Positions 1 through 64,000 of a DNA stretch of 64,000 nt are shown one piece after another. Below the pieces are notes generated by a model. It saw nothing but the letters and a program-made list of their open reading frames with translations. It had not been told where the DNA came from and made no database searches. A program made the position numbers and the translations under genes. The stretch is from Clostridiales bacterium (GTDB lineage Bacteria > Bacillota > Clostridia > Lachnospirales > Lachnospiraceae), in assembly GCA_022770525.1 (NCBI GenBank), contig JALEHN010000021.1:56259-120258 (forward strand), in the 5' to 3' direction. Each line of letters starts with the position of its first letter. Position 1 is the first letter of the stretch.

Positions 1-2
1 AT

Positions 3-1055
3 GGTATATCCAAAAATAACACCCACGCCTACTTAAGCGATCACGAAATTGAAAGCCTGCGCAGCAATCATTTTGAATCCATGATTTACCAGAATCGTTC
101 GGCCTTTTGTGTCACTTCCGAAGATCATCCGGAAAATCAGTGGATTTTCTGTGCCATCCGTATACAAAATGTCATGGCCGGCCATGTCGCTGTTGCACTG
201 CCCAGCAACCATTCTGCCAGCGATTATGAACTTCGTCTGACAACGGCCCTGGCAGATATCTGCGCTGTAGAAATGCAGAAACATGATTTTTTCGTCACAC
301 GCACCGGCTTAAAATACGAAACCTTTCTTGTGGATTTGCTGGAAGGCCATTTTGATGATGTCAATATCATCAGCGCACGTCTTGAACTGCTTGACAGAAA
401 ATTCTGCAAATTTTTCTGTATCATGGTCTTAAAATGCACCGAACCCCATGACAGTGATTTGTTCAATAAACGTCAGATTGCAAATCTTCGTCACAGCTAT
501 CCAAACAGTATGTCCGTTGTTTATAAAGATGCCATCGTCCTGTTTTTAAATCAGGACAAGCCAATCTCCTTAGACGAAAAATTCACTGAAAAGCTCCGTG
601 ATTTTGCCATGCTGAACCACATGCAGGTCGGCATCAGCCAGCCGTTTTCGGATATTTTGAAAATACATATATTTTATATTCAGGCATTGAACGCACTGGA
701 GCTTGGTGAAAACTTTTATACCGAAGACAGCCTTTACTTCGCTGCGGACCTGTTCCCGATGTATTTATTCCACAGCAGCGACACTACCGGTCTTGAAGCG
801 GGTATTCATTACCATATACACCACCTGCAGGCCTATGACAATGAATACCATACAGAATTTATTCCGACACTGAGGGCCTATCTGGATAACGACAGAAATG
901 CCACAAAAGCCGCCGAAGCACTGCATCTGCACCGCAGTACATTTTTTTACCGGATCAAAAAAATAGAAGAACTGCTGAATATCTCTTTTACCGACAGCAA
1001 ACTGATGTTCCTGTATGAACTATCGTTTAAGGCATGGGATTATTTATGCAGATGA
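3..1055 (+). CDS. PucR/CdaR-family transcriptional regulator, N-terminus cut by window edge
   Basis: Frame is open from nt 3 to the stop at 1055 (track ORF 81..1055). The C-terminal LRAYLDNDRNATKAAEALHLHRSTFFYRIKKIEELL is the PucR-type helix-turn-helix signature. Confidence 0.75.
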   Translation, partial: GISKNNTHAYLSDHEIESLRSNHFESMIYQNRSAFCVTSEDHPENQWIFCAIRIQNVMAGHVAVALPSNHSASDYELRLTTALADICAVEMQKHDFFVTRTGLKYETFLVDLLEGHFDDVNIISARLELLDRKFCKFFCIMVLKCTEPHDSDLFNKRQIANLRHSYPNSMSVVYKDAIVLFLNQDKPISLDEKFTEKLRDFAMLNHMQVGISQPFSDILKIHIFYIQALNALELGENFYTEDSLYFAADLFPMYLFHSSDTTGLEAGIHYHIHHLQAYDNEYHTEFIPTLRAYLDNDRNATKAAEALHLHRSTFFYRIKKIEELLNISFTDSKLMFLYELSFKAWDYLCR

Positions 1056-1144
1056 TAGGAGCTACAGAACTGACGCTCGCAAAAGTTCAGGAGTTGGCAG
1101 GGCAGTTAGCTGGTTAATAGAAACTGCTCAAATATATACTTTGT

Positions 1145-1176
1145 AAAAACGGGTGGCATTTTGCCACCCGTTTTTT
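1145..1176. terminator. Bidirectional intrinsic terminator between convergent genes
   Basis: AAAAA-CGGGTGGC-ATTTT-GCCACCCG-TTTTTT: perfect 8-bp GC-rich stem flanked by an A-run and a T-run. It lies between the PucR-like gene (+) and the AAA ATPase gene (-). Confidence 0.85.
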
Positions 1177-1271
1177 GAAAAGAAAGCAATCTTACAATCC
1201 TGAAGGAGATATTTGAAAAGAACACAGGTATAATTTCACAATATCTCAACACTGTTTTAGTTTGTCCCTCA

Positions 1272-2528
1272 TCAAATTTTTTTCATTTTTTTAAAATCAA
1301 TATCAGGAACCGCCCCGTATTTTCCCTGAAGATAATCTTTGCCAAATGTAGCATCTTCCCGCACCTTCAGATCTGACAAAGCATACAATTTCGATTCGCC
1401 CCGCCTGTTTTTTTCAATAAACATCACCTCATCCCGTCGAAACTGATTATTATTGAGCAGCGAAACATCATTTGTCGTAAAAATCAACTGTGCTTTTTTA
1501 TTTTGATTCGAGCAAAATATATCTGTCATCAGCTTCTCCGCCATATGATGCAGCCGTGCCGACATTTCATCGATGACCAGCACACCCCCGTTTAAAATCA
1601 TTCTGACCGTGTTTTGGATATATACAATGAAACGAATCACACCTGTTGATTCATGATTCATCCCTAAAATTTTCTCTCCCGTGACATTTCCGTTATCGTC
1701 ATAGACATTATGAACGATCGAAAGCAAATAAACTTTTTTTGTCCTGCCGGTATGGACATCTATCCTGTCCTTTGTTTCTACCTCAATGCGGCTGATACCG
1801 GTATCCAGCATCTGAAGACATTTTTCAACCTGTCTTTTTAAAACTTGATTTTCAGCAATCTCATCAAAGCACAGCCATTGATTGCACATATCATAATTTC
1901 CCGCTTCAAATGTCGTTTCCGCAAACACTGTATATGCATCTGTAAAGAAAGAAATAAAATCGTCAAGAATAACTTTCTTATCCGCCCTGTCAAGGAAATA
2001 ATCCAATACAGCAATATATAATCTTTCTGCAGGTACTGTTTTGTATGCTCCCAGTATTTTCTGATATAATCTGCCAAATATTATCTTTGTTCCTGTACGC
2101 TCAAATACTTTTTTATCATCAATAAACAGCCACTCACTATAAACAATATCCGAATCACATTCAAATCCATATCTAAACTGCTTATCATTATTAAGGAAAG
2201 TGATTTCAAATTCGGATGCCTTTTTGACATCGCTATCCAGCAAAAAGGGAATAACCTTCTTTTTAACCTGTTTGCTGTTCAAAAGATTTTCTTTCTCTCT
2301 ATTCATAAGCTGTGAAAGAATGTATTGTCCAAAAAAATCCATAGCAAGAATCAGATTCGATTTTCCTGAAGCATTGGCACCAAAGATCGCCGCTGTTTTT
2401 AACAGGCACAGCTTTTCGTCTACAGGTATTTCATGTGAAGGATGCTGTATATACGAAGTGGCACGCATATCCAGAACAGCCTCATTTTTAAAAGATGCAT
2501 AATTCTTCACCTTAAACATTATCAGCAT
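1272..2528 (-). CDS. Stand-alone AAA_15/AAA_21-like (COG1106-type, ABC/SMC-like) ATPase
   Basis: SD GGGGAGGA upstream of ATG 2528. Walker A FGANASGKSNL, Walker B-like VLVIDEMSARLH, C-terminal LQGKYGAVPDID tail typical of this ATPase family. No partner nuclease gene adjacent. Confidence 0.7.
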   Translation of the reverse strand: MLIMFKVKNYASFKNEAVLDMRATSYIQHPSHEIPVDEKLCLLKTAAIFGANASGKSNLILAMDFFGQYILSQLMNREKENLLNSKQVKKKVIPFLLDSDVKKASEFEITFLNNDKQFRYGFECDSDIVYSEWLFIDDKKVFERTGTKIIFGRLYQKILGAYKTVPAERLYIAVLDYFLDRADKKVILDDFISFFTDAYTVFAETTFEAGNYDMCNQWLCFDEIAENQVLKRQVEKCLQMLDTGISRIEVETKDRIDVHTGRTKKVYLLSIVHNVYDDNGNVTGEKILGMNHESTGVIRFIVYIQNTVRMILNGGVLVIDEMSARLHHMAEKLMTDIFCSNQNKKAQLIFTTNDVSLLNNNQFRRDEVMFIEKNRRGESKLYALSDLKVREDATFGKDYLQGKYGAVPDIDFKKMKKI

Positions 2529-2679
2529 AAAATTTCCTCCCCACTACTCAGTACAAAAAAAACGATACGGCTTAGTCTGTCATTTTAGCAATCATAAACG
2601 CTATGTATCCTGATTCTTCTGTATGGATATTTTCCATCAATCATCCCGTCATCGCACGCCCTTGGTGCGCAAATGCAGC

Positions 2680-2709
2680 AAAGGACACTTCGAATGTGAA
2701 GTGTCCTTT
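2680..2709 (-). terminator. 12-bp hairpin downstream of the esterase gene (no clear U-tract)
   Basis: AAAGGACACTTC-GAATGT-GAAGTGTCCTTT perfect inverted repeat about 45 nt after the stop at 2755. No T-run on either strand, so terminator function is uncertain. Confidence 0.35.
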
Positions 2710-2754
2710 GGAAAATATCTTTAAATTTTTATAAAATCCGCGCTATGCACTCAT

Positions 2755-5577
2755 TTATTTTTTATTGTATCTTTTTTTCCTGACAATCACAAACATCATA
2801 GCAGCTGCCAGTATTACTGAACCTGTAAATACGGCAAAAATCACATACAAATTCACAGTATCACCGGTCTTTACAGCATCCGTCTTTGAAGGCTTGCCCG
2901 AATTTGTCGGTGCCTTTGTTTCCGACGGATTTTTTGTCTCTGACGGGTCTTTGGTCTCTGACGGGTCTTTCGTTTCCGATGGATCTTTTGTCTCTGACGG
3001 GTCTTTGGTCTCCGACGGATCTTTTGATTCAGGAATTTGCGTCGTATCTGTTAATTTGACACCAAATGTATAATTTTTTCCGCTATACAAATGAACTGTA
3101 ATTTCACTGTCTGCGCCCAATCCGGCCAGCCAGTCTTTAAGCAGTATAATATGGTCATCGACAACCTGATAATCATTTTCCCCGAGTCCGTCAATAGAAA
3201 CAACAACGTTACCATTGAGTTTCATAGGCAGCTGTAAGTTTTTGTGATTCTCACCTTTTGTATTTTTATCAAATGTCACGGATTCTCCCGTTTTCTCTGC
3301 TTCAAATAAACCGTTTTTAAGGAAATGGTCACTGTGCATCTTCATGGAATACGGCATTCCTGCCATGTAAAAGGCACTGTTGTGGCCGCCGTCACGCAGA
3401 TCATATCCGTGTTCTTTACCCATACTGTCAAGATATTCATGAGCATTCACTGTCCACTGATACTGAACCATCGTATCCTGAAGACCGCAGTCCAGATAAA
3501 AATCATAAGCTTTAAGCTGTTCCGGTGTCAATCCCTTCAGATATCCCAGAGCTTCATCTGTAACCGCACCCATATGTGATGCTACTGAAGAATAAAGTTC
3601 AGGGAATAACGAACCTACGCTGACAGAACCGAAACCACCCATGGAAATACCTGTAAGACCTCTGAATTTGGCATCGTTTAATGTTCTGTAATTCGTTTCA
3701 ACCTCACTGCGTATCTCATCTGTCAAATGTGTACGCCAAGGTCCTGTTTCATCTGTTTTTGAAGGGTTCAGATCTGTATCTTTGTAGAATGCATTTTTAC
3801 CCGAATCCGGCATGACAACGATCATTTCTGTAATATTTCCCGAATTGATCTGGTCATCCATAAATCCCGCAATGCCGTCAACTTTTACAAATGAACTGCT
3901 GCTGGAATTAATACCATGGAGCAGATAAACAACCGGATATTTACGATCCGGATTTGTATAATAATCCGTCGGCAGATAAATACTATAAGAAAGTTTCTTG
4001 CCAAACAGCCCGGAATCATAACTGGTAGAATAACATCTGCTCCAGTTTCCTCTTTCCAGAGCATTGCCGCCGACAACCGCATAACATATCTCCACAGAAC
4101 CCGACTGGATTGTTTCTACACCACCCGGAGCAAAACTGATATCGTTTTCAGGACTTTCGCTCTGATCACGTCTCACACCTTTGATCGTACGGAGTGCTGA
4201 ATACCAGTAATTTCCTTCGTCATCGGTATAGACAGCCGTCTGTTCATCCGTTACGGAAATATTGCTGTACTGATCCATCATTGCCTGTATCTCGGCAACT
4301 TTATCAGCTTTTGAATCCGCATCATTGTGGTAATCTTCTGAAATTGTCGCTGCATAAGCCTCAATATCACCTGCTGCTAATGCCGCTTTCTGTTTTTCCA
4401 CAACATTATTTAATGCTTCCGACTCTGTTTTATTAACAGGCAGCCCTTTTAATGCACGCACAGCCATATCATTACCGCAGATTGCATAATTATTGCCGCT
4501 GTAAAAACCGCCGTAACCATTATTATTATACAGACGAATACAAATTTCATTTGTTCCGCCCTGATTTAAGTACTTTGAAGGAATACTGTACTCTCTTTGT
4601 ACTTCCCAGTAGGATTTCTCAAACATCACTTTATTTTCAGCCGGTGTATCAGCGCTGTAGTCAAATCCGCCTGTCGGAGAAATGTTCAATGTTTTGCTGC
4701 CATTGCCATCTTTAAATCCGCTTCCCGCAACAAGATGCCCGTTAATATAAACAACATCAAGGTCATCAATAATTCCAAGAAGTAATGTCACATTTTCATC
4801 ACTTGTAAAATCCGCAGGCAATGTGAAATTTCTGCATACCCAGGCTTCTGACCAGCTTGGCAGAAGTTTTTTACTGATATCATCTCCGTCTTCCGGTGCC
4901 TGAAGCATCTGTACTTCTCTTGAAGAAATCTCAGCTTCCGTCTTCACATCGGATTCATTCTCAGTTGATGCGTATTCCGCGGATGCTTCACTTTCTGATG
5001 CAGGCTCACTCTCTTTTGCTTCACTTTCCGCTGCAGACTCACTGTCTTTTGCTTCAATTTCCGCTGCTTCGGATTCACCTGTTGTTTCCTTGGTGCCATC
5101 AGCATCTTCTTTAGCACCGCTGTCTGCTGTACCATCCGTTTCTTCTGAAACACCCTCATTATTTGTATTTTCATTTTCTGAAGATTCGTCTGTCACATCG
5201 GATACATTTTCTTCAGAAGGCTCATTTGCCGCATCAGCCTCTACAACTTCATCGCCAGACGGTCTTTCAAGCTCCAGCAAACCTCCCGTTGCTGTGTTGT
5301 CCGACGGCATTGAAACAACTTCCCAGCTCTGCCAGCTTGAAGCAGACGGCAGCTGTGCTGCATCACTATCTTCCCACGTCACATCAACCATCCCATACGG
5401 AAAATACTGAAACATCCTGCTATATGTACGATACAGCTTGAAATGCCATTCGCCGCCAAGCGTTACATACTTTGACGCATCCTTGTCTGTTTCCTGTGCA
5501 TGAACTGTCACAGCCCCCGAAAACACAGTTTGAACTACAAGTCCTAATGTTAATAACATTGCCGCAAACCGTTTCAT
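2755..5577 (-). CDS. Secreted, surface-anchored multidomain esterase (alpha/beta hydrolase, putative carbohydrate esterase)
   Basis: Signal peptide MKRFAAMLLTLGLVVQTVFSGAVTVHA. Glu/Ser/Asp-rich low-complexity insert (nt ~4900-5280). Esterase core YPVVYLLHG with nucleophile elbow GISMGG. KDPSET repeats. C-terminal KTGD + hydrophobic helix + RKKRYNKK resembles a cell-wall sorting signal. Confidence 0.75.
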   Translation of the reverse strand: MKRFAAMLLTLGLVVQTVFSGAVTVHAQETDKDASKYVTLGGEWHFKLYRTYSRMFQYFPYGMVDVTWEDSDAAQLPSASSWQSWEVVSMPSDNTATGGLLELERPSGDEVVEADAANEPSEENVSDVTDESSENENTNNEGVSEETDGTADSGAKEDADGTKETTGESEAAEIEAKDSESAAESEAKESEPASESEASAEYASTENESDVKTEAEISSREVQMLQAPEDGDDISKKLLPSWSEAWVCRNFTLPADFTSDENVTLLLGIIDDLDVVYINGHLVAGSGFKDGNGSKTLNISPTGGFDYSADTPAENKVMFEKSYWEVQREYSIPSKYLNQGGTNEICIRLYNNNGYGGFYSGNNYAICGNDMAVRALKGLPVNKTESEALNNVVEKQKAALAAGDIEAYAATISEDYHNDADSKADKVAEIQAMMDQYSNISVTDEQTAVYTDDEGNYWYSALRTIKGVRRDQSESPENDISFAPGGVETIQSGSVEICYAVVGGNALERGNWSRCYSTSYDSGLFGKKLSYSIYLPTDYYTNPDRKYPVVYLLHGINSSSSSFVKVDGIAGFMDDQINSGNITEMIVVMPDSGKNAFYKDTDLNPSKTDETGPWRTHLTDEIRSEVETNYRTLNDAKFRGLTGISMGGFGSVSVGSLFPELYSSVASHMGAVTDEALGYLKGLTPEQLKAYDFYLDCGLQDTMVQYQWTVNAHEYLDSMGKEHGYDLRDGGHNSAFYMAGMPYSMKMHSDHFLKNGLFEAEKTGESVTFDKNTKGENHKNLQLPMKLNGNVVVSIDGLGENDYQVVDDHIILLKDWLAGLGADSEITVHLYSGKNYTFGVKLTDTTQIPESKDPSETKDPSETKDPSETKDPSETKDPSETKNPSETKAPTNSGKPSKTDAVKTGDTVNLYVIFAVFTGSVILAAAMMFVIVRKKRYNKK
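2915..3028 (-). repeat. In-frame 18-bp tandem repeat (about 6 units) encoding KDPSET
   Basis: Plus strand shows repeated gtctctgacgggtctttg-type units. Translated on the minus strand this gives SKDPSETKDPSETKDPSETKDPSETKDPSETKNPSETKAP. Confidence 0.95.
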
Positions 5578-5747
5578 AAAACTCCTCCCTCATTTTGGTA
5601 ATTATTTATATATTTTAATTATAATTTATTATAATTTGTTATAATTGTCAATATACTTGAGTTTCATTTCGATTTTTTCGATAATTTTGTCGTTTTTGGC
5701 ATGTATAAATTAACATTTTTAATATATTATTTTTAATCGTCACTTGT

Positions 5748-7085
5748 TTATTTGTTTGCGTAATATCGCAGATTTTTAGCATTCCCTTTTTTGATCAACA
5801 TCCCGGCATCGGTTAATTCCCGCAAAAGCAAGATTGCCGTTGATTGAGACACACCCAGTGCCATTTCTACATCTCTGCGAACAATAAAGCCTTTACTGCG
5901 GCATAGATTCAAAACAGTATGCATTCGTTCTTGTTTTTTTGTCACACTGTCAGAACCACTCGTTTTAGGCGTATGCGAGACTTTCTGTTCTTCTGCATGA
6001 AAATTTGTATTAGGAAGTGTAATCTTAAACGCATTGCCTGTTGTTTCAATCAGAGGTTTCACATCATAATCATCATAACATTCATTGATTTTAAGAATTC
6101 CCGTACCATATGCTTCAATCAATCGCAAACGATAGAAGATATTTGCTAAATACTGATTGCGCAATACAGAAACGCCAAGTTTTATATCATCCAATGTAAT
6201 TCCTTTCACCAAACCGCCGATTGTCACGAATTCAATGCGGTCTTCAAAAATACTGATCAGCGTAGAGCCGCTGAAAGAATAGTCCCTATGGACAATAGCA
6301 TTTAATAACGCCTCACGAATGGCCTCCGGCGGATAATCTCGCATATCTAACCGATCCAACCCGGAAAATTCTGCACGGGTACGATTGTAACGATCAATGT
6401 AGTCGAAAGCTTCTTCCAGCTGCTCAAAAAGAGACCCTGACAATTCTTTGCGATCCTTAAAGACAGACTTCTTGCTGCCCTCAAAAACAGCCATTTTAAT
6501 CATATGTGTGCACTGATCGGACAACAAAAATGCCAAATTAGTGAACATATCATCCTCACCAATCAAGTGAAGTGTACGCATTTGAGCTTTTTCAAACTCT
6601 ATTTTCCGCTTTTCAAAGAAATCGGCAGCTTTATTAAAAGTAAGACACTGATTGAGAGACCGGGCCTCCTCATAGCTATCACCACCGGTCTCCTTAATCA
6701 TATTCAGGATAGCAACATCTGTTGCCGGAACTGTGGATGCTCCCTGGCGAACATAAACGCCCTCCGGACGAATTCCTTTTCCCTGCAAATAATATGGTCT
6801 TGCTGTACCTCGCTGGACAGTTACACGCACAATAGGCTTATCGTCCATGAAATCATTATTGCATTCTACAAACATAGTAACATCCGGACGCACGGCATCT
6901 CTAATCGCATTGGTTACACGCAGCATTGTACTATCAATATTATCAACGCCACAGACCGTTCCATCATCGTTCACACCAATGTAGAGTGTACCGCCGTCAC
7001 AATTTGCAAAAGCTATAATTGTATTTTTGATATCTTCAACATATTCTCTCTTGAATTCAGTTGTTTTATTCTCCGCAACCATCAT
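5748..7085 (-). CDS. Schlafen/AlbA_2 + HATPase_c_4 + C-terminal wHTH protein (COG2865-like, often annotated RecG-like regulator)
   Basis: EFKREYVEDIKNTIIAFANCDGGTLYIGVNDDGTVCGV (AlbA_2-type), REALLNAIVHRDYSFSGSTLISIF (HATPase_c_4-type), C-terminal LGVSQSTAILLLRELTDAGML HTH. Start moved to ATG 7085 behind SD GGAGG; the track start 7100 is TTG. Confidence 0.75.
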   Translation of the reverse strand: MMVAENKTTEFKREYVEDIKNTIIAFANCDGGTLYIGVNDDGTVCGVDNIDSTMLRVTNAIRDAVRPDVTMFVECNNDFMDDKPIVRVTVQRGTARPYYLQGKGIRPEGVYVRQGASTVPATDVAILNMIKETGGDSYEEARSLNQCLTFNKAADFFEKRKIEFEKAQMRTLHLIGEDDMFTNLAFLLSDQCTHMIKMAVFEGSKKSVFKDRKELSGSLFEQLEEAFDYIDRYNRTRAEFSGLDRLDMRDYPPEAIREALLNAIVHRDYSFSGSTLISIFEDRIEFVTIGGLVKGITLDDIKLGVSVLRNQYLANIFYRLRLIEAYGTGILKINECYDDYDVKPLIETTGNAFKITLPNTNFHAEEQKVSHTPKTSGSDSVTKKQERMHTVLNLCRSKGFIVRRDVEMALGVSQSTAILLLRELTDAGMLIKKGNAKNLRYYANK

Positions 7086-7098
7086 GTATCCTCCGACC

Positions 7099-7149
7099 AA
7101 TTCTAATCATAATCTAATCATATTCTAATTATATTCTAATCTAATAATT
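7099..7149 (-). repeat. About 11-nt phased AT-rich repeat (TTCTAATCATA-like, 4-5 units) in the 5' UTR of the COG2865-like gene
   Basis: ttctaatcata/atctaatcata/ttctaattata/ttctaatctaa/taattattata read directly, between the predicted -10 and the SD. Confidence 0.7.
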
Positions 7150-7177
7150 ATTATAATCATTTTTTCGTTATTTACAA
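7150..7177 (-). promoter_or_regulatory. Sigma-A-type promoter for the COG2865-like gene
   Basis: Minus strand TTGTAA-16 nt-TATAAT. Confidence 0.55.
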
Positions 7178-7210
7178 GAAAAATATGATTTTTTCTATCG
7201 GCTATATATC

Positions 7211-7250
7211 AAAAAAACTCTCCGTCGCCTGTAAGAGCAATGGAGAGTTT
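7211..7250 (-). terminator. Intrinsic terminator ending the long cbi/cob transcription unit
   Basis: Minus strand AAACTCTCC-18 nt loop-GGAGAGTTT followed by TTTTTTT, about 60 nt after the stop of the zinc-ribbon gene. Confidence 0.7.
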
Positions 7251-7308
7251 CAATGACATACCCTATTTATTTTTACCGGACTGTGTATTCAACCTGTTAT
7301 CCCGTAGA

Positions 7309-8094
7309 TTATATTAGTCCGTACTCTGCCAATACCGCAGCGATTGTACCGCCAAATATAATCATAAAAATGATTGTAAGAATGATCGGTACAAAGAACC
7401 ATATAATAACACCTTTACACATGGCTGCTCTGTTTGGATCCTTCTTGCTGCATGCCAATACGATCATAATAATAATATAGGCAATCGTCCCCAATACAGG
7501 AATCAAATGCAGAAAATTCAGACACATGATGCCAAACGCCCTGCCGCCTGTAAGCACTTTAGGACCCTGCTGCTGCATCATTCCCTGCTGAGGATATCCT
7601 TGCATACCATTCATGTTCTGCATTGAACCGTCATATGAAGGACCCTTCATTCCCTGCGCTGTATTGCCGTATGGTACACCGTTCATTTCCGGAACCGTAT
7701 TGCCATATGGTGTACCGTTCATTTCCGGAACCGTATTGCTGTATGGTGTACCGTTCATTTCCTGTGACATATTGCTGTCCTGCATATGATTCATATCTGT
7801 TGGTGCACCGGAAAGATTATCATAATCATATCCTGCCTGTGATGAAAGAACTTCTGTCTCATCATTTCCGCCGGTTATATCCCCGCTTCCATATCCATCG
7901 ATCATCGGTTCTTCTTCATTTGCCATAAAATCCTGGGCATCCCAACCTGATGATTCCTCTTCTTTAACTTCTTTCTTTCTTCGGACAGATTCATTTGTAT
8001 TCACAGGCTCACTTTTTTGTACCAGTGGTTTTCCACACTTATAGCAATATAAACTGCGATCATCATTTTGAGCACCGCACTGCAGACAAAACAT
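7309..8094 (-). CDS. Zinc-ribbon membrane protein with Met/Asn/Gly/Pro/Tyr-rich repeats
   Basis: N-terminal MFCLQCGAQNDDRSLYCYKCGKPL (CxxC..CxxC zinc ribbon). Repeats MNGTPYSNTVPE/MNGTPYGNTVPE/MNGVPYGNTAQG plus a Met/Gln-rich stretch. C-terminal hydrophobic helices. SD GAGGGAGG. No terminator separates it from the upstream gene. Confidence 0.65.
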   Translation of the reverse strand: MFCLQCGAQNDDRSLYCYKCGKPLVQKSEPVNTNESVRRKKEVKEEESSGWDAQDFMANEEEPMIDGYGSGDITGGNDETEVLSSQAGYDYDNLSGAPTDMNHMQDSNMSQEMNGTPYSNTVPEMNGTPYGNTVPEMNGVPYGNTAQGMKGPSYDGSMQNMNGMQGYPQQGMMQQQGPKVLTGGRAFGIMCLNFLHLIPVLGTIAYIIIMIVLACSKKDPNRAAMCKGVIIWFFVPIILTIIFMIIFGGTIAAVLAEYGLI

Positions 8095-8148
8095 ATTTAT
8101 TCCTCCCTCGTTATTATATCCTTTGATGACATTTTACAGTATAATTTT

Positions 8149-9108
8149 TTATCCGAAATAAACAAGCTCTTCTTCAGGTTTTTGCGCACTGACCGCCCGT
8201 TTTAAATAAAGCACCGGTCCTTTGCCATGGTATGACGGAAAGTATTCATACTTCACCATTGCCGTGATCTGAAGCCACATATTGGTTTTAAACTTATCAA
8301 TATATTTTGTTTTGCAGGCAAAACCGATAAACTGGATATCATCGGCACAGCATGTCATCGCATGGCGGCCCGGTACAAAATAACCTTCCGGGAACTCCTT
8401 ACTTAAATAGGCTTTGCCTTTAAAAGATACCATCTTATCCACATATTTTTCCGGCTCATCAAGAATATCCACATAAAAAACGCCAAAATCCTCATCGGCA
8501 ATCTCGATCACATCGGCATTGATATCATATGGCAGCTCCTCCTTGCCGATATCGATAGGATTGCCTTCCATATCCTCGAATCCGATCTGAACACGGCGGT
8601 TGACCGCGCGGATACTTCGCCTGTACATCGCAAGCTGCATATCCGGTGTACATCGATTGAAGAAGATCATCTCCGAAACAGCAAATATATCAAATAATAA
8701 CGGCTTCATATTGGCAAGATAGCTCTCAAAAGTCGTACCGTCGACCATGGTTACAATCTGATTGAGCATCCAGCCTTCCGGCATATCCATATCCAGGATA
8801 TCGTCCATTTTCCACATGCCGTTATATTCTATAAATACATATTTCGGACGGTAATAGCCCTTACAGTTATTTAAAAATTCCGATGTAAACTCTTCTTTGG
8901 AATCGACGGTCACCAGATCAACATTAACCCCGGCAAGCTCTTTTTCATCGAACTCCTCTTCGCCTTCCTCAGTAAGAATCAGCAGTGTTTTCTCGCCTTC
9001 CGTAAATTCCTGACCGATTAAAAGATCTCTGATAAATGTCGATTTCCCCGAATCCAGAAATCCGGTAATCAAAAACACAAGTGTACTTGGCTTTTCCACA
9101 ATGCTCAC
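8149..9108 (-). CDS. Degenerate G3E/CobW-like P-loop domain fused to a DUF1980 (TIGR03943)-like C-terminal CC-motif domain
   Basis: N-terminal LITGFLDSGKSTFI Walker A, then IEYNGM, VTMVDG and FFNRC in the positions of G3E motifs, but no CxCC. The C-terminal GRHAMTCCADDIQFIGF resembles the conserved CCxxD motif of DUF1980 C-domains. Track start is GTG; an alternative GTG at 9099 has a better SD (GAGGTG). Confidence 0.6.
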   Translation of the reverse strand: MSIVEKPSTLVFLITGFLDSGKSTFIRDLLIGQEFTEGEKTLLILTEEGEEEFDEKELAGVNVDLVTVDSKEEFTSEFLNNCKGYYRPKYVFIEYNGMWKMDDILDMDMPEGWMLNQIVTMVDGTTFESYLANMKPLLFDIFAVSEMIFFNRCTPDMQLAMYRRSIRAVNRRVQIGFEDMEGNPIDIGKEELPYDINADVIEIADEDFGVFYVDILDEPEKYVDKMVSFKGKAYLSKEFPEGYFVPGRHAMTCCADDIQFIGFACKTKYIDKFKTNMWLQITAMVKYEYFPSYHGKGPVLYLKRAVSAQKPEEELVYFG

Positions 9109-9112
9109 CTCT

Positions 9113-10309
9113 TTAAATATGGAACAGCTCTTTTAAAGCATCTTCTTTCAAATCTGTACCGATGACACATATTCTTCCGGTATACTCCGGTGCGCCAGCA
9201 CGCATTTCATATTCTTCCGGCACAAGGTCAAAGTAGATCCACTGGCCGTCCGCGCCTGCGACCATACCTTTTGCACGAAGTACATGTCCGTATTCTGCTG
9301 TTTCTGACAATGCTTTAAGAGCAATGTCCATTTCTTCTTTTGTAAATTTGTGCGGTGTTTCGACACCCCAGCTTGTAAACACATCATCTGCATGATGATG
9401 TCCGTGATCATGATGATGGTGATGATCATGATGTCCGCAGCATTCATCGTCGTGATGATGGTCGTGATCATGGTGTCCGCAGCATTCATCGTCATGATGG
9501 TGGTCGTGATCATGGTGATCATGGTCATGATGCTCGTGGTCGTCGTGGTCATGATCGTCATGGTCATGATGGTGTTCATGGTCATGATGGTCATGATGGT
9601 CATGGTCATGGTCGTGATGGTGTTCATGATCATGGCATTCCTCGCCTTCTTCATGGTGATGGCCGCAGCACGGACAGATTTCTTCTTCTTCGAAAATCTG
9701 ATCGGCAAGGGAGATTTTCTGCTCCATAACGTTCAGAATTTTAGCACCGTTCAGTTCCTCCCAAGGTGTTGTAATGATTGCCGCATCCTCATTGTGCTCA
9801 CGGAGCAGCTTCACCGCTGCTTCCAGTTTTTCTTCCGTCATATTCTGTGTACGGCTCAAAATAATCGTTTTGGCGTACTCGACCTGATTTGAGAAAAACT
9901 CCCCGAAGTTTTTCATAAATACTTTGCATTTTAAACCATTCACAATGGTCACAAGGCTGTTCAGCTCAACTTCACCTTCGACAGTAATTTTCTGCACCGC
10001 AGCCATAACATCAGACAACTTGCCTACGCCTGAAGGTTCAATTAAAATTCTATCCGGATGATACTCATCAATCACTTTTGTCAGTGCGCGTCCGAAATCA
10101 CCTACTAAAGAACAGCAGATACAGCCTGAGTTCATTTCTGTAATTTCAATACCGGCATCCTTCAAAAATCCGCCGTCGATACCAATCTCACCAAATTCAT
10201 TTTCAATCAGAACAACTTGTTCATCTTTAAAAGCTTCCTCGAGAAGCTTTTTGATCAGGGTCGTTTTTCCGGCACCTAAAAATCCTGAAAATATGTCAAT
10301 CTTTATCAT
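9113..10309 (-). CDS. COG0523 (CobW/ZigA-type G3E) metallochaperone GTPase with a ~97-aa His/Asp-rich insert
   Basis: FSGFLGAGKTTLI Walker A, GCICCS (CxCC metal motif), IEPSGVG. Residues ~211-307 (nt 9389-9679) are almost only H/D/E with CPCC and two ECCG motifs. CobW_C-like end. SD GGTGGA. Confidence 0.85.
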   Translation of the reverse strand: MIKIDIFSGFLGAGKTTLIKKLLEEAFKDEQVVLIENEFGEIGIDGGFLKDAGIEITEMNSGCICCSLVGDFGRALTKVIDEYHPDRILIEPSGVGKLSDVMAAVQKITVEGEVELNSLVTIVNGLKCKVFMKNFGEFFSNQVEYAKTIILSRTQNMTEEKLEAAVKLLREHNEDAAIITTPWEELNGAKILNVMEQKISLADQIFEEEEICPCCGHHHEEGEECHDHEHHHDHDHDHHDHHDHEHHHDHDDHDHDDHEHHDHDHHDHDHHHDDECCGHHDHDHHHDDECCGHHDHHHHHDHGHHHADDVFTSWGVETPHKFTKEEMDIALKALSETAEYGHVLRAKGMVAGADGQWIYFDLVPEEYEMRAGAPEYTGRICVIGTDLKEDALKELFHI

Positions 10310-11087
10310 ATCTTTCCACCCTTTCCTTCATATAATCCTGCAGAATCTGCCGGATTTTGTTCATTTTATATTTTGTATCAGCATTGGTATACTCAATCCT
10401 GTCCACAATCTTATCAATCCATTCATGATCAAGAATAATCTTTAATGTACAGTCAAAATAAATATCAAAAGTCACCGCAATATAGGACAGCCACATATCC
10501 GCCGGTGTTTTACGCTCCGAAGATAATACAGACTTTCTGTTTTCTGCCATTTCATAAACAATGTCTGTCAGCGGCGCCGCGCCGACTTCATCTGCCGTAA
10601 CATCAAGCATTGTCTCAACCTTATCTTCAAGCTTTACACGGTAATTATCCAGTTTGTCCGCATCCCGTATAATCTTTGCATGCAAAAGCTCCCGCTCGCT
10701 TAAGCCATCCCTTATGGCATAACAATTATGATTATCAATCGCTTCAAAAATGATTTTGTCATAAGTATCATCTTTAATAAACTGACGGATCAGCCCTTCC
10801 TCAAACAGCATTTGAACACCAAGCTTTGCATGGTCCACCGTTTCACTGTCCATAAATGAATGAAACTGACGCAGCTGTTCAAATCGTCCCACATCATGCA
10901 AAAGGCCGATCAAAATGGCAAGCTCCGTATCCTCTTTACCGAGTCTAAGCCCTGCCGCTATGTCAGCACATGATTTTTTTACCGCAAATGTATGGACGAC
11001 CTTAAGCCTGATTCTGTCATCGGAAATATCATAAGCTTTAATAAATTTCTGAAAAGCAGCTGTCGCTGCTGCCAGATCGATCGCCAT
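10296..11087 (-). CDS. HD-domain phosphohydrolase
   Basis: LLHDVGRFEQ ... DADKLDN HD-superfamily motifs. Start set to ATG 11087 (MAIDL...) behind SD AGGGAG, which overlaps the cbiC stop. The 3' end overlaps the COG0523 start by 14 nt. Confidence 0.75.
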   Translation of the reverse strand: MAIDLAAATAAFQKFIKAYDISDDRIRLKVVHTFAVKKSCADIAAGLRLGKEDTELAILIGLLHDVGRFEQLRQFHSFMDSETVDHAKLGVQMLFEEGLIRQFIKDDTYDKIIFEAIDNHNCYAIRDGLSERELLHAKIIRDADKLDNYRVKLEDKVETMLDVTADEVGAAPLTDIVYEMAENRKSVLSSERKTPADMWLSYIAVTFDIYFDCTLKIILDHEWIDKIVDRIEYTNADTKYKMNKIRQILQDYMKERVERYDKD

Positions 11088-11091
11088 TGTA

Positions 11092-11724
11092 TCACTCCCT
11101 GCATGCATACATCAGCGCATTGCAGATGGTTGCCGCAATATTGCTGCCGCCCTTGCGCCCGCGCGCAACAATGTAAGGTACGCCGGCTTTCATAATCAGT
11201 TCTTTAGATTCCACAACATTGACAAAGCCTACAGGAACACCGATGATCAGTGCCGGATCAACTGTTTTTTCCTGAATCATTTCATACAGGCGAATCAGCG
11301 CCGTCGGTGCATTACCGATTGCAAAAATGACCGGACCTTCGATTTTTGCGCCTCTTTCCATACAGATGGACGCTCTTGTCACACCGCGTTCCTTTGCCTC
11401 CAAAGCCACATCGTCATCACTCATAAAACAGCGCACGCTGCCGCCGAATTTTGCCAGCGTCTTTTTATTAATACCTGCTGCTGCCATCTGCGTATCCGTA
11501 ACAATCGTTGCGCCGCGTTTAATGGCCTCCATCGCAATCTTTGTACTGTTTTCTGAAAACACAAGATGATCCGCATAATCAAAGTCCGCAGATGTATGGA
11601 TACAGCGTTTAACAACTGAAAACTCCGGTTCCGGCCATGTACGCCCGCCAAGTTCTGACGTAATGATCTCCATACTGCGTTTTTCAATTTCTGTCGGTTT
11701 TACAATCTGTATATTATCAAGCAT
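11092..11724 (-). CDS. cbiC: Cobalt-precorrin-8 methylmutase
   Basis: PTEIEKRSMEIITSELG...CIHTSADFDYA...IGNAPTAL typical of CbiC. Start is 11724 (SD GGAG 8 nt upstream) or 11733. Confidence 0.9.
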   Translation of the reverse strand: MLDNIQIVKPTEIEKRSMEIITSELGGRTWPEPEFSVVKRCIHTSADFDYADHLVFSENSTKIAMEAIKRGATIVTDTQMAAAGINKKTLAKFGGSVRCFMSDDDVALEAKERGVTRASICMERGAKIEGPVIFAIGNAPTALIRLYEMIQEKTVDPALIIGVPVGFVNVVESKELIMKAGVPYIVARGRKGGSNIAATICNALMYACRE

Positions 11725-11754
11725 TTTTTCCATCTCCTATTCATGCATTCCGTA

Positions 11755-12285
11755 CTACTTCTCAATACCTACTCTCGCCGGAATACCCTGATCAAACGGA
11801 TGCTTTTCTTTCTGAATCAGTGAGATATAATCTGCTGCTTCCTGAAGCTTTTCGCTCGGATGGTATCCGTTCATGATAATTTCCAGCTTTTCCGGTTTAT
11901 TTTTCAAAAAGTCCAGAACAAGTTCCTCATCAAGCATATCTTTATTGATCACATGCAGACTCTCATCAAGAAACAAAACATCATAGTCCTCATCGACCGC
12001 CTTCCGGCATATTTCCTGAAACTTCTGAATATAATACTTTTTGTTTTCCGCCTTTTCTTCTTCTGTCATCTGAAAGGTGAACTTTGCATCTTCTTTGCCT
12101 TCCATCACAGTAATGCCCGGAACATTTCTCAAAATGTTCAGCTCACTGGAATGGCTGTTTTTAAGGAACTGATAAATCAGCACTTTTTTCCCCGCACCTG
12201 CCGCACGCACGCACAGCCCCATTCCGCACGTCGTTTTTCCTTTACCGTTACCGTGATAAATGTGAATTAAACCTCTTTCTGACAT
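11755..12285 (-). CDS. cobO: Cob(I)yrinic acid a,c-diamide adenosyltransferase (CobO/BtuR type)
   Basis: HGNGKGKTTCGMGLCVRAAGAGKKVLIYQFLK P-loop signature. Start at ATG 12285 behind GAGAGGAGAG; the track start 12330 would overlap cobQ. Confidence 0.9.
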   Translation of the reverse strand: MSERGLIHIYHGNGKGKTTCGMGLCVRAAGAGKKVLIYQFLKNSHSSELNILRNVPGITVMEGKEDAKFTFQMTEEEKAENKKYYIQKFQEICRKAVDEDYDVLFLDESLHVINKDMLDEELVLDFLKNKPEKLEIIMNGYHPSEKLQEAADYISLIQKEKHPFDQGIPARVGIEK

Positions 12286-12316
12286 AATCTCTCTCCTCTC
12301 AAAACCCTCAGATGAT

Positions 12317-13816
12317 TTATACACCCGCATTTAAAATTTCATATATTTTTTCCATATCCAGCGAATTTCTGACAAGATCCGCCAGCTTATCATACTGTTC
12401 TTCCTTGTACGCCGAAAGATCAAAATGATAATCTTCCATCGTTATGCCTTTTTTCTCAAACAGGCCGGATACAATGGCATAGACAACACCTTCACTGTCA
12501 AACAGACCATGAAGATATGAACCGAATACTGTACCTTCTTTATTCATCAGCGCATCGATTCGTCCATCCTCAAGACGGATACACGGAACACATCCGCCAA
12601 GATTTGTTGTAACGCCCATATGAATTTCATAACCGGTCACATCAAACCCTTTGAGGGTATCAAAAAATCCTCCGCCGCCAATGACCTGTCCGTGAATCTG
12701 TGTCCGTGTCTTTGAATCCACAAACACAGTCTCTGTATCAAGAAGCCCCATGCCGCGCATTTCACCGCCATGTTCAACACCGTCCGGATCCAGAAGGTTT
12801 TTTCCAAGTATCTGAAATCCGCCGCAAATGCCGATGACAGGAACACCTTCTTCCGATTTGCGGATAATCATCGTTTCCAGTCCGTTTTCCCTTAGCCACG
12901 ACATATCATCCATCGTATTTTTAGTACCCGGAATAATGATCAGATCCGGTGTCCCAAGCTGCTCCCCACGGCTGACATATCTCAGTGACACATGTTCCAT
13001 ACGCTCAAACGCCGAAAAATCGGTAAAATTTGAAATATGCGGTATCTTTATCACAGCGATATCAATGCCTTCACCGGCAGACGTCATATTCAAACGCTCA
13101 GACAAACTGTCCTCATCATCAATATCAATATGGGTCATCGGTATAACGCCCACAACAGGAATATCTGTACGCTCTTCAATCATCCGGAGCCCCGGTTCAA
13201 GAATCTTTACATCACCGCGGAATTTATTGATAATTGTTCCTTTGATCATTTTCTGCTCATCATCATCAAGCAGCTTGACTGTACCGTAAAGTGACGCAAA
13301 CACGCCGCCCCGGTCAATATCCCCGGCAAGCAGCACCGGTGCCTTTGCCATCTTTGCCATACCCATATTGACGATATCATTTTCATGGAGATTGATTTCC
13401 GCAGGACTTCCCGCGCCTTCAATAACAATAATATCATATTCATCCGCAAGCTTATTATATGCTTTCATGATTTCAGGAATAAGCTCCGTTTTCCTCTGAT
13501 AATAATCCATCGCATTCATATTCGCCCAGACTTCACCGTTAACAATGACCTGAGAACCTGTATGACTCGTCGGTTTAAGAAGAATCGGATTCATATCCAC
13601 TGTCGGATCAATGCCCGCCGCCTCAGCCTGCATCGCCTGTGCCCGCCCGATCTCCAGCTGATCTTTTGTAATATAAGAATTCAGCGCCATATTCTGAGAC
13701 TTAAACGGTGCCACCTTATAGCCATCCTGCTTAAATACACGGCAAAGCCCCGCTGTAATAAAGCTTTTTCCCGAATTCGACATCGTACCCTGAACCATAA
13801 TTGCCTTTGCTGCCAC
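12317..13816 (-). CDS. cobQ: Cobyric acid synthase
   Basis: [24 protein letters not shown]-terminus and a C-terminal glutamine amidotransferase region ([10 protein letters not shown]). GTG start with SD GAGGTG. Confidence 0.92.
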
Positions 13817-13843
13817 TTTACATCACCTCGTCTTAACTGTCAA

Positions 13844-14599
13844 TTACTCAAATATCCGAAGCATCACCGGACAATGATCGGAACCGTAAACATCACTTAA
13901 TATCTGTGCGTCATTTAAAAACGCCTTAAGGCACTCTGACACGATAAAATAGTCAATACGCCACCCCGCATTGTTTTTGCGGGCATTAAACCGGTAGGAC
14001 CACCACGAATAAGCACCTGTCTTATCCGGATAAAAATATCTGAACGTATCAATAAACCCGTCTGACAGAAGGGCTTTCATCTTTGAACGCTCCTGATCCG
14101 AAAATCCGGCATTGCCCCGGTTTGTTTTCGGATTTTTCAAATCAATTTCTTCATTGGCAACATTGAGATCACCGCACATAATGACCGGCTTTGTCTGTTC
14201 CAGATTTTTAAGATACGCCTTGAAATCATCTTCCCAGGTCATCCGGTAATCAATTCTTGCCAGACCGTCTTTTGAATTCGGTGTATAAACATTGACAAGA
14301 TAAAATCTGTCAAATTCCAGCGTAATCACACGGCCTTCCTGGTCATGTTCCTCAATACCGAGCCCGTATGTCACGGACAGCGGCTCTTCCTTTGTAAATA
14401 CAGCCGTTCCCGAATAACCTTTTTTCACCGCATAATTCCAGTACTGGTGATATCCGGGAAGATCAAGCTGTATCTGACCCTCCTGAAGTTTTGTTTCCTG
14501 AACACAGAAAATATCCGCATCTATTGAATTAAAAATGTCCGTAAAGCCTTTGCCGACAACGGCACGAAGCCCGTTGACATTCCATGATATCAGTTTCAT
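13844..14599 (-). CDS. xth: Exodeoxyribonuclease III (Xth/ExoA, AP endonuclease family)
   Basis: [32 protein letters not shown] and SDHCPV are canonical ExoIII motifs. Gaps of 18-27 nt to cobD and cobQ place it inside the cbi operon. Confidence 0.9.
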
Positions 14600-14617
14600 C
14601 TGCTGCCTCCAATCCGC

Positions 14618-15667
14618 CTAAACAAGCACTTTTTTCATTCTTTCGATCATGGCTTTATTTGATTCATGATCATTAATCGCAATTCTATAATAATCCGTAT
14701 CCAGATTTTTATAATTACCGCATGTACGAATCATTACTTTTTCTTTTAAAAGCCGCTCATACAGATCCGTCACCCCCGGACAATGTATGAGCATATAATT
14801 GGCATTGCCGTGTATATATTCAACACCGATTTTTTCAAGTTCTGTCTCAAGGAATTTTCTTTCCCTGTCCACATATGAAATAACCTTTGTACAATACTCG
14901 TCTTCATCTAACAATGCAATTCCTGCCGATTCCGCCAGTGTACTGACAGCCCAGGACTGCCCGGCTCTCCGCATTTTTTCAATAGCCTCAGGATTCGAAC
15001 AAAGGCCAAACCCGAGACGTATCCCCGGAATCGCATACATTTTTGTAAAGGATTTTAAAATCAACAGGCGGTCATTACCTTGAAGTTCATGAACCAGTGA
15101 CAGTTCATCTTCACGGCCTGTAAAATCAAGAAAACATTCATCAAGCACAAGCCACGCGCCGCACTGTGCTGTTTTTGCGGCGATCTCAAGAAGCAGTGAC
15201 TTTTTGGTCAGGACACCTGTCGGATTATTGGGATTGCAGATAAACACAGCATCAATGTCATTATTGATCAAATCCAGTATATCTTCTCTGATTTTAAAAT
15301 CTTTTCTGCAAAGATCATAACTGATAATTTCTGTTTCGATGCACCGCATCGCTTCTTCATATTCAACAAAAGTCGGATGGATCACAACTGCCTTTTTCGG
15401 TTTTAAACCGTATACAAAACGATAAACAATATCTGCCGCGCCGTTGCCGCAGATGACCCACAAAGGATCAATGTTCATCTTCATCCCGATGGCCTTTGAC
15501 AACCGCCCTGACACAGGGTCAGGATAATGAAGCGCATTGGCCATCTCATCTTCAATGGCCTGCTTTACACTGTCAGGCATACCAAGAGGACTGATGTTTG
15601 CCGAAAAATCCAAAAGCTCTTTTTTTATATCTTCTGTAAATCCATAAAAGTTTCCGCCATGTAACAT
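14618..15667 (-). CDS. cobD: L-threonine-O-3-phosphate decarboxylase (class I/II aminotransferase fold)
   Basis: MLHGGN N-terminus, PNNPTG and KSFTK (PLP lysine) motifs. ATG 15667 behind SD GGGAGA; the track start 15682 is TTG. Confidence 0.85.
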   Translation of the reverse strand: MLHGGNFYGFTEDIKKELLDFSANISPLGMPDSVKQAIEDEMANALHYPDPVSGRLSKAIGMKMNIDPLWVICGNGAADIVYRFVYGLKPKKAVVIHPTFVEYEEAMRCIETEIISYDLCRKDFKIREDILDLINNDIDAVFICNPNNPTGVLTKKSLLLEIAAKTAQCGAWLVLDECFLDFTGREDELSLVHELQGNDRLLILKSFTKMYAIPGIRLGFGLCSNPEAIEKMRRAGQSWAVSTLAESAGIALLDEDEYCTKVISYVDRERKFLETELEKIGVEYIHGNANYMLIHCPGVTDLYERLLKEKVMIRTCGNYKNLDTDYYRIAINDHESNKAMIERMKKVLV

Positions 15668-15742
15668 AAAAATATCTCCCAATCATTTCTAATTTCAGAA
15701 CTCTTTAAGAGTTTTCCAAAGGAGTCATCTCCATCGGATAGA

Positions 15743-16594
15743 TTAACTTACATGTCCATAGATGATACTTTTCAGTGCCTCAACATCTTTTGGGCACTCT
15801 GTACTTCTTCCCGTAATTCCCTTCGCTTTTAAAGCTTCATATATTTCATAGACAGCAGGTTTTTTAAGATTTGCCTGCTCAAGTAATTCCTCATTGCCAA
15901 ACACTTCCTCCGGCGTACCGACCGCGCACAACCGGCTTTTGGAAAATACCGCGATCCTGTCGGCCCATCGGTAGGCAAAATCAACATCATGGGTCGATAA
16001 TACCACTGTGCGGCCCTCATCACTGATTTTTTTAAGGATCATCTCAAGATTTTCGGCATTGACCGGATCAAGGGCAGCCGTCGGCTCATCAAAAATAATC
16101 AATTTCGGATCCATCACAAGAATATCCGCTATGCTGACCATTTTTTTCTGACCGCCGCTTAAATAATGGGGCGGCCTGTCTTTTAAATCAAGAATGTTCA
16201 TATATTCAAGGGCTTTCAATGTACGCTCACGTGCTTCTTCTTTGGAATATCCAAGATTCAGTGCGCCAAACGATACTTCTCCATAGACTGTGGAAGCAAA
16301 AATCTGATTGTCCGGATCCTGAAAGACAATACCGACATTTTTCCGCAGATGAATTAAGCCCTTTTTATCATAAGTTACCGGTTTTCCCTCAAGAAGAATA
16401 CGTCCCGATGTGGGACTGTGGATACCGTTCATATTTAAAAATAACGTCGATTTTCCGGCACCGTTGGCACCGAGGACCGCCAGTTTTTCTCCGCTGTAAA
16501 TATCAAGATCAATATGATCCAGCGCCCTGTATCCGTCGGGATATTCAAATGTCAGTCCTTCTATTTTCATCAGTTCATTCATCACTGCATCCAT
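15743..16594 (-). CDS. cbiO: Cobalt ECF transporter ATPase
   Basis: GANGAGKST Walker A, LSGGQKK signature, IIFDEPTAALD Walker B. Alternative start ATG 16582 forms a TGATG overlap with the cbiQ stop. Confidence 0.9.
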   Translation of the reverse strand: MDAVMNELMKIEGLTFEYPDGYRALDHIDLDIYSGEKLAVLGANGAGKSTLFLNMNGIHSPTSGRILLEGKPVTYDKKGLIHLRKNVGIVFQDPDNQIFASTVYGEVSFGALNLGYSKEEARERTLKALEYMNILDLKDRPPHYLSGGQKKMVSIADILVMDPKLIIFDEPTAALDPVNAENLEMILKKISDEGRTVVLSTHDVDFAYRWADRIAVFSKSRLCAVGTPEEVFGNEELLEQANLKKPAVYEIYEALKAKGITGRSTECPKDVEALKSIIYGHVS

Positions 16595-17367
16595 CCTTTA
16601 AGTCTGAAAATGATACCGACAGCCAGAATACATACGAAATATATCACTGTCAATACAATCTGCCGCTTTTTGACCGGTTTTTCTTCGTTTAAAAATTCAA
16701 TCGTTCCGTCATAGCACCGCGCTTCCATGGCATTGTACATACGCATGGACCGCTTAAACGACTTCAAAAACAAACTGCCGGCAATCATCCCTGTCGAATT
16801 CAGCCATGTCTTTTTCGTCATATACCCCAGCCTTGAATCCGCGGAAATGACCATCATATGGCTTGTATCCATCAGAAGGAAAATAAACCGGTAAATCAAC
16901 AGCATCAGCTCCGTAAATATTTTCGGACATCGCAGCTGATTAAACACCTGCGTGATTTCAAACATCGGTGTTGACAGTGAAAGGAAATACAGACAGGCCA
17001 CCGTCCCAAAGGCCTTAAATACGAGAACAATACCTGTAAAAAGCCCCTCACTGCTGATGGATACATATTTCGAAAATACAGGAATCGATACAAGATCGGC
17101 AGGCTGGGATGTGATATTAATAATAATCGTCAAAACACCGACCACAAGAAAAAACAGGGGTATACGCAGCAGTTTCACATAGTACTTCAAACTGATTTTC
17201 CCTCTGGCCACTGTCAGCCACGACATTGCCAGAAAGATAAGAACGGAAACAGCAATATGATCCATGCCAAGGCAGACAACCATTGATAAAACAGCAATCA
17301 CAAATTTAAGCATCGGATTCATCTTATTCAGTTTTGAAATATATGCATATTTATCAATCGATGTCAT
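16582..17367 (-). CDS. cbiQ: Cobalt ECF transporter T component
   Basis: Polytopic membrane protein positioned between cbiN and cbiO. C-terminal AMEARCY-type motif. Confidence 0.85.
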   Translation of the reverse strand: MTSIDKYAYISKLNKMNPMLKFVIAVLSMVVCLGMDHIAVSVLIFLAMSWLTVARGKISLKYYVKLLRIPLFFLVVGVLTIIINITSQPADLVSIPVFSKYVSISSEGLFTGIVLVFKAFGTVACLYFLSLSTPMFEITQVFNQLRCPKIFTELMLLIYRFIFLLMDTSHMMVISADSRLGYMTKKTWLNSTGMIAGSLFLKSFKRSMRMYNAMEARCYDGTIEFLNEEKPVKKRQIVLTVIYFVCILAVGIIFRLKGWMQ

Positions 17368-17372
17368 CAGCG

Positions 17373-17678
17373 CTATGCCTCTTTCTTATATTTTGACCGT
17401 GCGACCATATATCCGATCGCGAAACATACGATTCCGGAACCGATGGCTGCCTGAAGACAGAAAAACAGGCTTTCCAGTTCAGACGGAATGCCGTCCGGAA
17501 AAATTCTTTCCATTACCGGTGAAAACCACGGCTCGTAATCAGGGTCAGCTTCCATAATCAGTTCCTCTGCCTGACCGTCAGAACCGCTGAATTCTGCTTT
17601 GCCGCCAAGGACGATCATCGGTACGGCCACAAGTAAAATCAGCAGAATGATTAAAATAACAACTGTTCTTTTTTTCAT
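17373..17678 (-). CDS. cbiN: Cobalt transport protein CbiN
   Basis: 101-aa two-TM protein directly after cbiM. Conserved gene order cbiMNQO. Confidence 0.85.
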   Translation of the reverse strand: MKKRTVVILIILLILLVAVPMIVLGGKAEFSGSDGQAEELIMEADPDYEPWFSPVMERIFPDGIPSELESLFFCLQAAIGSGIVCFAIGYMVARSKYKKEA

Positions 17679-17681
17679 CTT

Positions 17682-18446
17682 TTATGATTCCCCCTGTTTG
17701 TCTGACTTTTTGCCGTAAATCACGTCAAGGCTTTTAATTTCCTCTTTTCCATACTTCACGACAAGGTTGTAGATCAATACTGTCACAATACCTTCGGCAA
17801 TCGCCAGAGGTATCTGTGTCACTGCAAACACAGCAAGAAACTTTGCTGTCGCTGCCAAAAATCCGCCGGACGGATAGGCAATACCAAGCTGAATGGATGT
17901 CACGCAGTATGTGACAAGATCACCGAGGGCAGCTGCCAGAAATACGCCGACATAGGCATTGCCGTTCAGCTTTTTAACAAGTCTGAAAACGGCATAGGAA
18001 ACGATCGGTCCCGCGATCGCCATGGAAAATACGTTGGCTCCCAGCGTTGTAATACCGCCATGAGCCAGTAAAATTGCCTGAAACAAAAGGACGATCAATC
18101 CAAAAACAGATGTGGCCATAGGTCCGAAAAATATAGCGCCAAGACCCACACCTGTCGGATGGGAACAGCTTCCTGTGACCGAAGGAATTTTAAAAGAAGA
18201 CAAAACAAAGGCAAATGCCGCGCACATGGCGATTAACATGATTGTTTTTCTGTCTCTGTCAATAATCTTTTTTATAGAACGAATGCCGAGAACAATAAAC
18301 GGTACACAGACAACGCCCCATGCTATACAGTAAACAGGCTGCAAAAATCCTTCCATAATATGCATCGCACCGGATGGCAGCCCCGCGGCAAATACAAGCA
18401 GCAGTACAAACACCGGTATATACTTTATTTTTAAGTACTTTTTCAT
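17682..18446 (-). CDS. cbiM: Cobalt ECF transporter S component CbiM
   Basis: Signal-like leader followed by MHIMEGFL, the metal-binding mature N-terminus typical of CbiM. Multi-TM. ATG 18446; the track start 18449 is TTG. Confidence 0.9.
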   Translation of the reverse strand: MKKYLKIKYIPVFVLLLVFAAGLPSGAMHIMEGFLQPVYCIAWGVVCVPFIVLGIRSIKKIIDRDRKTIMLIAMCAAFAFVLSSFKIPSVTGSCSHPTGVGLGAIFFGPMATSVFGLIVLLFQAILLAHGGITTLGANVFSMAIAGPIVSYAVFRLVKKLNGNAYVGVFLAAALGDLVTYCVTSIQLGIAYPSGGFLAATAKFLAVFAVTQIPLAIAEGIVTVLIYNLVVKYGKEEIKSLDVIYGKKSDKQGES

Positions 18447-18541
18447 CAATTATTTTCTCCTTTTTAGTCGAATCCTGTATATTCATCTGATCACTGTCCA
18501 AAGCCGGCCTTTAAAAATCCCGGCTCCGGACATTAATCGAA

Positions 18542-19510
18542 TCATAAAGAAAAACCGAAATATAGGACTGCTTTCACCGCATTTAATAAAAATAAACACA
18601 ATATACACGTCATATACATCAGCACATGGCTGTCGCGGATATGTTTCGGGCTGACTTTGTGTACAGGATCGCCAAGCGTCGGTTTCTCCACCGGCTTCCC
18701 GAAATAATCATGGGTGCCGCCAAGCTGTATGCCTAATGCGCCGGCACATGCGCTTTCTGTCTGGGCACTGTTCGGGCTTAAATGTTTATTCCTGTCCCTG
18801 AAAAAAATTCTGGCAGCGCCCTTTGCGTCATAACCGCATAAAAATGCTGATACAATATACAAAAGGCCTGTCATTCTTGCCGGAATAAAATTGACAACAT
18901 CATCAAACCTGGCGGAACAGCAGCCGAAATAACGATATTTATCATTTTTATAGCCAATCATCGAATCCAGTGTATTGACCGCTTTATAGGCAAACCCGAG
19001 AGGTGCGCCGCCGATGGCCATAAAAATCATCGGTGCCGTCACACCGTCACATGTGTTTTCCGCAATCGTCTCCACTGTTGCCTTAATAATCTCACTGAAT
19101 TTTAAATTGGATGTATCTCTGCCCACAAGGTATGAAATCATTTTTCTTGAAAGCGCGATATCCTTCTGTTTCACGGCATCGTAAACTTTCATTGACTCTG
19201 TTTTTAAGCATTTCATTGCCAGAATCTGATACATCCAGAATGTTTCAACAATTTTTGCAAGCCACGGGTGAATTTTGGACAACCCGAAAAGGATGAGGGC
19301 ACTGACCGCAAATGAAACGCCTGTAACAATCACAAGTATAAAAAATCCGGCGATATATTCGCCTTTTTTCGATTTTGGAAAAATCCGGCGCAAAAACTTT
19401 TCTGTTACTGAAATCAGTTTCCCGATCAGCCTGATCGGATGATACAGCCACTGCGGGTCACCAAAAATCATATCCAATATAAACGCAATAATTAACTGAT
19501 ATAATAACAT
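18542..19510 (-). CDS. cbiB: Adenosylcobinamide-phosphate synthase
   Basis: GDPQWLYHPIRLIGKLI N-terminal motif, membrane protein. TAATG overlap with the cbiA stop. Confidence 0.9.
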   Translation of the reverse strand: MLLYQLIIAFILDMIFGDPQWLYHPIRLIGKLISVTEKFLRRIFPKSKKGEYIAGFFILVIVTGVSFAVSALILFGLSKIHPWLAKIVETFWMYQILAMKCLKTESMKVYDAVKQKDIALSRKMISYLVGRDTSNLKFSEIIKATVETIAENTCDGVTAPMIFMAIGGAPLGFAYKAVNTLDSMIGYKNDKYRYFGCCSARFDDVVNFIPARMTGLLYIVSAFLCGYDAKGAARIFFRDRNKHLSPNSAQTESACAGALGIQLGGTHDYFGKPVEKPTLGDPVHKVSPKHIRDSHVLMYMTCILCLFLLNAVKAVLYFGFSL

Positions 19511-20901
19511 TATTCCAACGACCTCTTATGGTATTTTATCATAGCCTTTTTAAAAGATAAAGCACTTTCAATACGGCTGTACAGATACAAATGCGGATAA
19601 CCGCCGTAAAGATAATCGCCGGCATGGCCTTCCTCCCATGACTTTCCTCCCGTCTTTGAAACGGTAAAATCACTGCCGGCGTTATCGGACACCGAATAAT
19701 GAAACTCATGGCCTTTAATCACAGCCCCCGCTTCACCAAGCATACTGTCTTTTTTCGGTGTGATATCCACATATCCGAAAGGTCCCAGTTTTTTCGTCAG
19801 TTTTGCGGTTCCCGGAATCAGACCGACCATCTGATATGTATGACCTTCCAAATCTTCAATATTTTCATGAAGATACATAAAACCGCCGCATTCCGCAAGG
19901 ATCGGCATATGCATTGAATAACAGTGCCTGATGGAGAGCTTCGGCCACAGCTTTTGGGAAAGCTCCCCGGCATAAACTTCCGGATATCCGCCGCCAAGAT
20001 AAATACCGTCAGCCTCTTTGGGTACTTCATCACCATGAAGCGGTGAAAACGGAAGTATCTCAACACCGATTTTCTGAAGCAGATTCAGATTATCCTCGTA
20101 GTAAAAGCAAAAAGCCTTATCCATAGCAACCGCCAGCTTTACTTTTGTCCCCGCAGCCGCGCCATAAATGGCCGCTTCAAAAGGCATGCGCTTTGGTTGA
20201 TATGGCGCACCCGCATCCGCACTGTCGGCGATAGCCTTCAGCGCCTTAAAATCAATGGACTTCTCTGCAGCCTGTGCAAGAATTTCGACTTTTTCATCAA
20301 GATTCTGAATTTCCTGTGCTGTGATAAGCCCGAGATGCCGGCTTTCAATAACTGCTTTTTCCTGCTTTTCGAAATAACCAAGCACCGAAACACCGGTCTG
20401 TTCTTCAATCGTTTTTTTCAGGAACATATAGGTCCCTTTACCGACATTATTTAATATAACACCTTTCACAAGGTCACTGCCGCCGTAATCTTTATAGCCC
20501 TTAATCATCGCCGCCAGTGAAACTGACATGCCTCTTGCATTGACAACAAGAATCATCGGCGTATTGGTCGACACCGCCACATCAAAGGAACTGGCCTTTG
20601 CAGTTGTGCCAATACCGTCATACATCCCCATGACACCTTCAATAATGCCGATGTCACTGCCCTGTAAATGATTGTTCAGCAGCCAGTTTAAGCGATCCTT
20701 TTCAAGGAAAAACAGATCCAGATTAATGGACGGCTGTCCGGTAATATGTTTATGAAACATCGGGTCAATATAATCCGGTCCACATTTAAACGGCGCAACC
20801 TTTAAGCCCTGATTCATCAGTGCTTTCATTATAGCGCAGGTCACAGTCGTTTTTCCGCATCCGCTGTTTGTGCCTACAATCATCACTCTGCTCCGGCTCA
20901 T
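19510..20901 (-). CDS. cbiA: Cobyrinate a,c-diamide synthase
   Basis: VMIVGTNSGCGKTTVTCAIMKAL P-loop and a C-terminal GATase (AECGGFMYL). Confidence 0.9.
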   Translation of the reverse strand: MSRSRVMIVGTNSGCGKTTVTCAIMKALMNQGLKVAPFKCGPDYIDPMFHKHITGQPSINLDLFFLEKDRLNWLLNNHLQGSDIGIIEGVMGMYDGIGTTAKASSFDVAVSTNTPMILVVNARGMSVSLAAMIKGYKDYGGSDLVKGVILNNVGKGTYMFLKKTIEEQTGVSVLGYFEKQEKAVIESRHLGLITAQEIQNLDEKVEILAQAAEKSIDFKALKAIADSADAGAPYQPKRMPFEAAIYGAAAGTKVKLAVAMDKAFCFYYEDNLNLLQKIGVEILPFSPLHGDEVPKEADGIYLGGGYPEVYAGELSQKLWPKLSIRHCYSMHMPILAECGGFMYLHENIEDLEGHTYQMVGLIPGTAKLTKKLGPFGYVDITPKKDSMLGEAGAVIKGHEFHYSVSDNAGSDFTVSKTGGKSWEEGHAGDYLYGGYPHLYLYSRIESALSFKKAMIKYHKRSLE

Positions 20902-20902
20902 C

Positions 20903-21706
20903 TTATCCCTCCGTTCCTTTGATTTCTCTTAAAATCCAGTTTTTAAACATTTCTTTTGAAGAAACCCCTGTCTCCGCCGCAGGACGGTCAATCAAAATTA
21001 CAGGGATTCCCGTCTTTCTGGCACTTTCTATTTTTTCAAACAGACCCCCGGTCTGTCCGCTGTCTTTGGAAACCACGGCCTGTATATTCAGATCCCTGAT
21101 GCACTGAATATTATCTTCTTCTGAAAACGGGGGATTTTTCGCAATCACATGATCCATCGGCACACCGTACTGACGGCACCTTTCTATGGAAGCCTCAGTA
21201 TTCAGAACCCGGACAAAGCCCCGCACATCGAAATCACTGATGGCCGCCTTATACACATTGATTGTATTGGCCCCTGTCGTCAGTAAAAAGTTTCCTTTCA
21301 TTTTACAAAGCATTTCAGCGGCAGCCCCGGCATCAGAAACATGGATAATCCTTTCATAGTCATAGCTTTCCATGCGTCGTACATAGCGCACGTATTTCGG
21401 AAATCCGTCATCTTTACGACTTCGGTCACAGGCTTCTTTCACCGTTTTTGTCACATCCACAGCAAAAGGATGAGTGGCATCCACAACGATACGGATTCCA
21501 AACTTCCGGATCATTTCACAAAATTCATCTGCATTTTTCCGTCCGACAAATACGTCTGCACCTTTTGCCTTTAAATCATTTAATACTTCCGAGCCAAGGT
21601 CTGTTGCCACTGTGGCAGCAGTCGAAAATCCCATGGTCTGCAATACTTCAATCGCGTCATGAGCCTCTGTCGTGCCTGCCGCCACAAGTGCGTCATAGTG
21701 CATCAT
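20903..21706 (-). CDS. cbiJ: Cobalt-precorrin-6A reductase
   Basis: N-terminal VAAGTTEA motif, size and position typical of CbiJ. ATGA overlap with the hemL stop. Confidence 0.8.
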   Translation of the reverse strand: MMHYDALVAAGTTEAHDAIEVLQTMGFSTAATVATDLGSEVLNDLKAKGADVFVGRKNADEFCEMIRKFGIRIVVDATHPFAVDVTKTVKEACDRSRKDDGFPKYVRYVRRMESYDYERIIHVSDAGAAAEMLCKMKGNFLLTTGANTINVYKAAISDFDVRGFVRVLNTEASIERCRQYGVPMDHVIAKNPPFSEEDNIQCIRDLNIQAVVSKDSGQTGGLFEKIESARKTGIPVILIDRPAAETGVSSKEMFKNWILREIKGTEG

Positions 21707-22989
21707 GCCTTCAATGCTCCCAAAGCACCGTCAATGGCAGCCACTGTCTTTGCAACATCCTCATCTGTATGAGCATATCCGACAAAAAATGCTTCAAACT
21801 GTGACGGCGCAATATATATTTTCCGGTTCAGCATGCCGGCAAAATATTTTTTAAACATTTCAAGATCAGAACCGAAGGCATCAGCAAAGCTTGTCACCGG
21901 ATGATCGGTAAAGAAAATGCTCATCAGTGATCCGACACGATTTAATGCTGCCGGAATCTGATATTTTTCAATGGCATCGGCATAAGCCTTCGCGATGATT
22001 TCAGCTTTTTTATCAATGGCCGGATAAATCTCGTCTTTATGAGCACGCAAAATCTTCAGTGTCGCAAGACCCGCAGCTACAGCCACCGGATTGCCGGACA
22101 GTGTTCCTGCCTGATATACCGGTCCCGTCGGTGAAACCTTCTGCATGATTTCTTTTTTACCGCAGTAAACAGCCATTGGCATACCGCCGCCCACGATTTT
22201 TCCGAGGGTTGCCATATCCGGTGTGACACCGTAATATTCAGAAGCGCCGCCATAGCTTAAACGGAAGCCTGTAATAACCTCATCAAAGATCAGCACGGCA
22301 CCGTATTCTGATGTAATTTCACGCAGTCCTTCAAGGAAACCCGGTTTTGGAGGGACAACGCCCATGTTGGCAGCTACCGGTTCAACGATCAGCGCCGCAA
22401 TTTCATCTTTATGCTGTTCAAATAATGCACGGACACTGTCCAAGTCATTGTACTGGGCAATCAGTGTTTTTGCCGCAAATGCCGCCGGCACACCGGCACT
22501 GTCCGGAACATTTTCTGTCAGAAGTCCGGAACCTGACTTTACAAGAAGTCCGTCAGAATGTCCGTGATAACATCCTTCAAACTTGACAATATAATCTCTG
22601 CCTGTATAGCCTCTGGCAGCGCGGATAGCGCTCATGACAGCTTCCGTACCGGAATTGACAAGACGTACCATTTCTGAACACGGTACAGCCTCGTTGATCA
22701 TTTCAGCAATTTCCACCTCTGCCACTGTCGGCGCGCCGTAGCTTGTACCGCGCATTGTAGCATCACAGACAGCCTTCACAACTTCTTCTCTGGCATGGCC
22801 GAGAATCATCGGTCCCCATGAACCGATATAATCAATATATTCAATACCATCAATATCATATATTTTAGAACCTTTTGCACTGGCAATAAAACGCGGTGTC
22901 AGTCCTACCGCACGGTAAGCGCGCACAGGGCTGTTGACACCGCCCGGCATAATCTCACAGGCTCTCTCGAAAATTTCTTTACTGTTCAT
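21703..22989 (-). CDS. hemL: Glutamate-1-semialdehyde 2,1-aminomutase
   Basis: PGGVNSPVRA, LIFDEVITGFR, TLGKIVGGG (PLP lysine). ATG 22989 behind SD GAGGTGG. Confidence 0.93.
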   Translation of the reverse strand: MNSKEIFERACEIMPGGVNSPVRAYRAVGLTPRFIASAKGSKIYDIDGIEYIDYIGSWGPMILGHAREEVVKAVCDATMRGTSYGAPTVAEVEIAEMINEAVPCSEMVRLVNSGTEAVMSAIRAARGYTGRDYIVKFEGCYHGHSDGLLVKSGSGLLTENVPDSAGVPAAFAAKTLIAQYNDLDSVRALFEQHKDEIAALIVEPVAANMGVVPPKPGFLEGLREITSEYGAVLIFDEVITGFRLSYGGASEYYGVTPDMATLGKIVGGGMPMAVYCGKKEIMQKVSPTGPVYQAGTLSGNPVAVAAGLATLKILRAHKDEIYPAIDKKAEIIAKAYADAIEKYQIPAALNRVGSLMSIFFTDHPVTSFADAFGSDLEMFKKYFAGMLNRKIYIAPSQFEAFFVGYAHTDEDVAKTVAAIDGALGALKA

Positions 22990-23000
22990 TATTTCCACCT

Positions 23001-23978
23001 CTACTGTTCTTCCTTAAGCCACCGTGCCACATCAAGAGCATAATATGTAATGATCATCTTTGCGCCGGCACGTTTCATCGCTGTCATACTTTCCATAACA
23101 ACCGCTTTTTCATTGATCCAGCCCTGAAGCGCTGCTGCCTTCATCATGGAATATTCGCCGCTGACACTGTATGTGCAAAGCGGCAGCGGAAATTCATCGG
23201 CAATGGTTTTGACCATGTCAAGATAAGCAAGGGCCGGCTTGACCATCAGAATATCCGCGCCTTCCATCACATCAAGCTCTGTTTCAACAAGGGCATCCTT
23301 TTTATTGCGCCAGTCCATCTGATAGGAGCGTCTGTCGCCAAAAGCCGGCGCCGAATCTGCCGCGTCACGGAACGGTCCGTAATACGCGGAAGCATATTTC
23401 ACACTGTAGGACATAATCAGTGTATCCTGCATGCCATTTTCATCAAGCACTTCTCTCATACGACCGATACGTCCATCCATCATATCTGAAGGCGCAACAA
23501 TATCCGCGCCTGCTTTGGCGCATGAAAGGGCAGCCTTCGCAAGAAGCTCCAGTGTCGGATCATTTAATATCTTATCCCCTTTAATCAGGCCGCAGTGACC
23601 ATGGCTCGTATATTCACAGAGACATATATCCGCAATGCAGAGCATGTCCGGATATAATGATTTCGTAAGACGCAATGCCTTCTGTACGATACCATTGTCA
23701 TCGTAAGCACCGCTGCCCACTTCGTCTTTATGGTCAGGCACGCCAAAGAAAATAATTGCCCTTACCCCTGTTTCGTATACTTCTTTTAAATGAATTTCCA
23801 GCTGATCCAGGGAATAATGGAAAATCCCCGGCATCGACGGAATCTCTGTTTTTACATTTTCACCCTCAACAACAAAAATAGGGTAGATCAGGTCATTAAC
23901 ATGAACATCTGTCTCATGGACAAGATCTCTCACTGCCTTATTTACCCTGAGTCGTCTCGGTCTGCGTGTTAATTCCAT
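23001..23978 (-). CDS. hemB: Porphobilinogen synthase
   Basis: MELTRRPRRLR N-terminus, MVKPALAYLD active-site lysine region. ATG 23978 behind SD GAGGAG; the track start 24005 lacks an SD. Confidence 0.92.
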   Translation of the reverse strand: MELTRRPRRLRVNKAVRDLVHETDVHVNDLIYPIFVVEGENVKTEIPSMPGIFHYSLDQLEIHLKEVYETGVRAIIFFGVPDHKDEVGSGAYDDNGIVQKALRLTKSLYPDMLCIADICLCEYTSHGHCGLIKGDKILNDPTLELLAKAALSCAKAGADIVAPSDMMDGRIGRMREVLDENGMQDTLIMSYSVKYASAYYGPFRDAADSAPAFGDRRSYQMDWRNKKDALVETELDVMEGADILMVKPALAYLDMVKTIADEFPLPLCTYSVSGEYSMMKAAALQGWINEKAVVMESMTAMKRAGAKMIITYYALDVARWLKEEQ

Positions 23979-24145
23979 GTTTAACATCTCCTCAAATAAA
24001 TTCATCTAACTATTCATTTGTATATGAATCTGACACTGCAAAATCCCCTTCCAATGCGCTGTCAGAAAAATATCTGTTATAATTTAATATATGGTTTGAA
24101 AAATCTGTCAGTTTCCCGTCTGATATACGGTCACCGATATATCTG

Positions 24146-26551
24146 TCAATCTTTAAGCATACATGATATCAGCCCATCGATATCATAGACCGATGCTTCC
24201 TTATAAACATCAAGCCCCATATCTCTTGCCGTTTTTCCGGTCACAGGACCTATGCAGACGATTCTGCCCTTATAAGTCTTTTCCTTATCGACCATCGATA
24301 CAAAAGCTTTGACCGCCGACGAACTGCAGAATGTAATATAGTCGGCATAATCAAGGATTCTGTTAAGCTCCTCACCTTTTCTGCTGTCCACAGATGTCTT
24401 ATATATAGAAAGGGCTTTGTAGCTGACACCTGCCTGATCCAGGATATCTGTCAGTTCCTTTGATGCCTCTTTTGCTCTCAAAAGCAGTACCTTATCCCCG
24501 TCAGATAATACCGGCACAAGGGCTTCTCCCAGATCTTTACTGCTGTACATCGTCGGCAGACAGTCACAGAAAATTCCCTTTTCTTCCAGTGCCTGCGCCG
24601 TACCTTTGCCGATGACCGCAAATTTAATATGACTGAGTCTTCGCATATCAATCCGCTGTTCTTTCAGCTGTTCAAAGAAAATATCCACACCATTTCTGCT
24701 TGTAAAGACCAGCCATGTATATGTATCTATTTCAGCCATCACTTTTTTAAGCAGTACGCCGTGAATCGGTGTCGTATGGATCAGACCAAAATCCAGCGGT
24801 TCACCGCCAAGTTCTCTGACACGGTCACTGATATCCCGAAGCATCAGATCACTGGCCGTAATCAGCACGCTTTTCCCTGAAAGCGGCTTTTTGCCATACC
24901 ACCGGAGTGCTTCATGAAGGCTGACCACATCGCCGACAATGGAAATCGCCGGTGTCTTAATACCTTCCTCAGCGGCTTTTCCTACAATTGTCTCAAGGGT
25001 ATCCACAGCGATTTTCTGTCTTGCCGTTGTCCCTTCCTGCATCACTGCCGCAGGGGTTTTCGGGTCTTTGCCGTTTTTAATCAGCTGCTCGGTAATGTTC
25101 GGCAGATTTTTAAGTCCCATCAAAAAGACAAGGGTGCCTTCCTCTTTGGCCAGAGTCGCGTAATCCAGCACAGATTCTTTTTTTGCCGCATCTTCGTGTC
25201 CGGTGATCACATGGAATGATGATGCCATTGTCCTGTGAGTTACAGGAATACCGTTGTAAGCCGCTACGGCATAGGATGAAGAAATTCCCGGAATGACCTC
25301 ATATTCAATACCATTTTCAAGCAGCGCCAGCGCTTCTTCACCGCCCCGCCCGAAAATAAACGGATCGCCGCCTTTAAGCCGCGCCACTGTTTTGCCTTCC
25401 AGTGCTTTTTTTACAAGCAGTGCATTGGTTTCATCCTGCTTCATGTAGTGTCTTCCTGCCCGTTTTCCGGCATAGATCAGTTCTGCATCCAAACGCGCCT
25501 CATTCAGCAGTGAATTTGATGCCAGATTATCATAAATCACAACATCAGCTTTTTTCAGTGCCTCAAGACCTTTTAAAGTCATAAGTCCTTTATCGCCCGG
25601 ACCCGCGCCGATCAGATACACAAAACCTTTGCGCCCGCTAAGAGCGATCAGCTCTTTGGCCACAGCTTCACCGAGGCGCACGCCGTCGCCCGCAGACATT
25701 TCCCGACAGATCCGGTGCATCGCCGTAGTTCCCACCGGTGCATACATGGCATCCATCGTCATCACATCATCCTCGATTTTTGCCAGCGCCGCCGCAGGCG
25801 CATTACAGCTGCCGCCGATATTTTTTAAGAAACTTCTCTCGGCATCAAGAATCAGCCGCGTTTCTCTGTCACTGATAGCTTCCAGCACTCTCAGTATTTT
25901 TTCATCATCCGCCCGTGTTTCCACAGCAAGAATGCCCTGACTTGCGGCCGGAAGAATCATTTCTGTATCTAAAAATTCATATTTAAAACGATGATAATCA
26001 AACTGACGATCTTCTTTATAATTCAGCCGTTCAAGACCGGCACCGGCAAGTACGATCGCATCGTACTGTCCGTCGGCCAGCTTATCAAGCCTTGTCTGTA
26101 CATTACCACGGATCTGCTTTACAATAATCCCCGGATTTATTTCCTTAAGCTGAAGCTCACGGCGAAGGCTTCCGGTACCGACAACCGTACCTTCTTTAAA
26201 ATCGCGAAATGGTGTCCCATCCTTTGTGACCATCACATCGCATACATTTGCCCGTTTTAAAACACCACCGATGATAAGTCCGTCAGGCAGTTCCATCGGC
26301 ATATCCTTTGCGCTGTGTACCGCAATATCGATATGGCCGCGAAGCAGACCTTCCTCCAGCTCTTTTGTAAACACCCCTTTGCCGCCAAAGCTGGACAATG
26401 ACTGATTCAGCCACTGATCACCCTTTGTCGTCATCGGAACAATCTCTATCTCTATTTCAGGAAATTTCTCCCTGATTTTATTCACAACAATATTTGTCTG
26501 AACCAAAGCCAAAAGACTTTTTCTCGTTCCTACTCTGATTTTATTCAACAT
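24146..26551 (-). CDS. hemC-cobA-hemD: Trifunctional fusion: hydroxymethylbilane synthase + uroporphyrinogen-III C-methyltransferase + uroporphyrinogen-III synthase
   Basis: N-terminal third RVGTRKSLLALVQT...LRGNVQTRL (HemC). Middle VYLIGAGPGDKGLMTLKGLEALKKADVVIYDNL (SUMT/CobA). C-terminal ~250 aa SVLITAS...LVFTSRNGV...ITFCSSSAV (HemD-like). Confidence 0.85.
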   Translation of the reverse strand: MLNKIRVGTRKSLLALVQTNIVVNKIREKFPEIEIEIVPMTTKGDQWLNQSLSSFGGKGVFTKELEEGLLRGHIDIAVHSAKDMPMELPDGLIIGGVLKRANVCDVMVTKDGTPFRDFKEGTVVGTGSLRRELQLKEINPGIIVKQIRGNVQTRLDKLADGQYDAIVLAGAGLERLNYKEDRQFDYHRFKYEFLDTEMILPAASQGILAVETRADDEKILRVLEAISDRETRLILDAERSFLKNIGGSCNAPAAALAKIEDDVMTMDAMYAPVGTTAMHRICREMSAGDGVRLGEAVAKELIALSGRKGFVYLIGAGPGDKGLMTLKGLEALKKADVVIYDNLASNSLLNEARLDAELIYAGKRAGRHYMKQDETNALLVKKALEGKTVARLKGGDPFIFGRGGEEALALLENGIEYEVIPGISSSYAVAAYNGIPVTHRTMASSFHVITGHEDAAKKESVLDYATLAKEEGTLVFLMGLKNLPNITEQLIKNGKDPKTPAAVMQEGTTARQKIAVDTLETIVGKAAEEGIKTPAISIVGDVVSLHEALRWYGKKPLSGKSVLITASDLMLRDISDRVRELGGEPLDFGLIHTTPIHGVLLKKVMAEIDTYTWLVFTSRNGVDIFFEQLKEQRIDMRRLSHIKFAVIGKGTAQALEEKGIFCDCLPTMYSSKDLGEALVPVLSDGDKVLLLRAKEASKELTDILDQAGVSYKALSIYKTSVDSRKGEELNRILDYADYITFCSSSAVKAFVSMVDKEKTYKGRIVCIGPVTGKTARDMGLDVYKEASVYDIDGLISCMLKD

Positions 26552-26634
26552 TGTCATACCTCTTAAATGAAATTGAAGTCAGGCATCGCCGCATGACATC
26601 TTTTTATTTAAATATCTTTTATTCAAACATCTTT

Positions 26635-27276
26635 TTATTCAGCCGGTACTTTTTCAATCTCGCTTAAAATAACCGCCTGCGGTATGCTGCCCTGATGCGC
26701 AATTCCGTAAGCCGTCAGCGCTTTAAGGACTTTCTGTCTTTCCTTCTGACTGCCGATGGTTTTTTTGATCTGTTTTCTTGCGGCTTCCAGTCCGTCAAGC
26801 AGATCCCCGTACCATTCAGGCACTGCCCCGTCAACGGTTTCCCGAACTGCCTTTGTAAGCGCCGGTACCTCACCCGATGTGGACATCCCGATGACAAGCT
26901 CGCCCCGCACAGTCACCGCAGGGAAAATAAATGTAGAGTCGATCCTGCTTGTGGCTGAATTGACCGGTATGCCCATCTCTTTGCAGTGCTCTGCCATCTT
27001 ATGATTGAAAACCTCATGATTTGTGGCGCAGATGACCATATCCATGCCCGTCACCGGCGGAAGTTTGGATCCGTCAAAATGTACCGTCACTTCTTCACAA
27101 AGCACCGTGCCGTCATGAATCATTGCCGCCAGTTCATCTTCATAAGCATATGCGTACACATGAACCGAGATACCAAATTTTAAAAGCGTCTTTATCTTCC
27201 GAAGTGCCACCGCACCGCCGCCAAACACAAGACAATTCTTATTCGACATATCAACAAACATTGGAAATAACGGCAT
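26635..27276 (-). CDS. sirC: Precorrin-2 dehydrogenase (SirC / CysG N-terminal / Met8-like); the only chelatase-capable fold seen in the cluster
   Basis: CLVFGGGAVALRKIKTLLKFG Rossmann motif, 213 aa. SD AAGGAG. Confidence 0.8.
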   Translation of the reverse strand: MPLFPMFVDMSNKNCLVFGGGAVALRKIKTLLKFGISVHVYAYAYEDELAAMIHDGTVLCEEVTVHFDGSKLPPVTGMDMVICATNHEVFNHKMAEHCKEMGIPVNSATSRIDSTFIFPAVTVRGELVIGMSTSGEVPALTKAVRETVDGAVPEWYGDLLDGLEAARKQIKKTIGSQKERQKVLKALTAYGIAHQGSIPQAVILSEIEKVPAE

Positions 27277-27354
27277 ACCGATTCTCCTTCCGGTCTGATA
27301 CTTATTTTTCTCTTGGCCCTTCAGGGCGTAAAATCATCTTCTCTCCGACGCAGC

Positions 27355-28086
27355 TTATAATTTATAGCCTCTCGGTGTAATCATCTTTCCGTCTTTGATG
27401 TATGTTTTGGAATTTCCGATCACTACAATAGAAAACATATCAATAAATGCATCTTTGAGCTGACCAAGGGTCGTCAGCGTCATACTTTCCTCCGCGCGGC
27501 CCGCATGACGGACAATGCCCGCCGGTGTATCCGGACTCTGATACTTCATCATGATTTTGGCAGCCTGCTCCACATAATCCGTGCGCTTTTTACTTTTCGG
27601 ATTATAAAGACATACAACAAAATCACCGATAGCCGCACACTCCACACGCTTCATAATCTGCTCCAGCGGTGTCATCAGATCACTTAAGCTGATAATCGCC
27701 ATATCATGCATCAGCGGTGCACCAAGCACTGCCGCTGCCGCACTGGCTGCCGTCACACCCGGAACAACTTCCACTTCAATATCTGCCTTCATCTCGTCAA
27801 CAACCTGCAGCACGATACCGGCCATACCGTAAATACCGCTGTCTCCGCTGCTGACCATGGCAACATCATTGCCCTCCAATGTTTTTTCAACGGCAAGACG
27901 ACACCGGTCCACCTCTTTTTTCATCGGCGTACTTAAATACGTTTTTGTCGGGAAAAATGCTTTCAGCATCTCCACATACGTTGTATATCCTGTAATAATA
28001 TCCGCATTTTCAATGACATCGACGGCTTTCATCGTCATGTGGTCATAACCGCCCGGACCAAATCCCACAACATATAATTTTGACAT
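27355..28086 (-). CDS. cbiH: Cobalt-factor III / precorrin-3B C17-methyltransferase
   Basis: LYVVGFGPGGYDHMTMKAVDVIENADIITGYTTY class III methyltransferase N-terminus typical of CbiH. Confidence 0.88.
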   Translation of the reverse strand: MSKLYVVGFGPGGYDHMTMKAVDVIENADIITGYTTYVEMLKAFFPTKTYLSTPMKKEVDRCRLAVEKTLEGNDVAMVSSGDSGIYGMAGIVLQVVDEMKADIEVEVVPGVTAASAAAAVLGAPLMHDMAIISLSDLMTPLEQIMKRVECAAIGDFVVCLYNPKSKKRTDYVEQAAKIMMKYQSPDTPAGIVRHAGRAEESMTLTTLGQLKDAFIDMFSIVVIGNSKTYIKDGKMITPRGYKL

Positions 28087-28113
28087 ATTTACCTCCGTTC
28101 ACATCTGTCCGGC

Positions 28114-29307
28114 TCATACACGCTCAAGACAGGCAAGAAAATTTTCCAGTTCATCGACCTGTACGCTTTCGCGCACTCTGTAGAACAATTTATCTATCGC
28201 TGTTTCAATACCTTTTTCTTCATAATCGGCAATCATTTCCGCTTTCACTCTGCGCATCGTATTGAGCGACCGCTGAAACAGCATCCATTTTTTAAATTCT
28301 ATTTCGTATTCCTCAAGAATATCTCTGGCTGCACCGGCCTCTTCAAGCTTTTTATCATTATTATCTCTGGCAACCTTTGAAAAATCATCAATATTAAAAC
28401 ATCCGACATTTTCAATTGTACCGATACGACTCTCAATATCCAGCGGCACCGCCAGATCCATAAATGCCATTTTTTTGCCCGGCACAATATGCTTTATCAC
28501 ATTTTCATACGTCATCGTATAATGAGGACTTGATGTGGCACTGATCACCACATCCATATCCTTCAGATACTGATACCTTTCTTCATAGGATATCTGAGTA
28601 TATTCATAATGATGATGGCTGTCCGAAACTGTTTTTGTGCCTTTGAAGTTTCTTGCCGTGGCAAAGAGATTCGGTTTATAATCCGCCAGCAGATTTTTCA
28701 CAACAATACCTCCGATTTTTCCGGAGGCACCGATAATCATCACATTTTTACCCGCAAGCCTGCCGACATAATTTTCAGCGGCTTTGATGCAGATCGAAGC
28801 TGTTGATACAGGTGTTTTTGACAGCTTCGTTTCCGTCTTAACTTTTTTTGCCGCAGTCACCGCATATCTGAAAAATGTATTCAGATATGTACCGCATAAA
28901 TGGTTTTCCATTGCCTGCTTATGGGCATTTTTTACCTGCCCTAAAATCTGGTCTTCGCCAATGACCATGGAATCCAGACCGCAGGCCACTTCAAACAAAT
29001 GGCGGATGGCTTTATTTCCATAATAAAAACGGATGACGCCGCTGATATCTGTTTCTGAATCTTTATGAATACTGTCTGTGAGTACATTCTGAACCCATTC
29101 AAAAACATCACGGTCATTATTGTCACCGTCACTGTACGTATACACTTCTGTCCGGTTACATGTGGCAATAATCACCGTCTCTTCGATCACGGGACTTTGT
29201 ATAATCTTTCCCATGATCTCAAGCTGTTCACTCTCGCTGAATGCAAACAGCTCACGAACATGAAGGGGAGCTGTTTTATGACTGATGCTGATTAACTGTA
29301 TGCTCAT
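28114..29307 (-). CDS. hemA: Glutamyl-tRNA reductase
   Basis: MSIQLISISHKTAPLHVRE, ATCNRTEVY (catalytic Cys), IIGASGKIG. ATG 29307 forms an ATGA overlap with the cbiG stop; the 34-aa track extension is rejected. Confidence 0.9.
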   Translation of the reverse strand: MSIQLISISHKTAPLHVRELFAFSESEQLEIMGKIIQSPVIEETVIIATCNRTEVYTYSDGDNNDRDVFEWVQNVLTDSIHKDSETDISGVIRFYYGNKAIRHLFEVACGLDSMVIGEDQILGQVKNAHKQAMENHLCGTYLNTFFRYAVTAAKKVKTETKLSKTPVSTASICIKAAENYVGRLAGKNVMIIGASGKIGGIVVKNLLADYKPNLFATARNFKGTKTVSDSHHHYEYTQISYEERYQYLKDMDVVISATSSPHYTMTYENVIKHIVPGKKMAFMDLAVPLDIESRIGTIENVGCFNIDDFSKVARDNNDKKLEEAGAARDILEEYEIEFKKWMLFQRSLNTMRRVKAEMIADYEEKGIETAIDKLFYRVRESVQVDELENFLACLERV

Positions 29308-30368
29308 AATCTTAATGCCTCTTCCCGTACCGCAAGGGCGAATGTGATGCCGTGGAACTTTGTCTTGCCGGCAATAATCCGTCCTTTTCCCGAACCAAGC
29401 CATGCGCACACCTCTGATACCGAACCTACACCTGTAACTCTGCGGACAAATTCTGACGTTTCAATACGTTTTCCCGAAGCATTTGCAACATCCACTTTTT
29501 CTATTTCATCGTTGGTGTAAATTAAAATATCTGCATTTAATATACGCGCAAGCTTGTTGATACAGACTTCATCTTTCTTTAAATCAATTGTCGCCAGTGC
29601 CCCCACATCTTCATATTCAATACCCAGACGGCCTAAAAACACATGAAATGCCTGACCGTAATACTCCTCATCCATTTCGCGTTTGCATCCGGTACCTACG
29701 ACATAAGGCCTTTTGCTAAGCCTTAGGACATGTTCCGCTTTGCACTTTGCTTCGGCTTTTTTACAAAATGACGGCATGCCAATGACAACAGCTGTCCTTC
29801 CCTGCATATCCTTTTTATCCAGATTCAGATTCTTAATATCCCCGACTTCCTGAATAAGACGAACGTTTTCCGGAAACCTTCCGTAAATGCGCCACTGTGA
29901 AATCATCAGCAACGGCTTTCGCTCAACCATGGCACTGCTGATATGCTTCAGCTGATGAATATTTTCAATTTTCAGATGATTTTCCTTTGCAAATACATCC
30001 ATTGCCGGAACGTTTTCCACATCGGTTGCTGTGGTAATCACAGCCTGCCCGCCGGTCACCCGCGCAAGCTTTTTGGCCAGTTCATTGGCACCGCCCACAT
30101 GGCCGGACAAAAGGCTGATGGCAAATCGGCCTTCCTGATCCATCACAACCACTGCCGGATCTGTCATTTTGGAACGCACATAAGGCGCGATCGTACGCAC
30201 TGCAATTCCCGATGCCATGACAAAAACGAAGGCATCACAGGATTCCCACAGTTCTTTAACCGCTTCTTTATAATTTGATTTATCAAATATCCGGCCCGGA
30301 AAAGCCTGATTTAACCTGTTGACAACTTCCGCGCCTTTATCCGTCATAAAAAAATACGCAATGTTCAT
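29304..30368 (-). CDS. cbiG: Cobalt-precorrin-5A hydrolase
   Basis: About 355-aa protein with a VGTGCKRE motif in the C-terminal domain. Sits between cbiF and hemA/cbiH as in anaerobic B12 clusters. Confidence 0.8.
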   Translation of the reverse strand: MNIAYFFMTDKGAEVVNRLNQAFPGRIFDKSNYKEAVKELWESCDAFVFVMASGIAVRTIAPYVRSKMTDPAVVVMDQEGRFAISLLSGHVGGANELAKKLARVTGGQAVITTATDVENVPAMDVFAKENHLKIENIHQLKHISSAMVERKPLLMISQWRIYGRFPENVRLIQEVGDIKNLNLDKKDMQGRTAVVIGMPSFCKKAEAKCKAEHVLRLSKRPYVVGTGCKREMDEEYYGQAFHVFLGRLGIEYEDVGALATIDLKKDEVCINKLARILNADILIYTNDEIEKVDVANASGKRIETSEFVRRVTGVGSVSEVCAWLGSGKGRIIAGKTKFHGITFALAVREEALRL

Positions 30369-30371
30369 CAC

Positions 30372-31124
30372 TTATTCTATACCTTTTCTGAATTCCGTTG
30401 TAAACGCTTTATCATAAAGCTTTGACAATTCGTACTCATCACCGAGGAAATCTCCGACAACTGTCAATGCTGTTTTTGTAATTCCCGCTTCTTTCACTTT
30501 CTGCGCAATATTTGTCAGATCGCCGATGACAATCTTCTGATCTTCCCATGTCGCTTTATAAACAACAGCCACCGGTGTTGTTTCTCTGTATTCTTTTTTA
30601 AGTGTCTCGGCCAGTTCTTCAATCATGCCGACACTTAAGAAAATAATCATTGTAGAATTATGCTTTGCAAGATCTGCAAGTTTTTCCTTTTCAGGCACCG
30701 GTGTGCGTCCTTCCATACGGGTAAGGATGACTGTCTGGCTGACGCCCGGCAGTGTATATTCTTTTTTCAGTGCCGCGGCAACGCCGAGAAATGAGCTGAC
30801 ACCGGGAATCACTTCATAATCAATGCCCATGTCATCAAGCGCATCCATCTGTTCCCTGATCGCGCCGAAAATTGCCGGGTCACCTGTATGTACGCGTGCC
30901 GTTGTAAGTCCCTGTTCTTCTGCCTCTTTCATCACTGCAAGCACTTCATCAAGATGCATGTATGCACTGTTATAGATTTTCGCGCCTTCCTTATGTCCTG
31001 AAAGTACCTGTTCATTCACAAGTGATCCGGCATAAATAATCACATCTGCCGCATCAATCAAACGTTTTCCTTTAATTGTTAAAAGTTCCGGGTCTCCCGG
31101 ACCCGCCCCGATAAAATAAACCAT
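30372..31124 (-). CDS. cbiF: Cobalt-precorrin-4 C11-methyltransferase
   Basis: MVYFIGAGPGDPELLTIKGKRLIDAADVIIYAGSLVN. Confidence 0.9.
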   Translation of the reverse strand: MVYFIGAGPGDPELLTIKGKRLIDAADVIIYAGSLVNEQVLSGHKEGAKIYNSAYMHLDEVLAVMKEAEEQGLTTARVHTGDPAIFGAIREQMDALDDMGIDYEVIPGVSSFLGVAAALKKEYTLPGVSQTVILTRMEGRTPVPEKEKLADLAKHNSTMIIFLSVGMIEELAETLKKEYRETTPVAVVYKATWEDQKIVIGDLTNIAQKVKEAGITKTALTVVGDFLGDEYELSKLYDKAFTTEFRKGIE

Positions 31125-31175
31125 TGCTTCCTCCTGATCTTTATAAGAATAATTCCATTAATTTATAGTAACGCT

Positions 31176-31877
31176 TCAGAACAAACCGTTTCTTTTCACA
31201 ATAATCGTTGTAAAATAACCATACTGGCGCTCCATGTCCAGGGCACCGATATATTCGTCGCAAAGTCCGATATTACTAAATACCATCGCATGATCAAGAA
31301 GGCCCCTTTCAGACAGCACCTCCCGAATCAGTTCCATCGAACTTCCGGCTTTCATCAGTACAAGATTTTCAAAGCAGTCCAGTGCCTTTTCAAGATTTTC
31401 CCGGCCTTTCAGTGATGAAACAACACCAAGTCCCTCATTGCCCTCCACAAGGCTGATTTCTGCCATGGCAGCCCCGCCTGAGAAAGAAGATATGCCGGCT
31501 GTAATTTCTGTTTCATAACCTGCCTTTTTGATCATTTGATGCACGTAAGTATACGTACTGTAAATCGCTGTGTCACCAAGGGTAATCATCGCAACATTTT
31601 TACCTGTATCAAGAATACGCATCAGCTGATCTGCAGCTTCCCGACGGCACTGCTCACGTTTTTCCAAAGATCTGTCCATTCTGAAAATAATTTCCGCAAT
31701 TTCCCTGCCTTTAAGGTCAATCACTTCTTTTATAATATGAAGTGCTGTACTCTTTTCACCTTTTTCTTTCACAGGATATGCAATCACATCCACTTCGTCC
31801 AGAATTTTTTTTGCCTTTAATGTCAAAAGCCAGGGATCACCGGGACCTACTCCCAATCCAAATAACTTACCAGCCAT
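31176..31877 (-). CDS. cbiL: Cobalt-factor II / precorrin-2 C20-methyltransferase
   Basis: LFGLGVGPGDPWLLTLKAKKILDEVDVIAYP. ATG 31877 behind AAGGAAAGGAA; the track extension is rejected. Confidence 0.85.
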   Translation of the reverse strand: MAGKLFGLGVGPGDPWLLTLKAKKILDEVDVIAYPVKEKGEKSTALHIIKEVIDLKGREIAEIIFRMDRSLEKREQCRREAADQLMRILDTGKNVAMITLGDTAIYSTYTYVHQMIKKAGYETEITAGISSFSGGAAMAEISLVEGNEGLGVVSSLKGRENLEKALDCFENLVLMKAGSSMELIREVLSERGLLDHAMVFSNIGLCDEYIGALDMERQYGYFTTIIVKRNGLF

Positions 31878-32022
31878 AAATATAATTCCTTTCCTTACTA
31901 ACAACCATTTTGCAGAATCTATACCCGATGTCACACATCACCCTTCCACATTCTGCACATCTAATTAGTATATCATAAAATTTGCTCATATAATTGTAAA
32001 TTTTTTCAATATCTGTGTATTT

Positions 32023-33225
32023 TTAATATGTCTGCGCCCAAACCAGTGTCACAGGATTATTGCTTTCAAGAATATGGTAACTTCCAAGTGTTTTTCCCCG
32101 GCTTACATTCATCTGAACAAGATCATAACCCGTAAATCCTTCTTTCAAAAGCTGGCTTGCCTCTGCCAGTGTTTCCACTGTCACACACGCAGCCATCACC
32201 GTAATCCCCGGGCCAAGGCTCCTAATATGCGCGATGATTTCTTTCATTTCTTTTCCCGAGCCGCCGATAAATACATGGGTAGGCCGTGGCAGATTCTTTA
32301 CCGCATCTGCTGCCATCCCTTTGATAATATGAAGATTCTCGGTCTGAAATTTCTCTTTATTTTTCTGAATCAGCGCCGCTGCATCATCATACCGCTCAAC
32401 AGCATAAACCTGGCCAAAACCGCACTGTCTTGCACACTCAATTGAAACAGAGCCTGTTCCCGCACCGATATCCCACACAATCGAATCCGGGCAAAGTTTC
32501 AGTTTTCCGATGATCGTCCAGCGGATTTCTTCCTTTGTCATCGGTGTCTTTCCGCGCACAAAATCTTCATCGGACAACAAAGGCTTATGTATCGCTTTTT
32601 TCGGAAAACTGTTTTTGATCATAACAACACAAAGACCTGTAAACGCTTTGCCGATAAATGATTCCGGTTTGCCCGCTGTGATTTCTTCTTCCGGATAAGA
32701 AAGATTTACGGCCGCATACATATCCACATTTTCAAGGCCATAAGCCAGCATCACTTCAGCCATCCACTGAGGGCCGCGCACTTTATCACAAAGCAGAAAA
32801 ACCTTTTCATTTTCATAGACCGTCAGGGCAAGGGCACCTTCACTGAGATTGCGCCCATGCGCACTTAAAAACCGGGCATTTTCAACAGTTTCTCCCAGCC
32901 TTGAAGCAAACATCTGCATGGAGCCGATACCCGGAACCACCGTAACAAACGCCTCAGGAATATTATTTCTTATTGTTTTGTATAAACTATATATCAAAGG
33001 ATCGCCCGAAACAATCACCGCCACACTTTTAGTCTGAATCATCTGACGGATCTGTTCGATCGTCTCCATAATTTTTCCCATTTTTATAACATTATGATGC
33101 TTGACCAGCGGCAAAAGCCGCTCATCCGCTACAACAACATCTGCTTTTTCAATCGCTTCCATTCCTGCCGGAAGCATAAACTTTAAATCCCCCGGGCCTG
33201 CACCGACCACTGTTAACTTATTCAT
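32023..33225 (-). CDS. cbiET: Fused cobalt-precorrin-7 C5-methyltransferase / cobalt-precorrin-6B C15-methyltransferase (decarboxylating)
   Basis: N-terminal half LTVVGAGPGDLKFMLPAG (CbiE). C-terminal half MTKEEIRWTIIGKLKLCPDSIVWDIGAGTGSVSIE (CbiT SAM motif). Confidence 0.88.
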   Translation of the reverse strand: MNKLTVVGAGPGDLKFMLPAGMEAIEKADVVVADERLLPLVKHHNVIKMGKIMETIEQIRQMIQTKSVAVIVSGDPLIYSLYKTIRNNIPEAFVTVVPGIGSMQMFASRLGETVENARFLSAHGRNLSEGALALTVYENEKVFLLCDKVRGPQWMAEVMLAYGLENVDMYAAVNLSYPEEEITAGKPESFIGKAFTGLCVVMIKNSFPKKAIHKPLLSDEDFVRGKTPMTKEEIRWTIIGKLKLCPDSIVWDIGAGTGSVSIECARQCGFGQVYAVERYDDAAALIQKNKEKFQTENLHIIKGMAADAVKNLPRPTHVFIGGSGKEMKEIIAHIRSLGPGITVMAACVTVETLAEASQLLKEGFTGYDLVQMNVSRGKTLGSYHILESNNPVTLVWAQTY

Positions 33226-33274
33226 CTTTCTGTGATCAACCTCCGTCCGTGCCTGACAGCACTTACTATACTTC

Positions 33275-34360
33275 TTAGTCGTTACTTTTACAAAGCTTTA
33301 TGATCGCCTGTGCATTTTCACTTGCACCAAGGATCTGATGCTGTGAGTCAAACAGCACCATGCCGATATTTAACGCATTTCCTGTTCTCAGTCTGCACTT
33401 TTCACAACCTGCCTCCGCAATCTGATCCCATATCATTTCCAGATGATGCGTACGAACAACATCTATCGTATTCTGAACTGTCCGACACTCAAAAAGTTCC
33501 CTGATGATTGCCGTATCGGCACCGTTTAGAGCAGCATAAGTACAAACCGTCTCCCGCCTGCCGTCCGCAACATGGCTGTGCGTATTCATAATATCCGCCG
33601 CCACCTTCACAAGCTTTCCCGCAAACCCGGCAATAAGGATCGTCTCTGCCCCCATCCGGACAGCTTCATCAAGCATATACCCGATATAGTTGCTGATCTG
33701 CACACATTGAATTTCCGCGCCAAAAAGCTGATGCACCGCTGTTTCACCGGTCTGACCGAGAACAAATGCAACATTTTTTCCTGATGCGAGACGAAACCCA
33801 AGCTCCACCGACAGGGATTCCTTCATCGCTTCCTCACTCATCGGTCTTACAATGCCCGATGTACCTAAAATAGAAATGCCTCCGGTGATGCCAAGCCTTG
33901 GATTAAATGTTTTTTTCGCCAGAACATCGCCTCCGGGAACGGATATGATCACTTTTGCCGCTTTATCTCCGATAATTTTCCTTAAATGCTCTCTGATCAT
34001 CTGCCTCGGCACCGGATTAATGGCCGGTTCTCCGACATCAACCTTAAGCCCCGGCGCTGTCACCGTGCCAATGCCTTCACCGCCGCAAAACGTGATATCG
34101 CCGATATCACTGCTGATTACTGTTTCGGCACACACAAGGCATCCGTTAGTCACATCAGGGTCATCGCCGGCATCTTTAACAACACCGCACTTTGGATAAT
34201 GGACAGGTACAATCTCAATGCATATTTTTCTTCCGGATGGTGTATCTACCTCAACCGTTTTTGGACATTCACGATGAAGCTGCCATACGGCAGACGCCAT
34301 TGCTGCCGCCGTGGCACATGTCCCCGTTGTTACACCCTCCCGTAATTCTTTGACTGACAT
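33275..34360 (-). CDS. cbiD: Cobalt-precorrin-5B C1-methyltransferase
   Basis: LREGVTTGTCATAAAMASA N-terminal CbiD signature. In-frame TAG immediately upstream of ATG 34360. No good SD for this ATG. Confidence 0.88.
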   Translation of the reverse strand: MSVKELREGVTTGTCATAAAMASAVWQLHRECPKTVEVDTPSGRKICIEIVPVHYPKCGVVKDAGDDPDVTNGCLVCAETVISSDIGDITFCGGEGIGTVTAPGLKVDVGEPAINPVPRQMIREHLRKIIGDKAAKVIISVPGGDVLAKKTFNPRLGITGGISILGTSGIVRPMSEEAMKESLSVELGFRLASGKNVAFVLGQTGETAVHQLFGAEIQCVQISNYIGYMLDEAVRMGAETILIAGFAGKLVKVAADIMNTHSHVADGRRETVCTYAALNGADTAIIRELFECRTVQNTIDVVRTHHLEMIWDQIAEAGCEKCRLRTGNALNIGMVLFDSQHQILGASENAQAIIKLCKSND

Positions 34361-34399
34361 CTATATCAACCATAAACATATCGCCGTCCGATGTGTTCA

Positions 34400-34480
34400 T
34401 GTACTCCTTCCTGATAAAAATCATTAAAACCATACGCAGTACGCGGGCAGGATCTAAACCGCTGCATATACCGCATATTT
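34400..34480 (-). promoter_or_regulatory. Candidate, non-canonical cobalamin-riboswitch-like core upstream of cbiD
   Basis: Minus strand GCAG-CGGTTTAGATC-CTGC-CCGCGTACTG resembles the GGTGAAAATCC...CCCGC.ACTG core. GTACT is complementary to AGTAC in the downstream SD region GAAGGAGTAC. The AGGGAA block and the B12 box are not convincingly present. Confidence 0.35.
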
Positions 34481-34486
34481 TCATAA

Positions 34487-34532
34487 CGAAAAATTCTCCT
34501 GTATGATGTCCTGGACATCCTGCATGGAGAAA
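34487..34532 (-). terminator. Intrinsic terminator after the flavodiiron gene
   Basis: Minus strand TTCTCC...(inner GATGT-CCAGG-ACATC hairpin)...GGAGAA followed by TTTTTCGTT. Confidence 0.5.
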
Positions 34533-34553
34533 TTACTGTTCATCTTAATCCGG

Positions 34554-34595
34554 CTTTCCCGTGCCGGTGTCATAAACACCTTCTGCACGGGAAAG
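34554..34595 (-). other. GC-rich 11-bp hairpin immediately after the flavodiiron gene stop
   Basis: CTTTCCCGTGC-20 nt (with inner GGTGT/ACACC stem)-GCACGGGAAAG. Not followed by a U-tract. Confidence 0.5.
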
Positions 34596-34607
34596 CTGTA
34601 TATGTAA

Positions 34608-36458
34608 TTATAGTGGTTCAAAATCTTCGACACCATGTTTGCACAACGGGCAAATAAAATCATCAGGCAGTTCATCGCCTTCATACACATAACCGCAGAT
34701 TTTACATACAAAACCTTTTTTCTTTTCATCAACCGGTGCCGGCTTTGGTTTAATATGAGCAAAATAATAGGTATAGGTTACTGAAGGAACATCAGACATG
34801 ACCTGTGCCTCAGTTACATCAGCTACAAATAAGGTATGTGTACCATAATCCTTGGCCTCGATGACCTGTGCCGAAATAAATGCATTTGCATATTCTGTAA
34901 GATAAATAATGCCGTTGTGGCTTCGTGCTGTCAGATCATAGTCCGCAAACTTATCCGTGTTTCTGCCGCTCTGGAATCCAAAATGCTGGAATACTTTAAA
35001 CGGAACCTCCTCAGACAGCACAGAAACATTAAATACACCTGTTTTCATAATCATATCGTGGGTATAATTTTGTTTGTTAACAGCAATGGTAATACGTTTC
35101 GGTGTATCTGTGAGCTGAACGGTTGTATTAATAATACAGCCATTATCTTTTTCTCCGTCTTTTGCCGTCAGAACAAACAAACCGTAACTTAACTTAAACA
35201 TTGCATTATTGTCAATTTCCCCCGTCGCAGTTTTTGCCGCTGTACCGGCCTCAAACTTCTTCGGCATTGTATCAACGATCGCATCTGCCAGTTTATCCAC
35301 ATCAGCCAGCTGGCTTTTGGATAATGAAGATTTAATGGAAATATCTTCTTCCAAAATCGTCATATTGTTTAAACCGCCAATAATTTCTTTCATCAGCGTT
35401 TTGCTTGTCGCAGCCCACGAACCGTTTTCAATAAATGCCACTGTACGATTTTGCAGATTATGTGAAGCAATATCTCTAAGCAATTCATCCATTGTAATAA
35501 ATATACCTGCATTATAAGTTGTGGATGCAAATACAAGATGGCTATATTCAAATGCCGCAGCAACGATTTCCGAAGATGCCGTTACCGACACATCAAACAT
35601 CACTGTTTTGATGCCCCGTTCCCGCAGTTTACATGCCAGAATATTAGCAGTATTCTCAGTATTTCCATAGACAGAAGCATATGCAATCATGACACCGGTA
35701 ACTTCCGGTTCATATCTGCTCCACTGCTGATATTTTGCTGCATAATCACCTATATTTTTTCGCCATACAAAACCATGGAGCGGACAGATCATTTCTATTT
35801 CCACTGAAGCTGCTTTTTTTAGAAGCGCCTGTACCTGCGTACCATATTTTCCGACAATATTGGTATAATATCTGCGCGCCTCTTTCAGATAATCCGAAAA
35901 GAAATCAACTTCATCAGCAAACAGCGCACCGTTTAATGCTCCAAAAGTACCAAAAGCATCTGCTGAAAACAAAATCTTATCTGTCTTGTCATAAGTCACC
36001 ATAACTTCCGGCCAGTGAACCATCGGTGCCATTAAAAACGTCAATTCATGTTTTCCGGTCTTTAAGACATCACCTTCAGATACAATCCGTGCATTAAACT
36101 GAAAGTCCTCACCGAAAAACTGTCTGATCATGACCGCTGTTTTTTCATTGCAGACAACCGTAGCTTCAGGATGCAAAAGAAGCATAGAACGCATTGTCGC
36201 GGAATGATCCGGTTCCATATGCTGAACGACAATATAATCCAGCTTTCTTCCTTCCAGAACGTGTGCCACATTTTCAAAAAATACTTTTTCCACAGCCTGA
36301 TCGACTGTATCAAATAACACCGTTTTTTCATCCAACAGTAAGTAGGCATTATAAGAGACACCGTCCGGGACAGAATAAACGCCTTCAAACATTGCAAGAC
36401 GCCGGTCATCACCGCCAACCCAGTATAAATCCCCTGTTACTGAACGTGTACAAAACAT
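34608..36458 (-). CDS. Four-domain flavodiiron protein: metallo-beta-lactamase-like diiron + flavodoxin + flavin-reductase-like + rubredoxin
   Basis: HMEPDHS diiron ligand motif and YNAYLL in the N-terminal domain. Flavodoxin-like IAYASVYGNTE. Flavin-reductase-like middle domain. C-terminal FVCKICGYVYEGDELPDDFICPLCKHGVEDFE rubredoxin. Confidence 0.85.
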   Translation of the reverse strand: MFCTRSVTGDLYWVGGDDRRLAMFEGVYSVPDGVSYNAYLLLDEKTVLFDTVDQAVEKVFFENVAHVLEGRKLDYIVVQHMEPDHSATMRSMLLLHPEATVVCNEKTAVMIRQFFGEDFQFNARIVSEGDVLKTGKHELTFLMAPMVHWPEVMVTYDKTDKILFSADAFGTFGALNGALFADEVDFFSDYLKEARRYYTNIVGKYGTQVQALLKKAASVEIEMICPLHGFVWRKNIGDYAAKYQQWSRYEPEVTGVMIAYASVYGNTENTANILACKLRERGIKTVMFDVSVTASSEIVAAAFEYSHLVFASTTYNAGIFITMDELLRDIASHNLQNRTVAFIENGSWAATSKTLMKEIIGGLNNMTILEEDISIKSSLSKSQLADVDKLADAIVDTMPKKFEAGTAAKTATGEIDNNAMFKLSYGLFVLTAKDGEKDNGCIINTTVQLTDTPKRITIAVNKQNYTHDMIMKTGVFNVSVLSEEVPFKVFQHFGFQSGRNTDKFADYDLTARSHNGIIYLTEYANAFISAQVIEAKDYGTHTLFVADVTEAQVMSDVPSVTYTYYFAHIKPKPAPVDEKKKGFVCKICGYVYEGDELPDDFICPLCKHGVEDFEPL

Positions 36459-36519
36459 AGTTATACCCCGCTTTCTCTTTTTTCTTCATATTATAATACT
36501 TTATATACAAAAAATCCAT

Positions 36520-36567
36520 TGACTTTCCTGAAAAATAACCAAGTGGGCAAGTCCGCCAAAACTCCCC
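36520..36567 (+). repeat. Copy of a dispersed intergenic repeat (TGACTTTCCT...AAGTGGGCAAG...AAAACTC.CC)
   Basis: About four-fifths identical by eye to 63421-63470 in the same orientation. Lies about 60 nt upstream of the flavodiiron gene start. Confidence 0.75.
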
Positions 36568-36604
36568 AACGCCTCACTCATGAGAGATTAAACTGTGAAA
36601 TTAA

Positions 36605-36635
36605 GTAAAAAGGGCTATCCTGTGGATAGCCCTTT
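36605..36635 (-). terminator. Intrinsic terminator of csp
   Basis: Minus strand AAGGGCTATCC-ACA-GGATAGCCCTT followed by TTTTAC. Confidence 0.85.
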
Positions 36636-36763
36636 CTATAACCATTGTATTCAATACAATTATTCTTCAGATAAATATTTATAATCCCTCTAAAATTAAA
36701 AACTGATAAATTTTAATGACTCTAAAAATTTATATGACAGAAAAAAGGCACTGAAATCTTTGA

Positions 36764-36964
36764 TTATAATTTTACAACGTTTGTTGCCTGAGGTCCTTTT
36801 GCGCCGTTAACTACTTCGAATTCAACAGCCTGACCTTCTTCAAGTGATTTAAACCCTTCCATCTTAAGGCCTGTATAATGTACGAATACATCGTTGCCCT
36901 GTTCATCAGAAATAAAGCCATAACCTTTCTGGTTATTAAACCACTTAACTGCACCTTTGTTCAT
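36764..36964 (-). CDS. csp: Cold-shock protein (CspA family)
   Basis: [30 protein letters not shown] with RNP1/RNP2 motifs, 66 aa. SD GGAGGA. Confidence 0.97.
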
Positions 36965-37014
36965 TTCAATTCCTCCAATTTTTAAATAAAACTACATAAA
37001 CATGTAATACGGTA

Positions 37015-37043
37015 AGCATAACACAGTAATTAAAAAGTGTCAA
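37015..37043 (-). promoter_or_regulatory. Sigma-A promoter of csp
   Basis: Minus strand TTGACA-17 nt-TATGCT, about 55 nt upstream of the start codon. Confidence 0.7.
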
Positions 37044-37150
37044 ACAGATTTTACCTCTTTTTTTTGCATTATCTGCACATAATACCGGTTAATTCTCCAA
37101 ATGATTACGAATGCTTCTTGTAATAATTTAAAAAAAAAGCACAAAACCTA

Positions 37151-37159
37151 TGGTATAAT
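37151..37159 (+). promoter_or_regulatory. Extended -10 promoter element for pyrBI
   Basis: TGGTATAAT (TGnTATAAT) about 57 nt upstream of the pyrB ATG. No clear -35. Confidence 0.5.
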
Positions 37160-37215
37160 TATTGATTTTGTATTATGATATTAGAAGCTAAAAATAAATA
37201 TTTCTGGAGGTGCTT

Positions 37216-38133
37216 ATGAGACATTTAATCAGTCCACTTGATTTTTCTGTCGATGAAACTGAAGAATTGTTACTTCTGGCCGAGGATATAGCAAAAGATC
37301 CAAAAAAGTATTCCAAAGTCTGCGAAGGTAAAAAAATTGCTACTTTGTTTTATGAACCAAGTACTCGTACACGTTTAAGCTTTGAAGCTGCTATGCTCAA
37401 TCTCGGCGGCAGTGTTTTAGGATTTTCCAGTGCCGATTCAAGTTCAGCAGCCAAAGGCGAAAGTGTTGCCGATACAATACGTGTCATTTCAAGCTATGCG
37501 GATATCGCCGCTATGCGTCATCCTAAAGAAGGTGCACCTTATGTTGCTTCCCTTCATTCAACAATTCCTGTAATCAATGCCGGTGACGGCGGTCATCAGC
37601 ATCCGACTCAGACACTGACTGACCTTTTGACGATTCACTCACTGAAAGGCCGTCTTGACCATTTAACGATCGGTCTTTGCGGTGATCTGAAGTTTGGCCG
37701 TACCGTTCATTCTCTGATCAATGCCCTTGTGAGATACACCGGTATTAAATTTGTTCTGATTTCTCCTGAAGAACTTCGCGTACCGACTTACATTCGCAAA
37801 GATGTCCTTGAAGACAAAAACGTTCCTTATAAAGAAGTAGAATCTCTGGAGGAAGCTATGCCGGAACTGGATATTCTTTACATGACCCGTGTTCAGAAGG
37901 AACGCTTCTTCAACGAGGAAGATTACATCCGTTTAAAAGACAGATATATCTTAGATGCTGCAAAAATGCATTTTGCAGGCCCTGAAATGCTCGTACTTCA
38001 TCCGCTGCCGCGTGTCAATGAAATTTCTGTTGAAGTTGACAAAGACCCTCGCGCAGTCTATTTTAAGCAGGCCCAATTTGGCGTTTATGCCCGCATGGCA
38101 CTGATCATGACACTGCTTGAACTGAGCCTTTAA
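37216..38133 (+). CDS. pyrB: Aspartate carbamoyltransferase catalytic subunit
   Basis: [13 protein letters not shown] and HPLPR motifs. ATG 37216 behind SD GGAGG; the track start 37210 is GTG inside the SD. Confidence 0.95.
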
Positions 38134-38233
38134 CCTGTAGTGTCAAAATCAAAGGCTGACAAACAGGCAAACTTTCAGACTGCCGTGTCCGGCACGGCGC
38201 TGCTGCAGAAATAAAGAAAGGATGTGTACACAT

Positions 38234-38659
38234 ATGTTAAATATCAGCGGTATTGAAAACGGCGTTGTTATCGATCATATCAAAGCCGGAAGAAGCATGG
38301 AAATTTACAATTATCTGGAACTGGATAAACTGGACTGCCAGGTTGCCATCATAAAAAATGCCACAAGCAGCAAAATGGGTAAAAAAGACATCATCAAAAT
38401 TCAGGGTGAAATGGATCTGAATCTTGATATTCTCGGTTTCATCGGGAGCCATATGACGATTAACGTTATCCGTGGCGGCAAAATTGTCGAAAAGAAAAAA
38501 CTGACAATGCCTGAAACCGTCACCAACGTCATCAAATGTAAAAACCCTCGCTGTATTACTTCCATTGAGCAGGAACTGCCACATGTATTTAAGCTGACAG
38601 ACCGAAAGAACAAAACTTACAGATGCATTTATTGTGAAGAAAAGTTTTCTCACAACTAA
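38234..38659 (+). CDS. pyrI: Aspartate carbamoyltransferase regulatory subunit
   Basis: IENGVVIDHI N-terminal motif and the C-terminal zinc domain CKNPRCIT...YRCIYCE. Confidence 0.92.
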   Translation: MLNISGIENGVVIDHIKAGRSMEIYNYLELDKLDCQVAIIKNATSSKMGKKDIIKIQGEMDLNLDILGFIGSHMTINVIRGGKIVEKKKLTMPETVTNVIKCKNPRCITSIEQELPHVFKLTDRKNKTYRCIYCEEKFSHN

Positions 38660-38733
38660 TGGATCTCCCATTAAATACCGTACTTTTTCGGTGAGAATGC
38701 ATGATACACATATAATGACAGAAAATGACAGGA

Positions 38734-38776
38734 GCATGGTAAACACCATCGGGTATTTACCATGCCCCTTTTTTTA
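38734..38776 (+). terminator. Intrinsic terminator after pyrI (may also serve convergent ftsH)
   Basis: GCATGGTAAA-12 nt-TTTACCATGC perfect 10-bp stem, then CCCTTTTTTTATTTT. Confidence 0.85.
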
Positions 38777-38816
38777 TTTTATAATTTTTATTTTATAATG
38801 CTTAAATGATATGATT

Positions 38817-40784
38817 TTATGATGCTGAAATAATATTCATAAATTCCTGACCGGTAATCGTTTCTTTTTCAAGAAGATACTGTGCTGCTTTATCAAGGTC
38901 TTCCTTATGATCTCTTAAGATTTTTACAGCCTGAGCGTAAGACTGCTCAATCGTCTTTCTGACTATTTCATCTGCTCTTGCCATCGTATCTTCAGAGCAT
39001 GTTTTAACAGGTCTGCCATCCATATACTGGCTTCCCGGAAGCTCCAGTCCCATCATACCAAACTCATCGGACATACCATACATCGTAACCATCTTACGCG
39101 CAAGATCCGTTGCTTTCTCTATATCATTGGAAGCGCCGGTTGTAATCATATCAAACTGCACCTCTTCAGCGGCACGGCCGCCAAGCAGTGTCACGATTTC
39201 CTGAATCATTTCATTTTTCTTCATAAGAAATCTTTCCTCTTCCGGCATCTGCATCGTATAACCTAATGCGCCGGAAGTTCTCGGGATAATCGTAATCTTC
39301 TGGATCGGCTGTGTATTTTTCTGCTTTGCAGCCACAAGCGCATGCCCGATTTCATGATAAGCAACAATGCTTCTTTCCTCTTTGGACATAATGTGGTTTT
39401 TACGCTGCTGTCCGGCAATAATCACTTCTACCGATTCAAAAAGATCTTCCTGGGAAATGCCCTTTCTGCCCATGCGCACTGCACGCAGCGCCGCTTCATT
39501 GACGATATTGGCCAGATCAGCACCGGATGCACCCGAAGTTGCCAGTGCAATCTCCTCAAGATCCACAGACTCATCCAGCCGTACCTTTTTGCAGTGAACC
39601 TTCAAAATATCGATACGTCCCTTTTTGTCCGGCTGGGTTACGCTGATTGTTCTGTCAAAACGGCCCGGACGGCGCAGCGCTTTATCAAGAACTTCCGGAC
39701 GGTTCGTCGCCGCAAGAACAACAACAGCTTTGGAATCATCAAAGCCATCCATCTCAGTCAGCAGCTGATTCAACGTCTGTTCACGCTCATCGTTACTTCC
39801 CATCTGATTGTCACGGCTCTTACCGATGGCATCAATCTCATCAATAAATATGATACAAGGCGCTTTTTCTTCTGCCTGTTTAAAAAGATCACGGACTCTT
39901 GACGCGCCCATACCGACAAACATTTCAACAAAGTCCGAACCCGAGATTGAGAAAAACGGTACACCGGCTTCACCGGCAACTGCTTTTGCAAGTAATGTTT
40001 TACCTGTGCCCGGAGGGCCCACAAGCAATGCGCCTTTTGGCAGTTTTGCACCGATATCCGCATACTTTCCGGGATTATTCAGATAATCCACAATTTCCAT
40101 CAGCGACTCTTTGGCTTCATCCTGTCCTGCTACATCTTTAAAAGTAACACCGGTTCCTTTTTCTTCGTAGATTTTGGCATTGCTCTTGCCCATGCCGCCA
40201 ATACCTCCGATACCGCCGCCCATCTTGCTCATCATCTTTCTGCTCATGAAAGACAAAAACCATATGACGATAAGCATCGGAAGAATATAACTGATAATCG
40301 AAATCAATGGTGATGCCTTGACCGGAATCTCATTGCTCAGCTGGACATCATGCTCAAGAAGCAGTGAGGCTCTGTCCGGATCATCAACAATACCTGTATA
40401 ATAGGTGATTGTACCAACCTTTGAATAATTCTCATCATTTTCATTCGGTACAATGATAATCTTACCTTCACTATCCTGAATAAGAACAGAATCTACCTTA
40501 CCTTCTTTGACTTTTTCAATGAATTCGGTATAAGTAATTTGTTCACTTCCTGCTTTTTTAAGCCATGACGTTAAAAAGCTGTTAATTAATATAGAAACAA
40601 TAAGGCCGATCAAAAGATATATTATAATCTTGTTAATGGGCGGCATTCCCGGCGTCTGCTGACCATTACCGCCATTATTTCCTGTCGGACGATTATATGA
40701 ATTCTGATTCTGACTCTGCCCCTGTGATTGTTTTATATCCGGAGCCGTCCCGCCATTTGGTGTACTCTGTCCATTTTCACCCAT
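38817..40784 (-). CDS. ftsH: ATP-dependent zinc metalloprotease FtsH
   Basis: [18 protein letters not shown] Walker [16 protein letters not shown] zinc motif. Low-complexity Gly/Asn/Gln N-terminus before TM1. SD AAGGAGGA. Confidence 0.97.
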
Positions 40785-40868
40785 AAAATTTCCTCCTTTG
40801 AAAGCAACATTTCCTCACAGAATCGTCCTTTAAAACTTCGTTCCCGATGAGGATCATCTTCGTACAGT

Positions 40869-40895
40869 TTAGCACTCATTCGCAAAGAGTGCTAA
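40869..40895. promoter_or_regulatory. Perfect CIRCE element (HrcA operator) upstream of ftsH
   Basis: TTAGCACTC-N9-GAGTGCTAA exactly matches the CIRCE consensus. It starts 7 nt downstream of the predicted -10 and lies ~85-110 nt upstream of the ftsH ATG. Confidence 0.9.
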
Positions 40896-40902
40896 TAAAG
40901 CT

Positions 40903-40930
40903 ATTTTATCACTTATTCGCACGAATACAA
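40903..40930 (-). promoter_or_regulatory. Sigma-A promoter of ftsH
   Basis: Minus strand TTGTAT-16 nt-TAAAAT, immediately followed by CIRCE. This is the classical promoter-operator arrangement. Confidence 0.6.
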
Positions 40931-41076
40931 GTATTTCAGAGACAATTTTATATAATTTATAATTATTTAAGATTTAACACATGATACACCGTCAATCATA
41001 AAGCTGCTCCCACCGCCTGAATGCAGTGATTTTCCGTCTGATAAACGAAAAATTTAATTTATGAAACAGACTCTGT

Positions 41077-41961
41077 TTACTTTTTGGCTCTGCGCAATAT
41101 TTCTTTTAATTCTTCTACTGTAAAATGATAAGCTGTATTGCAGAAATGGCACTTCACCTCAATTGTCTTTCCTTCATTAATCATATCCTGAAGCTCAGCC
41201 CTGCCGATTGAAATCAATGCCTTTTCGACTTTACTTTTTGAACAGTCGCATTCAAATTTCGTCGGCATCTTTTCAAGCACTTCATGATCCAGTCCGTCTA
41301 ATACAAGATCTATCATACTCTCCGGTGTATTTCCCGCATCAAGAAGTGAAGTGACCGATGAGATATTTTTCAGGTTTTCTTCCAGTTTCGAAATCACTGT
41401 TTCTTCTGCAAACGGCATCAGCTGAATTATAAAGCCGCCGGCCTGTTTGACTGTATTATCCTTTTCCATCAGAACACCAAGTGCCACACTGGAATTTACC
41501 TGCTCACTGGTCGCAAAATAATACGTAAGATCCTCCGCAATCTCTCCGGATACAAGGTGTGTCTGTCCCACATAAGGCTCTTTCAATCCCATATCCTTAA
41601 TCACACTTAAAACGCCGAGATTTAACGCACCGCCGACATCCAGCTTTCCTGCCTTATTCGGCGGCAGCATAACATCCGGGTTTTCCACATATCCCTTGAC
41701 GTTTGCCTTTGAATCCGCTGTCACTGTCAGCCCGCCGATCGGTCCGCTGCACTTAATCTGTAATGTCAATTTATCATTGTCACCTTTCTGCATTGCTCCC
41801 ATCATTGCACCGGCTGTCAAAAGCCGTCCAAGTGCTGCCGTAGCCACCGGACTTGTATTATGGTGAACTCTTGCTTCTTCAACAAGTCCTTTCGTCGTTG
41901 CCGCAAATACACGTACCTGTGCATTGGCCGCTGTAGCTCTTACTATATAATCTGACATCAT
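41077..41961 (-). CDS. hslO: Redox-regulated chaperone Hsp33
   Basis: C-terminal zinc centre CDCS...CHFC, N-terminal YIVRATAANAQVRVFA. Confidence 0.93.
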   Translation of the reverse strand: MMSDYIVRATAANAQVRVFAATTKGLVEEARVHHNTSPVATAALGRLLTAGAMMGAMQKGDNDKLTLQIKCSGPIGGLTVTADSKANVKGYVENPDVMLPPNKAGKLDVGGALNLGVLSVIKDMGLKEPYVGQTHLVSGEIAEDLTYYFATSEQVNSSVALGVLMEKDNTVKQAGGFIIQLMPFAEETVISKLEENLKNISSVTSLLDAGNTPESMIDLVLDGLDHEVLEKMPTKFECDCSKSKVEKALISIGRAELQDMINEGKTIEVKCHFCNTAYHFTVEELKEILRRAKK

Positions 41962-41997
41962 TACATCTTCCTCCGTTTAGTCCAGTCTCTTTCTCCA

Positions 41998-42783
41998 TTA
42001 TTTCTTTTTGCCATGTTCCCTGGCAATAATATAAACCCTCTCACTGTCAGCTTTAGGGGGCTCATATGTAAATGCATCATAAGCTGCCACAAATACCAGT
42101 CCGGCTTCCTTAAGCAGTCTGCATACAGTTTTTAGATCATATGCTTTCTGATAATGCGTTTCCGTAAACCGCAAAAATGCTTCTCCGCCGCCGTAACAGC
42201 TTTTTTGCCGCTCATCATCCCTGACAAAAATATTCAGTTCATATTCATTGATCTTTTCATCCTCATAATAATAATTATCCCATATAAAACTGCAGTCTTC
42301 CCTGCTTTCAGCGATCGTCCGGCTGCCAAGGATCTGCTCATACTTATACACCGTGTTCATATCAAAAATAAAAATGCCTTCCGGGTCCAGATAATTATTC
42401 ACAAGTCTGAAAACTTCCCGCAGCTCATCTTCCTCAAGTATATAGTTCATACTGTCACATACACTGACAACCGCCCGTACAGTACCATAAAGTTCAAAGG
42501 ACCGCATATCCTGAAGCAGATAAAGAATATCTTTATTCTTTTCTGCTGTCTTTTCCATAGCAATTGCCAGCATATCTTCAGAACAGTCTATACCGATCAT
42601 ATCATAACCTTCGTCACTGAGTAATTCCGTCATATTGCCCGTTCCACAGCCCATATCAAGAACCAGCCCACTGTTAATGCCATACCGGCAAAGCAGTGAT
42701 TTCAGATATTCGCACCAGTCTTTATAAGGAATATTATCCATGAAAGTATCATAAACCATTGCAAAACTCGTATAAGAATCCAT
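41998..42783 (-). CDS. Class I SAM-dependent methyltransferase
   Basis: VLDMGCGTGNMTELL motif I. ATG 42783 behind SD GGGAGGG; the track extension is rejected. Confidence 0.8.
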   Translation of the reverse strand: MDSYTSFAMVYDTFMDNIPYKDWCEYLKSLLCRYGINSGLVLDMGCGTGNMTELLSDEGYDMIGIDCSEDMLAIAMEKTAEKNKDILYLLQDMRSFELYGTVRAVVSVCDSMNYILEEDELREVFRLVNNYLDPEGIFIFDMNTVYKYEQILGSRTIAESREDCSFIWDNYYYEDEKINEYELNIFVRDDERQKSCYGGGEAFLRFTETHYQKAYDLKTVCRLLKEAGLVFVAAYDAFTYEPPKADSERVYIIAREHGKKK

Positions 42784-42835
42784 TTTTCCCTCCCGAAAAC
42801 ATAATACCGCTGTCATCATATTGATATACAACTTT

Positions 42836-42946
42836 CAGCTGGGGTGTTCCCGCTGAAGGTTGAGCCTCCGGCTGATCGACAAGGCGCGCAGATGAAAGCT
42901 TCTTCTAAGCGTGCGCCTCGCGGCAAGTACGCAGCGGCGTACTTGA
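42836..42946 (-). ncRNA. GC-rich multi-hairpin element of unknown class, probably the 5' leader of the methyltransferase-hslO operon
   Basis: Four consecutive hairpins: CAGCtGGG/CCCGCTG, AGCC/GGCT, AGGCGCGC/GTGCGCCT, CAAGTACGC-AGCG-GCGTACTTG. Local GC is far above the AT-rich surroundings. It lies downstream of the minus-strand promoter at 42967-42996. Strand assignment is inferred. Confidence 0.45.
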
Positions 42947-42966
42947 ATCAATCCTGTTACTGGATT

Positions 42967-42996
42967 ATTATATACACCAGTATCCTTTTTTATCAA
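42967..42996 (-). promoter_or_regulatory. Sigma-A promoter driving the structured leader and methyltransferase-hslO
   Basis: Minus strand TTGATA-18 nt-TATAAT. Confidence 0.55.
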
Positions 42997-43025
42997 GTAT
43001 TTTCTTTGAAAAGCCATCCGTGTTA

Positions 43026-43054
43026 TTGAATATTTCAGCTTTTTACACTATAAT
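43026..43054 (+). promoter_or_regulatory. Sigma-A promoter of thiW-thiM
   Basis: TTGAAT-17 nt-TATAAT, leaving only a ~30-nt leader before the thiW ATG. Confidence 0.65.
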
Positions 43055-43090
43055 GAGGCATGGAACTAATTATGAAAGAAGGAAAATGAC

Positions 43091-43633
43091 ATGCAATCAA
43101 AATCTACAACAGAAACACAGAGTACTTCCATGATATCTACAAGAAAACTGGTACTGTCAGCATTATTCATCGCTCTTGGTGTTGCGACATCTACGCTTCT
43201 TGTATTTCCGATCGGTGCCTCCAAATGCGCACCTGTACAGCATTTTATAAATGTCGCGTCGGCAATCCTCCTCGGTCCCGGATATGCCATTATTAACGCC
43301 TTTTTAATTTCACTGATCCGGGTACTTCTCGGAACCGGAAGTCTTCTGGCCTTCCCCGGAAGCATGCTTGGGGCTGCATTAGCCGGTATACTTTATTATT
43401 TTTTCAAAAAAGACTTTCTCGCATTTGCCGGAGAAGTTTTCGGCACCAGCGTCCTTGGCGGTATTTGCGCTTTCTTTGTGGCAAAACTATTTTTAGCCAA
43501 TGACACAGCGGCTATATTTACTTATGTGCTGCCATTTTTTATCAGCACAATCGTTGGCAGTGCCATCGCATATCTTCTTATTAAACAGCTGCGCGCTCTC
43601 AAAGTGCTGAAAAAAGACCGGCTGAATGTTTAA
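43091..43633 (+). CDS. thiW: ECF transporter S component ThiW (thiazole precursor uptake)
   Basis: FPIGASKCAPVQHFINVASAILLGPGYAI...LLGTGSLLAFPGSMLGAALAG matches the ThiW signature. Followed by thiM. Confidence 0.85.
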   Translation: MQSKSTTETQSTSMISTRKLVLSALFIALGVATSTLLVFPIGASKCAPVQHFINVASAILLGPGYAIINAFLISLIRVLLGTGSLLAFPGSMLGAALAGILYYFFKKDFLAFAGEVFGTSVLGGICAFFVAKLFLANDTAAIFTYVLPFFISTIVGSAIAYLLIKQLRALKVLKKDRLNV

Positions 43634-43713
43634 TTTCATTCAAAACGGGCAGTGCTTCCCGGCCTGCCCCAAATTTAAAAAACTGCTTGTTCTATGGCAG
43701 AACGGAGTCTATT

Positions 43714-44499
43714 ATGGATTATATTAAATTGACTGAACAACTTAAAGAACGCATTCACAAACATCCTCCGCTTGTTCATCACATCACCAATTTTGTCACT
43801 ATGTATCAATGTGCCAGAATCACCGCTTTTCTCGGCGCTTCTCCCGTCATGGCTTTTGCTGCATGCGAAGTTGCCGATGTTACAAAAAAATCGGATGCCC
43901 TTGTGGTAAATACCGGGACACTCAATGATGAAGTTGTCCACTCTATCCCTAAAGCAGTAAAAACAGCAAACGAATACCATATTCCTGTCGTCCTTGACCC
44001 GGTTGGCATCAATCTTTCAGATTACCGGCATGACTTTATCATGCAGCTTCTATCCGCCTGCAAGTTCTCTGTGATACGGTGCAACGGTGTGGAATTAATG
44101 AATCTCTATGGCAAAGTCATGTCCGGAAGCGGCATCGACGGCGCTCTTGACCGGCTTTCTCCGACCGGAAATGGTTTATCCGTCGAGGATGCCGCATCCC
44201 ATCTTGCAATAAAGTATCACTGTACCATCGCATGCACCGGAAAAACTGATGTCATCTCAGACGGTCGTCAGACGATCCGCCTTTCCCGCGGATCTAAGCT
44301 GCTGCCAAAACTTGTAGGTACAGGCTGCATGATCAATTCTCTGATCGGCGCTTTTCTTCCCGTCGCTGACGCACCGATTGATGCAGCGGCCGCAGGAATA
44401 CTGACCATGTGTCTTGCCGGTGAATCCGCCCACAAACGGCTTGAGAATACAAATCATCTTGGTTCATTTGAAACGTTTTTAATGGATGCCATACGCTGA
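43714..44499 (+). CDS. thiM: Hydroxyethylthiazole kinase
   Basis: PLVHHITNFVTMYQCARITAFLGASPVMA and GTGCM motifs. ATG 43714 behind SD GGAG; the track start is 43687. Confidence 0.9.
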   Translation: MDYIKLTEQLKERIHKHPPLVHHITNFVTMYQCARITAFLGASPVMAFAACEVADVTKKSDALVVNTGTLNDEVVHSIPKAVKTANEYHIPVVLDPVGINLSDYRHDFIMQLLSACKFSVIRCNGVELMNLYGKVMSGSGIDGALDRLSPTGNGLSVEDAASHLAIKYHCTIACTGKTDVISDGRQTIRLSRGSKLLPKLVGTGCMINSLIGAFLPVADAPIDAAAAGILTMCLAGESAHKRLENTNHLGSFETFLMDAIR

Positions 44500-44729
44500 T
44501 CTTCCCGAAGCTCTGACTGCAGAGCTTCTTTTTTCATTGCCTTGCGCCTTTTTGTAACCATGCCTCCGATTCTCCCGGCTTCCTTTGCTGTCAGGCTTCG
44601 CCATCCGCCTTCAATGACCTTGTCATATAATCCCAGTTCCTCTGCGATTTCATATTTTAACCTTTCATTTTCAGACAGTTTCTGAATATCTGCTTTTGCC
44701 AAAACCTTTCCTTTCATATTTTTCATCAT
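44454..44729 (-). CDS. Alpha/beta-type small acid-soluble spore protein with an extended basic C-terminal tail
   Basis: KYEIAEELGL...GGWRSLTAKEAGRIGGMVTKR matches the SASP DNA-binding motifs. SD AGGGGG. The 3' 46 nt overlap the thiM 3' end (convergent). Confidence 0.75.
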   Translation of the reverse strand: MMKNMKGKVLAKADIQKLSENERLKYEIAEELGLYDKVIEGGWRSLTAKEAGRIGGMVTKRRKAMKKEALQSELREDQRMASIKNVSNEPR

Positions 44730-44757
44730 AAACCCCCTGTTTTCTGTACATAATTTA

Positions 44758-44786
44758 AAATTTTCCCGTCTGTAAACACCCTATAC
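44758..44786 (-). promoter_or_regulatory. Forespore sigma-F/sigma-G-type promoter of the SASP gene
   Basis: Minus strand GTATA-15 nt-GGAAAATTT fits GYATA-N15-GGHRARHTX. The -10 ends about 28 nt before the ATG. Confidence 0.65.
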
Positions 44787-45147
44787 ATTTTTCATTTTTA
44801 TTATTCAATATGAAATAACGCCCGCATCTGAAGCGGTCATCAGAAATTTTGAAATTTTATTTGGCGAATGCGCCACACCGACGAAATGCGAAGCATTTTG
44901 GAGATTGACTCTGAACAATTACAATGATTTTAGATTTATACTGAATTGAATCTAAGATATGGTGTCATATAAAATCACTATCCATGATTTAAGGAATTGA
45001 TAATATTATGGCACAGATACCTTTGAACTTCAAGGTATCCGTACCATAAACCGTTCGACAAAAGCATCATAACTTTTTGACAAATTAAGACAAAAATTGC
45101 TGCTGCCCGGTAATAAAATGACCGGGATCCCCGCTTTTTGACCTGAA

Positions 45148-48100
45148 TTAAACGATTTCGATTTCTTTTTCCAGCGAAAAGGAGTAAATATACTTCTCCT
45201 TCACCGGACGGTGGAGCATTCGTTCCAACGCTTTTTGGTAATATTCCAGCTGAACCCTGTACCGGTTAATCAGTACATTTTCCTGCCCCCGGTATACAGC
45301 ATCTGTTTTATAATCAATCAGAACCAGCCCATCATCTTCTTCAAAATAAGCATCAATAATTCCCTGTGTCAGTATCACTTCATTTGCCTCTTGAAGCTGC
45401 ATCTGCCCGAATACTTCACCGGCATCCACCGCCATGATAAACTGCTTCTCTCTGAAAAGTCTTCCATTTTTCTGTGCCCCTGCCATCCGCTGACCAAGAG
45501 CTGACCGGACCATTCTGCATATCTTCCATGGATTAATCTCATCGGCAACACACGGATCAATAATGCCCTTTTGGGCATACTGTTTAATCAAAGACCGTAC
45601 ATCCTCCGGTTTCTTGATCTCGGAAAAATCCGCCCACTCAAGAATCTTGTGCACCGCACTTCCCCGCCGGGCCGCCGCCTGCATGCGCTGTTCAATAGTA
45701 TCTCCCCGATCAGCCTCTGTACCGTCTTCATACCCGACATCATCGGCTTCAACCTCTTCATCAATAAGAAATGCCGAATCTTCTATATCTTCCCGATTCA
45801 TTTTTTTAATTTCAGAGATTGTAAGCTTTGCCGGAAGATCTACAGCGGCGGCTGCCGGATAGACCCAGCAAAAGCGTTTGTCCAGACGCTCACGCTCATA
45901 GCTTTCCTCATAAATACGGATATCCGTCTCCAGAGCAGCCCGTCGTATACTGTTTGCCGCTATGCCGGTCATCTGCTGAGTTAAATAAACGATTGCCGGA
46001 AATACCTTTATATCTGCTTTGGCATGACTTGCTCTGCAGTATTCCTGATGATACAGCACAGGCATGATCCAGTCCAGATATCCTGATGCCGTAGTCATTT
46101 CTTTAAGAGACAGCACCTGTTCACGGGTATTTGCCGCCTGAATCCACTTTTTCTTCGATTGTTCAAAATTTTTGACTGTACCTGTAAGAATCAGGCGCTC
46201 CTTTGCTCTCGTCAATGCAACATACAAAACTCTCAATTCTTCACCGAGATTTTCAAGAATAATTTTTGATGCCATTGCTTTTTTTAGAATCGTCGGGCTC
46301 ATCACTCTCGTCTCTTCATTCACTGCCTCAGGGCCCAGTCCATAATCGGAATGAATCAGCACACTGCCTTTAACATCCTGTTTATTGAAACGCTTGTTTA
46401 GCCCGCTGACAAAAACGACCGGATACTCCAGCCCTTTACTTTTGTGAATACTGACAATCCGCACTGTATCTTCCCCTTCACCTAATACAGAAGCCTCTCC
46501 AATATCCGAATTTTGAGTCCGCAGCTTTTTGATATATCGTACAAAATTAAACAGCCCTTTATAACTTGTCCTTTCATAATCCACTGCTTTTTCTATAAAA
46601 AGTTCCAGATTGGCATGGCGTCTCTGTCCAAATGGCATGGCGCTGATCAGTTCATCGTAATGTGTTTTCTCAAACACCGACAGTATCAGTTGATGAATGC
46701 TCATATAAGCGGCCTGGCTGCGAAATGTTTCAAGCATATCGAAAAACGCTTTCAATCTCATGCGGATATCAACATACTGTTCTTTCTGAAAAAAACGATC
46801 AAGAATCATATTTGATTCAGGTTTTAGAAAATTCATACACGCATCATACAAAGTACCTTTTTTCAGAACACTCCGCACGATGGCCAATTCTTCATCTGTA
46901 AAGCCTCCGATACATGATTTCAAAACTGCAGCCAAATCGATATCCTGAATCGGATTATCAATAATACTGAGCATACACACGGCTGTCCGTATCTCCAATG
47001 TATCAAAAAATCCGCTGGAGATCTCCGAATATGCAGGTATACCTGCTTTTGTCAGAACTTCCGCAAAAACATCAGACCATCCCTGCATCGTCCTGAGTAA
47101 AATAACAATATCCTTATATTTAATTGTCCGGTACCCTCCGCTTTCCCGGTCAAATACCTGATAATGCTCATCAATCATCTGCTGAATTCTTAAGGCAACA
47201 GCCCGCGCTTCAAGCTCCCGGTTCGTGACAGATGCTTCCTCGTCATCTTCTTCTGTCAACGCTTCCTCTGATTTAAGATCAATCAGTATCACCTCTGTCT
47301 CATCACTGATGACCCCCTGAACGATTTCATGATTACTGCTTCCCGGCTCATCTATCTCCGAACAATCTGCCTCCGAATCATCTGCCTCCGAATAATCTGA
47401 CTCCGAATGATCTGCCTCTGAATGATCTGCCTCCGAATGATCTGCCTCTGAACGATCTGTCTCCGAACGATCTGCCTCCGGGCTAAACGCATTGTTTTCC
47501 CATTCAGGAACCGGAAAATCTGCCCCCTGATAAAGCGCCGCACTTTCATCATAGATGATGCCCCCCAAAGCCTCACCCATAATATGCTCAAATATCAAAT
47601 TAACAAAATCAACAACACATGCCCGGCTCCTGAAGTTTTTATGCAGATCAATTCTCTGATACTTGCCATCAGTCAGCGAATACTTATTGTACTTTTCCAT
47701 AAACAATTCCGGTCTCGCCAGACGGAATTTGTAAATACTCTGCTTTACATCACCTACCATAAATATATTCGGATTTCCTTCATCTTCTCTCGAAACTGCA
47801 TTCAAGATTGTTTCCTGTACAAGATTACTGTCCTGATACTCATCACAGAGAATTTCAGCAAATTGTCCGCGCATTTCCACCGCTGCATTACTTTTTGTTC
47901 GTTTGCCGTTTTCATCTGTTTTTATCAGAATATCCAGCGCAAAATGCTCCAGATCACTGAAATCCACAACATTTTTATCTTCTTTCAGACACTGAAAACG
48001 TCTTGAAAATTCTTTGACAAGCTCAACAAGTACCCGCATCGGTTCTGCTGTCATACGTATATCCCGGAGCATATGTTCTGTATCGGCAAAGAAAAATTCT

Positions 48101-49041
48101 TTCTTTAACTCTGACACCATATCTTTGACTGATTTACGGATTCCCTTGACGGCTTCTTTATTCTCATCAGACGCAAACGGCATCTTTTTTCTGGACAAAG
48201 CTTCCCACGACAGCAAATCAAATAAATCCTTCATATCTTTGAAATTGTCTGCTAAAAGGACTTTTTCCAGCCATTCTGAATCCGAAAGCAGTGCCGATTG
48301 ATAAAAAAGCGGCCCGTCCGGCTGAGCACATATATTCAATGCTGAATTTGTCTGCTTCAATAAATCGCGAATGATATTGTGTATATAATTCTTTAAAAAT
48401 ACCATCAGCTCCGAACTTTCCAATGCCTCTAAAGACTCCGGATTCAGGCAGTCCATACAACCATCCAGCCATTCCCCGGGCCACGGATAACTTCTTGAAT
48501 AATTATAAAGCTGCATCATCAGATCTTCGATACTGCGGTCAGTTTTTCCCCGGGCATAGCTTTCCACAAAGGATAAAAATGCAGGACTCCCTTCCTCATA
48601 TTTATCCTCCAAAAGCTCACTGATCGTATCTGCTTTAAGCAAAGAAAGTTCTATATCATCCGCCACTCGAAAAGACGGATCCAGATCAATTTCATTAAAA
48701 TGATTTCGAATAATATGAAGGCAAAAACTGTGGATCGTCGTAATCTGAGCATTGGAAAGAAGAGCAATCTGCCTTTCCAGATTGTCATCTTCAGGATTTT
48801 CATCTTTTCTCTGCTCCAGCGCACGCTCAATACGCTCTTTCATTTCTGCCGCCGCAGCTTTGGTAAAAGTAACAACAAGCAGCTGATCGATATCCAGCGG
48901 TTTCTTTTTGTCTGTAATCATAGAAATAATACGCTCTACAAGTACCGCCGTTTTACCGGATCCTGCTGCCGCAGACACAAGCAAATTGCGATTTCTCAGA
49001 TCAATGACCCTTTTCTGTTCTTCTGTCCAATTCACGCTCAT
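45148..49041 (-). CDS. addA: Helicase-nuclease AddAB subunit A
   Basis: WTEEQKRVIDLRNRNLLVSAAAGSGKTAVLVERI UvrD-type helicase motifs and a C-terminal RecB-type nuclease (GIIDAYF...LIDYKTD). Start ATG 49041 or GTG 49035 (SD AAGGAG). Overlaps the addB 3' end. Confidence 0.93.
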   Translation of the reverse strand: MSVNWTEEQKRVIDLRNRNLLVSAAAGSGKTAVLVERIISMITDKKKPLDIDQLLVVTFTKAAAAEMKERIERALEQRKDENPEDDNLERQIALLSNAQITTIHSFCLHIIRNHFNEIDLDPSFRVADDIELSLLKADTISELLEDKYEEGSPAFLSFVESYARGKTDRSIEDLMMQLYNYSRSYPWPGEWLDGCMDCLNPESLEALESSELMVFLKNYIHNIIRDLLKQTNSALNICAQPDGPLFYQSALLSDSEWLEKVLLADNFKDMKDLFDLLSWEALSRKKMPFASDENKEAVKGIRKSVKDMVSELKKEFFFADTEHMLRDIRMTAEPMRVLVELVKEFSRRFQCLKEDKNVVDFSDLEHFALDILIKTDENGKRTKSNAAVEMRGQFAEILCDEYQDSNLVQETILNAVSREDEGNPNIFMVGDVKQSIYKFRLARPELFMEKYNKYSLTDGKYQRIDLHKNFRSRACVVDFVNLIFEHIMGEALGGIIYDESAALYQGADFPVPEWENNAFSPEADRSETDRSEADHSEADHSEADHSESDYSEADDSEADCSEIDEPGSSNHEIVQGVISDETEVILIDLKSEEALTEEDDEEASVTNRELEARAVALRIQQMIDEHYQVFDRESGGYRTIKYKDIVILLRTMQGWSDVFAEVLTKAGIPAYSEISSGFFDTLEIRTAVCMLSIIDNPIQDIDLAAVLKSCIGGFTDEELAIVRSVLKKGTLYDACMNFLKPESNMILDRFFQKEQYVDIRMRLKAFFDMLETFRSQAAYMSIHQLILSVFEKTHYDELISAMPFGQRRHANLELFIEKAVDYERTSYKGLFNFVRYIKKLRTQNSDIGEASVLGEGEDTVRIVSIHKSKGLEYPVVFVSGLNKRFNKQDVKGSVLIHSDYGLGPEAVNEETRVMSPTILKKAMASKIILENLGEELRVLYVALTRAKERLILTGTVKNFEQSKKKWIQAANTREQVLSLKEMTTASGYLDWIMPVLYHQEYCRASHAKADIKVFPAIVYLTQQMTGIAANSIRRAALETDIRIYEESYERERLDKRFCWVYPAAAAVDLPAKLTISEIKKMNREDIEDSAFLIDEEVEADDVGYEDGTEADRGDTIEQRMQAAARRGSAVHKILEWADFSEIKKPEDVRSLIKQYAQKGIIDPCVADEINPWKICRMVRSALGQRMAGAQKNGRLFREKQFIMAVDAGEVFGQMQLQEANEVILTQGIIDAYFEEDDGLVLIDYKTDAVYRGQENVLINRYRVQLEYYQKALERMLHRPVKEKYIYSFSLEKEIEIV
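47351..47483 (-). repeat. In-frame 15-bp tandem repeat (about 9 units) encoding acidic pentapeptides inside addA
   Basis: Plus strand tctgcctccgaatga-type units. The protein reads EADRSETDRSEADHSEADHSEADHSESDYSEADDSEADCSEIDEP. Confidence 0.95.
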
Positions 49042-52000
49042 TCTCCTTTTCTTCCATAAGCCGCCATATATCATCTTTTGACATTTCTTTGATACGGCGT
49101 GACTCAAATCCTTCCAAATCCTCATCAAAACCACATACCGCGCGATACGGGCAATAGCTGCAGCCATGTCCCCTGCTGCCTCTGTCATACGGATGAACAC
49201 CGATATTTCCCTTCATGATCTCTTTTCCGATAGATTTCACTTTATCTTCCGTAAATGAAAACAATGTATGAAACCGCTCTGTTGACGCGGTGCTGGAACT
49301 TTTTGACAGGCTGCCGTCTTTATTCACCGAAACCGGCAGAATATCCGATGCGCCATTCATATGGGCATCCATAAACTTGATAATATCCATATTACTGTTG
49401 ACAAGCCCGTTCATTTTCAGCATTTTTAATACTTCATGATCAACTTCCTCTTTTGATGGCTGCTCATCATCGCCGCTGCTGCCGTAAACCGATGCGCTGT
49501 CAACCGAAATCATAGGATCATTAATATTATAATATAGAATACCTGCAGGAATAACATGCCTTCCGCCTGCCTGCACTGACTTTAATTCCATCGCTGTCTC
49601 CATATACACGACAAGCTGAAGCTGCAGTCCGTAAAACAGAGCTGTCATATCAAATTTTTTTGTTCCGGATTTATAATCAATAATGCGCACATACATCTGA
49701 TGATCATCCTCATATAAATCAAGACGGTCAATTGCCCCTGCAAGCTTTAATACCTCATTTTCGGATAACTTCAGATTCAAAGGGCCATGATCATGACTGC
49801 TGTCAAATCTCAGTTCATAATCTTCAGGTTCAAAACTTCCATGCTGAATCTGCTTCTGAAGTGCCCATAAAGTCTTCTGCACCATACGCGACAATCTCTG
49901 TATCATAAACTGATTTCTGAAATTATCCATTAAAACAAGATTCTTTTCATCGGCCACCACATCAGCCACACATTTTTTTGCAAGACGTCTGCGCTCTTCA
50001 TCAGGTATCGTATGCCAGTTATATTCTGATTGATCCAGACGTTTGGAAAACAACTCAATCACACTGTGAAACAGTATCCCAAGGTCAGGCGCTGATAAAT
50101 GATACTCCTGTCGTTCATTCAGATTTAATCCGTAAGCCAGAAAGTGCGCATAAGCGCATGAAGCATACTTCTCAAGCATCGTCACACTGCCCTCAAGTAC
50201 GCTGCCGTATAATGCCCGGACCGCCGCTTTACTAAGCGGTGTATCCTCATATTTTCCAAATGCCATATCCATCATCATCCTGCTGTACGCTTTTGTATCA
50301 TCATTCCCGCTCATCCACAGATATAATTCAAACCACGCTTTAGGAAGCCTGACTTCCTTCGAATTTCCAAGCCCCCGTGTCAGATACTTTCTCACCGCAC
50401 TGATACTGTAAATATGGCTCCCATGCTCCTGTTCATTTAACATTTCCGTATCTGTCACGTTAATTTCCGGGAGGATTTTCTGAATTCTTCCAATCAGCGT
50501 CGACGGATGCATGGATCTGCTGCTGCTGTCCACCTTCGTATAAGTCATCACAAGACGCTTTGATGGCTTTGACAGCATCGAATAAATATAAAACTTTTCT
50601 GTGTAGGCGTCTTCTTTTCCCGTCGGTGCCAGTTCAAAACTGCATGACTTTAAAACTTCTTTATCCCTGTCGTTGATCAGACCGCCATCCTTTATTGTCC
50701 TTGGGACAACACCTTCATTGACACCAATAAAAAATAAAACAGATACATGATCCAGACGGGTTCTCAAAATATCCCCGATCATCACCTGATCTGCGCCCGG
50801 TGGTATAATGCCGACTTTTGCCTCATTTAACCCGGCATCAAGAATATCTTTATAAGTCCGAACAGACATCGGTTCTTCCTCAAGGATTTCATCCATCCGT
50901 TTGAAAATATCCTCAACGACACGATAAATCTGCTGATACTCCTTTGCCGCTGACAATAAATTCTGTGATGCGAACCACTGACTCTTTTTTTCAACCCGCG
51001 CCGCCATTTCATGAGAAACAAGAAAGTCCATCACTGCCCTCGAATACTGTCCCGCTGTTTTTGGCTGTTCGCTAAACGCTTCTTTCACCGGAGAAAGCCA
51101 CGACATCACATCGCTTCTGACCTGATTCATATAGGATAATTCATCTTTGGCCAGCCCTTTATACCGGCGCACAAAAGGCTTTGACCACATACGATATCCC
51201 CGTATGCCTGTAGCCAGAACATAGTTGTCCAGCCGGTCGATATCTGTCATCTCTATATCCGTCCATCCGGTTTTTAAATATCTGAAAACCGAATTGTATG
51301 AAAAGTCCTGAACAATGACATCAATCAGAGCACGTATAAACTCCACAAAACCATTGGACAAAACATCCCTTTTCTGATCAATAAAAAACGGAATCTCTGC
51401 CTGCCGCATTGCATTTTCCACAATATGCCCATACGAAGCCAGATCACCTGTCACAAGGGCAATTTCTCTGTATCTTATCCCTTCACGGCAGAGTTTCAGA
51501 ATTTCCTGTGTAATAAAATCCAGTTCTTCTGAAGGATTGTGCATCGTATAAATCTCAAGCCTTCCGTCATTTTTGGCAGTAACGGCTGTGTTTTTGCAAT
51601 GTTCATGAGACTTAAAATCAGCATCTTCGCTTTTAGAAATATCTCTTTTTTCATAACAACTGCCGTTTCTGTATATCTGTCTTTCTATCACAGAGAGGGG
51701 ACTTCCCTTTGGGAATCGGTTAACATAAGGCAATACAATATCTTCTTCCCGCTGTGCGCCGGATTCCATACAGCATCTGTTCAACCTGTGAATCGTTGAT
51801 TTTGTCAAATAAAAAAGCTCATACGGCTTCCCCGGTTTATATACATCTTCTCTTGTATCTACAGTCAATGCAACCTGTACGTCCAAAGACATCTTTAAAA
51901 TCTCGCAAAGCAGATCATACTGGGAAGGTGTAAAGCCGGTAAACTCGTCAAAATAAAACGCACTTCGCCGTACAAGTGCAGACTTTTGAATGACATTGAC

Positions 52001-52552
52001 AAGCCTGTCAAGAATTTCTTCGGTTGTTATGTACTTTTCAGAAATATAATCTATAAATCCTGAATATATTTTTTCAATATCTGCCAGTTTTCCGGTCAGC
52101 GCCGGCTTTCCCTTAATCTCTGCGGCAGCAGTTTTCAGATTTTCCGGTGAAATATGGTACTGCAGCAATTCGGAAATCGTAGACTTCATCTCACTGATGA
52201 AACCGGCTTTTCCGGCATTGCCCTGAAACACCTTCAATTTTGACAATTCCCTATCCACGATTCTTCGCACGACCATACTTTTTCCTATATCATCAAGAAC
52301 CGTCAGCGTATCAAGTCCCAGTTCATCAAAAATCCTGTATGCAAGGCGGCCGAAACTGACAACATCTATATTCATCGTTCCGTGATCCGGATGCATACGG
52401 ACGATATTCTTCTGAACCTGCATCGTATACTGCTCAGGCACAACTATAAAATAATTCTTTTCCGGGTGTGCCAAAGATTTTTCAATCACCTGTGTATATA
52501 TATAATGTGATTTTCCAAAACCGCTGCCTCCCAGCACTAACTGTAATCCCAT
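49001..52552 (-). CDS. addB: Helicase-nuclease AddAB subunit B
   Basis: LVLGGSGFGKSHYIY P-loop and C-terminal Fe-S/nuclease cysteines (CSYCPYRAVCGF). ATG 52552 behind SD AAGGTGG. Confidence 0.92.
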   Translation of the reverse strand: MGLQLVLGGSGFGKSHYIYTQVIEKSLAHPEKNYFIVVPEQYTMQVQKNIVRMHPDHGTMNIDVVSFGRLAYRIFDELGLDTLTVLDDIGKSMVVRRIVDRELSKLKVFQGNAGKAGFISEMKSTISELLQYHISPENLKTAAAEIKGKPALTGKLADIEKIYSGFIDYISEKYITTEEILDRLVNVIQKSALVRRSAFYFDEFTGFTPSQYDLLCEILKMSLDVQVALTVDTREDVYKPGKPYELFYLTKSTIHRLNRCCMESGAQREEDIVLPYVNRFPKGSPLSVIERQIYRNGSCYEKRDISKSEDADFKSHEHCKNTAVTAKNDGRLEIYTMHNPSEELDFITQEILKLCREGIRYREIALVTGDLASYGHIVENAMRQAEIPFFIDQKRDVLSNGFVEFIRALIDVIVQDFSYNSVFRYLKTGWTDIEMTDIDRLDNYVLATGIRGYRMWSKPFVRRYKGLAKDELSYMNQVRSDVMSWLSPVKEAFSEQPKTAGQYSRAVMDFLVSHEMAARVEKKSQWFASQNLLSAAKEYQQIYRVVEDIFKRMDEILEEEPMSVRTYKDILDAGLNEAKVGIIPPGADQVMIGDILRTRLDHVSVLFFIGVNEGVVPRTIKDGGLINDRDKEVLKSCSFELAPTGKEDAYTEKFYIYSMLSKPSKRLVMTYTKVDSSSRSMHPSTLIGRIQKILPEINVTDTEMLNEQEHGSHIYSISAVRKYLTRGLGNSKEVRLPKAWFELYLWMSGNDDTKAYSRMMMDMAFGKYEDTPLSKAAVRALYGSVLEGSVTMLEKYASCAYAHFLAYGLNLNERQEYHLSAPDLGILFHSVIELFSKRLDQSEYNWHTIPDEERRRLAKKCVADVVADEKNLVLMDNFRNQFMIQRLSRMVQKTLWALQKQIQHGSFEPEDYELRFDSSHDHGPLNLKLSENEVLKLAGAIDRLDLYEDDHQMYVRIIDYKSGTKKFDMTALFYGLQLQLVVYMETAMELKSVQAGGRHVIPAGILYYNINDPMISVDSASVYGSSGDDEQPSKEEVDHEVLKMLKMNGLVNSNMDIIKFMDAHMNGASDILPVSVNKDGSLSKSSSTASTERFHTLFSFTEDKVKSIGKEIMKGNIGVHPYDRGSRGHGCSYCPYRAVCGFDEDLEGFESRRIKEMSKDDIWRLMEEKENERELDRRTEKGH

Positions 52553-52653
52553 CGCACTTACCACCTTACTTCGCTTTTTATCCGGATATCTTATCCGCAG
52601 CGTCCGCAACATCATCAAACGCTCTGACCGGTTCCTTCACTTCTTATGCGGAC

Positions 52654-52682
52654 ATCTTACCATATAGGGTTATACTTTTCAA
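52654..52682 (-). promoter_or_regulatory. Candidate sigma-A promoter of addBA
   Basis: Minus strand TTGAAA-17 nt-TAAGAT with TG at the extended -10 position. Confidence 0.45.
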
Positions 52683-52692
52683 GCCCCATACA

Positions 52693-52704
52693 GAACATTT
52701 GTTC
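52693..52704. promoter_or_regulatory. Candidate LexA/DinR SOS box (Cheo-box core)
   Basis: GAAC-ATTT-GTTC palindrome in the addB / small membrane gene divergent region. Flanking bases are A...A rather than the consensus C...G. Confidence 0.4.
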
Positions 52705-52727
52705 ATCTTTTTTATCCCGCATATATT
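52699..52727 (+). promoter_or_regulatory. Candidate sigma-A promoter of the small membrane protein gene, -35 overlapping the SOS-box half-site
   Basis: TTGTTC-17 nt-TATATT, about 50 nt upstream of ATG 52778. Confidence 0.4.
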
Positions 52728-52777
52728 TCTTACGCATATCATAAAGTATATTAAGCATTATTCATGGAGGGCAGATT

Positions 52778-53209
52778 ATGAAATCAAAAACACATATTTT
52801 CATACTTCACATGAGGGAAATTATTTATACCATCATCTTTTCCATATTAGCCATTATTTTGATTATTCTGCTCATTTACATGTTCGGATCCAAAGACAGT
52901 TCGGAAACTATGTCTGATGCTGTCTCATTTGTCCCTGGCATCTATACATCTTCAGTGATGCTGGATAACAGCCGGGTAAACATTCAGGTCACTGTTGAAG
53001 AATCAGGCATCACTTCCGTATCCCTTGCTGATCCTGATGAAACAATCATATCCAGATATCCGCTGCTAAAAACATGTACGAAAGACATCTCCGAACAGCT
53101 TGCAGGCGGCACAGCTTTAAATGATATTGAATACACAACCTCCAACCAGTATACTGTGGCACTTCTCGTTGAAGCCATCAACAATGCGCTTCAAAAGGCG
53201 GCACCGTAA
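52778..53209 (+). CDS. Hypothetical N-terminally membrane-anchored protein (weak FMN_bind-like pattern without the flavinylation motif)
   Basis: SD GGAGGG 7 nt before the ATG. One TM (IIYTIIFSILAIILIILLIYMF) followed by a ~100-aa domain, GIYTSSVML..VNIQVTVEESGITSVSL. Confidence 0.6.
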   Translation: MKSKTHIFILHMREIIYTIIFSILAIILIILLIYMFGSKDSSETMSDAVSFVPGIYTSSVMLDNSRVNIQVTVEESGITSVSLADPDETIISRYPLLKTCTKDISEQLAGGTALNDIEYTTSNQYTVALLVEAINNALQKAAP

Positions 53210-53221
53210 TAATATAAAAAA

Positions 53222-53291
53222 GAACTATGCGCCATAAGGTGCCTAAGCGGCGTTTTTTCTCAGCCGTCTTATCACCTTACAGCGCACAGTT
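53222..53291. repeat. Long imperfect inverted repeat (~30-nt arms) between convergent genes
   Basis: GAACTATGCGCCATAAGGTGCCTAAGCGGCG-TTTTTTCTCA-GCCGTCTTATCACCTTACAGCGCACAGTTC. Possible bidirectional terminator. Confidence 0.55.
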
Positions 53292-53366
53292 CCTTAACTG
53301 TGATTCGTATTGACGTACAATCCGTATACTAAGCCCATATTTAAACCTGCAGGCATTTTTAATGAA

Positions 53367-55307
53367 TCATAAATTCAGGTTACTGTTCAGTTTTTTCTCA
53401 AGATCATCCATTTCCCGCATCCACATCTGAACCGATGCATCACTTGGCATTCTCAAGTCACCTCTCGGTGATACCGCAACAGAACCGACCTTCGGACCAT
53501 CAGGCAGACATGAACGTTTAAACTGCTGGCTGAAGAAACGCCAGTAAAACTTCCGCAGCCACTTGTAAATCGTCGCATCATCATAAGTACCGCCCCAGGC
53601 GTACTTGGCCATTCTGAAAATTTTTGCAGGATGGCAGCCGAATCTAAGGACATGATACAGGAAGAAATCATGAAGCTCATAAGGCCCCACAAGATCCTCC
53701 GTTTTCTGGGAAATCTCACCATCCTTTGGCGGGATCAGTTCAGGGCTGACCGGTGTATCCAAAATATCAAGCAGCGTCTCTGACAGTTCCTTATCACCGC
53801 ACGTATCCGCATAATACCGCACAAGATGCCGCACAAGTGTCTTTGGAATGGAAGCATTCACACCGTACATCGACATATGGTCACCATTATAAGTCGCCCA
53901 ACCAAGTGCCAGCTCGGAAAGGTCACCCGTACCTATCACAAGACCGCCGCTCTGATTGGCAATATCCATCAAAACCTGCGTGCGCTCCCTTGCCTGGGAG
54001 TTTTCGTAAGTCACATCATGTTTTTGGGGATCATGGCCGATATCTTTAAAATGCAGACTGACTGCCGCTTTAATATCGACTTCTTTCAAATCCGCCCCCA
54101 GTTTATTCACAAGGGAACATGCATTATGATAAGTCCTGTCTGTCGTACCAAAACACGGCATTGTCACAGCCGTAATATTTTTCCGGTCAAGTCCGGCCAT
54201 ATCAAAGGCACGCACAGTCACAAGCAGTGCCAGTGTGGAATCAAGACCGCCTGAAATACCGACCACCGCATTGGTACATTTCGTATGCACAAGTCTCTTT
54301 TTAAGCCCCATGGCCTGAATGGTCAGAATTTCCTCACAGCGTTTCTTTCGTTCTGCCATATTCCCCGGTACAAAAGGCGCCGGATCAATATAGCGTTCAA
54401 GCGCTGTCCTTTCCGGTTTCATAGAAAACGAAACATATTTATAAGTATCATCTGTAACCTCTTTAAATGTCGTCATTCGCCGGCGCTCTGCCCAAAGTTT
54501 CAAAACATCAATATCATTTGTAATCATGCCATGTCCGAAACGCTCGGACTGGGCAAGCAGCGTACCGTTTTCAGCGATCAGATTATGGCCCGCAAACACC
54601 AGATCTGACGTAGACTCACCCTCACCGGCATCGGCATAAATATATCCGCACACAAGCCTTCCCGATTGTCCGCACACAAGGGAAGTTCTGTAAGCTTCCT
54701 TGCCCGTGATCTCATCACTGGCTGACAGATTTAAAATCAGCATGGCACCATGAACAGCATGCGACTGACTCGGCGGCGCTGCCACCCAGAGATCTTCGCA
54801 GATTTCCGCGGCAAAAGAAAAGCCTTTCATCGTTTCGCACTGAAAAATAATATTTGTGCCGAACCATACATCATAGCCGTCAAACTTCACCGTCACAGGA
54901 ATATCATTGCCCGGCTCAAAATGCCTTGCTTCGTAAAATTCAGAATAATTCGGCAGATTCTTCTTTGGCACAAAACCAAGAACCCTGCCTTTATAAACAA
55001 TGGCAGCAACATTATATAATTTATTGCCGCGCATCATCGGAAGGCCGACAGCCGTGACCATTTCCATGGATGTACTTTTCATGGCAATATATTTAAGCGC
55101 TTCAAGCGCGCTGTCAAGCAGCGTATCCTGTAAAAACAGTTCACCGCATGTATAACCGGTCAGACAAAGTTCAGGAAACACCGCCAGCTTTACATGAGCA
55201 TCCCGTGCCTTCTCCATCATATCTGCAATATTCTGCGCATTATACATGCAATTTGCCACTTCGATCAGAGGTGTCACTGCAGCAACTTTTAAAAATCCGT
55301 CTTTCAT
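53367..55307 (-). CDS. nadE: Glutamine-dependent NAD+ synthetase
   Basis: N-terminal CN-hydrolase domain (FPELCLTGY, catalytic C in EICEDLW) and a C-terminal synthetase with the SGGLDS P-loop. ATG 55307 behind SD GGAGG. Confidence 0.92.
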   Translation of the reverse strand: MKDGFLKVAAVTPLIEVANCMYNAQNIADMMEKARDAHVKLAVFPELCLTGYTCGELFLQDTLLDSALEALKYIAMKSTSMEMVTAVGLPMMRGNKLYNVAAIVYKGRVLGFVPKKNLPNYSEFYEARHFEPGNDIPVTVKFDGYDVWFGTNIIFQCETMKGFSFAAEICEDLWVAAPPSQSHAVHGAMLILNLSASDEITGKEAYRTSLVCGQSGRLVCGYIYADAGEGESTSDLVFAGHNLIAENGTLLAQSERFGHGMITNDIDVLKLWAERRRMTTFKEVTDDTYKYVSFSMKPERTALERYIDPAPFVPGNMAERKKRCEEILTIQAMGLKKRLVHTKCTNAVVGISGGLDSTLALLVTVRAFDMAGLDRKNITAVTMPCFGTTDRTYHNACSLVNKLGADLKEVDIKAAVSLHFKDIGHDPQKHDVTYENSQARERTQVLMDIANQSGGLVIGTGDLSELALGWATYNGDHMSMYGVNASIPKTLVRHLVRYYADTCGDKELSETLLDILDTPVSPELIPPKDGEISQKTEDLVGPYELHDFFLYHVLRFGCHPAKIFRMAKYAWGGTYDDATIYKWLRKFYWRFFSQQFKRSCLPDGPKVGSVAVSPRGDLRMPSDASVQMWMREMDDLEKKLNSNLNL

Positions 55308-55342
55308 TATTTCCTCCATATCATTCACTGCCGGAATGACTA

Positions 55343-57313
55343 TTATTTGATTTTTTCTCTGATAATGCCCTGCCTGTAAGCATCCAGAAGCATCCCCAGT
55401 TCTTTTATATTTTCCCTCAAAGCACGTCCGTTATCCGTATCGGCAACTTTTTGACGCGTTTCAAACTCTTTGACCATCATAAAATCCGAACGGATATCTG
55501 TTTCATCCACAATGGACTTTTCAAAACTTTCAAATGGCTCGTGGGTAGCAATGCGAAGTCCGTACGAATTATAAATTAACGTATAGCCTGCAATGCCTGT
55601 CGTTGACTGATATGCCTTTGAAAAACCGCCGTCAATAATCATAAGCTTACCGTTGCCTTTAACCGGACTTTCACCGGATTTAAACTTCACCGGCATATGA
55701 CCGTTGACAACATGTGCCGTCTTCGGGTCAAGACCGAATTCGCGGATAATTTTATCACAGATCTCCTCTTTTTCAATGAGTTTATAATAAATATCTTTCC
55801 GTTCTTCCTGAACTTCACGGTCGCTTAAAAAATACCTTTCAAAAGTCGCCATTTTCTCCTTACCGTAGACCGGAGAATTTTCGTTGGACCATATAAACCA
55901 CATAATATCCTGACCGTAACTTTTTTCCTCCGGATCGCTGGTCAGATAATAGCCTTTTCGTGCATAGGCTTCAAGGAAATCATAAAGCGCCCGGCCGCTG
56001 AAATCCTGACCTTTAAGATGCACACTCCTGAATGTTCCGTCTTCGTTAAACGGAATGCAGCCGTGATAATAAAGATTCTGATTATATGTCAGATACAGAC
56101 TTCCCGCCTTAAACAAAAACTGTGTATGCTCCTGGAGCTTTCTGCAGTTGACAAATGCTTTCACAAGGCGGTCCATCACATCCTGCTCTGAAGGACTTAG
56201 ACGATACGGGTCATTTGGATCTATCGTCGGAAAATATCCGTCAAGCATCGGATATGCCTGATCATCAATATAAACAACACCCTCGTCATAATCGATCTTG
56301 TCAAGTAAAAGCCTGTCCTTCATCAGAAATTCCGGACGCCGCATGATCAGCTGGCCTTCCAGCTTAAACTGAATCATGGAAATCGCCTTATGCATACGCT
56401 TTTCAAGATCTATATCAATCTGGCTGACCTCATCACGACGATGCTTCACCTCAAAAAGCTCACATTCATCGACGGCATACTCGCTCATTGCAAGATTCGC
56501 AAGAGGTATCAGATTGATCCCGTAATCATCCTCTAATGTATCAAGGTTTCCGTACTTTGCGCAAATGCGGATGACATTGGCCACACAGGCTGCATGACCG
56601 GAAGCCGCGCCCATCCAAAGCACATCATGATTCCCCCACTGTATATCCACAGAATGATAATTCATCAGGCATTCCATCACCTGGAACGCTTTCGGTCCTC
56701 TGTCGTAAATATCACCGACGATATGAAGGTGATCGATGACAAGACGCTGAATAAGCTGGCACAAAGCGACAATAAAATCCTTTGCTCTTTCAATGCGGAT
56801 AATCGATGTGATAATCTCATTATAATAATCTTCTTTATCAGCAAAGTCTTCCCTTTCATAAATCAGCTCTTCAATCACATATGCAAAATCCGGCGGCAAT
56901 GCCTTGCGAACCTTAGATCTTGTATATTTTGAAAAGACTCTTTTACACATACGGATCAGCCGGTGCAGCGTGATTCTGTACCAGTCATCCATATCTTCTT
57001 CTTCTTTTTCAATCAGTTCAAGTTTTTCTTCAGGATAATAAATCAAAGTTGCCAGACGCTTTTTATCCCTCATACTCAGTGTATGTCCGAATTCCTCTTC
57101 TATTTTAATTTTGATCGCACCGGATCCGTTTTTCAGTATATGTGAAAAACGGTCAGCCTCCCCGTGCAGATCGCTGACAACATGCTCTGTACCTTTTGGA
57201 AGATTTAAAATTGCTTCCAGGTTAATAATTTCTGTCGAAGCTGCCGCAATGGTCGGATATTTCTGCGACAACAGCTTTAAATATTTTAATTGCTCCCCAC
57301 TATAAACAGCCAT
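55343..57313 (-). CDS. fbp: Fructose-1,6-bisphosphatase class 3
   Basis: YLKLLSQKYPTIAAASTEIINLEAILNLPKGTEHVVSDLHGE and IVGDIYDRGP are Firmicute class III FBPase signatures. Confidence 0.93.
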   Translation of the reverse strand: MAVYSGEQLKYLKLLSQKYPTIAAASTEIINLEAILNLPKGTEHVVSDLHGEADRFSHILKNGSGAIKIKIEEEFGHTLSMRDKKRLATLIYYPEEKLELIEKEEEDMDDWYRITLHRLIRMCKRVFSKYTRSKVRKALPPDFAYVIEELIYEREDFADKEDYYNEIITSIIRIERAKDFIVALCQLIQRLVIDHLHIVGDIYDRGPKAFQVMECLMNYHSVDIQWGNHDVLWMGAASGHAACVANVIRICAKYGNLDTLEDDYGINLIPLANLAMSEYAVDECELFEVKHRRDEVSQIDIDLEKRMHKAISMIQFKLEGQLIMRRPEFLMKDRLLLDKIDYDEGVVYIDDQAYPMLDGYFPTIDPNDPYRLSPSEQDVMDRLVKAFVNCRKLQEHTQFLFKAGSLYLTYNQNLYYHGCIPFNEDGTFRSVHLKGQDFSGRALYDFLEAYARKGYYLTSDPEEKSYGQDIMWFIWSNENSPVYGKEKMATFERYFLSDREVQEERKDIYYKLIEKEEICDKIIREFGLDPKTAHVVNGHMPVKFKSGESPVKGNGKLMIIDGGFSKAYQSTTGIAGYTLIYNSYGLRIATHEPFESFEKSIVDETDIRSDFMMVKEFETRQKVADTDNGRALRENIKELGMLLDAYRQGIIREKIK

Positions 57314-57346
57314 AAGATCCTCCGGATTTTATTCACATCTTCATTC

Positions 57347-58102
57347 TCATCCAATCACATCACTCATTGTATACAATCCCGGCTTACGTCCCGCAAGATA
57401 TACAGCCGCCGACACTGCACCCTTTGCAAAAATCGCTCGGGAATAAGCCGTATGTCTGATTTCAATCACCTCATCCTGACCACAGAAAAGCACTTCATGC
57501 TCTCCGACGATCGTACCGCCGCGTACGGCCTGAATGCCGATTTCACTTGCCTTTCTCCGCGCCTTTTCCCCGCTTCTGTCAAGCTTATACTTATATTTAT
57601 GATCCATCGCCTCATTGATGGCATCGGCAATGGCAAGCGCAGTGCCTGACGGCGCGTCGATTTTGCGGTTATGATGCTTTTCGACGATTTCTATATCATA
57701 ACCGGCTTCTGCTAACACCTTTGCAGCAGCGGCAGCCAGCTTAAACACCGTATTGACACCAAGAGACATATTTGCAGACCGGAGAATAGCAACCTGTTTT
57801 GATGCTTCCGAAACTTTCTCTATCTGCTCTTTTGAAAGACCGGTCGTACATAAAACAAGCGGTATTTTCTTATCAACAGCATAATCCACGACCGCATCAA
57901 CAGCTGTTGCTGTTGAAAAATCTATAATGACATCGGCTCTGATGTCGCAGCTGTTAATATTTTTATATACGGGATAGCCGTTTTCACGATCATTGAAAAC
58001 ATCTATACCGGCAACAATTTCCGAATTTTCATCTTCGCGGACAATATTTGTAATCACCTGTCCCATGGCTCCGTTACATCCATGCATCAATATTTTTACC
58101 AT
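57347..58102 (-). CDS. dapB: 4-hydroxy-tetrahydrodipicolinate reductase
   Basis: GCNGAMGQ NAD motif, EKHHNRKIDAPSGTA catalytic motif. Confidence 0.93.
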   Translation of the reverse strand: MVKILMHGCNGAMGQVITNIVREDENSEIVAGIDVFNDRENGYPVYKNINSCDIRADVIIDFSTATAVDAVVDYAVDKKIPLVLCTTGLSKEQIEKVSEASKQVAILRSANMSLGVNTVFKLAAAAAKVLAEAGYDIEIVEKHHNRKIDAPSGTALAIADAINEAMDHKYKYKLDRSGEKARRKASEIGIQAVRGGTIVGEHEVLFCGQDEVIEIRHTAYSRAIFAKGAVSAAVYLAGRKPGLYTMSDVIG

Positions 58103-58177
58103 TTTTTCTGCCTCCTTTAGTTAATGACGCTTTCTTTATTTTACTCCAATCACACACTTTTCGCAACCGGTTTGCAT

Positions 58178-58212
58178 GCAAAACGCCTTTTAGAACAACT
58201 GTCCAAAAGGCG
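58178..58212 (-). terminator. Hairpin plus short U-tract between dapA and dapB
   Basis: Minus strand GCCTTTTGGA-7 nt-TCTAAAAGGC followed by GTTTTG. Confidence 0.45.
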
Positions 58213-58227
58213 GCGCATAGCTGACTG

Positions 58228-59118
58228 TTATTTTAATTTAAGACCATATGCCTGCATAATCTTTGCAAGCTTAGCCGCATGTTCTTCTTCCATCTCAGTT
58301 AACGGAAGACGCAGCGGACCAACTTCTTTACCCATCAGATTCATTGCTTTCTTTACAGGGATCGGATTAACTTCACTGAACAGAGCATGGATAAGCGGCA
58401 ATGCTTCCAGCTGAAGTCTTGTACTTTCCGCAGTGCGTCCCTCAAGATAAGCCATAACAATATCATGTGTCTGACGCGGTGCCACATTGGATAATACGGA
58501 AATAACGCCAATGCCGCCCAGTGCAAGAATCGGTGTAATCTGATCATCATTGCCTGAATATAAATCAATACAGCCTTCCGCCATCTGCATCAGTGTGGCG
58601 ATCTGTGAGATATTTCCGCTCGCTTCCTTGATGGCTACAATATTGTCGCATGTCTTTGCCAGTGTTACTGCTGTCGCCGGTTCAATATTAACACCTGTAC
58701 GGCTCTGTACATTATACAAAATTAACGGAAGCTCTGTCTTTTTCGCAATTTCAGTATAATGTCTGATCAGACCGTTCTGTGTTGCTTTATTATAATACGG
58801 ACTTACAAGAAGCGCACCGTCGGCGCCTGCTTTTTCAGCCTCTGTTGTCAGCATAATTGCTGTTTCCGTACTGTTGGAACCTGTGCCCGCAACAACCGGA
58901 ATCCGTTTATTAACCATAGATACACAGGCTTTGATCACTTCCACATGTTCTTCCTCTGACAAAGTCGAGGATTCTCCTGTCGTACCTGTAATAACAATCG
59001 CGTCAGAACCGCCTGCAATCTGCTCATTGATCAGTTCTTCCAGCTTTTCAAAATTTACTGTTCCGTCTTCATACATCGGTGTAACTAATGCCACACCTGC
59101 ACCCTTAAAAATAGCCAT
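58228..59118 (-). CDS. dapA: 4-hydroxy-tetrahydrodipicolinate synthase
   Basis: GAGVALVTPM, ITGTTGES, YNVQSRTG, AIKEASG (Schiff-base lysine). ATG 59118 behind SD AAGGAGG; the 43-aa track extension lies in the riboswitch and is rejected. Confidence 0.93.
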   Translation of the reverse strand: MAIFKGAGVALVTPMYEDGTVNFEKLEELINEQIAGGSDAIVITGTTGESSTLSEEEHVEVIKACVSMVNKRIPVVAGTGSNSTETAIMLTTEAEKAGADGALLVSPYYNKATQNGLIRHYTEIAKKTELPLILYNVQSRTGVNIEPATAVTLAKTCDNIVAIKEASGNISQIATLMQMAEGCIDLYSGNDDQITPILALGGIGVISVLSNVAPRQTHDIVMAYLEGRTAESTRLQLEALPLIHALFSEVNPIPVKKAMNLMGKEVGPLRLPLTEMEEEHAAKLAKIMQAYGLKLK

Positions 59119-59159
59119 TTTTATGTTCCTCCTTATTCTGTCAAAAATCCCTATAATGT

Positions 59160-59189
59160 CAAAAATGAGCCGGTTTTGTGCCGGCTCAT
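59160..59189 (-). terminator. Terminator of the lysine-riboswitch expression platform
   Basis: Minus strand ATGAGCCGG-CACAAAA-CCGGCTCAT followed by TTTTT, about 40 nt before the dapA ATG. Confidence 0.85.
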
Positions 59190-59240
59190 AAAAATACAAC
59201 ATTATATACGCCCTGCGGGCGCACCTGTAACCTTTTATAA

Positions 59241-59400
59241 GCAGCACTCCATCTTTCGATGACAGTCATACAGTTGTTCACCGCATGCCCAGCAATATAC
59301 ACGTCAGGATGTATAAAACTTCGGCGTCCTACCCTTTCACACGGGTTCAACTGTGCCTGCCACATCGCCCGTACTACTCACTCAAACGCGCCTCTACTCA
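59241..59400 (-). promoter_or_regulatory. Lysine riboswitch (L-box)
   Basis: Minus strand carries AGAGGCGC, GAGTA, GTGAAAGGG, GGACGCCGAAG, GCTGG, ACTGTCA and GGAGTGCT blocks in the L-box order. Upstream of dapA. Confidence 0.85.
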
Positions 59401-59458
59401 TTTTTTCTTTATTACGTTAATTTAATTTCATACAGATTAACATTTTTCACCCATTCTG

Positions 59459-59983
59459 TCAACTATTATGAGAAATTTCGTCTTTCAATATGTTAATTTC
59501 AGATATGTAATCTGCATATGCTGCCACTTTTTCAGGCAAATTTCTTCCGGTCAGAATCAGCTCTACCGTATCATCCTTCATCTCAATAAGCTTAATGATA
59601 TCTTCAACACTGATGATTTCCAGATCCACAAGCCCGAGAATCTCGTCCAGAACAAGGACATCACATTCTCCTATTGTCAGAACCTTGCGCACAAAATTCA
59701 GACCATTAATAATATTCTGATTCTCTTCCTTCTTTTCCTGCTCTGACAGGTTTTCGTAATATCCTTCTTCCTTTTCAAAGCGGAAAATCTTTAATTCTGG
59801 TTCCAATTGATTAAAAAAATCCAGCTCGCCGGTAAGTCTGCCCTTCAGAAACTGCACAACAAATACATTTTTTCCCTCACTGGCACATACCAGAGCTCTT
59901 CCAAGTGACGCTGTAGATTTCCCTTTGCCATCGCCACAATAAATCTTAACATATCCCTTTTCCAACTTATCCACCTCAAACAA
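59459..59983 (-). CDS. Second CobO/BtuR-type corrinoid adenosyltransferase-like P-loop protein
   Basis: YCGDGKGKSTASLGRALVCASEGKNVFVVQFLKGR. No ATG start: the track start is TTG 59983, and an alternative TTG 59965 follows SD GAGGTGGA. Confidence 0.75.
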   Translation of the reverse strand: MFEVDKLEKGYVKIYCGDGKGKSTASLGRALVCASEGKNVFVVQFLKGRLTGELDFFNQLEPELKIFRFEKEEGYYENLSEQEKKEENQNIINGLNFVRKVLTIGECDVLVLDEILGLVDLEIISVEDIIKLIEMKDDTVELILTGRNLPEKVAAYADYISEINILKDEISHNS

Positions 59984-60121
59984 CTGCCTTTACAGCCGCC
60001 TTACTCTCATAGTTAAAAACAGGCTACCTTATAGGTAATATCACATTCTGCCTGAAACGTCAATAGAAAAATGTAATATTTGCGCCGATTTTCCCCATAT
60101 TTTATACCTTCAGACGTTTTA

Positions 60122-60751
60122 TCACTGATCAACACATTCAATTTTGCTCACAGATATTTCATAAGCTGTCCGCTTTTCAACTGTATCCTCATCAATCTTT
60201 TTCTGATATGTCCGACTTTGGATACGTCCCCACAGCTGAATATGCTCACCGACCTGGAATTTCCCCGCAAATCTGGCATTTCTTCCCCAGCAGATACATG
60301 GAAGGTAGTCCGACTTGCCGTACGGTCTGTTGACTGCCAGCAGAAGATCCGCAATTTCTCTGCCAAGCGGTGTCATACGGTATACCGGCTGTTTACAAAT
60401 ATAGCCGTCAAGATATACACTGTTTGGCCGTACGCACTCTGTACTTTCCTCAAGTATTTCAAATTCACGGACAAACACAGACAGAATCAGCCTGTTTCTT
60501 CCTTCTTCATGTTTGTTATAAGAACGAAACTGCCCTTTGGCCTCCACCGTCCTGCCTATTAAATTCTCACTGACATCTACAAGCCGCTCCGAAACCATCA
60601 GAGGAATTCTGTCTGCCATATTACTCAGACGGTTGACCACAACCTCCATCACGTAAAATCCTTCCCCGAACACTTCATGACTGTAGGTAAATTCGGAATC
60701 CACCACACCTACAATACTCACCTGATTATTATCCAGCACTTTATCTGCCAT
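60122..60751 (-). CDS. Tandem-OB-fold single-stranded DNA-binding-like protein lacking the acidic C-terminal tip
   Basis: Two SSB-like halves: NQVSIVGVV...VNRLSN...GQFRSYN, and VYLDGYICKQPVYRMTPLGREIADLLLAVNR...CICWGRNA...LWGRIQSRTY. SD AAAGGAGAA. Confidence 0.65.
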   Translation of the reverse strand: MADKVLDNNQVSIVGVVDSEFTYSHEVFGEGFYVMEVVVNRLSNMADRIPLMVSERLVDVSENLIGRTVEAKGQFRSYNKHEEGRNRLILSVFVREFEILEESTECVRPNSVYLDGYICKQPVYRMTPLGREIADLLLAVNRPYGKSDYLPCICWGRNARFAGKFQVGEHIQLWGRIQSRTYQKKIDEDTVEKRTAYEISVSKIECVDQ

Positions 60752-60924
60752 TGCTTTTGTTCTCCTTTCAATATTTTAATCTCACCTTAAATCTATTCGG
60801 TCATTTTGTATTTTAGAACGTTTCAGCAAAAAAACTTTAACACATAAATACCGCTAAAGAAATCATTAAATATCGGCGATTTTCGACACATCCTACAAGA
60901 TTTGACTGAAAATGTATAAACGCC

Positions 60925-60953
60925 TTGAAAAATTGCAAAGATATATGTATATT
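60925..60953 (+). promoter_or_regulatory. Candidate sigma-A promoter of typA
   Basis: TTGAAA-17 nt-TATATT, about 150 nt upstream of the typA ATG. Confidence 0.5.
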
Positions 60954-60976
60954 ATTTAGGAACGAACAAATCTCCT

Positions 60977-61005
60977 GACCTGGAAAAGCATATCTTTTCG
61001 AGGTC
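60977..61005 (+). terminator. Terminator-like hairpin inside the typA leader (possible attenuator)
   Basis: GACCTGGAAAAG-CATAT-CTTTTCGAGGTC (12-bp stem, one mismatch) followed by the T-rich TCTATGTCGTTTTATTATTTC. A second hairpin CAGACGC/GCGTCTG lies at ~61048-61075. Confidence 0.45.
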
Positions 61006-61101
61006 TCTATGTCGTTTTATTATTTCTAAACCTATAGTCACAGGCACAGACGCCGCAGCAATCATCTGCGTCTGCATCTGCATTAAGAAAGGATTTTATA
61101 T

Positions 61102-62928
61102 ATGGAAATCAAACGTGAAGACATAAGAAATATAGCCATTATAGCCCATGTTGACCACGGCAAGACAACCCTTGTCGATGAACTGCTCAAGCAGAGCGGT
61201 GTTTTCCGTTCCAATCAGGTTGTCCAGGAACGTGTCATGGACTCAAATGATATCGAACGTGAACGCGGTATCACAATTCTTTCAAAAAATACAGCCGTAT
61301 TTTACAAAGATGTTAAAATCAATATTATCGATACCCCGGGACATGCCGATTTCGGCGGCGAAGTTGAACGTGTTCTTAAAATGGTTGACGGCGTTGTCCT
61401 TGTGGTTGACGCTTTTGAAGGGCCAATGCCTCAGACGAAGTTTGTATTAAAGAAAGCGCTGGATTTAAATCTTGCAGTTATTGTATGTATTAATAAAATC
61501 GACCGTCCTGAGTCCCGTCCGAACGAAGTGATCGATGAAGTTCTCGAACTTCTGATCGATCTGGACGCAACCGATGACCAGTTAGAATGCCCGTTTGTTT
61601 TTGCTTCCGCAAAATCCGGTATTTCCATGCTGGAATTATCCGACGAATCACGAGATATGAAGCCTCTGTTTGAGACGATCATTCAGCACATTCCCGCACC
61701 GACCGGTGACCCTGACAAAGGCACTCAGGTACTGATAAGCACCATCGATTACAATGAATATGTAGGCCGTATCGGTGTCGGTAAGGTCAGCAACGGTACC
61801 ATTCATGTGAATCAGGATGCTGTGATCGTCAATGCTCATGATCCTGAAAAATCAAGAAAGGTCAAAATCAGTAAACTTTACGAGTTTGACGGTCTGAATA
61901 AAGTTGAAGTTGAAAAAGCAGGGGTTGGTTCTATTGTCGCTATTTCAGGTATTTCAGATATCCATATCGGCGATACATTATGCTCTCCTGAAACGCCGGA
62001 GGCTATCCCGTTCCAGAAAATTTCAGAGCCTACAATTGCCATGAATTTCCTCGTTAACGACAGCCCTCTTGCCGGACGCGAAGGCAAATTTATCACTTCA
62101 AGACATTTACGTGACAGATTGTTCCGTGAATTAAATACCGATGTCAGCCTCCGTGTGGAAGAAACAGAAAACACCGACTGTTTCAAAGTTTCCGGCCGCG
62201 GTGAGCTTCATTTATCCGTATTAATTGAAAATATGCGCCGTGAAGGCTATGAATTTGCTGTCAGCAAGGCCGAAGTATTATATAAACATGATGAAAAGGG
62301 CAAGCTTCTGGAACCTATGGAGGATGCTGTCATCGATGTGCCTGAAGAATTTTCCGGCATCGTTATCGAAAAGCTCAGTTTCAGAAAAGGTGAACTGACC
62401 GGTATGTCCAAAGCCAGCGGCGGTTATTCCCGTCTTGAATTCTCCATTCCTGCCAGAGGTTTAATCGGCTACCGCGGCGAATTTCTGACAGACACGAAGG
62501 GCAACGGTATTTTAAATACATTATTTGCAGGCTACGGTCCTTATAAGGGCGATATCGCCTACCGTCAGACAGGCTCTCTGATTGCTTTTGAGAGCGGCGA
62601 AACGATTACTTATGGCTTATTTAACGCGCAGGAACGCGGTACACTATTTGTCGGCCCCGGCGAGAAAGTATACCAGGGTATGGTTGTGGGTGAAAATCCA
62701 AAAGGTGACGACATTGAGCTGAATGTCTGCAAGAGAAAACAGCTGACCAATACCCGTGCATCAGGATCCGATGACGCACTGAAACTGACCCCGCACAGAG
62801 TCCTTTCCCTGGAACAGGCACTTGACTTTATCGAAAATGATGAACTTGTGGAAGTCACACCGAAAAATATCCGTATCCGTAAGAAAATCCTTGATCCGAA
62901 GCTGCGTATGCGTGCCAACAGAAAATAA
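61102..62928 (+). CDS. typA: Translational GTPase TypA/BipA
   Basis: [33 protein letters not shown] and NKIDR G-motifs. 608 aa. Confidence 0.96.
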
Positions 62929-62941
62929 TATCCTGTAAAAA

Positions 62942-62983
62942 AATGGGCAATCCTCTCTTTATTGAGGGGACTGCCCATTTTGC
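62942..62983 (+). terminator. Intrinsic terminator of typA (built from a repeat-family unit)
   Basis: AATGGGCAATCCTCTC-TTTAT-TGAGGGGACTGCCCATT followed by TTTG. Confidence 0.75.
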
Positions 62984-63108
62984 GCACCGCTGCATCCGCA
63001 CTGATGTGCCGCATCCGCAGTTTTATTGATATTTTATTTTTTAACTGTTCATAGCCAGGCAAAATTTCACAAAACAGACGTAAAATGCCTGACACTCAGG
63101 CCAATGGC

Positions 63109-63390
63109 TCAGATGGTCTGTCCCTGGACAATATAAGTACATTTTCTTCCGGCAATCTTTCTTTTAAATTCTTCTTCCTCAGATATGGAAATCAGAATAT
63201 CATCGATCATAATATCGCCTTCACCTGCCGCATCATCAAAATCAATATCCAGTCCAAAAAGGATATCCGCCAGATTTTCCATAGCCGCAGCATATTCCGA
63301 AGTGTCTGCCTCTCCAAGAACAAAAGTCTGTTTCTCCTTTTGAGAATTCCCCTTTTTCATCGTCTCTAATGTCACCTGATACATCATCAT
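63109..63390 (-). CDS. Small acidic hypothetical protein (~93 aa)
   Basis: SD GGGAGG before the ATGATGATG triplet (63390/63387/63384). Composition is protein-like: YQVTLETMKKG...EADTSEYAAAMENLADILFGLDIDFDDAAGEGDIMIDDILISISEEEEF. No family recognised. Confidence 0.55.
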   Translation of the reverse strand: MMMYQVTLETMKKGNSQKEKQTFVLGEADTSEYAAAMENLADILFGLDIDFDDAAGEGDIMIDDILISISEEEEFKRKIAGRKCTYIVQGQTI

Positions 63391-63420
63391 ACCTCCCGTA
63401 AACAAAATAATGGGCTTACC

Positions 63421-63605
63421 TGACTTTCCTATGGTATAACAAAGTGGGCAAGCCCACAAAAACTCTCCTCCCCCTCAATCTTTGAGGGGATTGCCCATTT
63501 TGTGCACCGATGTGCGGCTGCAACTGCAGCCTTCCGCTGCACATCGTGTGCATCCCTCGGAGAGTTTTATATCATAGGAAAGTCACCTGACTTTCCTATG
63601 ATATA
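63421..63605. repeat. MITE-like or structured repeat element with 18-bp terminal inverted repeats
   Basis: TGACTTTCCTATGGTATA (63421-63438) versus the inverted TATATCATAGGAAAGTCA (63568-63585), plus a third direct copy TGACTTTCCTATGATATA (63588-63605). Internal pairs AAAACTCTCC/GGAGAGTTTT, CCCCTCAA/TTGAGGGG, CGATGTGC/GCACATCG and GGCTGC/GCAGCC. Confidence 0.7.
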
Positions 63606-63643
63606 AAAAAAGACCGGAAACATTGATCACTCAACATTTCCGG
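63604..63643 (-). terminator. Intrinsic terminator of tRNA-Pro
   Basis: Minus strand CCGGAAA-16 nt-TTTCCGG followed by TCTTTTTTT. Confidence 0.7.
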
Positions 63644-63659
63644 TGCCCCTGCCAAGGAA

Positions 63660-63734
63660 TCGGGGTGACAGGATTCGAACCTGCGACCTCTTGATCCCAA
63701 ATCAAGCGCTCTAGCCAAGCTGAGCCACACCCCG
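63660..63734 (-). tRNA. tRNA-Pro(UGG): tRNA-Pro (anticodon UGG), CCA not encoded
   Basis: Minus strand CGGGGTG-TG-GCTC-AGCTTGGCTA-GAGC-G-CTTGA-TTTGGGA-TCAAG-AGGTC-GCAGG-TTCGAAT-CCTGT-CACCCCG-A folds as a cloverleaf. The anticodon loop TTTGGGA gives TGG. Confidence 0.93.
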
Positions 63735-63753
63735 TCAAATATCTGACTTGCTC

Positions 63754-63782
63754 ATTATATATAATATGTCGCATTTTGTCAA
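63754..63782 (-). promoter_or_regulatory. Consensus sigma-A promoter of tRNA-Pro
   Basis: Minus strand TTGACA-17 nt-TATAAT (perfect consensus). The -10 ends about 19 nt upstream of the mature tRNA 5' end. Confidence 0.85.
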
Positions 63783-63936
63783 CATCTTTATAGCAAATCC
63801 GCGGCGTATTATCTTTGCAGCAAATCTGCTGCATATTATAGTAAATCTGCTGCCGCATTTTTTATAATAAATCCGTTAACGGGCACCGATCATTTTTGAA
63901 TGCCCGCATCCTTTTGACAGATAGAGCGTTAAATGC

Positions 63937-63962
63937 CGGACTCCCCAAAACCGGGGAGTCCG
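63937..63962. other. Perfect 10-bp GC-rich hairpin near the window edge
   Basis: CGGACTCCCC-AAAACC-GGGGAGTCCG. No adjacent U-tract. Could terminate a gene beyond the window. Confidence 0.4.
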
Positions 63963-64000
63963 ACATAGATATCTGATTATGAATCAGAATTAATAGTTGA

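Follow-up and report, generated by a model that had tools for sequence, protein, structure and literature searches.

A COG0523 GTPase and a G3E/DUF1980_C fusion as the conserved pair within a composite gene tail behind cbiC in a clostridial B12 operon

Gene content of the tail

Four minus-strand genes follow cbiC in the window (the whole 64,000-nucleotide stretch of DNA that was analysed) and run to a strong intrinsic terminator.

11092..11733, minus strand: cbiC, last canonical B12 gene before the tail (Pfam CbiC, 3.2e-79)
10296..11087, minus strand: HD-domain phosphohydrolase, 263 aa (Pfam PF01966, 1.8e-11)
9113..10309, minus strand: COG0523-family G3E GTPase, 398 aa (Pfam cobW, 6.2e-37; CobW_C, 3.7e-8)
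8149..9099, minus strand: G3E/DUF1980_C fusion, 316 aa (Pfam DUF1980_C, 7e-22; cobW, 1.8e-8)
7309..8094, minus strand: zinc-ribbon membrane protein (Pfam Zn_Ribbon_1, 2.2e-6)
7211..7250, minus strand: intrinsic terminator at the operon end, stem-loop followed by U7 (dG -29 kcal/mol, z = -7.2)

The preliminary description had read these genes as following cbiC in overlapping or near-abutting frames, with no terminator before 7211-7250, and this layout was confirmed. The cbiC/HD and COG0523/fusion junctions are gaps of 4 and 13 nt, HD and COG0523 overlap by 14 nt, and 54 nt separate the fusion from the zinc-ribbon gene; a purine-rich ribosome-binding site precedes each of the tail starts. None of 200 shuffles folded as well as the 7250-7211 stem, which is followed by the U-run, and only weak terminator-like matches, inside coding regions, were found between cbiC and this site. 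The profile-HMM searches that had been suggested as a check recovered the expected domains in all four proteins (HD; cobW and CobW_C; DUF1980_C with weak cobW; Zn_Ribbon_1).

The proposal that the four genes form one module was not borne out, the HD gene being confined to part of one clade and the zinc-ribbon gene to one species. The HD protein carries the motifs LLHDVGR, DHAKLG and DADKLD and matches the HDIG profile TIGR00277; in the PDB it has a single relative, the uncharacterised HD hydrolase 2pq7 (E = 0.003). Its gene follows cbiC in the related loci L087, L089 and L092 and is absent in L088 and L006. In Dorea the family lies in a sugar/HAD context, and the wider family in unrelated contexts. 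The HD gene is an insertion, limited to one clade, that separates cbiC from the two genes that follow. In the zinc-ribbon protein, repeats rich in Q/N/G/M link the CxxC…CxxC ribbon to transmembrane segments at the C-terminus (hydrophobic 19-mers from residue 186 onwards). It had been called a Met-rich zinc-ribbon membrane protein; ribbon and hydrophobic segments are there, but the methionines (7.3%) belong to low-complexity Q/N/G/M sequence with no clear Met motif. None of the 80 species loci has the gene, nor do the clade relatives L087, L088, L089 and L092, and its protein cluster holds 11 members from one species. It is a passenger of this one species and has a ribosome-binding site of its own. 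We concluded that the tail is composite, not a four-gene machine, and that its conserved unit is the pair formed by the COG0523 and fusion genes.

The COG0523 GTPase and the fusion protein

The following features were located in the pair.

10126-10112, minus strand: GCICC (CxCC) of the COG0523 protein (motif search)
9859-9845, minus strand: LSRTQ in the NKxD place of the COG0523 protein (motif search)
9383..9676, minus strand: His/Asp-rich tract of the COG0523 protein, 98 aa, residues 212-309
9379-9122, minus strand: CobW_C domain of the COG0523 protein (Pfam)
9090-8572, minus strand: N-terminal G3E-like NTPase domain of the fusion (Pfam cobW, weak)
8529-8152, minus strand: C-terminal DUF1980_C domain of the fusion (Pfam; OB-like fold)
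8338..8352, minus strand: CCADD loop of the fusion (CC-x2-D; family motif PGRxAMTCCxxD)

The first protein is, as had been proposed, a CxCC-bearing COG0523 GTPase with a large His/Asp-rich insert. Besides GCICC it has Walker A (GFLGAGKT), ENEFGE and IEPSG motifs. The 98-residue tract contains 48 H, 26 D, 9 E and 8 C, with a CPCC and two ECCG repeats, and its length differs between strains (protein variants of 368, 390, 392 and 398 aa). Among 63 partner COG0523 proteins, 62 have an LSRTQ-type motif and 62 a His-rich stretch of 60 aa with at least 28% His. The protein could be aligned to YjiA (1nij), its sole PDB sequence match, and scored below every NCBIfam equivalog cutoff (ZigA 80/600, PRK11537 82/361). 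With 89 bits against a cutoff of 332 for CobW, it was ruled out as a CobW orthologue.

The fusion gene has a GTG start, and its 316-aa product equals the database representative in length; the family comprises 4469 database clusters. Its N-domain had been described as a degenerate P-loop. This was not the case: Walker A is intact (GFLDSGKS), the Walker-B Glu is retained, and what is lost, in a profile alignment with YjiA, is the CxCC segment, which is deleted, and the NKxD motif, replaced by FNRC. The DUF1980-like CCxxD domain announced for its C-terminus is present (7e-22), with CCADD at 8352-8338. C250, C251 and D254 are invariant in an alignment of 20 sequences, which makes the CC-x2-D loop a candidate metal site. 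In the AF2 model (pLDDT 85.9 for the whole protein, 92.5 for the C-domain) this loop is flexible and of low confidence. Foldseek matched the N-domain to HypB, YjiA and UreG, and the C-domain to OB-folds only, weakly.

Distribution of the pair

Of 71 species-level loci from Lachnospiraceae and Oscillospiraceae, 63 had the two genes side by side. The pair, of metal-chaperone-like GTPase genes, is widespread among gut Clostridia and unstudied. In the scan of 80 species loci, a single one had cbi genes beside the pair, and exact look-up added clade members; about 65 other species have their orthologous pair away from cbi clusters. Placement behind cbiC is found in a single clade, in about six lineages (the window, L089, L087, L092, L088 and L006), where position and translational coupling are kept down to 61% fusion identity.

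Elsewhere the flanking genes are highly variable, ABC exporters (8 of 65) being the only recurrent family. An M24B peptidase lies directly upstream of the pair in L005 and L010. In L086 (79% fusion identity, inside the clade) and L052 (45%, outside it), a Zn/Mn-type ABC importer (SBP-ATPase-permease) lies directly downstream, with best NCBIfam matches to AztC/AztB/AdcA; gene orders differ between these two independent lineages. Because these Znu-like transporters score below all curated cutoffs, and the search upstream of the pair gave no Zur-like operator, the assignment to zinc is weak. Orthologues mostly in Zur-regulated zinc loci unrelated to cbi genes, together with a canonical cbiK/cbiX elsewhere in the genome, had been named beforehand as what would speak against a cobalt role; the pair is indeed overwhelmingly outside cbi clusters, but a Zur-like operator was not detected.

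At matched G-domain identity, clade versus non-clade identities equalled those among non-clade members (CTD 58 vs 58; N- and C-domains of the fusion, 44 vs 43 and 49.5 vs 48.4). In these sequence comparisons the cbi-linked copies show no extra divergence, client-facing domains included.

The B12 operon

The cluster codes for CbiD, ET, L, F, G, H, J, A, C, P and B, CobD, CobO and CbiMNQO (Pfam/NCBIfam), together with HemA/B/L, a HemC-CobA-HemD fusion and a CysG-N/SirC-like protein. Three of its features bear on the role of the pair.

15743..18449, minus strand: cbiMNQO cobalt ECF importer, same operon (Pfam)
23001..24005, minus strand: hemB, porphobilinogen synthase (Pfam ALAD, 4.9e-147)
26635..27276, minus strand: CysG-N/Met8/SirC-type NAD-binding protein, 213 aa (PF13241, 6.6e-24)

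The HemB translation carries a cysteine-rich active-site motif, DICLCEYTSHGHCG, which we take, following the textbook assignment, to be of the zinc type. The 213-aa protein exceeds the TIGR01470 cutoff (113.6 bits vs 62.3) and is named bifunctional dehydrogenase/ferrochelatase by NCBI. By its sequence it is a precorrin-2 dehydrogenase and the sole candidate chelatase of the operon; sequence cannot separate a Met8p bifunctional dehydrogenase/chelatase from the dehydrogenase-only SirC (PMC7242693).

The reported lack of a CbiK or CbiX chelatase was borne out. Neither had a Pfam match among the 37 window ORFs scanned (a few large ORFs beyond 45 kb lay outside the scan), six-frame searches of the window with a verified CbiK query and a small CbiK HMM were empty, and no intergenic gap is big enough to hide a CbiX. 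Class II cobaltochelatases were also absent from the operons of the relatives L093 and L094. This clade-wide lack leaves room for a cobalt-delivery need. The nucleotide-loop genes cobU/S/T/C were not found in the window either. The operon holds xth at a position conserved among relatives, and thus carries passenger genes.

The window gave no Rfam match, hence no cobalamin riboswitch before its cbiMNQO, and only 92 nt separate cbiB from cbiM. In relatives a cobalamin riboswitch (RF00174) precedes cbiMNQO (L087, 90.6 bits; L092, 109.4 bits) and heads a unit, cbiMNQO…cbiC-HD-COG0523-fusion, that ends in a strong terminator right after the fusion gene. This unit, and the coupled placement behind cbiC retained in about six lineages, sit uneasily with a zinc reading of the pair. 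Linkage to such a riboswitch is the criterion used earlier to call true cobW genes (PMC2770081).

Discussion

We favour, with about even confidence, the explanation that a general G3E chaperone pair, most likely for zinc or not metal-exclusive, was captured by the cbi operon. The pair is a self-contained module that Lachnospiraceae and Oscillospiraceae inherit vertically and that keeps no fixed neighbours; in one clade it would have been acquired at the 3′ end of an anaerobic cbi operon, and HD in part of this clade and the zinc-ribbon gene in the window species only would be later additions. One product is a canonical COG0523 GTPase, in which the CxCC metal site is joined by a long His/Asp reservoir tract and a CobW_C client domain; the other is a paralogous G3E-like NTPase without CxCC, where DUF1980_C, OB-like and bearing the invariant CC-x2-D loop, takes the place of CobW_C. 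By analogy with other G3E proteins, the two G-domains may form a heterodimer. While bound to nucleotide triphosphate, the COG0523 subunit would load metal at CxCC, with the His tract as a buffer close by, and the partner's CC-x2-D loop would take up this metal or offer it to clients. That the metal is most likely zinc, or that the pair is not metal-exclusive, is suggested by the two independent importer lineages and the undiverged cbi-linked copies. Co-expression with cbi genes may meet metal needs within the operon, for cobalt or for the zinc-type HemB, a possible client; alternatively, the pair may, like xth, be a passenger.

We rate a dedicated role in cobalt delivery as possible but rather unlikely. 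The clade's pair would be a Co(II) chaperone of early insertion, passing cobalt from CbiMNQO to the CysG-N/Met8-like protein acting as a class III sirohydrochlorin cobaltochelatase, and would compensate for the missing CbiK/CbiX. Co-transcription and translational coupling with cbiC, placement common to the six lineages, the riboswitch-headed units of L087 and L092, an operon without CbiK/CbiX but with a CysG-N family gene, and the established Co(II) chaperone activity of CobW, of the same family (PMC7895991, PMC10206600), all argue for it. However, in about 65 other species the orthologous pair is not part of a cbi cluster, and twice it has a Zn/Mn-type importer beside it; the client-facing domains of the cbi-linked clade are not diverging faster, the COG0523 protein and CobW are not orthologues, and xth is evidence that the operon holds unrelated genes. 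The absence of cobU/S/T/C from the window implies that B12 genes, possibly cbiK too, are located elsewhere. According to published thermodynamics the early route with CbiK needs no chaperone (PMC10206600); the literature searched indeed gives COG0523 help for the late CobNST route only, as had been stated at the outset, and calls the early route chaperone-independent (PMC10206600, PMC2770081). Of the cobalt buffering and delivery tail first proposed, the operon position, the chelatase-less operon and the riboswitch in relatives speak for the idea, but the four-gene module is gone and the pair is mostly outside cbi clusters. The Met8/SirC-like recipient suggested with it has its gene in the operon, and cobalt supply to this putative chelatase is a live minority hypothesis.

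HD-domain proteins are phosphohydrolases as a rule. The HD protein might therefore be a pathway phosphohydrolase recruited independently, such as a non-orthologous CobC substitute, with no part in metal handling. We find this improbable: its occurrence between cbiC and the pair in only some clade members and the lack of cobC in the window are consistent with it, but it resembles no characterised enzyme, its relatives at about 47-51% identity sit in unrelated sugar/HAD contexts, and cobC may simply lie elsewhere in the genome. More doubtful still is a zinc chaperone whose client is the in-operon HemB, co-expression securing zinc for the committed early step of the pathway, or a B12-use Zn enzyme such as MetH: the DICLCEYTSHGHCG motif, the Znu/Azt-like importers of L086 and L052, the zinc link of most studied non-CobW COG0523 proteins and the Zn-independent HemB paralogues of Zur regulons (both PMC2770081 and general background) would fit, but hemB lies 13 kb upstream of the pair, is upstream of the riboswitch heading the cbiM…pair unit in L087 and L092, and is away from the pair in most species.

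The pair and its operon neighbours resemble several known systems in part. CobW, a COG0523 subgroup, is the Co(II) chaperone for CobNST in Pseudomonas denitrificans and Rhodobacter capsulatus. Like it, the window GTPase combines Walker A, CxCC, a His-rich stretch and CobW_C inside a B12 cluster, downstream of a cobalamin riboswitch in two relatives; unlike it, it has SRTQ instead of NKxD, falls far short of the equivalog cutoff (89 bits vs 332), belongs to an early-insertion (cbi) cluster without cobN/S/T, is always accompanied by a second G3E-like gene, and has its orthologues mostly outside B12 clusters. Zinc-linked COG0523 proteins include YjiA, YeiR, ZigA, ZagA/YciC and the eukaryotic Zng1, with its M24 client METAP1. 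They share family, motifs and variable context with the window protein, and the pair is occasionally found beside Znu-type importers (L086, L052) or M24 peptidases (L005, L010), but the window protein is below the ZigA and PRK11537 cutoffs, and no Zur-like operator was detected. To our knowledge, no obligate paralogous partner has been described for them.

The C-terminal 125 residues of the fusion match DUF1980_C (78 bits) and, CC-x2-D loop included, the C-terminal half of the TIGR03943/DUF1980 'putative permease subunit'. Unlike the latter, the fusion scores 70.6 against a full-length cutoff of 88.8, has no hydrophobic segments and begins with a soluble G3E-like NTPase domain; our literature search found no paper with DUF1980 as its subject. 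The operon's 213-aa NAD_binding_7 protein resembles the CysG-B/Met8p class III chelatases and SirC, with a TIGR01470 match above cutoff. As in HypB-HypA and UreG-UreE nickel delivery, a G3E NTPase is accompanied by a second metal-binding accessory protein encoded by the adjacent gene, and HypB, YjiA and UreG are the nearest structures to the predicted N-domain of the fusion. Unlike in those systems, the accessory domain is part of the same polypeptide as a second G3E domain, which lacks CxCC, and the pair has no hydrogenase or urease context.

Organisation of the cbi operon and its distal genes

The window carries a long minus-strand B12 operon, whose genes were identified with Pfam and NCBIfam. 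It begins with CbiD, CbiET, CbiL, CbiF, CbiG, HemA, CbiH and a CysG-N/SirC-like protein, continues with a HemC-CobA-HemD fusion, HemB, HemL, CbiJ, CbiA, CbiB, CbiMNQO and CobD, and ends with exodeoxyribonuclease III (xth), CbiP, CobO and CbiC, followed by four more ORFs. It is a cbi-type cluster (CbiD, CbiG, CbiMNQO); no cobN, cobS or cobT was found in it, and the nucleotide-loop genes cobU/S/T/C lie outside the window. Its distal features are as follows.

11087-10296, minus strand: HD hydrolase (tail ORF 1)
10309-9113, minus strand: COG0523 GTPase (tail ORF 2)
9099-8149, minus strand: cobW-like/DUF1980_C fusion (tail ORF 3)
8094-7309, minus strand: zinc-ribbon membrane protein (tail ORF 4)
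7250-7211, minus strand: first convincing terminator (dG -29 kcal/mol, z = -7.2, U-run)

Downstream of cbiC, 4 nt separate it from the HD gene, the HD and COG0523 genes overlap by 14 nt, and gaps of 13 and 54 nt precede the fusion and zinc-ribbon genes; every tail gene starts behind a ribosome-binding site. ORF calls, junctions and folding energy agree with the preliminary description, in which four ORFs followed cbiC up to this terminator. The motifs it named were located (GCICC, CCADD in DUF1980_C, and a His/Asp tract of 98 residues, 48 of them His and 26 Asp), and profile searches of the tail proteins returned cobW-like, HD and DUF1980_C matches.

A genuine xth gene (13844-14599, minus strand; TIGR00633, 331 bits, cutoff 99), placed between cobD and cbiP, is found at the same point in four related loci (L006, L087, L088 and L092) and stands beside cbiA in a fifth, L086; its constant internal position shows that at least one unrelated passenger is present in the operon. 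The HemC-CobA(SUMT)-HemD fusion (24146-26557, minus strand) is a single 803-aa protein, kept in the related loci L093 (805 aa) and L094 (800 aa).

Only the COG0523 and fusion genes travel together

With each species represented by one genome, a scan gave at least 586 species-level fusion loci, the best 80 of which were analysed. In 63 of the 71 callable loci among these 80, the COG0523 gene directly precedes the fusion gene; no HD or zinc-ribbon protein was found in any of the 80. The proposal that the four tail genes act as one unit is therefore abandoned in favour of the COG0523-fusion pair. The neighbourhood of the pair varies greatly from locus to locus: ABC exporters, the commonest neighbours, were seen in 8 of 65, ribosomal protein L20 in 4, and the remainder are scattered enzymes and regulators. 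Among the best 80 of the at least 586 loci, cbi genes adjoin the pair in L006 alone.

The zinc-ribbon protein belongs to a 90% identity cluster of 11 members, all from a single species. Its proposed role as a Met-rich metal binder was rejected, as the Met-rich part is a low-complexity Q/N/G/M linker and the gene is species-specific, with its own ribosome-binding site. The HD protein is a genuine family member (PF01966, 44.8 bits, cutoff 22), in which LLHDVGR and DADKLD supply the H…HD…D residues. Its homologues at 45-51% identity, for example in Dorea, sit among sugar and HAD-hydrolase genes, and no cbi or COG0523 gene was found near them. For the HD gene alone, it seems improbable that the product is an unrelated pathway phosphatase.

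The two proteins of the pair

The COG0523 protein has a Walker A motif GFLGAGKT (residues 9-16), a Walker-B Glu motif IEPSG (90-94), a GCICC (62-66) that aligns with GCICC of the G3E protein YjiA and so provides the CxCC signature, and a CobW_C domain (PF07683, residues 311-396, 33.5 bits against a cutoff of 22). The guanine-specificity motif NKxD/TKxD is absent, LSRTQ being aligned with LLTKTD of YjiA. Scores fall below the cutoffs of the CobW equivalog TIGR02475 (89.3 bits against 332.1, with the N-terminal 125 residues alone aligned), of the ZigA model NF038288 (79.7 against 600) and of PRK11537 (81.5 against 361), so that the protein is a member of no curated subgroup. The 63 partner COG0523 proteins share its features, with GFLGAGKT in 60, SR[ST]Q in place of T/NKxD in 62, and a His-rich tract in 62. 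Judged by these motifs, they are one coherent, distinct subfamily, widespread in gut Clostridia.

The His/Asp tract is encoded by a CAT/GAT/CAC codon repeat (9383-9676, minus strand). Its length differs among strains, giving COG0523 proteins of 368, 390, 392 and 398 aa. The repeat also yields long spurious ORFs in other frames at 9148-9708 (minus strand) and 9350-9892 (plus strand), and in L052, a Wujia sp. locus, a frameshift in the tract splits the homologue in two (8882-9550 and 9348-9944).

The C-domain of the fusion protein is DUF1980_C (PF21537, 78 bits, cutoff 25.9), and C250, C251 and D254 of its CC-x2-D loop are invariant in the alignment of fusion proteins. In the N-domain, G13, G18, K19 and E91 (Walker A and the G3E Walker-B Glu) are invariant, as is FNRC at the NKxD position, and a profile alignment with YjiA places a deletion at the CxCC segment. 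The P-loop had been called degenerate: the P-loop itself and the Walker-B Glu are intact, and it is the CxCC segment and NKxD that are missing relative to YjiA. An AlphaFold model of the fusion (pLDDT 85.9) was compared with known structures by Foldseek, and its N-domain, which matches HypB (2hf8, E = 8e-7), YjiA and UreG, is predicted to adopt the G3E NTPase fold. Modelled alone, the C-domain gives an OB-like barrel (pLDDT 92.5); no metal-protein relative of this fold was found in the PDB, where the matches are generic OB folds with TM 0.4-0.5. The invariant PGRxAMTCCxxD loop is the sole low-confidence segment of the model, which would fit a flexible metal-binding loop.

Annotation of the fusion as a membrane "permease subunit" (TIGR03943) was ruled out. 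The protein contains no hydrophobic 19-mer, it scores 70.6 bits against a cutoff of 88.8 for the full-length model with model positions 102-220 alone aligned, and its N-terminus has the G3E fold. The family comprises 4469 clusters at 90% identity, whose names are limited to "GTPase", "GTP-binding protein" and "TIGR03943 family", and about 1169 clusters at 50% identity carry DUF1980_C. A literature search with DUF1980, TIGR03943 and COG3689 returned no relevant paper. The system is a putative COG0523 metallochaperone with an obligate G3E-DUF1980_C partner, from a gene family already annotated and uncharacterised.

G3E proteins dimerise in a nucleotide-dependent manner and bind metal close to the interface between their G-domains. 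The conserved adjacency of a CxCC protein and a CxCC-less paralogue suggests that the COG0523 and fusion proteins may form a heterodimeric G3E chaperone, an architecture that appears not to have been described before. In such a heterodimer, the COG0523 subunit would take up metal in the triphosphate state, its His/Asp tract would buffer it, and the CC-x2-D loop of the partner would accept it or present it to clients.

A clade with the pair behind cbiC

Exact look-ups of the closest homologues were used to trace the arrangement of the window. The order cbiC-HD-COG0523-fusion recurs in L089 (fusion 73% identical), in L087 (62%, a closed 2.77-Mb genome) and in L092, and cbiC-COG0523-fusion without the HD gene is found in L088/L006, from Candidatus Scybalocola faecavium (61%). 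Directly before cbiM, L087 and L092 carry a cobalamin riboswitch (RF00174; 589-763 and 2475-2646, 90.6 and 109.4 bits), and the genes from cbiM to the fusion are tightly packed, which makes the pair part of a B12-regulated unit headed by the cobalt importer. A strong bidirectional terminator lies 20 nt past the fusion gene in L087. No cobalamin riboswitch was detected in the window at the gathering threshold, nor upstream of cbiD at E ≤ 1; the gaps at 34361-34607 (before cbiD) and 18450-18541 (92 nt, before cbiM) both lack one. The riboswitch has apparently been lost in the window lineage.

PMC2770081 recognises CobW by a place in a B12 cluster and/or downstream of a cobalamin riboswitch. The window gene lies in a B12 cluster without a riboswitch and L087 and L092 have one; most orthologues are outside B12 clusters. 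CobW sits by cobN in late-insertion clusters, unlike the window gene, whose cbi-type cluster has no cobN/S/T.

Search for a cobaltochelatase

The preliminary description saw no CbiK or CbiX in the window, and the searches agree with it. No Pfam match to CbiK (PF06180) or CbiX (PF01903) was obtained among 37 window ORFs, a set that takes in all but several of the large ORFs located past position 45 kb, and no gap of the operon could hold even a short CbiX. For CbiK, the query was verified to be identical to PDB 1QGO and an HMM was built from three sequences (1QGO and two relatives); tblastn and HMM searches with these over the six frames of the window gave nothing with E < 3. In L093 and L094 the upstream operon half has the same gene order as in the window, and no CbiK/CbiX family match is on record for either, which makes the chelatase-less operon a trait of the clade. 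In L088, a weak tblastn match of Salmonella CbiK (E = 0.003) was discarded as a bona fide DegV gene (Pfam 6e-63). The L093 operon is interrupted between hemC/cobA/hemD and hemB (13072-16146) by a 130-aa unannotated ORF, a chloramphenicol acetyltransferase-like gene, a small zinc-ribbon gene and a Fic gene; the 130-aa ORF has no Pfam match.

The CysG-N-like gene (27276-26635, minus strand; PF13241 84.9 bits, TIGR01470 113.6 against 62.3) places its product in the CysG-N/Met8p/SirC family, in which the residues deciding chelation are undefined (PMC7242693). Incomplete annotated B12 pathways are common even among verified producers (PMC7360928), so that a cbiK missing from one cluster is, by itself, weak evidence.

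Zinc or cobalt as the possible metal of the pair

In the closest relative, L086 (fusion 79% identical), the order is cbiA-xth-COG0523-fusion, with about 140 nt between xth and the COG0523 gene, and directly after the fusion gene come clustered genes for a substrate-binding protein, an ATPase and a permease. Among NCBIfam models, this transporter is matched best by the zinc systems AztC/AztB/AdcA, closely followed by Mn systems. An N-run in L086 (3517-3616) was dismissed as a site of missing genes, as a sequence of about 55 nt is repeated on both flanks and marks an unmerged assembly overlap. In L052, outside the clade (fusion 45% identical), ATPase, permease and binding-protein genes of Zn/Mn type come immediately after the fusion gene, in an order that differs from L086. 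Two independent captures beside a Zn/Mn-type importer are thus set against one capture by a cbi operon; these Znu/Azt-like transporters score under all curated cutoffs and are therefore possibly of Mn type.

In two further loci the pair is directly preceded by an M24B (Xaa-Pro aminopeptidase-type) peptidase gene (L005, 6975-8792; L010, 2638-4440). This recalls Zng1, a eukaryotic COG0523 protein whose M24 client is METAP1, according to work cited in PMC10206600. Upstream regions (46-48) were scanned for 8-mer enrichment, perfect or near-perfect palindromes, the B. subtilis Zur box and TGCAAAT-N-ATTTGCA. These simple motif scans gave no shared Zur-like operator, the sole enriched word being the coding-region start, and the zinc link is consequently one of gene context. 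Residence of orthologues of the four genes mostly in Zur-regulated zinc loci, together with a canonical cbiK/cbiX elsewhere in the genome, had been proposed as an argument against a role in cobalt supply; the pair does lie outside cbi loci in the best 80, L006 excepted, and these scans found no Zur-like operator.

The reading we prefer, at roughly even odds, is that the pair serves as a chaperone module of general function, probably for zinc, which one clade has put under cbi-operon control. New clients of the cbi-linked copies were looked for by comparing domain-wise identities of clade/non-clade pairs with those of non-clade pairs at matched G-domain identity. CobW_C gave 58 vs 58%, the fusion N-domain 44 vs 43% and its C-domain 49.5 vs 48.4%; at this level the cbi-linked copies show no sign of new client acquisition.

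A narrower form of the original proposal is that the pair supplies Co(II) to a class III chelatase of Met8/CysG-N type in a pathway without CbiK/CbiX. Riboswitch co-regulation in the relatives, the CobW precedent and an operon that lacks a class II chelatase throughout the clade all speak for it, but the distribution of the pair, its zinc-type gene contexts and the lack of extra divergence in cbi-linked copies make it doubtful. Its full version, in which the clade's early-insertion route, lacking a class II chelatase, would use a GTP-driven COG0523 + G3E-DUF1980_C chaperone, co-regulated with CbiMNQO by the B12 riboswitch, to load Co(II) onto that chelatase, we regard as rather unlikely. That the pair provides zinc specifically to HemB is very unlikely. 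The operon's HemB, with its cysteine-rich DICLCEYTSHGHCG motif, a type of motif that marks zinc-dependent porphobilinogen synthases, is a candidate zinc client within the operon.

COG0523 is a large metallochaperone family, over half of which had no inferred role in a 2009 survey (PMC2770081), and few clients have been named in the literature. In the literature consulted, its part in B12 synthesis is described only as that of CobW beside cobN in the late-insertion route (PMC2770081; PMC7689651), the early cobalt-insertion route being stated to be chaperone-independent (PMC10206600). A clade with the pair in a CbiK/CbiX-less cbi operon, and with a B12 riboswitch in two members, offers a testable exception to that chaperone-free route, one that would bear on gut B12 production and on B12 pathway engineering. 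Should the pair load Co(II) onto the class III chelatase, an early-insertion route would for the first time be seen to depend on a metallochaperone, and DUF1980_C would gain its first function; should it be a zinc system instead, it would offer a new way to study how the dominant gut anaerobes allocate zinc.

Other features of the window

Directly upstream of the cbi operon lies a gene for a 616-aa flavodiiron-type protein (34608-36458, minus strand) with ODP/metallo-beta-lactamase, flavodoxin, flavin reductase and rubredoxin-like domains. Far from the operon, a second corrinoid adenosyltransferase paralogue of CobA/CobO/BtuR type (59459-59983, minus strand; PF02572, 4.6e-43) stands just upstream of a lysine riboswitch (59234-59404) with dapA and dapB. 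Downstream of the operon terminator (5748-7200, minus strand), an AT-rich stretch with repeated 'attagat/attagaa' words (7100-7180) precedes a Schlafen/AlbA_2 + HATPase_c_4 gene. The sequence past this gene differs from that of the same-species MAG GCA_034100205.1, which marks a strain-variable region.
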